A stretch of 64,000 nucleotides of DNA, from contig NW_027361674.1 of the NCBI RefSeq assembly GCF_039654945.1, positions 3,162,001 through 3,226,000 on the forward strand. Reading direction: 5' to 3'. This document shows positions 1 through 64,000 of this stretch, piece after piece; within the stretch, counting starts at the first letter, position 1; each line of letters starts with the position of its first letter. The notes beneath the pieces were generated by a model that saw only the letters and a program-made list of their open reading frames with translations, searched no databases and was not told where the DNA came from. The position numbers and the translations under genes are program-made. The DNA comes from Dendrobates tinctorius. Lineage: Eukaryota.

Positions 1-328
1 GACATAAACCTCTGTGCTGAACCGCAAAGCATCCACAGAAAACAGCTGTTTCCCTGACAAGCTAGAACAGGAATTTCTCCTGCTGACCCAGATTACATGG
101 CTGCAAGTAAGAGTCCTGGTAGATACAGGAGTCAATATGGCAGCAAGGTGCCCACACAGTCTGTGGTAGGAGATGACCATGTTATGTGGCTCAAACGGCC
201 TCATAACGTCTAATATTACCTATACAAAATATACTTAAAGAGGCCTAAAAAAAACAATATTTCTGCAGGGTGTAGCTTGTCAACATTAGATGGCTATGTG
301 GCATAATTACAGGAGCTCAACACTTAAC

Positions 329-795
329 AGCATGATGGAGACCGTCACAAGGCAAAAGTGATCACCAAGTGGCTCAGTGAACAAAACATTAACATTTTAG
401 GTCCATGGCCAGGAAACTCCCCATATCTCAATCCCACTGAGAACCTGTGATCAATCCTCAAAAACTGGGATGACAAACAAACACACAGAAATTGGGATAA
501 AGTCCAAGCACTGATGAGACAAGAATGGGCGATCACCAGTCAGGATCCAGCCGAGAAGCAGATATCCAGCTGCCAGGGGGCGAAGGGCAGAAGTCCGGAG
601 AAATAAGGTTCAACGCTGAAAATATTGTTGTTACATAAACTTGATGTATTTGTCAACAAAAATTTAAAAACTTATGAAATGCTGATTGTACTTCAGTAAC
701 CATAGAAACATTCGAATAAAAGGTCTATAAACACTGAAGGAGCAAACTTTGTAAAGACCAAAAGTTGTGTCTCAGTCTCAAAAATGTTGGCCCTC
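329..795 (+). mobile_element. Decayed Tc1/mariner fragment (3' half of the transposase)
   Basis: Translates to WPGNSPYLNPTENL*, a degenerate form of the Tc1 [15 protein letters not shown] motif; contains stops and frameshifts; boundaries approximate. Confidence 0.75.
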
Positions 796-1856
796 AACTC
801 TATATCAGTCTCAAGTTTAAGATATATTTTATAAGGTATGCAGTTTATATAGTAAAAATCTGCTGACAAATCCACTTTACTTGTATCAGAGAAAGATAAT
901 TTAAAAAGTTTTCTTCCCCAGAATTCTCATACTGATGACTGATCCCTAGGCACGCTGTTGGGTGACCGACACCATGCACCCACACAGATCAGCGGTTTTC
1001 AGCTACAAGGGGAATAAAAGCTCAACTCTGTACATTATGCAGTGGCCTTTGTATTGCAGCTAAGCTCCTATTCCCTTCAATAGGAGCAGAATCTCTGTAC
1101 CAGAGAATGGCCATACATTGTGAACGGATCTAATATTAATGACAGATCCTAAGTGTATCGATGGACTGGACATCAGAATCCCAGGCTCCTTGTGTAGTGT
1201 TTTTGCTATAATTATCAAGTAAAAACTTGCCTTCAAGAGTGGAAAACCGCTACTCTGAGTCATCAGGTTGGTATACTGGCAGAGTCATGGTTTGAAGAAA
1301 CGCCCCTTCAATGTTATCGCTCTAACCAAGTGAAGTCTGAAATTCAGTGCAGAGACTTGCACGATCCGAGCTCAGAATGCCTATGTCTTAGACCAGAAGT
1401 ATCTGTGCTGGATTTCACAGATGTCTGGGCTGACGTCACCTGGCTGGAGTGAACGATCAAAGTGAAAGGAATTGGTGACTCGGCCTGTACACTATACCGC
1501 CCCGATGACTCTGGGTCAGGGTTTTATACTCACAAAGGCATGTTTTTGCTTGATAAGTATAAGAAAACAACTACACACTTAGTTCAGCTACAATCATCAT
1601 TATAATTCTCATGCAATTGCCTGCAGGAGCCTGGGATTAGCTTAGCAGGTAATTTTCGGATGTCAGGTTCCCTTTAGTGTGGAGTTTAGGAGCTCGTTGG
1701 TTGGATTAATCCAGCATAGTTTTTTTTTTTTTTAAGCAGACAAAGTCAGAGCTTCTATAGACATCAATAGAAAATGTGCCAAAAAATTAGGGCCCAGCTA
1801 CAAACTCAGGGCACACATACTACCTATCTCCTCTACAACTACGATGATTGCAAATA

Positions 1857-3348
1857 CAGTGGCTTGCGAAATTATTCACCCCCTTGGCTATTTACATTAC
1901 AATCTGTGTTTCAATTTTTGTAATCTGATTTGTGTGGGATGGATGCATCAGCACTAAATAGTTTTAAGTTGGTGAAGTGAGAAAAATATAGGCAAAAATT
2001 ATATTTACAGGATAAAAATTAAAAATCGGCGTGTCCCAAATCATCCCTTTTGCTATGAACCCCCTAAAAATTTCTGGTGCAAGGAATTACCTTCATAAGT
2101 CACATGCTTAGTGACAGGATGTCCTCATGTGTGCAATCTAAGTGTCACACGTCTGTTAGTACATACACTTTACGCTCCACTAATCAAACAACATGAAGAC
2201 CAAGGAGATCTCCAAACAAGTCAGGGACAAAAGTTGAAGAGAAGAACAAGTCAGAGTTGGGTTTTAAAAAATATCCCAATCTATGATGATCCTCCGAAGC
2301 ACCATCAAATCCAATATCATAAATGGAAAGAACATGGCATGACAACAAACCTGCTAAGAGAGGGTCGCCCACCACAACTCTCAGCCCAGGCAAGGAGGTC
2401 ATTAATCAGAAAGGCACAGAGACCAAAGGTACCCCTGAAGGAGCTGCAAGGTTCCCAAGCAGAGACTGGAGTATCTTTCCATACGACAACAATAAGCCAT
2501 ACACTCCATAGAGTTGACCTTAATGAAAGAGTAGGTAGAAAAAAGTCTTTGTTTACACACAAAAATTGTAAGGCTCATTTTCAGTTTGCGAATAGACATG
2601 TGAGAGACTAACCAAATGTATGGAGGAAAGTGCTGTGGTCAAATGAAACAAAAATTGAACTTTTTGGCCAACAAGGTAAACGCCAAACCAACACAAATCA
2701 TCAGCATAAGAACACCATCCCCACAGTGAAACATAGTGGTGGCAGCATCATGTTGTGGGGATGTTTTTCGGCAACAGAGACATAGAAAGTGGCCTGTCGA
2801 GGGGGAAGATGGATGGTGCAAAAATACAGGGATATTCTTGAGCAAAATCTGTTTCAGTCTGTCAACGATTTGAGAATGGGATGGAGGTTCACCTTCCAAC
2901 AAGACAATTCCCCAAAACATACTGCCAAACCAACACTTGAGTGGTTTAAGGGGAAACGTGTACATGCTTTGGAGAGGCCTAATCAAAGTTGAGACTATGT
3001 GGTCAGACTTAAAGGAGCCTGAGCAGTTTTTCCTTGAGAAATGGGCAAAAATCCCAGTGGCAAGATATGGAAAGATCAGAGATTGATCTAAAGCAGCTTG
3101 CAGCTGTAATTGCAACAAAAGAAAGTACTGACACTTTGGGGGGGGGGGATAGTTATGCACACTGAAGCTTTCAGTTATGGTGTCCCATTTGTTGTTTGCT
3201 TCACAATAAAAAGAAAACCAAATGTTCACAGTTGTAGGCATGTTCCTTACATGAACGGATGCAAAAAAAAAAAGTGAAATTCCATGTTGTAATGTAGCAA
3301 AGCACAAAAAAATGATAAGGGGGGGGTGAATACTTTCACAATCCATTA
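1857..3348 (+). mobile_element. Degenerate near-full-length Tc1 element (Passport/Eagle-like)
   Basis: TA|CAGTGGCTTGCGAAATTATTCACCCCC at the left and GGGGGTGAATACTTTCACAATCCATTA|TA at the right form imperfect TIRs. Transposase starts MKTKEISKQVRDK at 2193; [16 protein letters not shown] and FQQDNSPKH motifs are present; several frameshifts. Confidence 0.85.
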
Positions 3349-4063
3349 TATGTCTGACCCTGCCTTCTCAAAGGAAAAGATGTCTATTGATGGCTTAGCA
3401 CTCTCCTGTCCTGACTGACCACACGCACCACGCACACTGGGTCTCCACTTATCTGTATGATTGATCGGCTGACAGCTTTCTCCCACTACTGTTCCATATG
3501 CAGAAATACTTTTCTGAGTACTTCCATGTGCTCTATGAGAGAGCCACCACATCGGCAGCATACCTTACAGTGATTTGAAATGGCCCATAGACAGATTAGA
3601 TGATCGACTGACTGCCGAAACTGGTTGGTTCTGACAATTATGTTTCTCAATGTTTTTTAGTCAAATACCACTACTTAAATGAGGTCTAAAGCTGTGATCA
3701 TTCATTGTGCCATGCTGACAACACCTTAGGCTGGTTTCACATTAGCGTTTCTTAGCGCAGCGCATCGCGTGCGTCCATGCGCCCTTATATTTAACATGGC
3801 CGGCGCATGGTCTAGCATTTGCACGCGTTCGTATGCGTTTTCGTGCGCATGCATTTTTTTTGTAGTGTGCGCCTAGGCGTGCCCGATGCAACCTGTTACA
3901 TTTTTGGGTCCGTCCAGCGGCGTAAACAAAAAAACAAAACGCATGTGCACGCTTGCGCACGGAATGCAGAAAAATAACACATTACAGTCTATGGGAACAC
4001 AGGCGAGTGCATGGACATGCGCACGCCTGCGTTTGAAATCACATGCGTTTTTACTGTTAACTT

Positions 4064-6365
4064 GAATCATAGAATCATAGAATCGTAGAGTTGGAAGGGA
4101 CCTCCTGGGCCATCTGGTCCAACCCCCTGCTCAAAGCAGGATTCGCTAAATCATCCCAGTCAGATGTCTGTCCAGCCTCTGTTTGAAGACTTCCATTGAA
4201 GGAGAACTCACCACTTCTCGTGGCAGCCTGTTCCACTCATTGATCACTCTAACTGTCAAAAAGTTTTTTCTAATATCTAATCTGTGTCTCCTCCCATTCA
4301 GTTTCATCCCATTGCTTCTAGTCTTTCCTTGTGCAAATGAGAATAAAGTTGATCCTTCTACAATGTGACAGCCCTTTAGATATTTGTAGACAGCTATTAA
4401 GTCTCCTCTCAGTCTTCTCTTTTGCAAACTAAACATTCCCAAATCCTGCAACCTTTCCTCATAAGACAGGGTTTGCAGACCGGTCACCATTCTGGTCGCT
4501 CTTTTCTGAACTTGCTCCAGTTTGTTGATGTCTTTTTTAAAATGTGGTGCCCAAAACTGGACACAATATTCCAGATGAGGTCTGACCAAAGAGGAGTAGA
4601 GGGAAATAATGACTTCACGTGATCTAGACTGTATGCTTCTGTTAATACATCCTAGAATTGCATTTGCCTTTTTTGCTGCTGCATCACACTGTTGACTCAT
4701 ATTCAGTCTGTGATCTATTAGTATACCCAAGTCTTTTTCACATGTGCTGTCACTTAGCCCTATTCCTCCCATTCTATATATGCTTTTTCCATTTTTATTG
4801 CCCAGATGTAGTACTTTGCATTTCTCCCTGTTAAAAACCATTCTGTTAGTTGCTGCCCACTTCTCCAGTTTATTTAAATCTTTTTGAATCCTCTCTCTCT
4901 CTTCTCTAGTATTAGCTATCCCTCCTAGCTTTGTGTCATCAGCAAATTTAATCAGTTTACCCTCAATTCCTTCATCTAAATCGTTGATAAAGATGTTGAA
5001 CAATACAGGGCCCAGGACAGAGCCCTGTGGTACCCCACTTGAGACATTCTTCCAACTGGATGTGCAGCCATTTACGACCACTCTTTGGGTCCGATCACTA
5101 AGCCAGTTATGAATCCACCTAACAGTTGCCTTGTCCATTCCATACTTAATCATTTTTTCAATAAGGATTGTATGAGAGACTTTGTCAAATGCTTTGCTGA
5201 AGTCAAGATATACTATATCTACAGCATTTCCTTGATCCACCCAATCAGTGATACCGTCATAGAAGGAAATTAAGTTAGTCTGACATGACTTATTAGTTAC
5301 AAACCCATGCTGACTCTGTTTAATCACTTCATTCTTATCCAGGTATTGACATACATGTTGTTTAATAATTTGTTCAAAGATCTTTCCTGGTATAGAAGTC
5401 AGACTCACCGGCCTATAGTTACCTGGGTCCACCTTCTTCCCCTTTTTGAAGATAGGAACAACATTTGCTCTTCTCCAGTCTTCTGGCACTTCTCCTGTTC
5501 TCCAAGAATTTTCAAAGATTATAGAGAGGGGTTCAAAAATTTCTTCTGCTATCTCCTTCAGTACTCTGGGGTGTAATTCATCTGGACCTGGAGACTTGAA
5601 TTCATTTAGGCTAGCTAAGTGTTTCCTCACTATCTTTCTGTTTATAGATATCCTGGATTCTTCTATTCCCTTAATAGGACAGTGAATAACAGTTGATGTT
5701 ACATTTCCTTTCTGAGAGAAAACAGATGCAAAATAGGAATTTAAAAGTTCAGCCTTCTCAACATCCTGTCTTACCATTTCATCATTTTCATCCTGTAAAA
5801 ATCCTATAGCATCTTTGACTTTTCTTTTACTTTTGACATATCCCCAAAATCCTTTATTATTGCTTTTGACATCTCTTGCAAGCCTCAATTCATTTTCAGC
5901 TTTAGCTAATCTGATTTGTGCCCTGCAGGTTCTGCAGACAGCATTATATTCTTCTTTAGATATGCCTCCCTCTTTCCATTTTATAAACATTTTTTTCTTC
6001 CTTTTTAGCATGTGCTTAAGTTCTGTGTTCATCCATCCTGGTTTCCTTAACTGCTTCCTATTCTTCCCTCTTTTCGGAATTGTTAACAACTGTGCTTTGA
6101 GAATTTCATTTTTCAAGATTTCCCATCCTTCCTGGACATTTTTGTCTTTAAGGATATCCAGCCATTGGATCTCTCCAATTCTCTTTCTGAATCCCTTAAA
6201 ATCTGCCTTTCTGAAATCTAACCTTGACGTCTGAGTCTTCACAGGTCTTCCGCCTCTAGTTATCCAAAATTCTAAAATAGCATGGTCGCTACCTCCTAGG
6301 GTCCCAGCCACTTTTACCTCCTCAACCATTTCCTCCCTGTTTATAAGGATTAGATCCAAGGTAGC
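4064..6365 (-). mobile_element. 5'-truncated CR1 LINE
   Basis: (ATTCTATG)n 3' tail on the minus strand at 4064-4090, a CR1-type 3' UTR, and an uninterrupted ORF2 running from the end of the APE endonuclease (LDLIL, SDH) through the RT. Confidence 0.95.
4146..6365 (-). CDS. CR1 ORF2 reverse transcriptase, N-terminally truncated
   Basis: Motifs KSPGPD, NYRPVSL, LDFSKAFD, GVPQGSVLGP and FADD in one stop-free frame. The first ~25 codons of track ORF 4146..6440 come from the flanking MITE. Confidence 0.85.
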   Translation of the reverse strand, partial: ATLDLILINREEMVEEVKVAGTLGGSDHAILEFWITRGGRPVKTQTSRLDFRKADFKGFRKRIGEIQWLDILKDKNVQEGWEILKNEILKAQLLTIPKRGKNRKQLRKPGWMNTELKHMLKRKKKMFIKWKEGGISKEEYNAVCRTCRAQIRLAKAENELRLARDVKSNNKGFWGYVKSKRKVKDAIGFLQDENDEMVRQDVEKAELLNSYFASVFSQKGNVTSTVIHCPIKGIEESRISINRKIVRKHLASLNEFKSPGPDELHPRVLKEIAEEIFEPLSIIFENSWRTGEVPEDWRRANVVPIFKKGKKVDPGNYRPVSLTSIPGKIFEQIIKQHVCQYLDKNEVIKQSQHGFVTNKSCQTNLISFYDGITDWVDQGNAVDIVYLDFSKAFDKVSHTILIEKMIKYGMDKATVRWIHNWLSDRTQRVVVNGCTSSWKNVSSGVPQGSVLGPVLFNIFINDLDEGIEGKLIKFADDTKLGGIANTREERERIQKDLNKLEKWAATNRMVFNREKCKVLHLGNKNGKSIYRMGGIGLSDSTCEKDLGILIDHRLNMSQQCDAAAKKANAILGCINRSIQSRSREVIISLYSSLVRPHLEYCVQFWAPHFKKDINKLEQVQKRATRMVTGLQTLSYEERLQDLGMFSLQKRRLRGDLIAVYKYLKGCHIVEGSTLFSFAQGKTRSNGMKLNGRRHRLDIRKNFLTVRVINEWNRLPREVVSSPSMEVFKQRLDRHLTGMI

Positions 6366-6489
6366 TAGAAACTGGTTAAAACGCATACGCTTAAAAAACG
6401 CAAGCAAAACGCATGAAGCTTTTTTTGTATGCGTTTCCATTGCGCATGAAGCGCAGCGCTAAAAAACGCTAATGTGAAACTAGCCTTAA

Positions 6490-6892
6490 GGGGGTTTTAC
6501 ACTAAGCGATATCGCTAGCAATATCGCTAAAACGTCACTGGTTTTGTGACGTTATAGCGATATTGCTAGCGATATCGCTATGTGTGATACTTACCAGCGA
6601 CCGGCTCCCCCGCTGTCCATCGCTGATCGCGCGAGAATGTCCGGCTCCATTTCTCGTCGTCTGCTTCCTGCTGGGACTTCCTGCTGTGACGTCCAGCGAC
6701 GCGTGGAGGCGGGCGGGAGGACGCAGGATCGCTGTGTGTGAATGGTAAGTATCGTGCGCTGCGTCGCTGCTGAATCGCTGTGAGGTCTTTCTGTATGAAA
6801 GCTCACTAGCGATCATTTAGCGATGCACCAGCGATCCTGACCGGGTGGGATCGCTGGTCGGATCGCTGGTGCATCGCTAAATGTAAAAGGGC
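6490..6892. mobile_element. Harbinger-like MITE with subterminal ATCGCT repeats
   Basis: Imperfect TIRs GGGGGTTTTACACTAAGCGAT ... ATCGCTAAATGTAAAAGGGCC; many AGCGAT/ATCGCT motifs. Confidence 0.6.
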
Positions 6893-7692
6893 CTTTAGAA
6901 ATATGCTGTGTATCTCTACGGGGTATGGTAAAATGCTCCTAAGATTAGATGGGAAAAAAGTATGCCCAATGTCTCATTAAAGCACATTGGATGATAGATA
7001 AGTCCACCAGCATACATGGTACCCAATAAAAATGTTCTCCGTTTTTTCCATATTTACACCATGTTCCCATACTGCCTGGACTCATTACATGTAAATTTTG
7101 GTCCAGCTCCATCAATGGCTGATCATCATCCAGGCTTGACCTACTCCAAGTAGGTGCATAAAATTCAGTTGTCAGCCACTTAAGGGAACATATTGAAGAG
7201 GGGACAATAGTTTTCCCAACTTAGGTTGGTTTCACACATTTGTGTATGGACTGTAACCAACCAATGTTGAGTTTGGGTTAGCAAATCTCTTGACCCAAAC
7301 TCAATAACCACAAAAGCATGCATGAACCTTTCACGTTTGATCAGGCAACCAGCGGCTAGTCTGAAAATTGTAGTGCTGGTATGGACCGTGAAACCAGAAT
7401 GTTTTTATACTAACTAGAAGAGTCCACCATCAAGCAGCTAAACCATGGGAATCACAGCCTGAGAACTTGCACAGTCCACAGTAGTTTTAGCCTCATAAGC
7501 ACTTACACATTTGCTGCATAAACTTTGCTTTCTATGATGTTGCTGGCCGACTCTAAACCATAAATGAAAAAGCCATATTGATGCCTCCTCTCAGACACCG
7601 TATTAAGGGCTTGGATAACGATCAGCTCTGTGCACAAATAACATGATATTACTAGCGCTGGAATGTGCCAAATTATGTTAACATGCTTTCAA

Positions 7693-7727
<35 letters not shown>

Positions 7728-7992
7728 ATGTAGATATTTGCTTCCCATCCTACCCGTGAGCGCTGTGTGTTTGGACAGGACCTACCTCAGTGTAATTCCT
7801 CTGGTGAGCATAGGAGAGCAATGATTTCCTAATTCCAGGTAAAAGAACTTGTCTTCTCAGATCAGGGTGGATCCTCCGTCAGGGCGGAGTATTTAGAGTA
7901 TTACTATTGATAGATGTACATGTGGTTAAGTTATTATTGGTGGAAGAGCCTGGAATTTCCCCGTCTTGTATTGTCACCTATTATACCACTAA

Positions 7993-8459
7993 GGGCGAGT
8001 ACACACTAGGTTTTTTTGTCAGCGGTTTTTTTTCCTGCAGCAAAACCTGATCTCTTGGTAGAAAAGTAGCTGCAGAAAAAAAAAAAAAACATGCTTTCCT
8101 TGTTTTTTTTTTTGCATTGTTTGCGGCAGTTTTGGCATGCTAGATTTGTCTCTTGTGAAGTCCTATTCTATAGAATCATGTTTTGGAACAAAAAACGCAG
8201 CAAAACCTGGTACCTGCGTTTTTGGTGGGGGGTTTTCAGCGCTTTTTCACCGCCCATTCATTTTAATGGGTGAAAAACGCTGAAAGAAGTGACATTCTCC
8301 AGTGTGCAAAAAACCATGCAAAGCACAAAATCCTGATGACAAAAAAAACAAGGTGTGTGCATGAGATTTCTGAAATCTCATAGACGTTGCTTGTACTGTA
8401 AAATGTAGATATAAATTTGCATTAAAAAAGCTGCAAAAATGCCTAGTGTGAACTTAGGC
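7993..8459. mobile_element. Harbinger-like MITE
   Basis: TAA|GGGCGAGTACACACTAGG ... CCTAGTGTGAACTTAGGC|TTA imperfect TIRs. Confidence 0.55.
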
Positions 8460-8460
8460 T

Positions 8461-9450
8461 TAAATGTTATCAGCCTGTTGCACTGATGAGGTGTTATGGA
8501 AGCCCAGGTTGCTTTGATGGCAGCCTTCAGCTCGTCTGCATTGTTGGGTCTGGTGTCTCTCATCTTCCTCTTGACAATACCCCATAGATTCTCTATGGAG
8601 TTAAGGTCAGGCGAGTTTTCTGGCCATTCAAGCACAGTGATACTGTTGTTTTTAAATCAGGTATTGGTACCAACTTTTGGTAGTGTGGACAGGTGCCAAG
8701 TCCTGCTGGAGAATGACGTTTCCATCTCCAAAAATCTTGTCAGCAGAGGAAAGCATGAAGTGCTATAAAGTTTCCTGGTAGGTGGCTGCGCTGACTTTGG
8801 TCTTGATAAAACACAGTGGACCTACACCAGCAGATGACATGGCTCCCCAAACCATCACTGATTGTGGAAACTTCACACTAGACCTCAAGCAGCTTGGATT
8901 GCCTCACCACTCTTCCTCCAGACTCTGGGACACTGATTTCCAAATGAAATGCAAAATTTACTTTCACCTGAAAGCAACACCTTGAACCACTGAGCAACAG
9001 TCCAGTTCTTTTGCTCCTTGGCCCAGGTAAGACACTTCTGGCATTCTCTATTGGTCATGAGTGGCTTGACACAAGGAATGTGACACTTGCAGCCCATGTC
9101 CTGGATATGTCTGTGTGTGGTGGCTCTTGAAGCAATGACTCCAGCAGCAGTCCACTCCTTGTGAATCTCCCCCAAATTTTTGAATGGCCTTTTCTTAACA
9201 ATCCTTTCAAGGCTGCAGTTATCCCGGTTGATTGTGCACCTTTTTCTACCACACTTTTTCCTTCCACTCAACCTTCCATTAATATGCTTGGATACAGCAC
9301 TCTATGAGCAGCAAGCTCAGTGTGTCAATGACTGCCTTCTGCACATCTGTCAAGTCAGCAGCCTTCCCCATGATTGTGGAGCCTACTGATACAGACTAAG
9401 GGACGTTATTAAACGCTTGATACCTTTGAAGGTGTTTTTTGTTAGTTATT
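8461..9450 (-). mobile_element. Decayed Tc1 transposase remnant
   Basis: Minus-strand ORF pieces with WPENSPDLNSIENLW, GRKKCGRKRCT and WFKVLLSGESKF; frameshifted. Confidence 0.85.
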
Positions 9451-9506
9451 AAGGATGATCAAATAGCTTTGGATAAGAGCTTATCTGAATAGCTATAGCC
9501 CTTCCT

Positions 9507-9729
9507 AATAGCTGCATCAGTAACCTGGAGCGCTCCCGATGATCAGCTGATTGGCTCCACAGCTGCATGTGTGGGGGCTGTTGTGTGACAGGCACAACCC
9601 ATGCATGGAGTATACTGTGTGTTGGGCTCTCCATGCATGGGTTGTGACGGTCACAGAGCCCGGACACATGCAGCTGTGGAGCCAATCAGCTGACATCGGG
9701 AGCGCTCCAGGTTACTGATGCAGCTATTG
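9507..9729. repeat. Imperfect palindrome of about 220 bp (probable MITE core)
   Basis: AATAGCTGCATCAGTAACCTGGAGCGCTCCCGATG... pairs with ...CATCGGGAGCGCTCCAGGTTACTGATGCAGCTATT. Confidence 0.8.
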
Positions 9730-9779
9730 GGAAGCGCTCTAACACACTCTGGCAGGTAATGAGAGCACGGCGGCACTAC

Positions 9780-9950
9780 CTGTCTCCCCAGCAGCGGGGG
9801 TTGGTCCCGGGTCTCCACACCTTTCCAAGCTGTACTCTCTTCCCCGCCCCTCTCCGGGCTCCTGTCAGTGACGGGTCACCATGGACCAGCCGTCTCGCTG
9901 GTTGTAAAAGCCGTCTCTCAGCACTCCCACGTTGCCATAGCGACAACGGA
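9780..9950 (-). other. BAG5: Possible non-coding first exon of BAG5
   Basis: Minus-strand donor-like GACAG|GTAGTG at 9780/9779 within the CpG island. Identity rests only on synteny; no BAG5 coding sequence is visible in the window, and the exon start is a guess. Confidence 0.3.
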
Positions 9951-10019
9951 AGTGATGTCTTGCCGTAAAGCTGCGTAGAAGACAACCGGCGTCGCCATCT
10001 TTGAAAGGGGGGCAGGATA

Positions 10020-10130
10020 ATGGCGGCGTCCTGTGTCCGGGTGCCCCTTCTTCGCCCCCACCCTGCACAGCTGCTGTTCTCCCGCACTCTGCGCTCCGGA
10101 GACGCTGACACACGAGCGATAACTGCCAAG
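10020..10130 (+). CDS. COA8: COA8/APOPT1 exon 1 (mitochondrial presequence-like)
   Basis: ATAATGG Kozak context; MAASCVRVPLLRPHPAQLLFSRTLRSGDADTRAITAK; donor AAG|GTGACG in phase 0, in frame with exon 2. Confidence 0.75.
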
Positions 10131-10847
10131 GTGACGTCATGAACCGCCTGCGTCATCCCTGCCCTGTACTAATGGCGCGCAGCTCCCAGAATGCCGTGCA
10201 GCCGCGAGCCTGACGCTGCAGTGTGCGCCAATTCCTGTCAGAGATGTTGCTCAATGGCTGCTCTACCTCTGCAGCTCAGTGCACAGCTCCGTCCACAAAG
10301 TGGACGACGAATCTCCATAATTAACGTGTTTGCATCAAATTGCCTTTTATTGACGCAGTTACGTGGGCACAGTGTGCTTTTATGGAATCACTGATAGACA
10401 TGGCAGCGAATTATATTACCCAGTGACCACTGTATAATATTATTGGCCACTATTGGAGGTTTTTTGTTTTTTTTTACTTTTCACCAGATCTCCAGTTCTC
10501 TCTGAGGTAGTGAGTTGGGACTAGCTGCTGTTATGGCCCCTATACTTCACTCACATACATGAAGGTCCCCTGTTTCTACTGAGCAGAGTAGCTGTGAATC
10601 CAGCACCGGTTTTAGATAAAACACTTTAGAAGCTGTAATCCGACTCCGTTGTGATACCATGGTCATAAGAAATGATGGGTAATATACCTGAGGACTGACG
10701 CCAATGGAGCAGGGGCTCACAGTGCCTTTGTGTCCACCCCAAAGCGCATTTCGGACACCAAACCTTCGTCACAGGGCATAAGCTGTGTTAGGAAGCTGGG
10801 GTTTAGAAGCAAGTGAGCATCGGATTCGGAAGTCACATTGCCATGGT

Positions 10848-11074
10848 GTCACGGGTGTGTCAGATGCAAAAGATAGTCGCTCTGCATCCAGTTGCAGAAG
10901 AACTCTGCGTTTGGCATTGCAGACGCCTTCTTAATCCTTCTGACTATTGGACCCAGCGACAACCTCCTTCCGACTCTAATTCACACATCTGGGACCTGGG
11001 TGTTTATAACCTCCCAGTCCGCTTCAGGGAGTCACTGGTGATAATCACATTTTTCCCTTGTGAGGCCTGGTAAC
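10848..11074 (-). mobile_element. Partial inverted copy of the adjacent solo LTR
   Basis: About 220 bp reverse-complementary to 11525-11745; begins TGTCAC and ends GTAACA. Confidence 0.55.
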
Positions 11075-11172
11075 AAGGTTCCCATGTGTTCCTGACATCA
11101 CCCGTCCCATGATGCAGATGCCAGCTCGCATCACGGCTGCCATGGCAACGGATGCGTCACTTCCTGTCCTCG

Positions 11173-11745
11173 TGTCACACAGTGTGGGAAGACTAAGTGC
11201 AGCACAAGGGGATGGAATCCCAAACACCTAGGGAAAAGGGGGAGTGGAGACCCCTAGGCAGATCTAATGGCACTCTGCCTCCCCTACCGTTCCCGTATTG
11301 GTTTCACACCAATCGCCGAGCAGGAACCTACGCTCTGTATTTCTCTAGAGCTAGGCCCTGAATAGGGAAGGGAGGGTGAACACTGGTCAGTCCCCACTGT
11401 ACACTAAAGCAAAGAAGGGAGACAAACAAAGGGGAAGCAACTTATCTTGAACAGACTCAGAAAGTTAACACCAAACGTCCTCTAACAGCACCAGAGAGAA
11501 AGTTAGCCAACTGCTAAAGCTCTAAGCCTTCACAAGGGAAAAATGTGACTATCACCTGTGACTCCCCGAAGCAGACTGGGAGTCTATAAACACCCAGGTC
11601 CATGTGTGGCAATTAGAGCCGGAGGGAAGTTGCCACTGGTTCAAAAAGTCAGAAGGATTAAGATGGTGTCTGCAATGCCAAACACAGAGACCTTCTGCAG
11701 CAAGATGCAGAGCGACTGTATGTAGCATCTGACACGCCCGTGACA
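11173..11745 (+). mobile_element. Probable solo LTR
   Basis: TGTCAC...GTGACA termini; no TSD recognised; orientation arbitrary. Confidence 0.5.
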
Positions 11746-12533
11746 GGTACGGATTATATCTGTTTTTCAATGCTAAGTTCAGGTGGCAGGAGGGGAAAAA
11801 GTGGAGCTTGTCAGTGGATCAAATAATTATTCTCTGATAATGTCCCTTACAACTTGTCTTATATTTCTACATGTTCTTGATTTATAGATCCGAAAAGAGA
11901 GCACATATGAACCCAAAAGAGTACATAAAAATATAATCTTTATTGAGTAGCCAAAAAGACATACATAACATACAATATATTAAAAAGTGGGAAACCCAAA
12001 AAGACACCATTGCCCACATTTACAATAAAGAGGTTTGCACATATCTAAAAAGACCCCAACAATACCTCATAGAGACGCTGTGTAGCTGTGAGAGGGTGCC
12101 ACAAAGGCACAGTAATTACTATATCAATAGCCAGCAGTCCTATTCAAATAGTACAAATAGTGCAAAGATAGATTCTTTACCTCCTGTGGGTGATGGTGTG
12201 CACCAACGCATCCCTGAACATACTACTCGAAGAAAAGGGACTAATAAAACCCATCTGGCAGCTATTTTTTAACAATACAGCCTGCAATTCTCTTACCTCT
12301 AGAAGAGCTAGCTAGTTAATTGAGCTAGCTGCATGGCCTGGGACACGCCGACTCCCATTGATGCACTCAGAAGAATTCGGCGCTCAGTGTTTACTCCGCA
12401 GCCCTCAACTCACGGAGGACGTAGTCACCACCAAAGACCTCCGCCTGGAATGTAGAAAGCGTGCCTGACTAGGTTTGTGGAAAGGGAAGATGTGACTGTG
12501 AGGTACAATGTCACCACTAAGTAGTTGTCATAA

Positions 12534-13066
12534 GGCCTGTTTCACACTTCCGTTTTTTCCCTTCAGTCAAAATCTGCCACTTTTAAAAAAAAAAAAAAAA
12601 AACATCCGCCAAAAAAGGGGCGGATCCGTTTTTTTCCCCCCATAGACTTACAATATTGGCGGATCTTGACTGACGGTCGTCCGTCCCACCCGTTTTTTTA
12701 CGGATCCGACAAGATTTTAGCGGCTCCTGGGCGGATGAGACGGACCCTGCAACGTTTTTTTTCTTTTGACAGTCTGCTATTTTGAGCCGGTGAAGCTTTT
12801 TAACCCATAGAATGCCATCCCGGGAGCCGCTAAAATCTCTCACCCGCTTCGACTCCCACCGATGACGACCGACATCGCACGAGATCGCAGCCGTGACGAC
12901 CGCCCGGCCGCGATCACTTTAATTCCCACCGCATTACTTCTTCCACGGCTCCGCTCTGCTACGTGGTCCGATGTCATCCGTACATCGCTAAACGGAGACG
13001 GATCAGTTTGTTTCAACCTTTGGCGGATTTCAGCTGACCGCCGCCGACGGAGGTATGAAACAGGCC
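12534..13066. mobile_element. Harbinger-like MITE
   Basis: TAA|GGCCTGTTTCA ... TGAAACAGGCC|TAA; related to the copy at 50003-50486. Confidence 0.75.
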
Positions 13067-14399
13067 TAAGAATATTGAAACATATATAAGGGCAAGTGGC
13101 CAGACATATTTTGAAGAGCCCAATTCATCAAGTGTTTTGTCTTCTTAACGCCCGAAATTTTAAATATTCTCCTAACTTCTGTACTTGACATTAGAAAGTA
13201 AATCTTGAACTTAAAATAACACACTATACTTCTGAGTCAAAGAATGTTAAAATACTGTACCTCTCAATGCCAAAGAACAGTAATTCAAGTCATACAACAC
13301 CATCAAAGCGATCATACCCTTTTACTATTGCATGAATCAGGACCTAATCTTAAACCTTTAATAAATGTTTCCAATTTGTTCCCAACTATTTTATATCCCT
13401 CTCCTTAAGGTGGGCTTACATTACCCAATTAGCATTAAACGACCACCGATCAGCAACACCTATTCTCGTTAGCCTTCTGAAACAAGTAGATTGCACAGAA
13501 TGGTCACCAATAGATTCTACTTGAAAGTATGTTTTTTGTTTTTACAGGTTGAGGCGCTGCGAGATCAATGATTTTTAAGCTGGCCAAAAGATGATTTCAC
13601 CCTTTGAACAAACAAGTTCATCAGGTGATCGGCAGCCTTTTGACACTGCGCAATTATTGGGAATGAGCATTACTAGTTATTATCGTTTGAGATCGTGCAG
13701 TGTAAATGCACTTTTATTCTGCAACTGTCTGAAAGATCTTATCGGATGATGGAATAATTATCTTCACAAAACAGCCACAGAGATGACCAAGAGAAGAGGA
13801 TGAAGATCGCAAGGCAGTTTCCAATCTGAAGCAGGCACCAAAGAAGTGGCGGTACTTAACAAATGTTTTACGCACTCAAGATTCGCAACAGTTCCTTAAC
13901 TCCGGTGTCTGCAGATAATCATGGTTGTCACTCAGTTGCCTCAGTAACCTAAGAAGGATCATGACTCCTAGCTCCCTGTGTTGGGCAAAGGACTGGATTT
14001 ACCATAGCCTTCAATAAACAAAGTGCTAGCTTATGTTACCAACAAAACACAGAGAAATGATATCATTAAAACCAGTAGAAAGCCTTGCTCATTTTCTTTA
14101 AAACACCCTCCCATCAGCTCTCGGTCTTCAACATGAGTTGTCAACCACTACGATCTAACGCGCCTACAGACTTGGCCCCTAGAGAGCGAGAACCGGACAC
14201 ATATATCACCCTATAATAGCTAGTTTCTTCCACTTTTAAGCGAAAAATCAGAAGTTACGGAGGTAACTAAAAGTACAAGAACGCAAAATCCTCATTTTCC
14301 AAGATTTTTCATTCTGTCTCCCGAATAAGAAAACCATTCTCCACTTTATGCACATATTCTTCCTACTCTACCCAGCTCGCCTAAGTGATCATTTATAGA

Positions 14400-14830
14400 T
14401 CCATGAACTTCGATGACTGATCACAAGCCCGAGAATATTGTGGCATGCTTTACGCTATAGACTAATCCAGCTTTTTCATGAAAACGTGGAACATGTTCTG
14501 TATAGAACCCATCTGTTCTGGCATAACTAATATTACATGCCCACTGAAAGATCTCTTTCTCTATCCCAATCAAAATAGGAGAATGGGCTCTTCGGATATG
14601 TGTGTGCTCATTATTGAGACCTTAATCTCCCTGAGGAATTTCCTTGTTTGGTTCTTTGGGCCACACAGATCTGATTTTCTTCTTGAAAACCCCTTTGTTA
14701 ATTTTTGTTCTTCTTTCACTTCTCTGATTTGCTAAATCTCAGAGAAATCATGGTATGACTTGGTTCCTGTTATTTGCTATTCTAACCAGGCTTCTTGTTA
14801 TTGTAAGCCTGTCATCTTTACGAGATACTC
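14400..14830 (-). mobile_element. Possible highly decayed Penelope-like GIY-YIG endonuclease remnant
   Basis: Minus-strand fragments such as NQTRKFLRE, IGIEK and RWVLY..VPRFHEK resemble the C-terminus of the Penelope endonuclease; heavily disrupted. Confidence 0.3.
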
Positions 14831-15087
14831 CTTTTTATGCTGGATTCACACATGCGAGAAACATGCGCATCTCAATGCCCGACACTGCTGCTGGCACTCG
14901 GGAGCGGAGCGTGCGGCTGCATAGAAATACATGGAGCCGCACGCTCCGCTCCCGAGTGACGGCGGCACTTTAACCATATAATACAAAATCTCAGATACAA
15001 AAACCATAATATACATACACAGACCCTAGGCTGTCAATTGGGACTAAAAGAGGGCTCTAACCCTGTGGAGCTCCCAACTACACAAGA

Positions 15088-15775
15088 ACAAAAACACATG
15101 GAGCGTATGAACCACCAAGAAATATATATTAAAAAAGTAAATTTTTAATGATAAGTATACAAAAAGTACACAACAATAATGTATCATAACAGATTAATAA
15201 ATCACAGAGTTATTCAAATCGGGTACAAGGTGCACTAGATAAGTGGTGTCACCCCGAAGGCATGAGCACAGATAGACGGGCCTTCTCATTAGATTATATA
15301 ATATACATATGTTCATAACAAAAGCCAAATTACCAATGGCAGACTCTTATCACATATTAGGGACACATAGTGTAGTATAAGTACTTTCAAGTCAGTGACC
15401 AGCAGCGTGTCTCCCTTGGTGAATGGAGTCACGTCATTATTGGTTCTCACCTGGCTGCGAGCATGACACGTGTCCCAACACACGTTTCGCGTTGGCTTCC
15501 TCAGTGGGCACGATGGTATGAATAGTCCCCACATGCCCATCTTATATACCCCACTTCTCAGTATCAGGTCTTTGCGATTTGTCTGGGAAACGGCACATGT
15601 ATCCGAGCGTCCGGAATTACATCATCCCCGGCGCCATCATGGCCCCGATTTGAATAACTGATTTATTGATCTGTTATGATACATTATTGTTATGTGTATT
15701 TTGTATACTTATCATTAAAAAATTTACTTTTTTAATATACATTTCTTGGTGGTTCATAGCTCCATGTGTTTTTTT
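15088..15775 (-). mobile_element. Penelope-like fold-back remnant with a hammerhead-like motif
   Basis: About 115-bp inverted arms (15088-15203 and 15659-15775) flank minus-strand GTGCCCA-CTGAGGA-AGCCAACGC-GAAAC-GTGTGTT-GGGACAC at 15470-15511. Confidence 0.5.
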
Positions 15776-16433
15776 TCTTATTTACCCCTGTAGGAAACAA
15801 AAAGCTGTAGACAGGCCACCGCAAAAAATAAAAAAAAATATGGTGGCCCCAGCAGCACCAATCCTGTCATTCTGACTGTGTAGGGGAGCTGCCAGCCTTA
15901 TGGAGACTGTCGGGCTCCATTAGAGGTCATCTTAAGTCAGATCCATTTCGTCATTGAGTTTTGTTATTTTTTTTTTTGTAATGAACCTGCAGTCACCAGT
16001 GTGAACTCAGCATTACAAGTTTAATAGATGTGTTACAGAAGCTCGACATGTAGGATTAAAGTGGTTTCCCCATTTTATATGGTGATATGCCATCAGGTTG
16101 TAATCGGAGGCTGTCCAGCCTCTGAGACCCCCACCAATCCTGAGAAGGAAGGGGCTGCAGCTTTGATGTAGAGTTTCTTCCCCTTCTAACTTTTCTGTGC
16201 TTTCCTCGTTGTATAGAACGTTGAAATTGCTCCTGCCTTTTGCTGAAATCCTTTTTTTTTCTTCATGCTGATTGTTATAACACAGTTTCTCCAGCAGGCG
16301 GCACTATTGCTATACAGTAATTCATCTACTCGACCTGGTGGAAAAGTATATATGGTACTACTAATGGTAAAAAAAAAAAGACTGCTGGGATGAACAGCCA
16401 TAATATATTTTTTCCATTTTTTTTATCTTTTAG

Positions 16434-16631
16434 GCTATCAGTTTTTGCCCACCCGTGGACTCCAAGTATGATTGGATTGGTCCTCCCGATAGATATTCCA
16501 ATCTTCGACCTATAAAATACTTTGTTCCGGCAGACGAGTCTCCTTTGGAAAGAAAACTTCGGGATCTACGTCAGGAAACAGAAAATTGGAATCAAAGGTT
16601 TTGGGCAAATCAAAATCTGACTTTCCTTAAG
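16434..16631 (+). CDS. COA8: COA8/APOPT1 exon 2
   Basis: ttttag|GCT...AAG|gt. [26 protein letters not shown]...[15 protein letters not shown] matches the COA8 signature DWIGPPDxxSNLRP. Confidence 0.95.
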
Positions 16632-17212
16632 GTGTAACTTTTCTTTGTGACATAGTCATGTTAAGGGGCTAGCATAGTTTGCGATTTCAGACAGAAGATG
16701 CTACTGCTTTGTATTTGTTGCTTGTTGTATGCCCTTTATCGTATGCCCATTATCCATATAATTAGGGCAGAGTAGCCTATATCACATACAGTGTCTACCC
16801 TGCAGCTGCACATTCAACCTCAAAATACCTACATACCCAGAGATAGCAATTAAAGGTTTATTTTCAGGTTGTTTTCAGGGATGCATCGATCCTCTGCCCC
16901 TGCCTGCTGTATGGTGAGGTGTTCCCGAATCAATGCTCTATCTTGCTGCAAGCAGAGGCATCTTTGCCTCCGCAGGATCAGAGAAGCACAGTGGCACTGA
17001 AGCTGGACTGATCTAGTAGTCTGTCCAGTTTCAGAGCAATCCTTGCAAGCACTACATCACTTACAGCTACAATGTTTTATCTAAGAAATGGGTTCCTTGT
17101 ATTATTTAATTTATGAATTTACCTGCATGATACTTTGGGCATGTAACTTGTGTTGTGGCCAGAGTCGCTGTGTGGACCCAACTTAGACACTTGCCAGTCT
17201 GGACAGAACCTA

Positions 17213-18329
17213 CAGTCACGGCTGAAAGTGTTGGCACCCTTTAAATTGTTTCAGAAAATCCACCATCCGGACTATACTGCGTTGCAATTTTTAATTAATT
17301 TTTCTCTGCCATCCACATCCAGGGAGATTAGCTACACTGCCACGGGTTGTACACTTCTTGACTATGTTGCGCACTGTGAACACAAAAGAACATCAAGATC
17401 TCTGGAGATGGACTTGTTACCTTGAGATTGTTGATATTTTAAAACAATTTTGCTTCTCAAGTCCTCAGACAGTTCACTTCTCTTTCTGTTCTCCATGCTT
17501 AGTGTGACACACACAGACACACAATGCAAAGATTGAGTCAACTTCTCTTTTCTCTCTGGTTTCAGGTGTGATTTTCATATTGCTCACACCTGTTACTTGA
17601 CACAGGTGAGTGTGAATGAGCATCACATGCTTAAAAGAAAGTTGTTTACTCACAATTTTGGAAAGGTGCCAACAATTTTGTCCTGACCATTTTTGGTGTT
17701 TTGTGTGAAATTATGTCCAATTTGCCTTTATTTTGTGTTTTTTTTTTTTTTTTTTTGTGTTGTTCCAATATTCACAAAGGAAATAAACGTGTTGTGATAA
17801 AACACTCCGGGGATCGCCTTTGCTGGGGTCAAAGGTCACGTGCGTTCAGCATGAAACTCAGGCGTACAGCCGGGGTCCGGGTATAACTGACACTGGGTCA
17901 GGTTTATTAAAGGTGAAAGCAATGCATAAAGGAAATAAAACATAAAACAAATCCTTGCCTGTCCGGCACTAACTAAACAAGGTATAACCTAACTACCAAC
18001 TGACGGGCTTCTCACGTCCAGCCAAACCACAGTTACAGTGGGCACTGCTTTCACTCACGTGTGTCTCTCACACAGACAGGCTCTGTGTTTCCAGGCTGAG
18101 ACCCTCACACAACCACCTGGCATCCATTATTCATTAGTAACCAGGTGAGATACTGACCAGACTAGGCCACATAGGAAAGGTATCTGGGTGAGATATACCT
18201 GCCCTCATCCACTATTCCCACATGATTCTCACAGTGTGTATAATAACGTGTATTTGCAATAATTTTCTGCAAGAAATACTTCATTTTCTGGAACAATTTC
18301 AAGGGTGGCAACACTTTTGGCCATGACTG
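17213..18329 (-). mobile_element. Internally deleted Tc1 element
   Basis: TA|CAGTCACGGCTGAAAGTGTTGGCACCCTT ... AAGGGTGGCAACACTTTTGGCCATGACTG|TA. Same family as the fragment at 33150-33890. Confidence 0.8.
17793..18233. mobile_element. Solo LTR nested in the Tc1
   Basis: TGTGA...TCACA termini with a 4-bp TSD GTGT (17789-17792 and 18234-18237). Confidence 0.75.
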
Positions 18330-18421
18330 TATAATTCAGCTCTTGCTAGTAGAGTAATGGCTAGACTATTCTGCAGGCTGTAACCCCATCGTCATTACTG
18401 AATGTATTTCTTTCTTTTTAG

Positions 18422-18485
18422 GAAAAAGAAGAATTTATCATCTCAAACCTTCACGCCTTGGGTTTGGGGCAGAGAGATGAGGAAG
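18422..18485 (+). CDS. COA8: COA8/APOPT1 exon 3
   Basis: tttttag|GAAAAAGAAGAA...GAAG|gtgag; EKEEFIISNLHALGLGQRDEE; 64 nt, phase 0 to 1. Confidence 0.93.
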
Positions 18486-19090
18486 GTGAGACTTCCTGCG
18501 AGATGCTTCGGACTGTACGTTTTCCAGTTTTTAGGTCACTGTGCCTTTAGTTGTGTCATTCTGGTTGGGGATAAGTCTGGGGGTCTTGTGACTGTGACTT
18601 GTGGTCTCTCATTTGTGTATTATAATTGGGACTCATTTCTGTGTCACGAAAACTTTACCGTTATATTTTCCCTAATCGCAAAACGGACTATAATCCCGCC
18701 AGTAAATTATGTATGTCCCATGTCTGGTTCGGTACCCCCCCGGCTTTTACAGATCACAGGGGTCATCAGGCAGTTTGGTCCCCAGCGATTAGACATCTGT
18801 CCTGGTATGCAACTCTTTTATATATACAGAAGGCAATGTCACTGCTATATTTACATGGCATTTCTCCAACTGTTGCAAAACAGCCCCTTTTTGCATGCTG
18901 GGAGTTGTAGTTTTGTACCAGGTGTGGATGCACAGATTGGAAATTGCTGATTCAAGGCAACAGGAATGTGTTTATCTCCATCTTGGGCATGAAGTCTGAT
19001 GACTCTCCGCACATCGCTGTCTCAATGGTAATGATTAAAATACTCAGCCAATGTACCATCCGTGCCAAACATCTTCTCTGCCCTTCACAG

Positions 19091-19181
19091 GACGGAAAAG
19101 GACACTGGATGCAGAAGTGATGGCTTATTTTTATAAGGATTTCCTCAGCAAGAACTTTACCAAACATTCACAATATAACAG
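19091..19181 (+). CDS. COA8: COA8/APOPT1 exon 4
   Basis: cacag|GA...AACAG|gtac; (G)[29 protein letters not shown](R); 91 nt, phase 1 to 2. Confidence 0.93.
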
Positions 19182-19499
19182 GTACTTGTATCCTCCGAAC
19201 TGGAGGACTGCGGTGCTCAGTGTATAGTATATTATGGGATGTTTGCTAATGGTTGGGAGGATGGTATACAAAACTTTTTTTGTAAAAGTAATTGTGCGGT
19301 TTTTATTTTTCAGTAAATTTTTCCCATTTCTTTTGTATGTTCACCAGTCTTCCCTGACTCAGAAACAATCTACCCCCCCCATCTCCGCTACACCTCCCCA
19401 ACCTATTACACTATTCAATCCCCAGCTCTCCATATGTCAGGTTACTACATTCCTCCTCAGTGCTTTCCTCTGTTCTTCCTTGTACCAGAGAACAAATTT

Positions 19500-20345
19500 T
19501 GTGTGCCGGACTACCTCAGCTCTATCTCTTCTGTGTGCCGGACCAGCCCCGCCCTAGCTCTGCTGTGTCCTCGACTACCTCCTCCTCCCTAGCTCAGGTG
19601 TGTGCTGGACCCCACCCTCCTCCCTCATTAGCTCTGCTGTGTGTTGGACCACCCCCGTCCTAGCTCTGGTGTGTGCGGGACCCCCTCCTCCATACGTCTG
19701 CTGTGTGCCGAACCCCCGCCCTAGCTCTACTGTGTCCCAGACTACCACAACCCTAGCTCTGGTGTGTCCCAAACGCCCCCTCCCTAGCTCTTCTGTGTGC
19801 CGTACCACCCTTCCCCTAGCTTTGCTGTGTCCCGGACTACCTCTTTCCTTGCTCTGGTGTGTGCCGGATCCGCCCCCTCCTCCCTAGCTCTGATGTATGC
19901 TGGACCACCCCTACCTTACCTTTGCTGTGTCCTGGACTACCTCTTCCCTAGCTCTGGTGTTTCGGACCCCCTCCCCTAGCTCTGATGTGTGCCGGAATAC
20001 CCCCCGCCCTAGCTCTGTCATGTCCTGGATGGCTCCCGTCCTTTCCTACTATGTTTCGCATCACTCCTGACTAGTATTACTGTGTGCCGGACCGGACTAC
20101 CTCAACACTAGCTCTGTTGTGTTCTGGACTACTACAGCCTTCCTACTACTGTATGTTATACCACTCCCTCCTTTGTACTTTTTTGTGCCAGACCACCCCC
20201 ACCCTCGCATTGCCGAGTGCCATATCACACTCGAGCTGCTGCGTGCCGGATCACGCCTGTCCTCACGCTGCTGTGTGCCGGACCAGCCCCGCCTTCACGC
20301 TGCTTCGTGCCAGACCTCCCGCGCCCTCGCTCTGCTGTGTCTCAG
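19500..20345. repeat. Degenerate C/T-rich minisatellite, units of roughly 30-40 bp
   Basis: Recurrent CCTAGCTCTGSTGTGTGCCGGAC-like units in COA8 intron 4. Confidence 0.8.
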
Positions 20346-20917
20346 ACCACCCCTGTGTTGTTCTGTGTATCTGGATCGTACCGATCCTTCATTGCCCCCT
20401 TTACATGAGAACCAGCAGAATTCACCATATACCGCTTTTTTTCTGCTGATGTATATTTAGATTCCTATTGCAATGCAATTTATTTATAGGGAATTTATGA
20501 CAGACATTGCCGTCCTGCAGACTCCTGGCAATATTATACACTATTACATCATTTACACCACACATCAAACCTGCCACTCCCTCAAGGTCTGATATTTAGC
20601 AGTATTATAAGAAAATTTAATTAGTACACATAAATTTAATCATAATGTATGGTCATGTGTCCAACAGGAATATGAGATCTATAAACAGTATACATGACCC
20701 AACACAACAGGATTCCAAGACAATAAATATTAAACAAAATATATAAAGTGTACTAACTATAATTATTACAAATGAGCAAGTGGAAAATACTACAGTAAAA
20801 TTGGTCTATAGCGGTAGATACGCATAATGGTTGCAAATGGTGTGCAACAAAAAAGTGCTATATATAGTGCAGGAAAAGATAGAAAAGGGGAATATGTGTG
20901 TGTGTGTGTGTAGTATA

Positions 20918-22511
<1,594 letters not shown>

Positions 22512-22621
22512 TATATAAGATAGCTGATTAAGACGCACAAATAAGAAGATGTGTATCAGGGGAAAACCAGATATAACTAAGCACCAGGCAAAGCTGATGT
22601 ATAGGAAGGAGACATAATATA

Positions 22622-24257
22622 CAGTTAGGTCCATATATATTTGGACAGAGACAACATTTTTCTAATTTTGGTTCTAGACATTACCACAATGAATTTTAAA
22701 CAAAACAATTCAGATGCAGTTGAATTTCAGACTTTCAGCTTTCATTTGAGGGTATCCACATTAAAATTGGATGAAGGGTTTAGGAGTTTCAGCTCCTTAA
22801 CATGTGCCACCCTGTTTTTAAAGGGACCAAAAGTAATTGGACAGATTAAATAATTGTAAATAAAATGTTCATTTCTAGTACTTGGTTGAAATCCCTTTGT
22901 TGGCAATGACTGCCTGAAGTCTTGAATTCATGGACATCACCAGACGCTGTGTTTCCTCCTTATTGATGCTCTGCCAGGCCTTCACTGCGGTGGTTTTCAG
23001 TTGGTGTTTGTGGGCATTTCTGTCTGAAGTTTAGTCTTTAACAAGTGAAATCCATGCTCAATTGGGTTGAGATCAGGTGACTGACTTGGCCATTCAAGAA
23101 TATTCCACTTCTTTGCTTTAATAAACTCCTGGGTTGCTTTGGCTTTATGTTTTGGGTCATTGTCCATCTGTAGTATGAAACGACGACCAATCAGTTTGGC
23201 TGCATTTGGCAGGACCTGAGGACACAGTATGGCTCTGAATACCTCAGAATTCATTCGGCTGCTTCTGTCCTGTGTCACATCAATAACACTAGTGACCCAG
23301 TGCCACTGGCAGCCATGCATGCCGAAGCCATCACACTGCCTCTGCCGTGTTTTACAGATGATGTGGTATGCTTTGGATCATGAGCTGTACCATGCCTTCG
23401 CCATACTATTCTCTTTCCTTCATTCTGGTAGAGGTTGATCTTGGTTTCATCTGTCCAAAGAATGTTCTTCCAGAACTGTGCTGGCTTTTTTATCTATTTC
23501 TTTGCAAAGTCCAGTCTAGCCTTTTTATTCTTGATGCTTATGAGTGGCCTGCACCGTGCAGTGAACCCTCTGTATTTACTTTCATGCAGGCTTCTCTTTA
23601 TGGTAGATTTGGATATTGATACGCCTACCTCCTGGAGAGTGTTGTTCACTTGGTTGGCTGTTGTGAAGGGGTCTCTCTTCACCATGGAGATTATTCTGCG
23701 ATCATCCACCACTGTTGTCTTCCATGGGCGCCCAGGTCTTTTTGCATTGATGAGTTCACCAGTGCTTTCTTTCTCAGGATGTACCAAACTGTAGATTTTG
23801 CCACTCCTAATGTTGTAGCAATTCCTCGGATGGGTTTTTTCTGTTTTTGCAGCTTAAGGATGGCTTGTTTCACCTGCATGGAGAGCTCCTTTGACCGCAT
23901 GTTTCCTTCACAGCAAAACCTTCCAAATGCAAGCACCACACCTCCAATCAACTCCAGGCCTTTTATATGCTTAATTGAGAATGACATAACGAAGGGATTG
24001 CCCACACCTGTCCATGAAATAGCCTTGGAGTCAATTGTCCAATTACTTTTGGTCCCTTTAAAAACAAGGTGGCACATGTTAAGGAGCTGAAACTCCTAAA
24101 CCCTTCATCCAATTTTAATGTGGATACCCTCAAATGAAAGCTGAAAGCCTGAACTTCAACTGCATCTGAATTGTTTTGTTTAAAATTCATTGTGGTAATG
24201 TCTAGAACCAAAATTAGAAAAATGTTGTCTCTGTCCAAATATATATGGACCTAACTG
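22622..24257 (-). mobile_element. Full-length Tc1 with long TIRs and a frameshifted transposase
   Basis: TA|CAGTTAGGTCCATATATATTTGGACAG TIRs of about 225 bp, nearly identical. ORF pieces MRSKELSMQVKQAI, KRPGRP and QMDNDPKH...SPDLNPIE lie in different frames. Confidence 0.92.
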
Positions 24258-25158
24258 TACATATTAAGTCATGTGATAAGTGCGTGACACAGGTACATAT
24301 ATATGTATATAAAAAAAATATAGGCAACACTGAGATGTGTGCATAAAATAAGTGAAAGTGTAATCTCAAAAATCATGTGCAAAATACTTATCATACTGTA
24401 TATGTCAGTAGATAAAATGAGGGTAATTTGGAAGAAGCTGTTAGCCCAGAAGGAAGTCAGATGGAGAACTATTTTCTTCACCTTCTCTGCTTAAGTATTT
24501 GGGCATCACAAGTTAGATACCTGGTACGGCACAACTCTCTGATAGGGCCTTTGCGTTCCACTGTGGAATGTGCTTCATTTACTGGTTATTAATTTGCATC
24601 TGCGTTCCAACGTGGAACACGCTGCACTTCCGGCCCGACATCATATCCTACCCTGAGGACGTTCTCCTTTGGAGACATGCTCTCTGGCTAGTATATACGC
24701 TGGTGTCTCCACTCATAAATGGGTCAGTAGCACAGCTGACACTGATGTGAAATTCTGATTGATCCAGGTATATTTTAAATATCCTTCGTTTCCCTTGTGA
24801 AAGCCTCAGGTGAAACACGCGTCGATTCTAAGCAGTGTATGGTAAGGCTATAAAGTGCAATCATTGTTCTATATTTGGCTGCCTGCATCATGTTATGCTA
24901 TAGGGAGACTGTCCATTTATTTACAGGGTACCCACTGTCCTGTGACCACATGTATGTCTTTTTAATCTTACTGTGGCGTTTTCCCCTTGGTCATTTTTAA
25001 TAATTAGACTTACAGTAATAAGCTTTATATATATTTTCTTTTGGGTCATGTATTTTGTTTGTAGTTTCAAAATATTATAAGAAGTATACTGCAGGTCTGG
25101 TATTTATTATACTCAATTAAACCTTCTGGGGTTTTTTACCCATTTTTATTTTTTTCAG

Positions 25159-25246
25159 AGAATGGTACAAGAGGAATTTTACTATCACGTTCCTTATGGC
25201 ACAAGTCACATTACAGAGAGCGCTGAAGAAGATTCGATGGAAATAG
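25159..25246 (+). CDS. COA8: COA8/APOPT1 exon 5 (last coding exon)
   Basis: ttttcag|A GAA TGG...; (R)EWYKRNFTITFLMAQVTLQRALKKIRWK*. The five exons total 552 nt, i.e. 183 aa plus stop. Confidence 0.93.
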
Positions 25247-25321
25247 GAGAAATTGGATTAAAATGTTAATTAAATGCACCGTCAGCAGTTACTTGTTGTA
25301 GAGATGCACCTAAAATTCAAT

Positions 25322-25327
25322 AATAAA
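25322..25327 (+). terminator. Candidate COA8 polyadenylation signal
   Basis: AATAAA 75 nt after the stop codon, followed by a T-rich tract. Confidence 0.5.
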
Positions 25328-26609
25328 ATATTTTTTTTATTTTTAAAAATGCACAATCTTATTTTATTTTCTTACTGTTTTCTTGCAGATTGCTGCTGTT
25401 TGTTTAAAAAAAAAAAGAAAACTGCATTTCTCGTTCGCCTTATTGGGGGACACAGAGACCATGGGTGTATGCTGCTGCCACTAGGAGGCTGACACTATGC
25501 ACAAAAAAAGGTTAGCTCCTCCTCCGCAGTGTACACCCCACCGACCGGCAGGAAGTTCCTCAGTTTAGCTTAGTGTCAGTAGGAGGTGGACACGGGTCTT
25601 TGATTAGACCCATATCTACCTCGATGTGCGTCGTTTCTTTTCAGGTTTTTCCGGAGGGATACAGTGTGAATAGTCACATCTGTAGTCCCACAAAGAGACT
25701 ATGAGTACGGCGTGTACTGCCACCCCGTATCCTCATAAGTCTACAGCAGGACCAAGACCCCTAACATGGATGTGGCGTTCCAGATGGTCCTCGCTCCCCG
25801 TCTCCCACCCACTCGCCTACCAGCGGTCGGTTGAGGCGCAGGATACTCTCCTTGAAACAGTACGCTGGATGAAACGGATCAGGAGGGTAAGTATGAGACC
25901 TGAGTCCCATTCTCCCCTGCGGGTTCCACGCCAGGCCACTCCATGGATTCTTCGGCAGCGGTCGCTGTGACAGTGCTGCGACGCCTCCAGGCGGCCGCTG
26001 CAGCTATTTAGGCCCTGGCTGGTTATCGGACAGCTCTCCCCCCCCCCCTCTGCCGGGTCCTAGCTGTCCTCAGTAGCAGCCACCGCGGCGTTTCTGCGAC
26101 GCCTCCGCGCCGCCCTGTGCTGACAGGCGGCCGCCTCTTCTAATCCAGGCCCCGGCTTCATCTGGGGCCTTGTCCGGCGTCGCGGCCACGCCCCCCTTCT
26201 CCATTCTCGGGCGGGCTTCCCTCCCGCCCGCTCTAAGCCCGCCCACGGCCTTCTCCCCTCAGGTTGAGCGTCCCGGAGGCGGCGCCGTCCCTCCCACCCT
26301 ACCATCTTAGCGGGCGGCACCATTTTTATCATCGGCGCCTAGCCCCGCCTACCTCCCTCCTCTGCATCTGCAGGAAAGCGCGCGCTTCCTGCTTGGCTCC
26401 TCTCTGGCTGCCGCCATTTTCGCAGCCTGTCAGCCGGACGCTGTTCCCTCAGCCGTGCCCCTGCAAGCCGGACGAACCGTGCATCTCCATTTATTGGAAG
26501 CTGTGATAGGACACCGGACCGTGAGTAGCTCTGCATACTGCAGATTGACACCCTCCTCTGCCTCCTGTCCCCCAACCTTCCGGCAAGGCTTCAGTGACTG
26601 TCCGTCAGT

Positions 26610-28085
26610 ATGTCTAATTCTAAGTCTGACCGCACTCGTCCCCCTGCCTCCTCTGGCACCTTAGTCAAGTACTTTGCGTGCTCTTCTTGCAATCGCAAAC
26701 TTCCCTCAGGTCAGTCCACTTCCCTCTGCCTGGACTGTAGCAATCCAATCCAGTCCGACGCCGCTCAGGAGCCATCCATAGCCCCAGTGGTGAGTGAGCC
26801 CCCCATGCCGGGCTGGGCCTCCTCTCTATCACAGTCAGTGGCAGACCTCACCAAGGTGTCTCAGTCCCTAGTAGCCGTTCTGGACAAGTTGCCCTTGGGA
26901 GCTTCGGCGGGACCCAGCACGTCTCAGGACGTCCCATCTGAGCCAGCCAGCGGCAGTCGCAAGAGGCCCAGGCAGGACCTCCAGGCGGAATCCTCCCCTC
27001 GTCCTACCTCACCCCATAGTCCCCAGCAGTCTCCCTCTCGGGCCTCCTCTCCCGAGTCAGGCGAAGCGCTTTCGGAATCGGAAGGGGTCTTAGAGCTGGA
27101 TTCGGACCAGGATGCGAACATGAAGGTTACGGTGCAAAACCTCATTGCCGCGATTCACCATACCTTTGACATCGCTGACGCCCCTGCGAAATCCTCAGAT
27201 CAGGAGGTTTCGTTCAGACGGGCGGAAACACCATGCAGGGTGTTTCCCTTCCATTCTGAGTTTGGAAAGATTTTTACAAAGGAGAGAGCAGATCCGACCA
27301 GACGCTTTCAAAGAGGAAAGCGTCTCGGCGTACTGTACCCGTTTGCTAAGGAGCTCACGGACAACTGGGCCGCTTCTCCCTCGGTGGACCCTCCCGTGTC
27401 CAGACTTTCTAATAATACGGTCCTTCCGCTGTCAGGTGTGGCGTCTCTAAAAGATTCTAATGATAGGATCATAGAATCTCTAGCAAAATCTGCCTTCGAA
27501 GCGGCATCAGCAGCGGTATGTCCAGTCTTTGCTTCTTCTTGGGCAGCAAAGGCCATATCCACTTGGGCAGACGACCTTCGGCAGGGCATTCTGGATAAGG
27601 CACGACCAGAGCATTTGGCCGATATCGCCAATCAGATTTCCCATGCGGGGGATTATCTGCTTTCTGCCTCCCTGGATGCCGCATCTTGCGCAGTTCAGGC
27701 GTCAAGTAACATCGTGGCAATCCGACGTACAATTTGGCTCAAGGCCTGGCAGGCGGACTTGTCCTCTAAAAAGTCTCTGACCAATCTGCCTTTTCAGGGA
27801 GTGCGTCTCTTCGGATCACAATTGGATCAGATTATTAAGGACGCTACCGGAGGTACGAGTTCTCTTCTCCCCTCCAAGCCTCGCAGACCTCCTCCAAGGC
27901 GTCAGTTTCGTCCCTTTCGGACTTTCCGCCGTTTCAATACGGCGGAAAACCCTTCCAACCAGCAAAGGCCACAGGCACGTCAGGAAAGAAAGAAGGTTTC
28001 CTTCAGGCCCACTCCGTCCTGGCGGTCCCACTCTTCCCAGGGAAGACCGTCCAGATCTAGATCTGGACGGTCTACATCCGCATGA
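26610..28085 (+). CDS. DIRS ORF1, gag-like (491 aa)
   Basis: ATG-initiated; N-terminal CxxC-x12-CxxC; Ser/Pro-rich linker; conserved C-terminal part (AIRRTIWLKAW, LPFQGVRLFG); basic tail. Confidence 0.85.
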   Translation: MSNSKSDRTRPPASSGTLVKYFACSSCNRKLPSGQSTSLCLDCSNPIQSDAAQEPSIAPVVSEPPMPGWASSLSQSVADLTKVSQSLVAVLDKLPLGASAGPSTSQDVPSEPASGSRKRPRQDLQAESSPRPTSPHSPQQSPSRASSPESGEALSESEGVLELDSDQDANMKVTVQNLIAAIHHTFDIADAPAKSSDQEVSFRRAETPCRVFPFHSEFGKIFTKERADPTRRFQRGKRLGVLYPFAKELTDNWAASPSVDPPVSRLSNNTVLPLSGVASLKDSNDRIIESLAKSAFEAASAAVCPVFASSWAAKAISTWADDLRQGILDKARPEHLADIANQISHAGDYLLSASLDAASCAVQASSNIVAIRRTIWLKAWQADLSSKKSLTNLPFQGVRLFGSQLDQIIKDATGGTSSLLPSKPRRPPPRRQFRPFRTFRRFNTAENPSNQQRPQARQERKKVSFRPTPSWRSHSSQGRPSRSRSGRSTSA

Positions 28086-29991
28086 CTACCATCGGTCTCC
28101 CGTGGGTCCCTTCCAATTGGGAGGTCGACTTCTTTTCTTCAGCGACGTCTGGCTCGCCTCAGTAGAGGACGCTTGGGTCAGAGAGGTTGTATCAACAGGA
28201 TACAAAATAGAGTTCATTTCTCTTCCACGGGATCGCTTCTTCCAATCCCGTCCGCCGAGGGATCCGGCCTTGGTCCCGGGGTTCTGTTCGGCCATCGCCT
28301 CTCTTCTCAGTTCCGGGGTGATTGTGCCTGTTCCCGAATCGGAACGCTTCACAGGGTTTTATTCAAACCTGTTTGTGGTGCCGAAAAAGGACGGGGCAGT
28401 TTGGCCCATTTTGGATCTCAAGTTACTCAACAAGAGAGTTCGCCTTCGCCACTTCCGGATGGAGTCTGTACGCTCGGTAATTGCTTCCATGGAGGAGCAG
28501 GAATTCATGGGTTCCATAGACATCCAAGATGCCTATCTACATGTGCCCATATTTTCCGGACATCAGAAGTTCCTGCGGTTTGCGATTCACCACGAACATT
28601 ACCAGTTCGTCGCGCTTCCTTTTGGGCTCGCCACCGCTCCCAGAGTCTTCACGAAGATTATGGCGGCGTTGATGGCCTTGTTGAGAATCAGAGGTCTCGT
28701 TCTTTTTCCGTACCTCGACGATATCCTGATCAAGGCTCCCTCCTTTCAACAGGCCCGCCTAAGTGTGGCGATCGTTCTAGACACCCTGTCCAGTTTTGGG
28801 TGGATCGTCAACCGGAAAAAGTCCTGTCTGGTCCCTACTCAACGCCTTGTGTTTCTGGGCCTTCTGTTCGACACTCGTCGGTCAAGGGTATTTCTCCCAC
28901 AAGACAAGATCCTTTCCCTGCAGCAGGGCGTGCGATCATTACAGATCACACGATTTCCATCCCTCAGGACAGCCATGAGGGTCCTGGGGAAGATGGTGGC
29001 GGTGATAGAGGCAGTTCCCTTTGCCCAATTTCACGCCAGGCCACTCCAGCAGGCCATTTTGTCCAGGTGGAACAGGTCGGCTCTGTCTCTGGATCGTCCG
29101 GTTCGCCTTTCATGCCGGATCAAGCGGTCTCTCAACTGGTGGTTGACGTCTCCCCTCATTCTCTTGGGGCGGTCTTTTCTTCCCGTTCACTGGCAGATTG
29201 TCACTACGGACGCCAGCCTCATCGGCTGGGGTGCAGTGTTCCGCAATCACACTGTTCAGGGTCGATGGTCGACTCAGGAATCAGCTCTGCAGATCAATGT
29301 TCTAGAGATACGAGCGATCCATCTAGCTCTCGTCCACTGGGAAAGGCGCCTCAAGGGCCTGCCTGTCAGGATTCAGACAGACAATGCCACAGCGGTGGCG
29401 TATATCAACCGCCAAGGGGGGACACGGAGTGTCTCAGCTCTGGCGGAAGTGTCCAGAATTCTTCAATGGGCAGAGACCTTTGTTCCAACGATTTCCGCGG
29501 TTCACATTCCCGGCGTGGACAACTGGGCCGCCGATTTCCTCAGCCGCGAGGGTCTCGCGGCAGGGGAATGGTCCCTACATCCGGAGGTGTTTCATCTGCT
29601 CTGCCGTCGGTGGGGAACTCCGGATGTAGACCTCATGGCATCTCGCCTCAACAGGAAAGTCCCACAATTCGTGTCCAGGTCTCGGGACCCTCTGGCAGTG
29701 GGCGCCGACGCTCTGGCCGTCCCTTGGTCACAGTTCGAGCTCCCCTACCTGTTCCCTCCTCTGCCTCTTCTTCCCAAGTTGTTGAAGAAAATCAAAGCAG
29801 AGGGGATTCCAGTCATCCTCATCGCCCCGAATTGGCCCAGAAGGTCTTGGTTCGCGGACATTGTCAACCTTCTCGCGGACGCTCCCTGGAAGCTTCCCGA
29901 CAGGGCAGACCTGTTGTCTCAAGGCCCGATTTGCCACCCCAATTCTCGGTCGCTCAATTTAACGGCGTGGCTGTTGAGACCGAGGTTTTGA
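27781..29991 (+). CDS. DIRS RT + RNase H + adenine methyltransferase-like frame (start mechanism unknown)
   Basis: IDIQDAY, LPFGLATAP and YLDD (RT); TDAS, LE, TDN and AD (RNase H); DLMAS...YLFPP...PNWP (methyltransferase-like). The frame is open from 27781; the track start is GTG 28102; the first ATG is at 28459. Confidence 0.9.
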   Translation, partial: PICLFRECVSSDHNWIRLLRTLPEVRVLFSPPSLADLLQGVSFVPFGLSAVSIRRKTLPTSKGHRHVRKERRFPSGPLRPGGPTLPREDRPDLDLDGLHPHDYHRSPVGPFQLGGRLLFFSDVWLASVEDAWVREVVSTGYKIEFISLPRDRFFQSRPPRDPALVPGFCSAIASLLSSGVIVPVPESERFTGFYSNLFVVPKKDGAVWPILDLKLLNKRVRLRHFRMESVRSVIASMEEQEFMGSIDIQDAYLHVPIFSGHQKFLRFAIHHEHYQFVALPFGLATAPRVFTKIMAALMALLRIRGLVLFPYLDDILIKAPSFQQARLSVAIVLDTLSSFGWIVNRKKSCLVPTQRLVFLGLLFDTRRSRVFLPQDKILSLQQGVRSLQITRFPSLRTAMRVLGKMVAVIEAVPFAQFHARPLQQAILSRWNRSALSLDRPVRLSCRIKRSLNWWLTSPLILLGRSFLPVHWQIVTTDASLIGWGAVFRNHTVQGRWSTQESALQINVLEIRAIHLALVHWERRLKGLPVRIQTDNATAVAYINRQGGTRSVSALAEVSRILQWAETFVPTISAVHIPGVDNWAADFLSREGLAAGEWSLHPEVFHLLCRRWGTPDVDLMASRLNRKVPQFVSRSRDPLAVGADALAVPWSQFELPYLFPPLPLLPKLLKKIKAEGIPVILIAPNWPRRSWFADIVNLLADAPWKLPDRADLLSQGPICHPNSRSLNLTAWLLRPRF

Positions 29992-31016
29992 GACGGGCAG
30001 GATTCTCTGATCGGGTGATTCATACCATGATCCACGCCAGAAAGCCTTCTTCTTCGAAGATCTATTACCGTACTTGGAAAGCCTATTTCTCCTGGTGTGA
30101 GACCAATGACATCGCGCCCTTGGTTTTTTCGCTCCCTTCTATTCTGGCGTTTCTGCAGGCAGGGCTGGATGCGGGGCTTGCTCTCAGTTCCTTGAAGGGT
30201 CAAGTTTCGGCACTGTCCATTTTATTTCAGAAAACGCTGGCCTCCCGGCCCCAGGTCAAAACCTTCCTCCAGGGTGTGGCTCACACGGTTCCTCCGTACC
30301 GAGCGCCCGTGGATCCTTGGGATCTTAATTTGGTTCTTCAGGTTCTGCAGGGTCCTCCTTTTGAACCTCTCAGGGACGTTTCCCTTTCCCTCCTTTCTTG
30401 GAAAGTGGCCTTTCTGGTGGCCATTACCTCCATCCGGCGCGTGTCGGAATTAGCAGCACTTTCTTGCCGCTCTCCTTTTTTGGTCCTTCATCAGGACAAG
30501 GTAGTTCTGCGGCCTCCGCCCTCTTTTCTTCCGAAGGTGGTATCTTCGTTTCACCTCAATGAGGACATTGTTCTGCCATCCTTCTGCCCGAGCCCAGCTC
30601 ACCCTCGGGAGCGGTCCTTGAACAAGCTGGACCTAGTCAGGGCATTGAGAGTCTATCTAGCCCGGACGACTTCCTTGCGGAAGTCAGACTCTCTGTTCAT
30701 CATTCCTGATGGGGCGAGGAAAGGTCACCCAGCCTCAAAGGCCACTATTGCGCGCTGGATCAGATCGGCAATTTTGGAGGCATACCGGGTCAAGCATCGA
30801 GTGGCCCCTCCAGGGATCAGAGCGCACTCTACCCGAGCGGTGGGTGCCTCCTGGGCGGTGCGCCACAGAGCTTCCGCGCTGCAGCTTTGCAAGGCTGCAA
30901 CGTGGTCATCGGTTCACACCTTTGTGAAATTCTACAGGGTCCACACCTACGCTTCGGCGGACGCCAGCCTAGGTAGAAGGATTCTGCAGGCTGCGGTGGC
31001 GAGTCCACTGGCCTGA
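28086..31016 (+). CDS. DIRS tyrosine recombinase frame (recombinase domain about 29950-31016)
   Basis: Catalytic R (IRRVSEL), HxxR (AHSTR), W (ATW) and Y (KFYR). The frame is open from immediately after the gag stop; the track start is TTG 28173. Confidence 0.9.
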   Translation, partial: LPSVSRGSLPIGRSTSFLQRRLARLSRGRLGQRGCINRIQNRVHFSSTGSLLPIPSAEGSGLGPGVLFGHRLSSQFRGDCACSRIGTLHRVLFKPVCGAEKGRGSLAHFGSQVTQQESSPSPLPDGVCTLGNCFHGGAGIHGFHRHPRCLSTCAHIFRTSEVPAVCDSPRTLPVRRASFWARHRSQSLHEDYGGVDGLVENQRSRSFSVPRRYPDQGSLLSTGPPKCGDRSRHPVQFWVDRQPEKVLSGPYSTPCVSGPSVRHSSVKGISPTRQDPFPAAGRAIITDHTISIPQDSHEGPGEDGGGDRGSSLCPISRQATPAGHFVQVEQVGSVSGSSGSPFMPDQAVSQLVVDVSPHSLGAVFSSRSLADCHYGRQPHRLGCSVPQSHCSGSMVDSGISSADQCSRDTSDPSSSRPLGKAPQGPACQDSDRQCHSGGVYQPPRGDTECLSSGGSVQNSSMGRDLCSNDFRGSHSRRGQLGRRFPQPRGSRGRGMVPTSGGVSSALPSVGNSGCRPHGISPQQESPTIRVQVSGPSGSGRRRSGRPLVTVRAPLPVPSSASSSQVVEENQSRGDSSHPHRPELAQKVLVRGHCQPSRGRSLEASRQGRPVVSRPDLPPQFSVAQFNGVAVETEVLRRAGFSDRVIHTMIHARKPSSSKIYYRTWKAYFSWCETNDIAPLVFSLPSILAFLQAGLDAGLALSSLKGQVSALSILFQKTLASRPQVKTFLQGVAHTVPPYRAPVDPWDLNLVLQVLQGPPFEPLRDVSLSLLSWKVAFLVAITSIRRVSELAALSCRSPFLVLHQDKVVLRPPPSFLPKVVSSFHLNEDIVLPSFCPSPAHPRERSLNKLDLVRALRVYLARTTSLRKSDSLFIIPDGARKGHPASKATIARWIRSAILEAYRVKHRVAPPGIRAHSTRAVGASWAVRHRASALQLCKAATWSSVHTFVKFYRVHTYASADASLGRRILQAAVASPLA

Positions 31017-31056
31017 TGGAAGTTTGTTTCCCACCCCAGGGACTGCTTTGGGACGT

Positions 31057-31158
31057 CCCATGGTCTCTGTGTCCCCCAATAAGGCGAACGAGAAAACAGG
31101 ATTTTTTGGGTTGCTTACCGTAAAATCTGTTTCTCGGAGCCTTCATTGGGGGACACAG
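31057..31158. repeat. DIRS internal complementary region (ICR)
   Basis: Reverse complement of the joined right and left termini: ...AATAAGGCGAACGAGAAA-ACAGGATTTTTTGGGTTGCTTACCG... Confidence 0.92.
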
Positions 31159-31902
31159 CACCCTCCCATGTTCTACAACTCCTGTTCTTATGTTTGTTGG
31201 TTTGTTACAGTTGAGTTGTTTGTTCTGTTTTCAATCTATTCTGTTACTTCTCCTACTGCTTTCTCACTAACTGAGGAACTTCCGGTCGGTGGGGTGTACA
31301 CTGCGGAGGAGGAGCTAACCTTTTTTTGTGCATAGTGTCAGCGTCCTAGTGGCAGCAGCATACACCCATGGTCTCTGTGTCCCCCAATGAAGGCTCCGAG
31401 AAACAGATTTTACGGTAAGCAACCCAAAAAATCCTGTTTTTTCTGTTGTTACCCTGGTCCAGAGCCGAGTCTTTGCCACTGCCCAGTGTCTCTGAAGCAC
31501 TGACGTCTCATCGACAGCGCTGCAGCCAATCACTGAGCTCAGCAGTTCTGAAAATGTAGACGCCACGAGCCTCAGAGCGCATTGGTTGGCTGCAGTGCTG
31601 TCAACGTGATGTCGGTTCTGCAGATGACAACAGACTCCATCAGCAGTGTTGGAGACTCAGTGCTGGACTTGAAGAGGTGAGTAAAGCACAATTTGTTTTT
31701 TGTATTTTTAAACAAAATGCAGCCAGGAGATAGGTTATCTGAAGATGGAAAACCCCTTTAAGGGCCTTCAGAATAATGCACAAAAAGTATGATTGCACGT
31801 TAAACCTTCAAAGACTGTGGAGCTATGAGGCAAGATATTAGTGAAATTGTGAACAGAGATGATAAGGGCTGATCAGTCGTGCATGGTATATGCATTTGGT
31901 TT

Positions 31903-32275
31903 TATCAAACCAGGAAAGGTATCCAGCAACAGATCCATCGGTGAATAGTTATTAAAAAACAAAAATCTTTCATGTATAACATGGTTAAAATTCTGGTATA
32001 ATACCATTAGTTTAGAAAAAGGCAAGTAACCCGGGAAACTCATGGCCTTACGCGTTTCAAACCAACTGGTTCTTAATCATAGTTCACACTTTGAACTATG
32101 ATTAAAAACCTGTTGGTTTGAAACGCGTAAGGCCATGAGTTTCCCGGGTTACTTGCCTTTTTCTAACCTAATGGTATTATACCAGAATTTTAACCATGTT
32201 ATACATTAAAGATTTTTGTTTTTAAATAACTATTCACTGATGGATCTGTTGCTGGATACCTTTCCTTCTTTGATA
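31903..32275. repeat. Near-perfect palindrome of about 370 bp (Penelope-like fold-back)
   Basis: Arms of about 184 bp around a 5-nt loop at 32087-32091; each arm carries GAAACGCGT. Confidence 0.9.
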
Positions 32276-33149
32276 CTACTCGTTTGCTGCTAACACAAAC
32301 TTCTTTCTGTACACGGTCATTGGATTCTACTGCGGTGAGCTGGATTTTTTCTACTAAGCATTTGCTATTTTTTGTATTAAGCTTGAGGGGATCTATAGAT
32401 TTCTTTTTGAGGATTATTATTGGTTATGCGTATGGTATACGAGGCTGTCATTACATTTCTCATAATCCTGTTTTTTTTCCTATTTTTCTTTTGTTTTGCG
32501 CTTGTTCACTGCCTGTCATGTTTTCTGCTCTGTTACTAATTAGTAATTTCCTCCTGAATAATTCTGAACAGCAGGGGAGCTGCTAACCGAGGTTTGCCAG
32601 TAAATTCCCTCCTCGTACTATGTTTTGCACAAGGATTTTAAAGTGATTTTTTTCCATCCACCAAGAAGTGACGAGTTTTAATCCCGAATCTGAAACCTTT
32701 GTCTAAATTCAGCTACTCCTGATTACCCACAATCATCGACTCCAGTTTACTTATAGGGATAGTCTTACCATCATTAAGAAATCACCCAATCCACACTGAT
32801 CGCTGGGACCCTACTGGTCTTGAGAGTGGGGTCTTGAACATGTACTATTGTTCATGTGACTGATGGAAATAGTGAAAGTGACAGCCTATGCTTGAGACAA
32901 AGGAGGCTGGACATGTTCTGAGCCTTTGATTAAACAGGTCCAGGACTTATCCTGAAGAAAATTAATCTATGTATATGTCATCAATTTCAGATCAGTGGGG
33001 GTCCGTTGCCCGAGACCTCCACTGATCAGTTGTTTGCATTTCCTACTGTGGCCACCGGATAGAGCCATAACAGCACAGCAAGTTTTATTATACTCACCCG
33101 GGGGTGGTTCGATGCGGTCCGGTCCGATGTGTGTCGCAGGTCCGGGTCT

Positions 33150-33890
33150 GGCGCCTCCCAGCACAAACTCAGCTTTCTGACACTGGGCACTACATTGCAA
33201 CCCAAAATTTTTTGGTAATCTTCAGATTTCATGATGCCTTACGCACAGTCATGGCACCCAGTTTCAGAGGCAGCAGAACAACCCCAAAACATCTTTGAAC
33301 CTCCACCATATTTGACTGTAGGTCTGTGTTATATTTTTGTAGGCTTCATTCCGTTTTCATTAAACACTAGAATGATGTGCTTTACCAAAAAGCTCTGTCT
33401 TTTTCTCATGTGTCCATAATATACTTTCCCTGAAGGATTTTGGCTTACTCGCATACATTTGGGCAAACAACAGTCTAGCTTTTTTACATCTGTGTGAGCA
33501 GTGGGGTCCTCCTGGGTCTCCTGCCATAGCGCTTCATTTAATTCAGATGTCGAAGGATAGTTTGCGCTGACACTGATCCACCCTGAGCCTACAGGACAGC
33601 TTGAATTTCTTTGGAACCTGACTGAGGCTGCTTATCCACCATCTGGACTATCCTGCAGTTGAACCTTTCATCATTTTTTCTCTGCTGGCCACGTCCAGGG
33701 AGACTAGCTACAGTGCCATGGGGTGTAAACTTCTTGATTTATATTGCGCACCATGGACAAAAGAATGTCAAGATTTCTGGAGATGGACTTGTTACCTTGA
33801 GATTGTTGATATTTTCAATAAATTTAGTCCTCAAGTGCTCAGACAGTTCTCTTCTCCAATTTTTGTTCTCCATTCTTAGTGTGGCACACA
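33150..33890 (-). mobile_element. Decayed Tc1 transposase fragment
   Basis: Minus strand gives MKSEDYQKILG...SVRKL and PTVKYGGGS; shares sequence with 17260-17520. Confidence 0.75.
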
Positions 33891-34028
33891 AATGTCGTCC
33901 TTATTTACACCACAAAAGTGGCGCAGATTATGACATCTAGATTAGGACACGGATGTATGCCTGTCACTAGCTGGCATGTATGTCGTGAGCTGGCGCATTG
34001 TTTCAGAAGGATGCATCAAATTCATTGA

Positions 34029-34945
34029 GGCTGAGTTCACACGTGGCGTTTTTTTCGCGTTTCCGCGGCGGCTTTAACCGTGCGATTTTGCCGCGAAAAC
34101 GCGAAAAATAAGCATCCCATGCATTCCTATGGGATTCCGCAATGCTATGCTAATGCTGCGGTTTTTACCGCGGCGGAATCGCTTCGCGGTAAAAACCGCA
34201 GCATGCTCATTCATTTGCGGAATCGCGGCGATCCCGCACCCATAGGAATGCATTGTTCCGCTTCCCGCATGTGGCTGTGCACACCATGCGGAAAGTAAGC
34301 AGAACAATTGCGGATGGTACCCACGGTCCGGAGGAGAGGAGACTGTCCTCCGGGCTTTGGGTACCATATCCCTGTAAAAAATTGAATTTTAAAATAAAAA
34401 ATATTGTTATTCTTACCTTCCGGCGTCCCGCGCAGTCTTCCTGCCTCTCTTCATGCTCCCGTTCCCAGTAAGCCTTTGCGAAAATGCCCGCGATGGCGTC
34501 CACTCTCGCGGGATCGCGAAGTCTCGCGGTCATTCGCGAGACGTTGCGATCCCGCGAGAACTGACGTCATCGCGGGCATTTTCGCAAAGGATTACTGGGA
34601 ACGGATGCGCGGGACGTCGGAGGGTAAGAATAACACCATTTTTTATTTTTTTTTACATTCTATCTTTTACTACTGATGCTGCATAGGCGGCCGCAGTAGT
34701 AAAAAGTTGGTCACACTGGTCAAACACTATGTTTGACCAGTGTGACCAACCTGTCAATCAGTTCTCCAAGCGATGCTACAGATCGCTTGGAGAACGCTAG
34801 CATTCTGCAAGCTAATTACGCTTGCAAAATGCTAGTTTTTCCACGGGGATATCGCGGGAATTTAAAATGCGATTTTCCCGCGGACTGGAATTCCGGAATT
34901 CTCGCGGGAATTTCCGCGAGAATTCCGGTACGTGTGCACTTAGCC
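34029..34945. mobile_element. Harbinger-like non-autonomous element of about 0.9 kb, copy 1
   Basis: GGCTGAGTTCACACGT ... ACGTGTGCACTTAGCC TIRs; homologous to 35929-36860 and 55026-55926. Confidence 0.8.
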
Positions 34946-35928
34946 TAAAGGGCACATCTTACACCATCACACACTTCATCAAGGTCGCAGTACAAAATGC
35001 CAGACTTGACACATCAGAAGCACCGGAGTGGGCATGTAAGCATTTTTGGTGAATGACCTCTACTTTATGCTGTATCCTTCTGCATATGAAACCCATAAAA
35101 ATCGCCCAAATTCTCCGGCTGTGATTAAGATTAAATATAGACCATGAAGCCTGCATCGTTATCACTAAGCTGCTACTTCTGTAATCTTAATTAAACAGGA
35201 CTTTCTAGAAGCTTTGATTAATGCGGTAATTAATACATTTGGCGGATTCTTCCAGCACCCGAGTGCTTCCTGCAGATGGGGACAGGATACGGGATATGAA
35301 GTTTCAGCATAAAAAAAAAATTGGATCACTTCTGCAGGGCTTTCCAATATTCTCTCTTAAAGGGATAGTCACTCCATCCTAGAAAAGTCTCATATAGTAT
35401 CTGTGTTAACCCACTGTGCCTTTTCAGATCTTATTGCAGTAATTGAATGGAACATCCAGGTACTAATGTAGATGAATTTGGAGTAGGCACAGAGGAGAAG
35501 ATTGGTGCCCTTGTTGTAGGGACTGGACCCCCAACTACTATGTAACAGGGGCTTCTCCTTATGGTGCGCAGGGGCCCAAAGGATGGGCAGCATGTTTGTG
35601 TCTACACATACACAGTAAGGCCTATTAGCGCCTGACATTGCTATTGGATTTGTTCTTCTGCTTCTGTGACTAAGCAGAGTGAATGCATTCTTGGGTATGA
35701 CTCCATAAGGTTGGCACACCTGTATGTGGGCATGCATTCCCATTATTTGCAGATCTCCGCTCTGTCTGGTTGGATGGGCGGCATCAATACTCGGCTATTT
35801 TAAGGTCTGAGATGTTCGATCACGTTCAATAACGGACTCAAGGACATCCACAGACTTGTGCTGCAGCCGTTCCTGCGTTCTTCACACAATGGGGCTGATT
35901 AAGACTGGTGTTGTGCACGTTGGTCTTA

Positions 35929-36860
35929 GGCTGTGTGCACACGTAGCGATTTTTAAGCGTTTTTGCCGCGATTTTCGGCGCGAAAACGCTGCGAAAAAGT
36001 TTAAAAATCGTACAGAACGCCCCTCATGCATTCCTATGGTATTCCGCAAATGCTGTGCTAATGCTGCGCTTTTTTCCGCGGCGGAATTGCATCGCGGAAA
36101 AAATCGCAGCATGCTCATTCTTTTGTGTGGAATCGCAAAGAATTGCCGCGATTCCGCACCCATACGAATGCATGAGAATCGCTTACTTCCCGCATGTGGC
36201 TATGCCCACCATGCGGGAAGTTAAGCGTCTCATGTGCGGTTGGTACCCACGGTGTGGAGGAGAGGAGACTGTCCTCCAGGCCCTGGGTACCATACCCCTG
36301 TAAAAAAAAGAATAAAAAATAAAAAATCGGGGTATATTTACCTTCCGATGTCCCGCGCTGCATTCCCGGCCAAGCGTTCCCAGTAATGCCTTGCGGCAAG
36401 GCCCTGTAATGACGTAGTCTCGCGTGACTCTAGCGGTCTCGCGAGATCGCTATAGCAACGCGAGACTACGTCATCACAGGTCTCGCAAGGCATTACTGGG
36501 AACGCTGAGGCCCGGGAATGCAGCGCGGGACGCCGGAAGGTAAATATACCCCGATTTTTTTTTTATTTTTTTTTTAGCATTTTAACATTCTATCTTTTGC
36601 TATTGATGCCGCATAGGCAGCCTCAATAGTAAAAACCTGGTCACACTTGTCAAACACTATGTTTGATGAGTGTGACCAACCTGTCAATCACTTTCCAAGC
36701 GATGCTTCAAATCGCTTGGAAAGTGCTTGAATAACGCACGCGAAAATCGCGGCAAAATTGCGATCATAATCGCTGTAAAATCGCGTTTTTTTCCGCGCGA
36801 TTTCTGGGAAGGAGTCCGGTTTTTAGTGAGCGTTTTAAAACGCTACGTGTGCACATAGCC
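35929..36860. mobile_element. Harbinger-like non-autonomous element of about 0.9 kb, copy 2
   Basis: TTA|GGCTGTGTGCACACGTAGCG ... CGCTACGTGTGCACATAGCC|TTA; appears nested in an older MITE ending near 37202. Confidence 0.85.
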
Positions 36861-37633
36861 TTAGGATTTTTCCGCGCAGAATTGAAAAAATCCGCAGGTC
36901 AAATGACCTGTATTTTTCCTGCGGATTTCTTTCTTTTTTATTGCGGTTTTCTTGTGATTTTTGTGCGGTTTTCCCCTGCGGATTTGTAGAATGGAGCAGG
37001 TGGAAGAACACACAAAAGAAGTGACATGCTGCATATCTTGAACCACAAGAAAACCGCGCGGAAAAAATCCGCAGCATCTGCACAGCGTTTTTTTTTCTAT
37101 TGATTAACATGCTACTGTACATCACAATGCGGATATGCAACGTTTCTGCACGGTAAAATCCGCTGCGGATCCGCTGGAAATCTGCATCGTGTGCACATGG
37201 CCTTAAGGTACTGGAGTACGATGCGTTTTACGAGGAATCCGTATCAAAGAAGTGACGTGTCCCTTTTTTTTCCATAGCGATATTTAGAAAACCTTTTTAA
37301 AATAAAAACTCCACGGTTTGAACAGTAATGTGGCTCTCCCATTAAAATCAGTAGGTTATTTGAAGCTATTTTTGATGTGGATTTTGGACCAAATCTACCT
37401 TTAATAAACCCTTTTTGAACATCGTTTAGGGGTCACGGCACACATTGTGGCCAAGGATCACAATGGTGCGGACCTAGGCTACCCTGAACGTAGATTACAT
37501 GGTTCTCTCTCATGAGTGACATTTTCCAATTGGAATTCATTCTGCCACCAGAGTTTCAGCAACCAGATGTCGAGTCTTTCATGTACCAATGTCGCACACA
37601 CCGCCTGGTTTGTTGCCTCCTGTCTCAGTTAGC

Positions 37634-38414
37634 AAAAAGCAAAACACAAATATCCTGAACTAAAAAGTAAAAAATAAACTGCAAACAATGCATAAAGGTA
37701 ATAATAATAATAATGGTATTTAGTAAACATAATTTTGATCAAAATAATGTACAAGCCATCCCGCCACGTCACGGCAACCCTTGTGGGACAGTCCCTACTC
37801 TAGTATTTAAAACCTTTTCACTTGCCAAGTGACGTAAATGTGAATAAGGATCGAGCGGCTGAACCACTAGTAACAGTGTAGGCCAGACTGGATGGCTTTC
37901 CCAGCTCAGAAAGCGGGCGGTCACACCCATATATGCACTGAATGCACAATGAAATGAATAAAAAACAAATCTGAACTGAGAAAAGTAAGTTAATGTGTAT
38001 GCACAATGTAAGTGCATATTAACACATGACCATTAACCAGAGAAAACAAAAAGCAAAAAACACAAATATCCCGAACTAAAAAGTAAAAAATATACTGCAA
38101 ATAATGCATAAAGGTAATAATAATAATAAGGGTATTTAGTAAACATAATTGTGATCAAAATAATGTACAAGCCATCCCGCCACGTCACGGCAACCCTTGT
38201 GGGACAGTCCCTACTCTAGTATTTAAAACCTTTTCACTTGCCAAGTGACGTAAATGTGAATAAGGGTCGAACGGCTGAACCACTAGTAACAGCTTAGGCC
38301 AGACTGGATGGCTTTCCCAGCTCAGAAAGAGGGCGGTCACACCCATATATGCACTGAATGCACAATGAAATGAATAAAAAACTATTTTTTTTTTTAATTT
38401 ATTTTTTTTTTTAT
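37634..38414. mobile_element. Retroposed insertion of about 1.8 tandem units of about 414 bp
   Basis: Unit starts at 37633 and 38047; flanked by the 14-bp direct repeat CTGTCTCAGTTAGC (37620-37633 and 38415-38428). Confidence 0.75.
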
Positions 38415-38713
38415 CTGTCTCAGTTAGCGCAGAATAAGATAGAGGGCATTAAAGAAGTCTGAGGGCACTACAAAATAATAATAGGGATCACTAGCCCCAC
38501 ACTTAAAACATGACTATGTTAATACTCAAGAAAAAAAGAAGTGTGTACAAAAAATGGCCAGGATCACCAAGAATACATTTCAAATATTAGAAACAATACA
38601 TTTTATTAAAGCGTGATTACACAGGATCACACAAACAAGGTACAGACCACATGTTTAAAACAATAAAAAAAAAACATTGAAGGTATAAACCATAGCACCT
38701 GAAGGACCGGTTC

Positions 38714-38916
38714 GGTAAAAGCCATTTAGGGGTAAAAGAAGAAGGCAGCAAAAAGCCTGTAGGTGGATGCGGAGATGCAAATACCCGGTCACAACATGGT
38801 GTGTGGAGACCACGCGTATCGCCACTAAGCGTGGCTTCCTCAGGGGAAAGAGTTGTATCTCCGCATCCACCTACAGGCTTTTTGCTGCCTTCTTTTACCC
38901 CTAAATGGCTTTTACC
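38714..38916 (-). repeat. Fold-back with a hammerhead-like motif in the loop
   Basis: About 65-bp inverted arms; the minus strand of 38810-38846 reads CCCCTGAGGAA-GCCAC-GCTTA-GTGGC-GATAC-GCGT. Confidence 0.55.
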
Positions 38917-40673
38917 ATATGCTAAGGTCCTTATATTTAAACCTATAGCTCAACTGACCCCATTGTTTAGGGTGTTTTGCATTTGCTCTATAAGGGTTCT
39001 CAGTGCAGCCTTAGCCACTGGACTTGAATATTTTGTCTGTTTTTGGGTAATTGACTTCATTTAGACTACTGGCTGATTGTCATTTGTTCAATATTGCGTT
39101 AATCGGTCACTCCAACCTGTAAGTCCCAACGTGAACCTATTCCCTAACCTTACCCTGCGGTGCTACAGTGACATAGTGCGTGGCATGTGGGGTGTCTGAA
39201 CCCTCCCAGCTGAGATATATTGTGAAATAGAAGGATCGGTCATCTGGAATTTCCATATGCCCAATCCTGTATTTTTAAAGGGTTATCTCCATCTTTGTAG
39301 ATGGGTATTGTCATATAGTGCTGGTAAATACAAGATATTTTGCAATTTACTGCTTATTAATTGCTTAATTTTCAGCCGCTCTTGAGACATTAATACAAAT
39401 AATGTAGAGAACGGGACCAGCACGTCTTAGCTATTGTGAACAGGTGCCAACCAAAGAAAACATAAGTAAAAAAAACAATAAGATTGCACCATAACTTACA
39501 AAGAATGATAGGACATTGAAGCTGCATTACTGGCTTGAGCCATTAACACTTTTATTTACAGTTCATTGCCTTGGCAACCGACTACTGCTCCTAGACAGCA
39601 GATCATGCCCAGTGCTTACAAGTTATTTTCTATTGAGCTTGTAAACCCTGCGCTGAAGCTGGCCAGGAGCGTGGTTTTTCATCTTAATTCAGGCCAGCTT
39701 CAGCACGGAGCTTGCAAGCTACGTAGCAGCGGTGGTCAGTCTCCTAGGAAACAAGCTGTAAACAAAAGTGTTAATATCTCAAGAGCAGGACATTACAAAA
39801 GTGCTTGCTTTTACTAATACTGGCCAATAATATCCATTTTAGGAGAATGAGAACTAACCCCTTAAGCGATGTTTGGCTGTGGCGGCTTCTTTCTATATCT
39901 TACAATGCATGCCTAGGGTATCGGAGACTTTAGCAAGCCTTTATTTTCTACTGGAAAAAAAGTTTTGTCAACGTAAGTTTTTTTCTTCCAGAAGCCAGGA
40001 GCGCCATCTGTCCCCTCCGCTGTGGTTAGCAGAACCGGGGAAGGCAGCAGCTGGGACATTGATGAGTGATTTCGGGATGGTCGTGGAATTTTACACTAGG
40101 CCTTTGGTCATCACTCGTGCAGACCAGCTAATGGGATGGAGATATTTTTGAGATTGGAATGTATAGCCCAGGAGGGAACGGCAGTGAGATCTGCCATAAC
40201 TACCTCCTACTTGGGCATTTTCCAAGTGGTCGATTCAGAAATGTAGTGCTTTGTATGCTCTCGCACTGGGCCTGGTAGCAAGTGGCACTATGCAGAAAGA
40301 GAAGCCGAGAATGAATACGTTTCACTGGTTCTTTTACTGTTTACTGTGGTCACTGTCAAAGTTCTAACGGTTGCCATTGGTAACAGACAGTTTAGTTGCA
40401 ATTGGTAGACACGTATGAGGGTGTCGTGTGCCTGCGGCGGCATGGGGAGTCTATAACAGACAGAGACGCTGTGATCGGCCATACGGCGTCCGTGCATCAT
40501 GTGACTTGCGATTTAGACACTGGTTTAGGTACAGGCGGATCAGTTTCTATACGTTCACACCTGAGCATCATACAAATGAATAAGCTCTCCGCTCTCTTTC
40601 TTCAAAGATACTTAGAAGGAATCTGGTCGTTGTTTTAAGGAATTGAGTGAGTTGTCGAGAAGAATTTAGATGG

Positions 40674-41054
40674 GTTGCTCTTGGCAACAGCGGCATTTAT
40701 GTCTGGTAGGTTGCTATGGGCAACTGCCCCACATCAGGAATCGCTTCACTGAAGACGGAAGCAGGTTGATATGAACAACTGCTACAGGGAATGAATTCTA
40801 GGGGTTGTTGTAGGCAACTGCGCCATGTCGCAAGAAATCAGATTGGTCGATATGGGCAATTGTTCCACTGCAAAAGGAATCCTTTGGTTGCTATGGGCAA
40901 CTGCTCCGCTTAAGAAGAAATCAGTTGTGTTGCTATGCGCAACTGCTGCAAAGAAGAAAAAATAGGTTGCTATGGACAACTACTCCATGTACCAAGGAAT
41001 CTGGTTGCTATGGGCAACTGGTTCACTTAAAGAGGTATCTGTTTCTAAGGGGAC
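40674..41054. promoter_or_regulatory. Array of RFX X-box-like palindromes
   Basis: GTTGCTATGGGCAAC-like cores at 40674, 40710, 40765, 40804, 40846, 40887, 40929, 40966 and 41004, plus a degenerate one at 41041. Confidence 0.6.
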
Positions 41055-41099
41055 CTGCGCTACCAATGGCGCCAGCAACAGTAACACCTAGGTAATGGC

Positions 41100-41460
41100 C
41101 CATGCATTACTACATCACCCACCACCATAACGTCTGTGGTCACCATGACGCACTGCTCCCCGGTAGTGACAGCAGTGGCCCTTCCCCCCTGCGCTGTCAC
41201 TTTAAGAGCGGACACATTACGTCATGGCTCGCCGCGGTGCATTCTGGGCGGGGAGGAGACCTCGCCATTTTCATTGGGGAGCAGACAGAGGCGGATACCG
41301 GCTCAGCAGCTGCAGGAGGAGGATGCGCCCCTGGACCTCGGCTGTCAGCTAGGAGAGGCTCGGGCCTGGGCCGGTGACAGGAGGACGCGGCATCCCCGGT
41401 ATAAAGCCCCGGACACCCCTACTGTCACCACTGAAGAGTACGGACCGCTGAACGGTACGG
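41100..41460 (+). promoter_or_regulatory. KLC1: Probable KLC1 promoter and non-coding exon 1
   Basis: CpG-rich; TTACGTCA near 41217; GC box GGGCGGGG near 41246; YY1 CGCCATTTT near 41263; candidate donor ACG|GTACGG at 41454/41455. KLC1 has a non-coding first exon in mammals. Confidence 0.5.
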
Positions 41461-41626
41461 CCGCCAGGGGGCAGTGCTGGCGCTATGCTCGGGTGTTATT
41501 GTGGGAGTGCAGCGGCTGTGGGACATGGCGGAGTACTGCTGCTCCGTCATAGGTCAGGCTGCAGGATGGAGAAGGAGGCCATGTTAGGTGCACAGTCATG
41601 GAGGAAGGGGCTGCATGGGTGTGGGG

Positions 41627-42897
41627 GCTGGTGTAATGATGGACGCTGCACTGATACTGGGGGGTCTGGTGTAATGATGGACGCTGCACTGATACTGGGG
41701 GGTCTGGTGTAATGATGGATGCTGCACTGATACTGGGGGGTCTGATGTAATGATGGATGCTGCACTGATACTGGGGGGTCTGATGTAATGATGGATGCTG
41801 CACTGATACTGGGGGGTCTGATGTAATGATGGATGCTGCACTGATACTGGGGGGTCTGATGTAATGATGGATGCTGCACTGATACTGGGGGGTCTGATGT
41901 AATGATGGATGCTGCACTGATACTGGGGGGTCTGATGTAATGATGGATGCTGCACTGATACTGGGGGGTCTGGTGTAATGATGGATGCTGCACTGATACT
42001 GGGGGGTCTGATGTAATGATGGATGCTGCACTGATACTGGGGGGTCTGGTGTAATGATGGACGCTGCACTGATACTGGGGGGTCTGGTGTAATGATGGAC
42101 GCTGCACTGATACTGGGGGGTCTGGTGTAATGATGGATGCTGCACTGATACTGGGGGGGTTCTGGTGTAATGGATGGTGGCTGCACTGATATGGGGGGGT
42201 TGTGGTGTAATGGATGGTGGCTGCACTGGTATGGGGGGCTTGTGGTGTAATGGATGGTGGCTGCACTGATATGGGGGGCTTGTGGTGTAATGGATGGTGG
42301 CTGCACTGATATGGGGGGCTTGTGGTGTAGTGGATGGTGGCTGCACTGGTATGGGGGGCTTGTGGTGTAATGGATGGTGGCTGCACTGATATGGGGGGCT
42401 TGTGGTGTAATGGATGGTGGCTGTACTGATATGGGGGGCTTGTGGTGTAATGGATGGTGGCTGTACTGATATGGGGGGCTTGTGGTGTAATGGATGGTGG
42501 CTGCACTGATATGGGGGGGTTGTGGTGTAATGGATGGTGGCTGCACTGATATGGGGGGGGGGTTGTGGTGTAATGGATGGTGGCTACACTGATATGGGGG
42601 GGGGGGGGGTTGTGGTGTAATGGATGGTGGCTACACTGATATGGGGGGGGGGTTGTGGTGTAATGGATGGTGGCTACACTGATATGGGGGGGGGTTGTGG
42701 TGTAATGGATGGTGGCTGCACTGATATGGGGGGGTTGTGGTGTAATGGATGGTGGCTGCACTGATATGGGGGGGGGGTTGTGGTGTAATGGATGGTGGCT
42801 GCACTGATATGGGGGGGGGGTTGTGGTGTAATGGATGGTGGCTGCACTGATATGGGGGGGTTGTGGTGTAATGGATGGTGGCTGCACTGATATGGGG
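41627..42897. repeat. G-rich minisatellite with two unit types (38 bp, then 40 bp or longer)
   Basis: About 14 units of GATACTGGGGGGTCTGRTGTAATGATGGAYGCTGCACT, then about 18 units of TTGTGGTGTAATGGATGGTGGCTGCACTGATAT(G)n. Confidence 0.95.
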
Positions 42898-45800
42898 ATT
42901 TTCTATGTAATAGGGAAAAGAATCTCCATTACTGACGACAATGTTGCCCCTATGTTTTTCTGTGAGCCTCCGTAGTAATGGCCCAGACACTTCCTGTGAG
43001 AGATGCAGACATTGTATCGTATCAGTGACCGTCATTGCTCTTCAGGATGATGTACGTTACGTAGTTGTGGGTGCAGAGTGCGGCGGCCCTCGTCTGTGAA
43101 GTTGATCTTGTCATCGAACACGTGTTAGAGGTGGGGAGCAGCGATGTGCGGCTCAAGATGCTCCATTGTCCTTGGTTGTACCGTTCTGCTACAGTCCCAG
43201 AGATGGAGGAAGTATTATCACGGGGTCGTGCTGTTGGATCGATACAGGGAGCATGGCAGTTCCATCCATCTTGTTCTGTGGATACTTTGTGTTTTTATGG
43301 GTGCTGTGCAGTGATGGGGTTATTAGGTTTAGACTGCATTGTCCTGGCGGGGGTGTCTAGTTGGAGGAGAAACGTTTAGATGCCCAATATGAGGGTCTTT
43401 CAGTATTACAAAACACCAATCTCACGGGACACGTCATGAATACTTGGAAATGTCCTGGCTTCTCGATTGATGAAGATTGTGAACTGGAAATGACCCGCTA
43501 AGGACCGGAGTTCTACTGATGGCACTTTAGGTCGAGTGGCACCAATTATACAGGTAGACAACACCAGAAAGATGAATTTAAAGGGAACCTGCCACAACAA
43601 ATTTGCAGTCCGATCTCTGGACACTCTCTGATCAAGAGTGGGAAGAGCTGAGCAGATTGATCTATGTCCCGTATATTCAGTATAACTTGTAGTCTATCCA
43701 TTTAATTCATGCTTATTCTGGGTTTAGGAGACCAATGGGCATCTTAATCTGTGATCAAAAGTTATCTCTAGGCACGCCATTTTCGGTGGAGGTTGTCAAT
43801 CACTGATTAAGACCGCCCCCTTGACCCCTAACCACAGAATGAGCAGGGATCCCAGTGGATAAATAACAAGTTAGACTGAATATTTGCCTACAAACCGATA
43901 TATCAGTCTTCTCCTCTTTACAAAATGCCGCCCATAAGGTGACAGCGATGGTTGCCTCGGCACGGGGCCGTCCTTTCTGGTCTTGCTTCTCCTCAGCCAT
44001 TTGCAGATTTTGGCAGACTGGAGGATGTCCCCTAGAAACAACGAGATAACTACTACATAGATAAACCTGGTCTGCAACATGTGACTCCCGCCCGTAGCTG
44101 TGGTGGGATTACTGCGGCCGAGGTTGCAAGGACTGTCAGTTTGACTCTTTGGCTTGGATCATCTCTTGTGATTATCCCTCCGGAGAGCAGGTGGATCGGC
44201 AGCAGTGAGTCATTGTGGGTATACACCTACTGATTCACCTGGCTGGATATGCTGCAGAATCTGCCTCTCCTGGTTATCCTCCTGATATTGGGATGTCTGG
44301 GTCAGAGCTCAGCTATTTTGGCCTTGTCTCCCCCCCCCCCCCCCCCCCCCCCCTCCTAGTGGGAATGGAGCTACATGACGGATTGTGGGGTTCATGCTTG
44401 TTTGTTAATATATGCCCCGGTGTCAGTGCCATGCATCACCCCCCCCCCCCTCCAGATCCAATCCAGAATAATATAAAGCAATGCTAGTCATGTGCAGAGA
44501 GGACAATACGGAGGGTAAAATGGTGTCCATGTAGGAATACCTGCATCACAGCTGCTGTCTTCTATAGAGCAGCTGCAGGGGCATTGTGCTACACTTAAAG
44601 GGGCTCTCCAAATTCCTAAAATAAAAAAATCCGGTGTGCGCTGTATGCATAGTCGCCCGTGCCTCTTCAGTCTCTTTTTTTTTTTTTTTTTATCCGTTTG
44701 TCCTGCCCACCCCTGTTTTCACATGTTGATATGGGGGGGGGGGAAGCAGGTGGACCACTCAAGACATGAAGCTATCAATCCCATGCTTTGATTTAAAAGC
44801 CCATCCACCTTTACAGCGCTAGTCTTCGTCCCTGTCGTTCAGGAGGAGCTGATCATGGCAGTATGAAACATGACAGACAGAAGTGATCGGCAGAGAAGAC
44901 CCAATTTTCAGAGCTGGATTAACCCCCTTTAAAGGGTCTGTATCTGAGGCGGATCAAGTGCCTGCTGTGGGACCCCATGGATTTAAAGGTATGTCCCAGG
45001 ATGGCTTAATTCATGCCATATTGGCACCGAAGTGTGGGTATGGGGTACTCAGCCCAGAGGGGCACGGAAAGGAGATGCGAGCTTGTTTTGATATGGCTGT
45101 CCTTAAAGGCCCCCTACAAAACTGGATGGTTTGTCGGTGGGAAAAAAAAAAAAGAATGGTAGTGTAAGAGGGAAGGGTTAATAAAATTCTTCCAGGGTAG
45201 AAACAATATTGCGGTAGGAAGGGGCAATTATTGTGCCAGGGAAGGTTATAGTGCGTTATTGTGCGGGAGGGAACAGGTGGATGTGATGTGGGGTTAGACT
45301 ATAGTGCGGGGGTGCATTGAGAACTGCAGGAAAATAATAGCTAATGCACGCTGTTTTGATGCATTCTTTTTTGCAAGTAAATTATGTTAAAAAAAATCAT
45401 TAATCCACCATAAAAGTGCACGGCACACTGTTTACTTCTGGTGTTTTGAGGGGGTAGGAGAGGGGTATGATGCATGGTCCCCTGCATGCCATGCAGTGGC
45501 ACACGGTGGCGGCTTTGTTAGGTACATTACTGCAGAGGGCACGGACTGCCCGTAAACCTTCACGTCAGCACATGGCAACCGCTTTTCCCGTTGCAAGGTT
45601 ACGTGTGCAGAGTTTCTCTTGGTTGCTGCGCTTTATTAATGAGATGGGGCCTGCTCCTTATTCTGGGCTGTCCTCGGCACACCCTGCCAGTGATGCATCG
45701 GGCACCGTCACCCTGCTGCCTCAGACAATGGAGCCTGGCAACAAAGAGAGGCGCACGGGCTCCGATGTGAGAGCCGAGCCGCATGCCCGCATTGTTATTC

Positions 45801-48629
45801 AGGTGGTGCCACGGCCTCCCGGGCGCACTGATTGTGATCTGCGCTGGATGCCCGTGTAATTCTCCGGGGCTGCTCTGATGATTGCTCTATTTAATCCCAT
45901 TTTCTGGCTGTCTGGTGTAATTGCTCTCTTAACCCTTTCTGCTGAGTTAGCTCCTGGATGGGGTTTGCCGGAGACTTTTCTTTTATAGAATCATGTGTAA
46001 TGTTGCCCTTTTCATGTCCGGTTTCTCAGCTAGGAAATTCCAAGGGCTTGTATGAGATGAGGAGGGGGCTCCTTAATTTCCAGACTCCTTTCCAGCATCT
46101 GTGTATTGCACAGGGGCTTTCTTGTGGCTTTCTACCAATATTGCTAAAGTCTTTCTTTATGTGGTACATTATTGCACCCATTTTTGTTAAATCGTTTAGG
46201 ACAGTGCTAAACTAAAAAAAAAAAAAAATATACCTTGCTCACCTCTGTAATCCCCCACAACTCTAATGGTTCCCCCATATGACTGCAGTAATGGCATTGC
46301 ATAAATTTGTTACCACTGCAGCCAGTCACTGCCCCTCATAGGCCTTGTGCCCTCATTGCTGGCATCCATGCCAAGGATAGTGATCGGCCACAGAAACCCA
46401 GGGTTATCTATGGGAGACCACCCGGGACTCAAGCCAAAAGATCTGTAGGACCCAATCCATGTCTGCTGGACCAGATCCCCTGCAAATCTCCTCCTAGCTG
46501 CTGAGTAGTAGGCCTGGCTAGATGTTGTTGCGCTGCTAGCTCTGTGACCATGGACTACTGGTGTGCCTGTACTAAGATGACCATAGAAATCCATGGATCC
46601 AGGCAGGAAAACGAGTGTTTGCCCTGCAGTGCAGGAAGGTTTGGATCTTCTTGGCTATTATATGGCAGCTTCTCCAGGTCTTCCAGAGCACAGTGCAGAG
46701 ATATCCCTGCTGTATACTGGAGAGACCTCAGCTGGAGACCAGTCCTGGCAACCGAGAAGCTTCTTGAATGTCTGTTCCCCTGAGACATCTAATAGCTGCA
46801 GTAAATGAGCCGTCTATCTTCTCCTTTACCATTGCAGTAAGAAAATGTACGGCTCCATCAAGCCCAGACCAGTCACACCCTGATATACGTACATACCTAC
46901 TGCAAGGAATGGCTGTTGCCGAATACCATATGTGAGCGTACCGGATAATCTCGTCTGCAGAGAAGGGAACATCTGGCTGAAGATATAGATGAAAGGAGCC
47001 CACCTCTGTGGCTTATGCAAAAATAAAATCCTCACATACATTGTACTTGGATGCAATTACGTTAGAATATCAATAGTTATCTGGTAATTTAACTTTCCCG
47101 TATCTTTCCCCAAAAAGGGTTGTTGTCTAGCACTGCACGGCGCATATCATGGTCTTGTATCCCAGCTTAGCTCCCTACCTCAAGGGATCCCCCTCACTGT
47201 CTTATGTGACATGACTGGCTGCAGCAGGAGCCTCCCCCCCCACTGCTCTGTCTGCAGTGGTACAAAAACAATTGTTAGACTCTACCCACTTCTCAGCTGC
47301 TTTTTTAGCTGAAGATGGGTTTGATCTGCAGGAGATTAACCCCTTCTACAAGTCTAACGTTCCTCTAACAGTTACTCAGATGGAGACCTCTTTCTGCAGG
47401 GCACAATAAGTGCAGACCCCTCGGCTAAAATGCTGATTCCATGGGGCAATCGTCCTCCTCCTGAGTGTGGAGGTAACATCGCAGCTCTCGTCATTGTTGA
47501 TGTGACTGGTTATGAAGGCTCTGTGTAAGTCACACTTTCCATAGTTACTATGGGCACTCGGAGCGTTTTGGCCACGTCGCACCATGTCCTCTGCTGTGTG
47601 CAGGAGTCTCTCAGGACGTGAGCTCATGCTTGTGTGGGCTACACTCCACTGACTCACATGTACCAGCTTCTAACGCTCCGCATCGTGTCCTCCCTGTTAC
47701 AAACACCTTTAAGCCCTTTGTAAACACTTTATCTCGTACAGTAACAGTCGAAAAGTACGGTCTTGTTGCCCTTACCCCTAACAACCATTCCAAACTGCTT
47801 TTGGTGAACAGGCCGACTCCACTCTCATGCTCTGTAATTTGCCATACACTTTTCTTTGATTTTCCAGTGGGCAGTACCTCTTCATCTTCATTCAGCCAGC
47901 ATTATCAGTGCAGGGCATTCCTTACCTTTAATTCTCAGCATGCATTGCTCCTCTCATTATCCTATTACTTGCTTGTCCTAAACTGAAATCTTGCCTGTAT
48001 GCAGTTTATCGTACAAGAAAAGAGGAGCAGGGGCGCGCGGGCCCCAGCATTGATCATTTATAGTTCCGATATATAGATGAATGTTATATTAGACTTTGCG
48101 TCCATAGTTTAAAAAAAAAATAAAACATAACACTCCTGCCTTATTTGTATATACGATATAGACTAGATTTCTGGTGCATTGTATCTCTACAAAAAGTGTC
48201 CTCTGCCTACACAGCCATGTAACTGTTTTCAGAAGGTTAAGTTCCCATGATGACTATTTGCCACTGCCTAGTTTCTGTTCCAAAAGAAAAAAATGCAGCA
48301 TATTACTGCTCCTGCAAAGTGGATGGGATTTATAGAAATCTCACTTTTCTGCTATGTAAACTGACCTGCGGGCCGTGTTTCAAGTCCGCAACATGTCCCT
48401 TTCTCTTTGTGGGTGCACAGAGTTTCATGTACGGATTTTACACACAGAATTCCATAAGATGCGGAAAATCCGCAGGCAAAAGAAAAGGCCTGTAATCTGC
48501 ACACCACTCTGGGAAAGCCAAATACCTGGAGAGAGCAGACTCCAGCTGCAGGAACAAAAATGTGGCATGTGAACATGGCCTAAAGGTATGTGCTCTCAGG
48601 GGGTTTTAGGACATTTTGGAGCAGAAACT

Positions 48630-48663
<34 letters not shown>

Positions 48664-50002
48664 ACCACATTCTGCTCTGAAAACTCTACAAAAATGTCTC
48701 CGTGCATATCCAAAAACTTGCTCTGAACACTCACTATCAAAGCGTCAACCTCTGACGTTTGTGTCTTCAATATCCTAAGATGGAAGTGAAAATGCCTTCC
48801 ATGCACAGTTCTCTCTTCCTTCTCTCAGGAGGGACTCCATGTGATGAGGGAGAAGATGGTGTGTGATGTGATCGCTGGAGTAATCTGATAATGTGTATTA
48901 TCCTCTACGGATCACAACATGCAGTGTGCATACTCCAACCCCATTAAGTGAGCAAAGAAAAATATGTTGATATATTAAAAAAAAAATTTTTTTCAAAAAA
49001 TCGCCTTAAAGTGCCAGCCACTAGGGGTTCACTTTTTTTTGTCTAATTTGCTGCCTGCTGTCGAGTGTAATCTGTCCAGCAGCCGAGACTGATTACTAGA
49101 AGTCTGGATGGGGCTTTGTCTCTCTGCTTCTGCTTTTCTTGCTGCATACAGCTATAGCAGAGAGATATAGGGCAGGCGAGTCATTGAATATCACAGCTTG
49201 CTGGAAAGTGAGCGATAAGAATGTCCAGCACACATAGTGCTGGTAGAGTATTGACTATGGAACTGTTCATTTTAATGCTGTAGACGGTTAGTTATAAAGT
49301 GTGAATTGGAATCCTTCATACACCTTGATATTGAATTTATTTTAAGGCCGACTCAAGCGATGTAAGGTTTGCGGCAGGACGAGGATCGTGATTAGTAATC
49401 ACTGCCGACTTCCTACCTGATTCGACATGTTCCAGGGTACATTTCCCTCAGTCTGGCCATTGTATTGTCCTCCAGAACAAACCTGACTGGAGAACACTGT
49501 CGTAAGCAGTCTGTTGCCAAATGGCTCAAGGGATCGTTTTCAGTTTTTCCGGTTTTCTGTTTCCCCCTCCCTGGGTCACCCTCGCAGAACATAGGTCGCC
49601 GCCAGTGATGATTGGCACAGACCAGTTATAGTTGGTTCATTGATTACTGGGAAATGTGATACTGTAACGTGAGGAGAAAGGTTATTGCTCGCTAGAAATG
49701 GGACTTGAGCGTCTCTCAATAAGTCACGTGAATGTGTACGGGATAGTGTCCCAGAACTCGCTTTACATCACCGAGAGGATTACGGCTGTTTACCTCAGTC
49801 GGTGCCACTTTAAAATAAAAATCCTTTTTTTACTGAATTCCGCTGTAGTGTTTTGTAGTCGTAGTCAGCCAGGCTGCTCTACCCAGCAGAAAAGGTGAAG
49901 TGATGGGCTGGTGTGGCCCATGTCAGTAGATTGGGAGCCTATGGGTGTGCATGCATCTCCCGATACATTAAGGAATGGTTATCGCCAGAAGGCTTCTGAT
50001 TA

Positions 50003-50486
50003 GGCCTCTTTCACACTTCAGTTTTTTGTCATCAGTTAAAATCCGCCAAAATGGTGGAAAGCGGGTCCGTTGTTAACTGAAGTGAACGAATGTCAGCGGT
50101 CCGGTATTTTGACGGATCCGTTGGCTGAAGAATTTTAAAGGAACCGCAGTCCGGGGACGAGAGAGAGAGAGACATTTTTTTTCCACCGCCAGAAAGGATT
50201 TCAGGGTTAAATTCCCGGCTGACTTCCTTTCTCTGGGCATGCGCACTGGAAAATGCGGATCCTACAGCAAAAAAAACGTTGCAGGGTCCGTCCAGGCATG
50301 CCGGCGGACGCAAACATTTTGGCGGATCCGCAAAAAAAACGGATCCAACGGATGGCCATCCGTCAAGATCCGCCGGTAATGCAACTCAATGGGGGAAAAA
50401 ACGGATCCGCCAAAAAAAATGGCGGATCCGTTTTTTTCTAAAACTGACGGATTTTGACGGTCAAAAATGGAAGTGTGAAAGAGGCC
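50003..50486. mobile_element. Harbinger-like MITE
   Basis: TTA|GGCCTCTTTCACACTTC ... GAAGTGTGAAAGAGGCC|TTA. Confidence 0.8.
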
Positions 50487-53348
50487 TTAGCGGAAACCTG
50501 CAACCTGCACCAGTCAGAACGGGGCACTTCCATCCACCTCGTAATGGAGCAGCGGGGGCAGCTGAGTGCTGTGCTTGGCTTTTTCTGGCAGCCCCATAGA
50601 GAATGAATGGTGCTGCCATCAAATAATGGGTCATGTTAGGACGGGGCTTTTATTAGGATGGTCCAACGATGGCTCATGAGGCCAAAAACAAGAGCGTTGG
50701 CAGTGTATTATTTCAGGGTTGCCATCCGAAACAAAAGTGTTTGGTGCAGTGTGTATTTCTAGGGCAGGGGTCCGCAACCTCTGGCAATGCAGCTGGGGTG
50801 GATCTAGTATTCGCCAGAGGATACTGACCCTCCCAGCTGAACCTCTGTCTCCGCGACTCCACAGCCTGGCCTTCCATAGAGTGTAGGATACTCTGCACCT
50901 TCCATTGTGACGTCACAGCTGAAATGTTGCTCCTGAGAGTTAGGAATCTGCAATGTCGTGGCGGAGGTATTGCCAGTGTGCTGCCCCTGATTATTTCACC
51001 GCTCAATAAACGCAGCCATGCTTTTTGCTGAGGCTTTTTCTTGCCTTTTCTATAAGGGCTTCGTCCCTCCCTCGCTGGCGCTTATGTGCTGGTGACCTAA
51101 ATCTGTCGTTCTTCTCATGAAGGCCAGTGATTCAGTTCTCCCTTGACCTCCGCAGTTGGCAATGACCATGTTTAATTAGGCTATAAATCCAAAAATAATA
51201 GGTCGGCGGGTGATGGCCGAGTGCCGTCCTGTCCTAGCAATGTGGACATTCTCTCCCACTGCAGATCTTGCTTTCTGGTAATGGAGCCACACTTCTATAG
51301 CTGGAAATGTAGCTACGAGACTGGTTTTGATACCAGTGTAAGCCACCGACTACTTTCTCTACTTCAAATACTAAATGTGTTAGTTATTTTCTGTTGCGTT
51401 TGTTTTTTTTGTTTTTTTTATGGCAAAACCAGTACCAGCAAAAGCAATGATTTCAGAAATCTTGTGCACTCAATTTTTTTTTTTTTTTCCTGGATTTAAA
51501 TTTGAGCGTTGCAGCATTTTTCCAGATCTTCAGCAAATAATAAAAACAAAAAAAAAAAACAAGCTTGCTATTAGGAACGACTTCTTTTGGGGATTTTTTT
51601 TTTTTCTTCCTTATTTCTTTTGTATATTTTTCTTTGCTTTTATTCTTAAAAATAGAGTAAAAAAGAGAATCCTTCTTTTTTAAATTTTATTTTTGAGCCT
51701 TAATTCTATGAGTTCATGAATTGTGTAGAAGCGGCTCTAGTTCAGCACTTTGGCCTTCCCTGTTCTCCCTCTTTCCTATAGCACGACTGCTGCTGAGCCG
51801 GCAATAAAGAAATCCCGTTCTGCTTTATCAGCCTCCGGCCATCATGACCTCTGTCTTCTCATCCCTCGCAGTGATTGATATGTGATGCCCCCCAGAGGTT
51901 AATTCAAAATGACCATCGATCCCTGTTAATCAGCGCCCGGTCTGCTGTCACACTGTGCACAGACCCCTTTCCAGTAAGCCATCCTGGATCAGATAGTGCG
52001 CCCGTATACAGAGGAGCGATGACTGGCACTGTACATGGAGATGCATGAATAATAGATGCCAGCGGTTTGTACGGTTTAGTTTCCCAGCACGTGGCGGTCT
52101 TTGTTCCAGATATTGATGCTTGAGGATTGTGCTTCTGCATAATTGGGCCGATCGGCAATCTTGAAGACCCAGAGAATTTCTATGGAAGCTCTCGCTCGGG
52201 ATACTGGTTTTGCTTTTTCAGCAAAGTCTACACTGAAGAGGAAAGTGTGCCGGGTTTATAGGCACGATATATACCGTATCTATTTTATATGCTGCCTTAA
52301 TACTGGCAGGATTCATAGAGGAGGGGAAGATGGCGCTGCTTTACAGATACTGTCACAGCAGTCTAGTCTACGAGCCCGGCTACGTTGGTCTCGTGTTTGG
52401 GGGCTTTAAAGGAGTCGTCAATCTTCGGGGACAATTTTCTTTTCATAAATGCATGCATTTTGGGCTAAAAAATAATTTTTTAAATCAGGTTTCATTAAAA
52501 TGTTTGCACCTATGGGGGGGCTTTAAAGGAATGATCAGTTTTCAGTTTCATAAACATGTCCCTCCTTCTTGAGCTTCCTTCAGCTGACTGATGACCACAG
52601 ACCACATCAAAGTTGAAGGTTCAGGGAAACTAAACAATGCAAAATTGTTAGTGAAACCTAATTGCAAAAATGGCATTTAACCCCTTAAGGACCAAGCCAT
52701 TTTGTAGGTTAATGACCAGGCCTTTGAATTCTGACCAGTGTCACTTTGTGTTTATAACTCTGGAACGCTTCAACGGATCCCAGTGATTCTGAGATTGTGT
52801 TTTTTTTTTTTTGTTTGTTTGTTTTTTTTTGTTTTTTCGTGACACATTGTACTTTGATAGTGGTAAAATTTCTTCAAAATGTATTGTTTATTTGTGGAAA
52901 AAATGTAAATTTGGAAAATTTACATGAAAACTCCTTCCCAGAAAACACGCGGTTTTTCGCGCGGTTTTTATGCGCGTCCCCAGTCTCATAGAAAATAGCT
53001 AAAAACGCGGACTTTTCCGTAAAATTAATGCTCATGCTGCGTTTTTTACCGCGATGCGTTTTTTTCGCGGAAAATTGCATCAATATGCACAAAGTGCAGA
53101 ATGCATTAAAATGAATTGGATGCTTCTTTTAAGCAATTTTTAAGTGTTTTTGCCGGTAAAAACGCATAAACGTGAAAAAAAACCGCTTACGTGGGCACAC
53201 AGCCTCAAGGTGCTCAAAACCACATTCAAGAAATGTATTAACCCTTCAGGTGCTTCACAAGAATTGAAGCAATGTGGAAGGAAAAAAATGCACATTTTAA
53301 GCTTTTTTTTTTTTTTTTTTTTTTTTCCACAAAAATTTTACTTCGGAC

Positions 53349-53986
53349 CAGGGCTGTGGAGTCGGTAAGCCAAACCTGCGACTCCGACTCCTCAATTTCC
53401 CTTACACCGACTCCGACTCCACGACTCCGACTCCCACATATATTGCTTATATTTAAGTGAAAAATTTATTGTAGTACAATGTGAACCTCAGACATTTAAT
53501 CATTTTTTATGATCCAATAATCAAGATATTTAGATAGAACAGAATATATATTGGTGTACTACCCGGTTTTCATTCTTTTTGGTACAGATACGATATGGAT
53601 AGACAGATATGGATAAATGGATAGAGCAGATTTCTAATCTGCTTTTGCTATTGAGTAACATTATCTATGAGCTCAAAAACCTTTCAGGTGATGCAGTTTT
53701 TTAAAAAGATGATCAGCTTTTGCAGCGGAAAAACGTATCCTCAAAAAACACAGGAAAAACGCTGTGCGTGAATGTAGCCTTAGATCAGGAATAGAACAGC
53801 CATTTATAGAACATTTCATAACTTTCCCAAACTCCTATGAAAAAATATTCAGCACATTCTGCATTGAACTACTGTACCCAATTTATTATATATTTTAGGA
53901 GTCGGTCCATTTTATACCGACTCCAACTCCGACTCCACCAAAATGAGCACCGACTCCGACTCCACGACTCCGACTCCACAGCCCTG
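53349..53986. mobile_element. hAT-like MITE
   Basis: 17-bp TIR CAGGGCTGTGGAGTCGG, 8-bp TSD CTTCGGAC and subterminal (CGACTC)n repeats. Confidence 0.9.
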
Positions 53987-54343
53987 CTTCGGACACAATT
54001 TTTTTTTATTTTATCAAGGGTAACAGAAGACAATGGAGCCCAAAAACTGTTGTGCAATTTCTCTTGAGTACTCCAATACCCCATAGGTGGAGGAAGACCG
54101 CTGTTTGGGCACATGGCAAGGCTCGGAAGGGATCGAGCACTGTTTCAAGTTTTGAATGCAAAATTGGCTGGAATTGAGAGCGGACACCATGTCATGTTTG
54201 GAGAACCTCTGATGTGCCTAAACAGTGGAAACCCCCCTCAAGTGACACCATTTTGGAAACTATACCCCCCAAGGAACTTATCTAGATGTGTGGTGAGAAT
54301 CTTGAACCACCAGGTGTTTTACAGAAGTTTATAGCCGAGCTAA

Positions 54344-54804
54344 GGCTACTTTCACATTAGCGTTTTTTAGCGCTGCGCTTCGTGCACAATAGCAACATAT
54401 ACAAAAAACGCATCATGCGTTTTGCATGCTTTTGCCGTTTTTAGGCACCTGCGTTTTAACCAGTTTCTAGCCATGTTAACTCTTAAAACGCATGCAATTT
54501 CAAACGCAGGCGTGCGCATGTCCATGTGCACGCCTGCGTTCCCATAGACTGTAATGTGTTATTTTGTCGCATTCCCTGCGCAAGCGTGTTTTTTTTTTGT
54601 TTTTTTTTTTTACGCCGATGGATGGACCCAAAAATGCAACAGGTTGCGTAAGGCGCGCCTAGGCGCACACTACAAAAAAAGCATGTGCATGAAAACGCAC
54701 ATGAACGCGTGGAAACGCTAGATCATGCGCCCGCCATGTTAAACGTAGGGGAGCAAGGACGCGCACGATGCACTGCGCTAAAAAATGCTAATGTGAAACC
54801 AGCC
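54344..54804. mobile_element. Harbinger-like MITE (uninterrupted relative of 3729-6485)
   Basis: TAA|GGCTACTTTCACATTAGC ... GCTAATGTGAAACCAGCC|TAA. Confidence 0.85.
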
Positions 54805-55025
54805 TAAGAAAATTAGAAAAAAAACCCACATTTTTCCCCGCAAAATTTCTTTTAGCCCCAAACTTATTTTCTCACGGGTAACAGGAGAAAATTAACCCCA
54901 AAATTTGTTGTGCAATATCTCCTGAGTGTGCCAATACCCGATATGTGGGTGAAAACTACTATTGAGGCACAGTGCAAAGCTCAAAAGGGAAGGAGCGCCA
55001 TATTATAGTGGATATTTTACTATTA

Positions 55026-55926
55026 GGCTATGTGCCCACGTAGCGTTTAAATCCGGACACTGAAAACCGGACTCCTTCCCAGAAATCGCGCGGTTTTTTC
55101 CACGCGATCTTACCGCGATTATGTTCGATTTTGCCTCGATTTTCGCGTGCTATATTCAAGCACTTTCCAAGCGATTTGAAGCATCGCTTGGAAAGTGATT
55201 GACAGGTTGGTCACACTCGTCAAACAGTGTTTGACAAGTGTGACCAGGTTTTTACTATTGAGGCCGCCTATGCGGCATCAATAGTAAAAGAATGTAAAAA
55301 ATAAAAAATCGGGGTATATTTACCTTCCGACATCCCGGGCCTCAGTGTTCCCAGTAATGCCTTGCGAGACCTGTGATGACGTTGGTCTCGCGTTGCTATA
55401 GTGATCTCACGAGACCACTAGAGTCACGCGAGACTACGTCATTACAGGACCTTGCCGCAAGGCATTACTGGGAACGCTAGGCCGGGAATGCAGCGCAGAA
55501 CGTCGGAAGGTAAATATACCCCTTTTTTTTTTTAATTTTTTTTTTTTTTTTTTTTTTTTTTACAGGGGTATGGTACCCAGGGCCTGGAGGACAGTCTCCT
55601 CTCCTCCACACCGTGGGTACCAACCGCACATGAGACGCTTAACTTTGCGCATGGTGGGCATAGCCACATGCGGGAAGTAAGCGATTCTCATGCATTCCTA
55701 TGGGTGCGGAATCGCGGCAATTCTTTGCAATTCCGCACAAACGAATGAGCATGTTGCGATTTTTCTTCCGCGATGCGATTCCGCCGCGGAAAAGCGCAGC
55801 ATGAGCACAGCATGTGCGGAATGCCATAGGAATGCATGGGGTGCGTTCTGTACAAGATTTTTAAACATTTTCGCGCCGAAAATCGTGGCAAAAAACGCTT
55901 AAAAATCGCATCGTGGGCACACAGCC
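55026..55926. mobile_element. Harbinger-like element of about 0.9 kb, copy 3 (reverse of copy 2)
   Basis: TTA|GGCTATGTGCCCACG ... CGTGGGCACACAGCC|TTA. Confidence 0.85.
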
Positions 55927-56148
55927 TTATGGTTTGAGGGTGCCATGACCCACTGGGAGTGCCCCTGAGGTGCTAGAACAGTAGAACGCCCAATATGTCA
56001 CCCCATTTTACAAACTACAGAGTGAATTAATCTAGGGGTGTAATGATCATATTGATACCACTGGTGTGTCACAGAACTTTATACCATTGGGCAGTGAAGG
56101 AAAAATTACATTTTTACCATACAAATTTTGTTTCAGCCCCAGATTGAA

Positions 56149-57268
56149 CCCCTTAGTGACGGGGCCAATTTTTTAAATTCTGACCAGTGTCACTTTATGG
56201 CAGTAACTCTGGAATTCTTCAACATATCCCAGTGATTTTGAGATTGTTTTTTCGTAGCACATTATAATTTATGATAATGGTAAATTTAGGTTGATATGGT
56301 TTTGTGTTTATTCATAAAAAAAAATATCAAACTTGACAAATGTAAAAAATTGCAATTTTCCCGTCTCCCATGACAGCACACATGAGTATAAAGGTGCCGT
56401 CATGGGCTCTGCAATACCGGCTACTGGTAAGTAACCTTAGTGTTTTCCTGTCTCCCATGACGGCACCTGTATACTCATGTGTGCCGTCATGGGCTCCGGA
56501 AAAACCAGCTACCGGTAAGTAACCTTGGTGTTTTCAAACTTTGAATGATTATCCCTTTAATCCAGATAGTCGTACTACAGAAAAACATTAATAAGTAACA
56601 TTTCCCACATGTCTGCCTTACATCAGCACCATTTTTAAAATGCTAACTTATTTTGTTAGCCTTTTAGGAGGTTTAAAAATGTAGCAATAATTTTTCATTT
56701 TTTCAAGGAAATTTACAAAAAAATTTGAGTGACCTATCCCAGTTTGAAGTGACTTTAGGGGTCCTATATATTGGAAAACCCCAAAAGTGATACCATTTTT
56801 AAAAACAGCACCCCCTGACATATTAAAAACTGCTGTCAGGTAGTTTATTAACCCTTCAGGTGATTTTCAGGAATTAATGCAAAGTGGCATAGCAGGAATG
56901 AAAGTGTTTGTTTACCACCTAAATGTCGCTAACTTCTGAACTGACCACTATATTCGGGAGACTCTAATGCCGCTATTTGGCCATGAACTGCCATAGCAAA
57001 CATCAGGACCACACTATCATGCTCTGTGTTTTCAATTAGATTAATGCGAAAGCTGCCACAATCTATTAACCATTTATTTGATGTGGTCACTTTTGACAGC
57101 AGCAAATAAGGGGTTAAACAGATATGGATGGTGCCAACACCAATCGTTTGTGATACAGCAAGTTGTCAGCTATAGTGTACAGCCCACAGCTGCTGGATTG
57201 TCACCTGTATGGGGATTAAATTCTCTATCTCAGGTCAGTAAAAAGACGTATTGGCTGTCATTAAGGGG
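56149..57268. mobile_element. Nested piggyBac-like MITE
   Basis: TGAA|CCCCTTAGTGAC ... GTCATTAAGGGG|TTAA. Confidence 0.65.
56356..56535 (+). repeat. Tandem dimer of an 87-88 bp hairpin unit with DIRS-like ends
   Basis: Units 56356-56442 and 56443-56530, each bounded by TTTTC. Confidence 0.7.
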
Positions 57269-60200
57269 TTAACATTTTCACACAAGAAGTGGGTAAAATT
57301 GGCACCAGAATTTGTCCCATTGAATATAGAAATACACCATATGTGGCTGTACAGTACCACTTAGCCATACGGAGAGTCTCGGTAGGAATGGAGCGCTATT
57401 TGCCTCCTGGAGTGCATATTTTCCTGAAATAGGTTGCGGGCTCCATATGCAGGGCACCGTAAGTGCTAGAGAGCAGAATCCCCCCCCCCCCCCCCCCCCC
57501 GTGTGGCCCCATTTTGGAAATTATATCCCTGCCAAATGTGAATGCTAAAGGTGGTTTATGCACACTGGGGCCCAGAAGGGAGCGCAGAATTCACTGAATT
57601 TCTTTTTGGGGGCAATGAGCCATTTTGATTTTCCAGACCGTTTGTGCTACCAGTGGCGTGGAAGTCTCCTATATTTCTGTTAATAGATGACGGACCTGAG
57701 TGAGACTTGCTTTTTTTTTTTTTGAGTTGAAGTTTTATTGGGAACATAACGTTTTGGATCACATTTATCTGGTGCTCTACGCTGAGCACGTAGCTTGGGG
57801 TTTCCATCTAAATCTCCAAGCTACATGACAAATGAAAATCCCAATGGATCCATTCACTATAATAAGGCAGCAGAGTTACTCTGGACACTGTCTGGCCTCT
57901 GTTCAGAGTTGTCCTTCCTTTCAGAGATGCACAAAACTATGGTGGACCGTGTTTTTATGCACGCCGAAAAACACTGACACCGCCGGATCACAGATCCTAT
58001 GGCGTCCACAGTGCCTCCACATCTGTCTCATTATAGGGAATCATCCGCTGGTAGTTCTATCTGAATCGCATATTTCAGAGATTTACACAGAAACCCCGGT
58101 ATAAGCGCTCAGTGTAGTGCACAGGATAAATGTGCACCGAGCAAATCCAGACCAGGTGAACTGGCTTTATTTATTTTTTACGCCGTTCCTCGTGCAGTAT
58201 AAGTGATTAGACTACTTTATTCTTCGGGTCAGTGCAATTACAGCGATACCCGATTTATATCCATTTTTAATCTTTGGCTGCTGTCATATACTAAAAGACT
58301 TTTTTTGGCAAGAAGTTTATACATCGCCATATTTTGATAGCTATAATTGTCCATATTTCGTCCCACAGTCATGTGAGGGCTTGGTTTTTGGTGGGACAAG
58401 CTTTTTTTTTTTTGTGTGTTTTTTTTTTTTTTTTTTGTTTGTTTTTTTGTTTTCGGGGACATGATTGATTTTTTTTTTTTTTTTTTTATACCTTGATTGC
58501 TTTCTATTCTGATTTTTGTGGAGGCAGAATGAACAAAAACCATCAATTCAGGAATTTTTAATTTTTTTTTTCCCTCCGTTTTGGGTGTGGTAAAATTGAC
58601 AAGGCAGTTTTATTCTTCGGGTCAGTACGATTAGAGCGATACTGCATTTATATATTTTTTTTTTTTTTTGCTTTGGTGCTTTTACACAATAAAAACTTTT
58701 ATAGAAAATTATTTTTGCATTGCTTTATTCTAAGAGCTATAACTTTTATGTTTCCACTGACTGAGCTTTATGGCGGCTTGTTTTTTGCGGGACAAGATGG
58801 CATTTTCAGTGATACCATTTTTATTTACATTCGTCTTTTTGATCGCATTTTATTCCACTTTTTCCAAGCGGTATGCTAAAGCATTGTTTGCTACTCGAAC
58901 GCAGCATTTAGGAGGTTAACAGCCAGGGGCAGGAAGTGCTGATATTTCAGCATCTCCTGCGCGATCATGCTGCGATCGGTCAGTCAGATTGACTGATCAC
59001 AGCGATCTGGGTGCGGGCACCGACAGCATGCCTCTCAGACAGCTGTCGGCACTGAATTGTCACTACTTGTTTACACGCAGTGACAGTTTAAATGCATGAT
59101 GGATGCAGTCCGTCCTGGTGCGACTGGTTTGTGACATTATAGGATTAGTTCACAGCTTTGTTAAAAGTAAATTTAAAGTTATAGTGACTTCCTCACAGTA
59201 GGTCATAACTTAGAAACAAGCTCACACACTACTGTGTCATCACAATATAGAATACAGCCTATAAATGTGGCGTGATAATCTCACCACTATGACATCGGTG
59301 TAATAAAAACGTAACTGCACCACAAGTTGACAAAGATAAAAACAGAGTGACACTAGGTTCACTTCATCGTAACAAATCAAAACCACGTAATGACCTCACA
59401 GACAAGTGTGACCTCAAAAGACGTGACCACCTGACTCGATGGATCACCTCCTAAAAGTGATCAAACATGATTGAGACATCAGAATAGAACAAAGCCTATA
59501 AAAGAAGCCACACCCAGTCATGATGCCATCACAATTTAACACAGCCTATAAATAAACAAGCCAAAATGCCTTTTGTGGTCTTGAAGCCTGGTATCTTTGC
59601 CCTTGAGTTCCAAAGTCACTGGTCCTTAGCCCTTGGCATCTACAATAAAATAAGTGACCTGTTTTTAGTGTTTTTTTTTTCCACTTGTTTGTAGCAGTCT
59701 TGACCAATGTATCTCTGGGGTCCTGGCAAGCCATACAATACGGGAAGTCTTTATCTTTTTGTATGTTTCCTATGTAAATGCATATTCTGTAGGAGACTTC
59801 TTCTTTTGGTTTCCAGAGCACCCATTTCCTTAATACTTTCTGGTTTCCTATTGCAAAATTTTACATAGGGTACATGAGCCATAATGGGGAGGTCTGTTTT
59901 ACGAGAATCTTAATTCCTTGACGGGTGTCCTCCCAGCGTCTTGTGACTCCTCTTTTGTTTTGTTTTTTTTATTTGCCATTTTCTTTGATATTTTTTTTTT
60001 TTTTTTTTTTTTGTTTTAGTGGTTTGGAGCCACAGACTTCACTTTTGCCGTCACTTTGTAAAAAATAAATTTGCACAGTTCAGCTTTAGCTTTTCCTTTT
60101 GATCGTTTAGTACACTAACTGCTGAAAAGGGGAGGAAAAAAATTCTAGAGGGGTGGAATATTGTCTTTCAAATTAATAGTGACCCCTTTTGGAAGGCTCC

Positions 60201-60940
60201 AAATAACATTACTTGATTTACTGGTGCGTTTAAGAAAAAAAAAAATGGGCCGGAGGGTGCGATATCTCAGCTTCTGTTTCCCCAAAGATAAGATAATGTG
60301 CAGAATTGGCAGTATTTATTCTGGTTGGCATACAAATTGGATCTTCAGAAGAAAGCATTCTTCCTCGTGCCACGTTTCAGCCACCCTCTTAGTCTCTTCT
60401 GACTAAAAAAAATAAAATAATTCCACATTTCACCTGTCTTTGATCAGTGTCTTGTCCATTTTTGTGAATGGGGGCTAAAAAAATCCTGAGATTTCTCAAG
60501 CTTTTCATATCAAACCGGCCGTGAAAAAATGGAGAGCACACAGATGGCCTCAGAGTGCTGTCCAAAGTTTTCACAGACCCATAGACTTGCACTGACAATT
60601 TTGATCTGAGAATCTGATCAAGATTGGATGTGAGTCTGTGATTTTGTCTTCCTCAGTGGGGGCAATGTGTGACCGCTGCATGGGGCAGGACTTATGGACC
60701 CACCAAAAGTCTTCTCTATTAACACGTTTAGTGCCCAGTCCCTACTGTAGCTTAGTCCACCCTCGTCCATGTCTGACGCAAGGAGTTGTTTGTGCTTACT
60801 AGAATCAAAGTTAATGGACGTGTCGACGATTTTTGGTGAAGGAATAACGTTTTATTTTTGCAATTTTTACATCGGGCTTAGATTGGGTTTGATACATTCT
60901 GGCTCAGTTCTGACTCTCCGGCATTCTCATGTTTTGCAGA

Positions 60941-61201
60941 ATGTATGACAACATGTCCACGATGGTGTTTCTGAAGGAAGACAAGTTGGAGAAACTCACC
61001 CAAGATGAGATCATTTCTAAGACCAAGCAGGTGATCCAAGGATTGGAGGCCTTGAAAAACGAGCACAACTCCATCCTCCAGAGCTTGCTGGAAACACTGA
61101 AGTGCTTGAAAAAGGATGACGAGAGCAACTTGGTGGAAGAGAAATCCAACATGATCCGCAAGTCTTTGGAGATGCTGGAGCTGGGGTTAAGTGAAGCACA
61201 G
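60941..61201 (+). CDS. KLC1: Kinesin light chain 1, first coding exon (87 aa); the gene continues beyond the window
   Basis: ttttgcag|A ATG TAT GAC AAC ATG...GCA CAG|gtaatt; MYDNMSTMVFLKEDKLEKLTQDEIISKTKQVIQGLEALKNEHNSIL...LGLSEAQ is the KLC1 N-terminus. Confidence 0.96.
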
Positions 61202-62181
61202 GTAATTGCACGGTACACCGCCCTGCTGCTCATCAGGGAATGTGTCACCATGTAGCAGCTGGCGGGTCACACAACCAGTTTTACAGATTTGTGCACGCTC
61301 CTGAAATATCTTAGGCTTGCGTCATCCCGTGTGTTTAGCCCAAAAATGTTACATGGTTTGCGTTCAACTTTTGAGACTATATCTGTCTGTCCAATAAACA
61401 TACCCCCTATTTACAGGATAGGTGATAAAGGTGTGATTCCAGAGGGTCCAATGACAGGTCCCAAAACCATTGTGTGAATGGAGCGGCAGTGAACATGTGC
61501 AAAGTGTTGGTCGCATAGGCTCGCTACTGCTCCATTCACACAGGGGATGTTGGGACTCTCATCAGCTGAATTTTCCCCAATTAATCCCACGTTTTATCAA
61601 CTCTGGATAAGTGATAGATGCTTAAATGCCTAAAGTGGGATATTTTAGAGCATGCAGTACTCAGACAAGGAGAGCTGTTTGCAGGATCATCATAAAGAAA
61701 ATGGGTAATGGGTAGCTTGTGGGGATTTCAGAGATCAGGACCCTGTCTGTTTAGACATAGGTTGCACTAGGCTATCCCCATCTACAGTGCGCACACAGGA
61801 TTAAAGGGGTGTCTGATAAAGATGTCTGCTTGGAGAAAGGCTGTTAAAGGTGGACTTAACATATATGTGGTCAGCCATTCATGAATAGACAAGGTCCAGC
61901 TAGATCAGTAGATGTTGGTCTCCGCTTTGGGACCCTCGCCTATCTTGGATGAGGATCTGGGCACCCTTGTCAATTTTCAGAGCTCAGATAGAAATGGACT
62001 GAGAGAACCATCCTCTCCGTTCCTGGCAGCGCGCGTCGAGGCTCTATCTTGGAGATGGATGCAGGCCCCAGCGGTGGCATATCTATATATTAATTTGGAA
62101 GTAGCTACAAACTACATCTCCACTGTACTGAAGTCAGGAAAGATGCAACTTTTCCTGATGCAGTGATTCTCCTTTCTTTAC

Positions 62182-64000
62182 TTTCTCCTGCGTCTCATTG
62201 GGGGACACAGAGACAGTGGGTGTTATGCTGCTTGTCACTAGGAGGACACTAAGTAAACCAGAAAAAAAGTTAGCTCCTCCCCTGTAGTATACACTCTTTC
62301 GCTGGATGAGATATCTCCAGTTCTTGCTTAGTGTCTATAGGAGGCACTTGGGTCTGGTTTCAGACCCCACCGTTTTATTTTATTTTTGAATTTTCTGTAA
62401 ATTTTTATTTTTTAATTAACGGAGTGAAGGGGGCGACGGTTCCTTTCTACGGCCCGCTCTCCCCCGTAACAACAGGCAAGCATGCGGAGTATACCTCCCC
62501 GTACACTTTCCTGCAACGTACGGGGCTGATTCCTCTGGCGATGATCCTTGCGGTCTCGGTATTCCACGGATACGAGGGCAGGCACATGGAGTGCAATGGA
62601 GAAGACTGGAACAGCGCTGGCCTGAATCAGCCACATAGCTCTCCAGCCCCCTGCCATAGGGAGGATCGATTGAGCATACCCCTTTAAGAACCCCTCCAGC
62701 TCTGCTTCATCAGCCAGGAGGATGAGAAGACCTGCATGGATGGCCCCGGACAGCGCGGCCTGCCGAGCACTGGAGTGGAGGTATGGGGTCGGGTCCTGGC
62801 CCCCGGGAGAAGCGCCGACTTGGCATCAGAGGCGGTGCACCGCGACCCACCTCCCCCACCCCCGGTCTCGGCGCTCGGGTAGGCTGAAAATTTAGTCCCC
62901 GGCTTTTCCGGCCTACTAGGCCGCAATTTGAATGGCGCCGCCCCCGGCGCCTACCGTGGGTAGGCCGAAAATTTAGTCCCCGGCTTTTCCGGCCTGCTAG
63001 GCCGCAATTTAAATAGCGCCGCCAGCACTAACGTCGCCGCCCCCTCTTGGCGCCTCTCATTACTAACAACGCGCAATCCTAATCTCGGGGGCCATGTCTT
63101 TCACCTCAGCCTGCTCTGGATATGAGCTGTGAGGCCTGAATGCTGCCGGATACTGGGTGTCACCACAGAGCCACCGCTATTCCTCCCAGGGGACACAGCA
63201 CAGGATAAGCTGCATCTGCCCTCAGATTAAAGCTTAACCCCTTCCCGGCACATTCCCTGAAGCTGCAGAGAGACTCTGCCGTTAACCCTTTCAGGAGCGC
63301 TATGTCTCAAACTAAGGAGGCTAAACGGGCTGATAAGAAGCACACTGCGTTTTTTACCGTGTGTACCACTTGCAAGTCTGCCTTACCCAGTGCACAGACT
63401 AATCTGTTATGCACGGCCTGCGACCCGACCTGTGCTCAAACGCCCCTCGCTGCCGCTGCTGATGGGCCTCCTGCGTTTAGTACCCCTGAGTGGGCTGCGT
63501 CCCTGTCACGGTCAGTGGAGTCTCTGACCCAGGCTATATTCTCCCTCCGGGAGGACTCTTTAAGTCAGAAAGCGTCCTTGCCTCCCGAGGAGGGCTCTGG
63601 CATCGGCCGGGAACCGTCCACCAGCATGGGCCGTAATCATTCAAGAGATGGTCAGGGCTCTAGAAAGCGGACCCATGACGCGTCCCCCTAGTCTCGGTCG
63701 CACCTCTGCGACTCCTGTCTCTCGCTCTCCCTCTCCTGAGGTTCACAGCGAGCACGACTCTGAATTCGAATCTGATACCTCAGCCCATCAGAATCCCCCA
63801 ACTGATCAAGAGTTGCTTGATTCTCTTACAGAATCAGTCAACAGGATTCTGAAGTTGGATGAGGAAAATATTCCTGTTCCAGCACATCCTATCTCACTTA
63901 AGAAAACCAAGCGTGTGCACAGGTTATTTACCAGCCATCCGGACTTTAAGGAAATTGTCCAGAAACATAGGGATCGTCTACATAAGCGGTTCACAGGGCA
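62182..64000 (+). mobile_element. Second DIRS1-type element, 5' part (cut by the window end)
   Basis: Left end TTTCTCC...ATTGGGGGACACAGAGAC...AAAAAAAGTTAGCTCCTCC is homologous to the left ITR at 25427; a gag-like ORF starts at 63302. Confidence 0.88.
63302..64000 (+). pseudogene. DIRS gag-like ORF with a +1 frameshift near 63684-63688
   Basis: CTTC-x12-CTAC and PEWAASLSRSV match gag of the first element. After the C5 run, homology continues in the +1 frame (LKKTKRVHRLFTSHPDFKEIVQKHRDRLHKRF). Confidence 0.75.

What the first reader, a model, noticed from the sequence alone, without database searches (positions are those of the whole stretch)
28083..28128. Candidate programmed stop-codon readthrough (UGA-CUA plus stem-loop) joining DIRS gag to the tyrosine recombinase
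Seen: gag (from 26610) and the recombinase frame are the same reading frame, separated only by TGA at 28083-28085. The context is GCA-TGA-CTA. Six nt after the stop, TCGGTCTCCC (28092-28101) can pair with GGGAGGTCGA (28119-28128), giving 10 bp with two G-U pairs. The frame then runs 342 codons with no stop and no ATG (first ATG 29112) and ends at 31016. Established: UGA-CUA with a 3' stem-loop is the readthrough signal type of alphaviruses and some cellular genes. Inference: readthrough would give a 1468-aa Gag-linker-recombinase protein at a low ratio to Gag. That would explain why the frame stays open across the whole RT gene and could package the recombinase into particles. I do not know of an experimental demonstration in vertebrate DIRS elements; the literature should be checked.
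Basis: partly seen in the sequence, partly recalled or inferred. Interest (0 to 1): 0.8.

Follow-up and report, generated by a model that had tools for sequence, protein, structure and literature searches.

The report
Leaky gag stop feeding DIRS recombinase
In this frog DIRS1-type retrotransposon, and in dozens of distant relatives, the gag gene and the tyrosine recombinase share one reading frame broken by a single leaky-type stop codon, so the recombinase is probably made by ribosomes that read through that stop and cross the polymerase gene in a stop-free alternative frame.

Summary
The sequence facts hold. gag (26610-28085) ends at TGA 28083-28085 in the context GCA-TGA-CTA. The same frame then runs 976 codons to 31016, with no ATG for 342 codons. 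It overprints RT/RNaseH/MT, which lies in the +1 frame, and ends in the recombinase.

The open frame is not chance: it has 0 stops against about 23 expected from synonymous shuffles.

The architecture is widely conserved. Of 72 distinct DIRS1-like loci with intact pol, 41 have gag, one stop, a stop-free frame of about 2 kb and the recombinase; four more are cut off by contig ends. The stop is TGA (34) or TAG (7), never TAA. TGA-CT follows in 16 of 45. No start codon is conserved downstream.

It scores z = -0.87 and is not conserved among frog relatives. Lineage-specific hairpins after the stop are modestly enriched.

New here: UUU_CGN, the influenza PA-X type +1 frameshift motif, sits in the gag/pol overlap in 22 of 45 loci, including this window (27906-27920). 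It probably makes Gag-Pol and leaves the stop for readthrough.

Readthrough is well supported comparatively but untested experimentally. The scan flagged the same arrangement on two other pieces of this genome.

The parts
25427..25551 (+). Left inverted terminal repeat of the DIRS1-like element
   Evidence: 125-nt arm, 94% complementary to 31279-31403.
26610..28085 (+). gag ORF, 491 aa, frame 0, ending in TGA
   Evidence: ORF list and translation. Pfam LAP2alpha hit, E = 1.2e-12, the domain reported for DIRS ORF1 in Xenopus (PMC9210276).
27903..27921 (+). Candidate +1 frameshift sites CAG_UUU_CGU_C and CCC_UUU_CGG_A in the gag frame (UUU at 27906-27908 and 27915-27917). They would take ribosomes from gag into the pol frame.
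   Evidence: Sequence read. UUU_CGN lies in the gag/pol overlap zone in 22 of 45 related loci. 31 of 46 Phe-Arg pairs there are coded TTT_CGN against 35% expected, p = 7e-6. The motif is the one established for influenza PA-X (PMC5009743).
27781..29991 (+). pol reading frame (RT, RNase H, methyltransferase-like region), +1 relative to gag. Conserved sequence starts near 28102. There is no ATG near its start.
   Evidence: Translation. Pfam RVT_1 E = 2e-17 and RT_RNaseH E = 9.8e-5. Frame limits.
28083..28085 (+). gag stop codon TGA, the proposed readthrough site
   Evidence: It is the only stop between the gag start and 31014 in this frame.
28086..28088 (+). CTA triplet after the stop, giving UGA-CUA
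   Evidence: UGA CUA is the consensus for high basal readthrough in human cells (PMC4359377) and occurs at alphavirus readthrough sites (PMC13517186).
28092..28128 (+). The 3' arm is the codons for the conserved pol motif G-G-R.
   Evidence: It folds but z = -0.87. It is not conserved in an alignment of 8 frog and caecilian junctions. Its own arm pairing is no better than pairing with arms from other loci.
28086..29990 (+). Stop-free overprinted stretch of about 634 codons in the gag frame, overlapping pol in its -1 frame ('X'). It is rich in G, S, R and P and poorly conserved as protein.
   Evidence: G+S+R+P 48%, hydrophobic residues 21%. X identity 0.27-0.47 where pol identity is 0.51-0.77.
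29991..31016 (+). Tyrosine recombinase region, the non-overlapping 3' part of the gag-frame ORF
   Evidence: tblastn matches at 38-81% identity to the region downstream of pol in related loci. Pfam itself gave no hit at E < 0.01.
31057..31158 (+). Internal complementary region (left and right parts)
   Evidence: 31057-31095 is 100% complementary to 25427-25465. 31090-31158 is 99% complementary to 31375-31443.
31279..31443 (+). Right inverted terminal repeat plus right extension
   Evidence: pairs I2 and I3.

Best explanation
The window holds an intact DIRS1-like retrotransposon at about 25427-31443.

Proposed mechanism (inferred):
- Most ribosomes translating its genomic RNA stop at the gag UGA (28083) and make Gag.
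- A small fraction decode the UGA, helped by the UGA-CUA context. They continue in the same frame through a stop-free stretch of about 634 codons that overprints pol, then translate the tyrosine recombinase. The product would be a Gag-spacer-recombinase protein of 1468 aa.
- Pol itself has no start codon. It is probably reached by a +1 frameshift at UUU_CGN (27906-27920), about 170 nt upstream of the gag stop.

Shown here: the frame layout, selection against stops in the overprinted frame, the bias in stop identity and context, and wide conservation of all of these.

Not shown: that readthrough and frameshifting actually occur, their rates, and what the fusion protein does.
For: - gag and the recombinase share a frame, with one stop between them, in the window.
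- In 70 of 71 loci with pol and YR, YR lies in the pol -1 frame. In 55 of 71 its ORF spans the whole of pol.
- Of 72 distinct loci with intact pol, 41 have gag, a single stop, a long stop-free frame and YR. Four more have the same layout, with the frame open for 629-747 codons up to the contig end.
- On the pol tree this layout fills the major clade. Terminal branches have a median length of 0.56 substitutions per site.
- The overprinted frame has 0 stops against 13-37 expected in all 18 long-overlap loci tested. The other alternative frame matches expectation.
- Four-fold degenerate sites are near saturation between lineages, so stop avoidance is still being maintained.
- The gag stop is TGA in 34 loci, TAG in 7 and TAA in 0. 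The pol and YR stops of the same loci are TAA in 13 of 75 (Fisher p = 0.004).
- The base after the stop is C in 21, G in 12, T in 5 and A in 3 loci.
- 'TGA CT' occurs in 16 of 45 loci.
- The first ATG after the stop falls anywhere from codon 14 to codon 542, so no start codon is conserved. About half the loci also lack an ATG at the start of pol.
- Predicted folding is strongest in the 90 nt right after the stop: mean z = -1.56 there against -0.4 to -1.2 at the other 20 scan positions.
- No pol-frame -1 slippery site is conserved.
- No consistent splice joint links gag to YR in the laid contigs.
- UGA CUA gives 0.6-2.3% readthrough in human cell reporters without any RNA structure (PMC4359377).
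Against: - There is no experimental evidence for readthrough in any DIRS element. None was found in the searched literature.
- The CUA triplet and the stem-loop are not conserved among the nearest relatives.
- A few loci have gag in another frame relative to pol and YR: L009, L071 and L084 have gag in the pol frame, and L006 has it in the third frame. If these are functional, the way into the recombinase frame is not always readthrough. A frame-independent mechanism then becomes harder to exclude.
- One reptile copy (L004) has 8 stops early in the overprinted frame.
- The counts are not corrected for shared ancestry.
Confidence: 0.6

Rival explanations
1. The recombinase frame is entered from pol, not from gag. 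Ribosomes already translating Gag-Pol slip -1, either at a specific site or anywhere along pol, and the stop-free frame simply catches them. The shared gag and recombinase frame would then be a by-product of gag-to-pol being +1 and pol-to-YR being -1.
For: YR lies in the pol -1 frame in 70 of 71 loci. Poulter and Butler (2015, as quoted in PMC13003380) proposed -1 frameshifting for the short pol/YR overlap of Ngaro elements. A basal clade here has short overlaps only.
Against: No pol-frame slippery heptamer is conserved in position, and nine loci have none at all. A specific site late in pol would not require the frame to be open from the gag stop onward, yet it is open there in nearly all members of the major clade. 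This reading does not explain the TGA/TAG-only bias or the CU context at the gag stop.
Confidence: 0.12
2. The recombinase ORF, and perhaps pol, is translated independently of gag decoding. The route could be internal or non-AUG initiation, termination-reinitiation near the gag stop, or a spliced or subgenomic RNA.
For: gag occupies all three possible frames relative to pol and YR in different loci, as expected if the gag frame did not matter. Neither ORF has a conserved AUG, so some non-standard route is needed anyway.
Against: Several of the odd-frame loci sit next to ordinary copies on the tree and look like indel-damaged copies: L065 next to L055, L019 next to L028, and L035 next to L064. 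Scanning or reinitiating subunits would select against AUGs, not against stops in one frame over 2 kb. No AUG lies near the stop in frame. The conserved 'GCATGA' puts an ATG in the unused third frame. No recurrent splice joint was seen, although the laid data were contigs only.
Confidence: 0.1
3. The stop codon and any downstream hairpin mainly serve a +1 frameshift into pol at the stop itself, as in antizyme (UCC_UGA_U). Readthrough would be incidental.
For: pol lies +1 to gag and starts 16-170 nt after the stop. The last sense codon is UCC in six loci (five TCC-TGA, one TCC-TAG) and GCA in most frog copies. Structure is enriched just after the stop.
Against: The last sense codon is not conserved overall. 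A better +1 candidate, UUU_CGN, lies upstream in half of the loci, including this window. This reading does not explain 2 kb of stop avoidance in frame 0.
Confidence: 0.08
4. The open frame and its junction with gag have no translational role. They would be a side effect of base composition or codon-pair bias.
For: The window's pol is 55% G+C. The openness of the pol frame upstream of the gag stop is indeed explained by gag amino-acid composition alone.
Against: There are 0 stops against 13-37 expected, in one alternative frame only, in 18 of 18 lineages spanning 43-62% G+C. Related elements without the long overlap have 30-66 stops in that frame.
Confidence: 0.03

Closest known systems
Gammaretrovirus (Moloney MLV) gag-pol stop-codon readthrough
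   Same: It is a retroelement gag terminated by one leaky stop, with an in-frame downstream enzyme ORF and a low ratio of fusion protein to Gag. In MLV the stop is followed by GGA/GGG, and a G-run that encodes Gly-Gly forms one arm of the stimulatory structure (PMC13517186). Several DIRS lineages likewise have TAG-GGA or TAG-GGG, with hairpins whose 3' arm is the G-G-R codons.
   Different: Here readthrough would lead to the recombinase, not to pol, after about 634 codons of an overprinted frame with no conserved protein sequence. No pseudoknot is defined. The window uses UGA-CUA, not UAG-G. Nothing has been tested experimentally.
Alphavirus and cellular type II readthrough sites (UGA-CUA or UGA-CGG, with or without an extended 3' stem-loop)
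   Same: The hexamer is the same as in Sindbis and O'nyong-nyong viruses (UGA CUA) and in human LDHB, AQP4 and MDH1-type sites (PMC13517186, PMC4359377). UGA-CU recurs in 16 of 45 DIRS loci.
   Different: The alphavirus stems start at about +12 to +16 and are long, conserved structures. The window's stem starts at +10, is 10 bp long, is not above chance and is not conserved.
DIRS1-like 'long ORF overlap' (Piednoel et al. 2011; Goodwin and Poulter 2001)
   Same: It is the same feature. A YR ORF overlapping all of pol is reported in half of 28 annotated elements, including XtDIRS2, XtDIRS3, TnDIRS1a and AcDIRS2, with the catalytic domain in the non-overlapping 3' end (PMC3266345).
   Different: Those descriptions give no expression mechanism. 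In the texts I could read they do not mention the shared frame with gag, the single leaky stop or selection against stops.
Influenza A PA-X and amalgavirus +1 frameshifting at UCC_UUU_CGU / UUU_CGN
   Same: The motif is the same and sits in the zero frame, with the +1 frame open across it. The exact UCC_UUU_CGU occurs in five relatives (L002, L005, L031, L076, L091). The window has CAG_UUU_CGU and CCC_UUU_CGG (PMC5009743).
   Different: It is found in only 22 of 45 loci. In influenza the efficiency is about 1%, and whether that would supply enough Pol is unknown. It is untested here.

Membership tests
DIRS1-like retrotransposon (order DIRS) | Inverted terminal repeats plus an internal complementary region that matches both termini | tested here: met
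   ITR arms 25427-25551 and 31279-31403. 31057-31095 is complementary to the left end, and 31090-31158 to 31375-31443.
DIRS1-like retrotransposon (order DIRS) | gag-like ORF, RT/RNase H(/MT) ORF and tyrosine recombinase ORF, with no protease and no DDE integrase | tested here: met
   Pfam LAP2alpha in gag, and RVT_1 and RT_RNaseH in pol. The YR region matches the region downstream of pol in relatives. The pol tree places the window among frog DIRS1-like copies. The absence of protease and integrase rests only on the lack of Pfam hits.
DIRS1-like retrotransposon (order DIRS) | Long overlap of the YR ORF with pol (present in a subset of the family) | tested here: met
   The overlap is 1903 nt in the window. 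The feature is described in PMC3266345.
Programmed stop-codon readthrough, type II (UGA-CUA/CGG) | UGA followed by CUA or CGG | tested here: met
   TGA CTA at 28083-28088. Among relatives the triplet varies, although TGA-CT occurs in 16 of 45.
Programmed stop-codon readthrough, type II (UGA-CUA/CGG) | An in-frame downstream ORF kept open by selection across relatives, with the stop itself retained | tested here: met
   One locus (L013) has no stop at the junction.
Programmed stop-codon readthrough, type II (UGA-CUA/CGG) | A conserved 3' stimulatory RNA structure about 8 nt or more after the stop | tested here: inconclusive
   The window stem scores z = -0.87, is not conserved, and its own-versus-cross pairing rank is 16 of 34. 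At family level the z-score minimum lies just after the stop, and own-arm pairing beats cross pairing with p = 0.014.
Programmed stop-codon readthrough, type II (UGA-CUA/CGG) | A readthrough product demonstrated by reporter assay, ribosome profiling or peptides | not testable with these tools
   Only assembled contigs of public runs were available.
+1 programmed frameshifting of the PA-X type | UUU_CGN, ideally UCC_UUU_CGU, in the zero frame with the +1 frame open across it | tested here: met
   The motifs lie at 27903-27921, and the pol frame is open from 27781. Enrichment p = 7e-6.
+1 programmed frameshifting of the PA-X type | The motif is conserved in all relatives that need the shift | tested here: not met
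   23 of 45 loci lack UUU_CGN and show no common alternative.
Selenocysteine recoding of UGA | UGA only, plus a SECIS element | tested here: not met
   Seven lineages use TAG at the same position. Rfam found no match near the site; the 3' UTR was not scanned.

The most novel reading that the evidence does not exclude
One gag ORF feeds two different recoding events across a whole clade of DIRS1-like elements. A +1 frameshift at UUU_CGN makes Gag-Pol. Readthrough of the next stop makes Gag-spacer-recombinase. The spacer is a 600-700-codon overprinted frame with no detected constraint other than containing no stop. It acts as a translational conduit beneath pol and sets the recombinase dose.
Probability: 0.4. 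Interest if true: 0.85.

Novelty: new variant of a known kind. Interest (0 to 1): 0.7.

Why it matters
How DIRS elements express their recombinase and polymerase has been open since the overlapping ORFs were first described. The overlap is noted in every review but, in the papers I could read, never explained.

A conserved layout of leaky stop plus stop-free conduit gives a concrete, testable mechanism. It sets Gag, Pol and recombinase at different doses from a single RNA.

It would add a retroelement order to the list of readthrough users. It would also be an unusual case of about 2 kb of overprinted sequence kept under selection only to stay open.

In practice it tells annotators to expect a single in-frame stop between gag and YR in intact copies. 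This matters in amphibian and fish genomes, where these elements are abundant and are often merged into host gene models.

Tried and rejected
Single-sequence folding, RNAalifold on 8 relatives and an own-versus-cross arm pairing test all failed to support it.
- **pol ORF extended upstream of the gag stop by selection: rejected.** Synonymous shuffles reproduce the openness, so gag's amino-acid composition explains it.
- **Protein-level constraint on the overprinted frame: not detected.** Four-fold sites are saturated in every available pair, so the test has little power.
- **Conserved -1 slippery site from pol into the recombinase frame: none found**.
- **Rfam scan of 27800-28500:** only sub-threshold hits on the minus strand.
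- **Public reads:** only Logan contigs were available. They show a high-copy family and no recurrent joint from gag to YR. They cannot show translation, and the variant list shown was truncated.
- **Literature:** eight searches and ten papers read gave no statement on readthrough or frameshifting in DIRS1-like elements. Two key papers could not be fetched by DOI, and a third, Poulter and Goodwin 2005, was not read.
- **Supplements:** none are held for the Xenopus survey. Those of Piednoel 2011 were listed but not read.
- **X. laevis locus L003:** too decayed to use.
- **Not attempted:** Complex prediction, structure prediction and the large representative protein search, because they would not bear on a translational mechanism.
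- **Operators' rule:** Only natural copies were compared.
Full report
**The observation**

The window carries a complete DIRS1-like retrotransposon.
- Inverted terminal repeats lie at 25427-25551 and 31279-31403.
- An internal complementary region at 31057-31158 matches both termini.
- gag is an ATG ORF at 26610-28085 of 491 aa, with a Pfam LAP2alpha match.
- Its stop is TGA at 28083-28085, in the context GCA-TGA-CTA.
- The same frame continues without a stop to 31014-31016, which is 976 codons. The first ATG is at codon 342, position 29112.
- RT/RNase H/MT lies in the +1 frame. That frame is open from 27781 to 29991 and has no ATG, GTG or TTG before 28102.
- Sequence similar to the recombinase region of relatives begins at 29991, exactly where pol ends.

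**Is it more than chance?**

For the open frame, yes. I shuffled synonymous codons of pol while keeping its protein and codon usage. The gag frame then carries a mean of 23 stops, with a minimum of 14 in 300 shuffles. The real sequence has none. The other alternative frame has 20 stops against 20.6 expected.

For the stem-loop, no. It is part of the minimum-free-energy fold (-17.5 kcal/mol), but z is -0.87 and 40 of 200 shuffles fold at least as well.

**Relatives**

A word-based protein search with pol found hundreds of relatives, the closest in dendrobatid and other frogs.

I fetched DNA from three sources:
- annotated genomes of Ranitomeya, Pseudophryne, Xenopus, the caecilian Rhinatrema, the amphisbaenian Rhineura and a catfish;
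- frog-like Logan and ENA contigs;
- 80 metagenome contigs carrying DIRS1-like pol at 33-41% identity.

**Frame layout across relatives**

- In 70 of 71 loci with both pol and YR, YR lies in the pol -1 frame.
- In 55 of 71 the YR-frame ORF overlaps pol by 1800 nt or more.
- In most of those 55 the stop that bounds the ORF upstream lies 7-170 nt before the conserved start of pol. In a few it lies further upstream.
- After removing near-duplicates, 72 loci with intact pol remain. In 41 of them that bounding stop ends a long same-frame ORF of 190-1125 codons, which is gag.
- Four more loci show the same layout but lose YR at the contig end. Their frame stays open for 629-747 codons up to that end.
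- On a pol tree this layout fills the major clade of 61 rows. Median terminal branch length is 0.56 substitutions per site.
- All 18 long-overlap loci tested have 0 stops in that frame against 13-37 expected. Three elements of the short-overlap type have 30-66 stops.
- Four-fold degenerate sites are near saturation between lineages (0.5-0.75). Translated identity of the overprinted frame is 0.27-0.47 where pol identity is 0.51-0.77.
- The window's overprinted stretch is 48% G+S+R+P.

So the stretch behaves as a spacer. Being stop-free is the only constraint detected, and that constraint is still being enforced.

**The stop and its context**

- In the 41 loci the gag stop is TGA in 34, TAG in 7 and TAA in none.
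- The pol and YR stops of the same loci are TAA in 13 of 75 cases (Fisher p = 0.004, not corrected for phylogeny).
- The next base is C in 21, G in 12, T in 5 and A in 3 loci.
- With the four truncated loci added, 'TGA CT' occurs in 16 of 45. TGA-CTA itself is found in the window, L017, L031, L038/L044 and L076.
- TAG lineages often have GGA or GGG next, as in murine leukaemia virus (PMC13517186).
- UGA CUA is the consensus for high basal readthrough in human cells, at 0.6-2.3% in reporters (PMC4359377). It also occurs at Sindbis and O'nyong-nyong readthrough sites (PMC13517186).
- Among the window's nearest relatives 'GCA TGA' is kept in six of eight. The following triplet varies: CTA, CTC, CGT, TGT, AGG, TGG.

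**Start codons**

The first ATG after the stop lies anywhere from codon 14 to codon 542. About half of the loci also have no ATG at the start of the pol frame. Neither downstream ORF therefore has a conserved start of its own.

**RNA structure**

- Many lineages do have a hairpin that starts 6-10 nt after the stop. Its 3' arm is the G-rich codons of the conserved pol motif V-G-G-R-L, and its 5' arm differs from lineage to lineage.
- A scan with 90-nt windows gives its lowest mean z directly after the stop: -1.56, against -0.4 to -1.2 at the other 20 scan positions.
- I paired each upstream segment with its own 3' arm and with the arms of other loci. The own arm is favoured on average, -18.4 against -15.9 kcal/mol (Wilcoxon p = 0.014). 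The window's own value equals the cross average, at rank 16 of 34.

Structure after the stop is therefore a modest, lineage-specific trend. It is not established for this copy.

**How pol is reached**

- pol is +1 to gag.
- The openness of the pol frame upstream of the gag stop is explained by gag's amino-acid composition, so it does not locate a shift site.
- The motif UUU_CGN, in the gag frame, lies inside the gag/pol overlap zone in 22 of 45 loci.
- The exact influenza PA-X cassette UCC_UUU_CGU occurs in L002 (twice), L005, L031, L076 and L091.
- The window has CAG_UUU_CGU_C and CCC_UUU_CGG_A at 27903-27921.
- Phe-Arg pairs are 46 in 4042 codons in the overlap zone, against 36 in 20,619 codons elsewhere in gag.
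- In the zone 31 of 46 pairs are coded TTT_CGN, against 35% expected from local codon usage (p = 7e-6).
- UCC_UUU_CGU is the established minimal +1 frameshift cassette of influenza A. It has been used to find shift sites in other viruses (PMC5009743).
- The remaining 23 loci show no common alternative motif.

If pol is reached upstream in this way, the peculiar properties of the gag stop are left to be explained by readthrough.

**Exceptions**

- L009, L071 and L084 have gag in frame with pol, separated by one TAG-G, TGA-C or TAG-C stop. Their recombinase ORF opens 37-214 nt upstream of that stop, in the -1 frame.
- L009 has A_AAA_AAC three nucleotides after that opening.
- L006 (catfish) uses all three frames.
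- L065, L019 and L035 sit next to ordinary copies on the tree and are probably indel-damaged.
- L013 has no stop at the junction, giving one ORF of 1626 codons.
- L004 (Rhineura) has eight stops in the first 650 nt after gag.
- A basal clade has only short pol/YR overlaps.

In every long-overlap layout the recombinase ORF begins at the end of gag. This fits entry by ribosomes coming from gag, using whichever recoding event the frames require. It also keeps a frame-independent mechanism from being excluded.

**Expression data**

Public runs of the same organism hold the element only as assembled contigs. They show a very high-copy family; in run X1, for example, 429 of 1971 laid pieces are at least 99% alike. 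No recurrent joint links gag to YR. They cannot show translation.

**Literature**

- The long overlap of the YR and pol ORFs is known. It was reported in half of 28 annotated elements, with the catalytic domain in the non-overlapping 3' end (PMC3266345). It is repeated in later surveys (PMC9210276, PMC6681497, PMC5633606).
- For Ngaro elements, -1 frameshifting in the short overlap has been suggested (quoted in PMC13003380).
- I found no statement that gag and YR share a frame across a single stop, and none on readthrough or on UUU_CGN in DIRS elements.
- The held part of the large 2016 review of frameshifting does not mention DIRS.
- Three primary sources were not read, two of them because they could not be fetched by DOI. 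Priority is therefore uncertain.
- Two other first-stage notes on other pieces of this genome report the same arrangement, one with UGA-CUA and one with UGA-CG. I did not check them.

**Verdict**

Its main inference, readthrough of the gag stop into the recombinase frame, is the best-supported explanation. I give it 0.6. The named stem-loop should be dropped as evidence. The CUA context is favourable but is not a conserved requirement.

The added finding of a PA-X-type +1 motif for pol gives a testable three-product model: Gag, Gag-Pol and Gag-spacer-recombinase.

Noticed in passing
window 31903-32275: A 184-nt inverted repeat with arms 96% complementary and only 5 nt between them lies about 460 nt downstream of the element. 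It may be related to the mini-DIRS-like hairpin noted by the first stage at 56356-56535.
   Followed up: no
window 28047-28070: A perfect 24-nt palindrome (CCGTCCAGATCT/AGATCTGGACGG) lies inside the last gag codons and ends 12 nt before the stop. It is not present in the closest relative, L001.
   Followed up: partly
L009:2167-2272: This locus has a different frame layout. gag is in frame with pol across a single TAG-G stop. The long recombinase ORF opens in the -1 frame 103 nt upstream, with the classic slippery heptamer A_AAA_AAC three nucleotides after the opening.
   Followed up: partly
L013:1446-6326: gag, the overprinted stretch and the recombinase form one uninterrupted ORF of 1626 codons with no stop at the junction. 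This recalls alphavirus strains that carry a sense codon at the readthrough site, or it may be a single mutated copy.
   Followed up: partly
L088:3919, L089:3902, L090:3919: Three contigs from three different sequencing runs share the same TAG inside the start of the recombinase region, followed by an ATG-initiated ORF of 294 aa. This may be a transcribed variant family in which the recombinase is uncoupled from the long frame.
   Followed up: no
L004:4617-5264: The Rhineura (amphisbaenian) copy keeps the same frame relations. It ends gag with TAG and has seven further stops in the first 650 nt of the overprinted frame, which is then open for 758 codons.
   Followed up: partly
hits (e.g. P0009, P0025, P0032, P0047): Many NCBI gene models in frog genomes fuse DIRS pol or gag sequence to host genes or carry host gene names. 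Examples are 'sex comb on midleg-like protein 2', 'ELMO domain-containing protein 3' and 'WASH complex subunit 5'. This suggests transposon sequence has been merged into the annotations.
   Followed up: no
window 28080-28085 and the frog loci: The hexamer GCATGA (Ala-stop) is kept in six of eight frog and caecilian families although the gag tails are otherwise unalignable. The ATG it contains is in the unused third frame.
   Followed up: partly

What the first reader, a model, noticed from the sequence alone, without database searches (positions are those of the whole stretch)
40674..41054. Regular array of 9-10 RFX X-box palindromes with divergent spacers just upstream of the KLC1 promoter
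Seen: 15-bp quasi-palindromic cores (consensus GTTGCTATGGGCAAC) at start-to-start distances of 36, 55, 39, 42, 41, 42, 37, 38 and 37 bp. The spacers are much more diverged than the cores. Another X-box (GTTGCCATTGGTAAC) lies near 40369. Established: this matches the RFX X-box, and RFX factors drive ciliary, neuronal and spermatid transport genes. Inference: an old tandem amplification, possibly of a MITE fragment (GATTGGTTGCTATGGGCAACTGCTCC), kept as a homotypic RFX cluster at roughly four helical turns. The layout resembles a CRISPR array but is not one.
Basis: partly seen in the sequence, partly recalled or inferred. Interest (0 to 1): 0.7.

Follow-up and report, generated by a model that had tools for sequence, protein, structure and literature searches.

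The report
Old X-box minisatellite upstream of KLC1
Just upstream of the likely kinesin light chain 1 promoter in a poison frog lies an old, worn tandem repeat whose units each carry an RFX-type binding motif; it could feed RFX input into the promoter, but nothing here shows it has been kept for that purpose.

Summary
The array is real. Ten cores sit at exactly the stated positions and spacings, far above chance. It is an old, degenerate 36-55-bp minisatellite, not repeats with unrelated spacers. Each unit has a 24-nt block (X-box plus CTGCTCCAC), a second shared 8-mer (AAGGAATC) and two short indel-prone linkers. Only four cores, plus the solitary site at 40370, meet the classical RFX consensus, all at the widest allowed spacing (N3).

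After allowing for choice of the best window, the X-box is not significantly better kept than the other alignable columns (P about 0.12-0.16). Two related species keep the array collinear at about 2.5-3.5% divergence. Substitutions fall in cores as often as outside them, and this species has lost a half-site in core 3.

The unit is not a dispersed repeat, so a MITE origin is unsupported, and the spacings are not helically phased. The array lies about 210-600 bp upstream of a strongly expressed non-coding exon. That exon is most likely KLC1 exon 1, but the splice link was not shown.

The scan has noted other RFX-like and TF-like minisatellites elsewhere in this genome. Verdict: an ordinary promoter-upstream minisatellite with plausible but unproven RFX binding.

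The parts
40672..41064 (+). Whole degenerate minisatellite: 10 units of 36-55 bp. Unit = 24-nt block GGTTGCTATGGGCAACTGCTCCAC + 2-5 nt linker + AAGGAATC + 0-5 nt linker.
40674..40688 (.). Core 1, GTTGCTCTTGGCAAC. Meets the strict X-box consensus on the minus strand (N3).
40710..40724 (.). Core 2, GTTGCTATGGGCAAC. Strict X-box consensus (N3).
40743..40763 (+). Extra 21 nt in unit 2 (GCTTCACTGAAGACGGAAGCA). It looks like the 3' half of a unit without its X-box and explains the 55-bp spacing. Judged by eye, not tested.
   Evidence: spacer list; inference
40765..40779 (.). Core 3, GTTGATATGAACAAC. Degenerate, 3 mismatches. Relatives read C at 40769 (organisms B and C) and G at 40775 (organism C), both closer to the consensus.
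40804..40818 (.). Core 4, GTTGTTGTAGGCAAC. Degenerate; only the second half-site is intact.
40846..40860 (.). Core 5, GTCGATATGGGCAAT. Degenerate.
40887..40901 (.). Core 6, GTTGCTATGGGCAAC. Strict X-box consensus (N3).
40929..40943 (.). Core 7, GTTGCTATGCGCAAC. One mismatch to the strict consensus.
40966..40980 (.). Core 8, GTTGCTATGGACAAC. One mismatch to the strict consensus.
41004..41018 (.). Core 9, GTTGCTATGGGCAAC. Strict X-box consensus (N3).
41041..41055 (.). Core 10, GTTTCTAAGGGGACC. Barely recognisable (4 mismatches); followed by a CCAAT at 41063-41067.
40370..40384 (.). Solitary X-box GTTGCCATTGGTAAC. Meets the strict consensus on both strands (N3) and overlaps an inverted CCAAT. A possible founder or older unit.
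40395..40410 (+). Degenerate neighbour GTTGCAATTGGTAGAC, starting 25 bp after the solitary X-box starts.
   Evidence: read directly
41238..41271 (.). Core-promoter motifs recognised by eye: a ZNF143/Staf-like site (TGCATTCTGGG, reverse strand) at 41238-41248 and a YY1-like GCCATTTT at 41264-41271.
   Evidence: motif identities from own knowledge
41400..41405 (+). TATAAA box within the CpG-rich stretch 41201-41600.
41267..41454 (+). Strongly expressed non-coding exon, the probable KLC1 exon 1. The start is approximate. The end is at ACG|GTACGG, where an organism C contig stops.
   Evidence: X5 depth 4,417-13,409; X20 contig 41151-41454 at depth 219. The only ATG found by eye in the exon (41323) opens a 9-codon frame.
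60940..61201 (+). KLC1 first coding exon. The acceptor TTTTGCAG lies 1 nt before the ATG at 60941, so the 5'UTR must lie in an upstream exon.
   Evidence: PDB 9pmb_C, kinesin light chain 1, E 3.5e-33

Best explanation
This is an old, fixed, decaying minisatellite. A piece of promoter-upstream DNA of about 40 bp that carried an RFX-type X-box was duplicated in tandem to about ten units, by slippage or unequal exchange. It may be related to the solitary perfect X-box at 40370. The duplication happened roughly ten times further back than the split of the three sampled poison-frog species. Since then the units have drifted at about the same rate as their surroundings, with substitutions throughout and indels in two short linkers. 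Four units still offer consensus-grade X-boxes and two more are one mismatch away, all with the wide N3 half-site spacing. Where RFX factors are expressed, the array is therefore probably bound opportunistically and may add a modest activating or chromatin-opening input to the promoter 210-600 bp downstream, which is most likely KLC1's. It is not maintained unit by unit by selection.

Shown: the anatomy, single-copy status, collinear orthologues, and expression of the downstream exon. Inferred: the duplication mechanism, RFX binding, the link to KLC1, and near-neutral decay.
For: - Array and spacings. Enrichment 11 versus 0.61 expected.
- Units are homologous over their whole length. A second motif, AAGGAATC, is shared by the spacers (0 of 300 shuffles as good). 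Multi-unit self-alignments give 66-74% identity over 96-177 nt.
- Conservation is roughly even across alignable columns: half-sites 0.92, centre 0.87, 3' extension 0.76, motif B 0.79. The best-window-corrected P is 0.12-0.16. The centre, which the classical consensus leaves unspecified, is kept about as well as the half-sites.
- Organism B has a contig spanning 40169-41137 with 24 differences and 3 gaps. Organism C has a contig spanning 40662-41010 with 11 differences. A second individual of the same species is identical over 40505-41047.
- Divergence of the array (2.5-3.2%) is like that of the flanks and exon 1 (0.7-4.9%).
- 4 of the 9 listed A-versus-C differences fall in cores, which make up 39% of the span (binomial p = 0.74).
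- At 40769, 40775 and 40822 the relatives carry the array-consensus letter, so this species' copy has decayed.
- Strict consensus is met at 40370, 40674, 40710, 40887 and 41004.
- Earlier notes record other TF-motif minisatellites in this genome.
Against: - None of nine 24-nt blocks has an indel, while unit length varies from 36 to 55 bp. Uncorrected, the half-sites are better kept than the other alignable columns (83/90 versus 151/189, Fisher p = 0.009). Both facts fit some constraint on the block.
- The array has survived as a recognisable structure for a long time next to a promoter.
- The species comparison has almost no power at 3% divergence. Most differences in organism B were not listed: 164 rows were cut.
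Confidence: 0.6

Rival explanations
1. Selected homotypic RFX cluster. The tandem amplification was retained because multiple X-boxes give KLC1 strong or cell-type-specific RFX-dependent transcription in neurons, ciliated cells or spermatids. Selection acts on the total number of sites, so individual units can turn over.
For: - Five strict-consensus X-boxes lie within 650 bp, against one in the other 63 kb.
- Half-sites are the best-kept columns at 0.92.
- None of the nine blocks has an indel.
- The array sits 210-600 bp upstream of a highly expressed exon and is collinear in three species.
Against: - The excess conservation is not significant after correcting for window choice.
- The centre and the 8-nt 3' extension lie outside the half-sites that define the consensus, yet are kept nearly as well.
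- Between-species changes are not depleted in cores, and core 3 has recently degraded.
- All sites have N3 spacing, one base wider than the 14-bp optimum (own knowledge).
- No klc gene was found in the held supplement text of Xenopus Rfx2 or mouse RFX2 target papers.
- Similar TF-like minisatellites elsewhere in this genome were judged ordinary.
Confidence: 0.25
2. The conserved element is the whole asymmetric 24-nt block, possibly together with AAGGAATC. It would be read by a different factor or factor pair, for example a multi-zinc-finger protein, or RFX plus a partner on CAACTGCTCC. The X-box resemblance would then be only part of the site.
For: The well-kept stretch runs 8-9 nt beyond the palindrome on one side only. 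The centre of the palindrome is kept as well as the half-sites. A second 8-mer recurs in 8 of 9 spacers.
Against: Even conservation across a unit is also what simple neutral decay of a tandem repeat gives. No candidate factor could be named or tested, and no motif library was on hand.
Confidence: 0.08
3. The array is a fragment or the internal tandem array of a transposable element (MITE, Helitron or similar) that landed near the promoter.
For: The genome is full of transposons, and the 40 kb upstream holds LINE, Tc1-type and DIRS-like elements. Frog MITEs are known to carry internal tandem repeats (own knowledge).
Against: - Depth over 39815-41145 in organism B is about 8-18, against up to about 180,000 on flanking repeats.
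- No second copy of the block or its flanks exists in 64 kb.
- No inverted repeats flank the array.
Confidence: 0.04

Closest known systems
RFX X-box promoter motif (GTNRCC N0-3 RGYAAC) of ciliary and other RFX target genes
   Same: Two inverted half-sites match the classical consensus (consensus quoted in PMC5752003), and the location is promoter-proximal.
   Different: There are ten tandem copies rather than one or two. All have N3 spacing rather than the usual 13-14-bp form (own knowledge). They lie at about -210 to -600 rather than within about 200 bp of the start site. KLC1 was not found among the RFX targets that could be checked.
Promoter-upstream minisatellites/VNTRs that modulate transcription (INS VNTR, MAOA uVNTR, 5-HTTLPR; own knowledge)
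   Same: Tandem units of tens of bp lie a few hundred bp upstream of a promoter, with factor-binding motifs in each unit.
   Different: Those are young, homogeneous and polymorphic in copy number. This one is old (about 84% match to consensus), is identical in a second individual, and is collinear in two other species.
Xenopus rDNA spacer 60/81-bp enhancer repeats (own knowledge)
   Same: In a frog, about ten tandem copies of a factor-binding element lie directly upstream of a promoter, born by local duplication.
   Different: That is a Pol I system bound by UBF with proven enhancer activity. Here the promoter is Pol II and no activity has been shown.
Other TF-motif minisatellites noted by this scan in the same genome (s1-381479 RFX-like intron array; s1-382833 ERE-like array upstream of hoxb7; s1-377364 CRE palindromes)
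   Same: Same genome; tandem repeats near promoters or exons whose units resemble palindromic factor sites.
   Different: Those that were followed up were reported as large or young arrays. This one is short, old and degenerate. Their sequences could not be compared with this one.
CRISPR array
   Same: A superficial layout of short palindromic repeats at regular spacing.
   Different: This is a eukaryotic genome. The repeats are degenerate, the 'spacers' are homologous to each other, and there are no cas genes. It is not a member.

Membership tests
RFX X-box | Inverted half-sites GTNRCC and RGYAAC separated by 0-3 bp | tested here: met
   Met by 4 of 10 cores (40674, 40710, 40887, 41004) and by 40370, all at N3. 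Two more cores are one mismatch off and four are degenerate.
RFX X-box | Preferred 13-14-bp spacing (N1/N2) seen in most validated sites | tested here: not met
   Every site has N3 spacing. The preference itself is from own knowledge, not a tool.
RFX X-box | Occupancy by an RFX protein and dependence of the gene on it | not testable with these tools
   No ChIP or ATAC data for this species. Klc genes were not found in the held supplement text of Xenopus Rfx2 and mouse RFX2 target papers.
RFX X-box | Motif positions conserved more than flanks in orthologues | tested here: inconclusive
   4 of the 9 listed differences between organisms A and C fall in cores, against 39% expected (p = 0.74). Divergence is only about 3% and the list was cut.
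Minisatellite (tandem repeat) | Head-to-tail units of 10-100 bp that are homologous over their whole length | tested here: met
   TRF period 41, score 138. Ten units. A shared second motif in the spacers. Self-alignments of 66-74% over 96-177 nt.
Minisatellite (tandem repeat) | Copy-number variation between individuals or species | tested here: not met
   A second individual is identical over 40505-41047. Organisms B and C are collinear with 2-3 small gaps.
MITE / dispersed transposon fragment | Many dispersed copies in the genome | tested here: not met
   Depth is about baseline in organism B contigs, against about 10^5 on nearby repeats. There are no other copies in the window.
MITE / dispersed transposon fragment | Terminal inverted repeats and target-site duplication | tested here: not met
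   No inverted repeat pairs in 40300-41200.
Homotypic cluster of transcription-factor sites | Three or more sites for one factor within a few hundred bp near a promoter | tested here: met
   Five strict and two near-consensus X-boxes lie within 650 bp, ending about 210 bp before the expressed exon. This holds by sequence only.
CRISPR array | Near-identical repeats with unrelated spacers, in a prokaryote with cas genes | tested here: not met
   The repeats are degenerate and the spacers share AAGGAATC. The window is vertebrate: it holds a KLC1 exon.

The most novel reading that the evidence does not exclude
A lineage-specific tandem amplification turned a single upstream X-box into a cluster of about ten RFX sites. 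The cluster is under selection for site number rather than unit identity, and it makes KLC1, a general kinesin-1 cargo adaptor, an RFX-driven gene in dendrobatid frogs. That would be a concrete case of a minisatellite creating a new regulatory input.
Probability: 0.2. Interest if true: 0.55.

Novelty: new member of a known kind. Interest (0 to 1): 0.3.

Why it matters
If RFX binds the array and drives the promoter, this would be a tidy natural example of regulatory innovation by tandem duplication of a factor site, in a giant, repeat-rich frog genome. It would also link RFX factors to a core axonal-transport gene. As the evidence stands, its main value is as a caution. This genome produces many minisatellites near promoters whose units resemble palindromic factor sites. 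An apparent 'conserved core, divergent spacer' pattern can come from indels in short linkers and from choosing the best-kept window.

Tried and rejected
- Literature search for the exact core sequence: no paper. RFX with KLC1: only incidental co-mentions. RFX with tandem repeat and Xenopus: nothing relevant.
- Rfam scan of 39800-43200: no RNA family.
- RNA fold of the array: z = -1.7, not special, so a structured-RNA reading was dropped.
- Profile (nhmmer) of the 27-nt windows around the block across the window: only the nine array units are significant. 40369 scores E = 13.
- To fetch orthologous promoters from other frogs, I searched the spurious 138-aa ORF over the promoter against the protein collection: no hit. 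Deeper cross-species comparison was therefore not possible with these tools, and I ran no further search on it.
- I picked run X18 expecting exon-1 RNA, but it held only the transposon part of the stretch.
I did the scan in Python instead.
- Helical phasing was rejected: spacings modulo 10.5 scatter over the whole turn.
- By-sequence look-up of earlier findings: blank.

Full report
**Observation**

The sequence at 40674-41055 holds ten copies of a 15-bp quasi-palindrome. They start at 40674, 40710, 40765, 40804, 40846, 40887, 40929, 40966, 41004 and 41041, with 0-4 mismatches to GTTGCTATGGGCAAC. The start-to-start distances are 36, 55, 39, 42, 41, 42, 37, 38 and 37 bp, exactly as reported. Tandem Repeats Finder calls a period-41 array, and the repeat finder puts seven units in register. 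The relaxed pattern GTNRC-N4-RGYAAC gives 11 strand matches, all between 40370 and 41018, where 0.61 are expected; no shuffle reaches 11. The array is real and non-random.

**Anatomy of the unit**

- Aligning the units shows that the well-kept part is not the 15-bp palindrome alone. It is an asymmetric 24-nt block, GGTTGCTATGGGCAACTGCTCCAC, with no indel in nine units.
- The 'spacers' are not unrelated. Eight of nine contain a second 8-mer, AAGGAATC, with 15 mismatches in 72 cells. No shuffle out of 300 yields any 8-mer that good.
- Multi-unit self-alignments give 66-74% identity over 96-177 nt.
- What is truly unalignable is two short linkers (2-5 nt and 0-5 nt). Length changes sit there, and they make ungapped spacer identity look near random: 0.34-0.40, or 0.46 gapped against 0.43 for shuffled spacers. 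Cores score 0.79-0.82.
- The 55-bp interval holds an extra 21 nt that looks by eye like the 3' half of a unit without its palindrome.

This is a degenerate minisatellite, not a repeat-and-spacer layout.

**Is the core better kept than the rest?**

Match to the unit consensus is 0.92 for the two pentamer half-sites, 0.87 for the five central bases, 0.76 for the 3' extension and 0.79 for the second motif. A naive Fisher test gives p = 0.009. If conservation were uniform at 0.84 and one picked the best window, a core this good would arise with P = 0.12-0.16. The central bases, which the classical RFX consensus leaves free, are kept about as well as the half-sites. The within-array pattern is therefore compatible with even decay. 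The absence of indels from the 24-nt block remains a mild hint of constraint.

**RFX match**

The classical consensus is GTNRCC(0-3N)RGYAAC, as quoted in PMC5752003. On the minus strand the cores read GTTGCC-CAT-AGCAAC. The strict consensus is met at 40674, 40710, 40887 and 41004, and on both strands at the solitary site 40370. There is only one other match in the remaining 63 kb. Cores 7 and 8 are one mismatch off, and cores 3, 4, 5 and 10 are degenerate. All sites use the widest allowed spacing (N3). From my own knowledge, most validated and in-vitro-selected sites are 13-14 bp (N1/N2). RFX binding is plausible but not assured. The spacings (36-55 bp) fall at all helical phases, so the 'four helical turns' idea does not hold.

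**Context**

- The first coding exon of kinesin light chain 1 is at 60940-61201. Its acceptor lies one base before the ATG. The peptide matches PDB 9pmb chain C, kinesin light chain 1, at E = 3.5e-33. The 5'UTR must therefore lie upstream.
- Apart from CpG-rich stretches at 36 kb and 50-56 kb, which I take to be repeats because their ORFs resemble each other, the CpG-rich stretch in the 20 kb upstream is 41201-41600. It holds a TATAAA at 41400, a YY1-like and a ZNF143-like site, and a CCAAT at 41063 (motif names from my own knowledge).
- Laying public contigs on 38000-41625 showed very high depth (4,417-13,409) over about 41267-41508 in another sample of the same species, against about 10 over the array. 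An organism C contig covers 41151-41454 at depth 219 and ends exactly at ACG|GTACGG.
- The one ATG I found by eye in the exon (41323) opens only a 9-codon frame, so it looks non-coding.
- I infer that this is KLC1 exon 1 and that the array lies about 210-600 bp upstream of the start region.
- The 40 kb upstream is transposon-rich: a LINE reverse transcriptase, a Tc1/Sleeping-Beauty-type transposase and a DIRS-like element.

**Not a dispersed repeat**

In organism B's contigs, depth over 39815-41145 is 5-18, while neighbouring transposon pieces reach 10^3-10^5. The block and its flanks have no other copy in the window, and no inverted repeats flank the array. The MITE idea is unsupported.

**Related species**

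- Organism B has one contig covering 40169-41137 with 24 differences and 3 gaps (2.5%).
- Organism C has a contig covering 40662-41010 with 11 differences and 2 gaps (3.2%).
- A second individual of the same species is identical over 40505-41047.

The array is fixed, collinear and older than these splits. Units match their consensus at about 84%, while each lineage has changed by about 1.7%. Under neutrality the amplification would be about ten times older than the species split.

The array is no more conserved than its flanks (0.7-4.9% in neighbouring contigs) or exon 1 (3.6% in organism C). Of the nine A-versus-C differences listed, four lie in cores, which make up 39% of the span (p = 0.74). 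Two of those four are in the free centre. The other two (40769, 40775) lie in half-sites of core 3, where the relatives carry the consensus letter, so this species' core 3 has decayed. Power is very low, and the tool omitted 164 further differences, so organism B's changes could not all be placed.

**Other checks**

- No Rfam family matches, and the RNA fold is unremarkable (z = -1.7).
- No klc gene was found in the held supplement text of the Xenopus Rfx2 target paper (PMC3889689) or the mouse RFX2 spermiogenesis paper (PMC4498915). The files may be incomplete.
- No paper contains the core sequence.
- An organism C contig of uncertain library type covers the array alone at depth 13. That might mean low-level upstream transcription, but this cannot be decided.
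- An attempt to reach orthologous promoters in more distant frogs, through a spurious ORF over the promoter, found nothing.

**Earlier notes of this scan**

Earlier notes say the genome is that of a poison frog (the dyeing poison frog, per s1-382833). They list several other minisatellites whose units resemble palindromic factor sites, two of them RFX-like (s1-381479, s1-381621). Those that were followed up were judged ordinary repeats. I did not test those claims. They lowered my prior that any one such array is a selected device.

**Conclusion**

The best reading (confidence about 0.6) is an old local tandem duplication of promoter-upstream DNA that carried an X-box, now decaying at about the neutral rate. 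It still offers four to six good RFX sites, which may be bound opportunistically and may contribute modestly to the likely KLC1 promoter. A selected homotypic RFX cluster remains possible (about 0.25). A different factor reading the whole 24-nt block (about 0.08) and a transposon origin (about 0.04) are less likely.

Noticed in passing
window 41629-42897: A young, G-rich 38-bp minisatellite of about 32 copies at 95% identity. It is almost free of CpG, has strong GC skew, and starts 175 bp after the exon-1 donor in the presumed first intron of KLC1. It creates long spurious ORFs on the minus strand.
   Followed up: partly
window 41427-41464: A 17-bp unit repeated 2.3 times spans the exon-1 donor, giving two donor-like GTACGG sites 17 nt apart (41438 and 41455).
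   Followed up: no
window 41205-41492 (organism B contigs): Organism B has two contigs of identical extent over the promoter and exon 1, one with 5 differences and one with 18. This suggests a second allele or a paralogous copy of the promoter region in that species.
   Followed up: no
window 40662-41010 (organism C contig): A run guessed to be RNA holds a contig covering only the array at depth 13, with nothing on either flank. Exon 1 is at depth 219 in the same run. This may be upstream or enhancer-type transcription, or DNA carry-over.
   Followed up: no
window 26610-31016 and 63302-63691: A DIRS-like retroelement with long open frames: a gag-like ORF with a LAP2alpha-type domain, RT plus RNase H, and a 947-aa frame with no Pfam hit. 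A gag-like ORF start that looks similar by eye lies near the window's end, but it had no Pfam hit.
   Followed up: partly
window 21123-22154 (minus strand): An apparently intact 343-aa Tc1/Sleeping-Beauty-type transposase ORF (HTH_SB, HTH_Tnp_Tc3_2, DDE_3).
   Followed up: partly
window 4146-6440 (minus strand): A 764-aa LINE-type reverse-transcriptase ORF (RVT_1).
   Followed up: partly
window 35856-36400 and 55690-55902: CpG-rich stretches (observed/expected above 1) with similar spurious ORFs (…FLPRCDSAAEK…). These are probably copies of one repeat family, and young or unmethylated to judge by their CpG content.
   Followed up: no
window 41093-41111: A short palindrome, GTAATG-N7-CATTAC, lies between the array and the promoter.
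   Followed up: no
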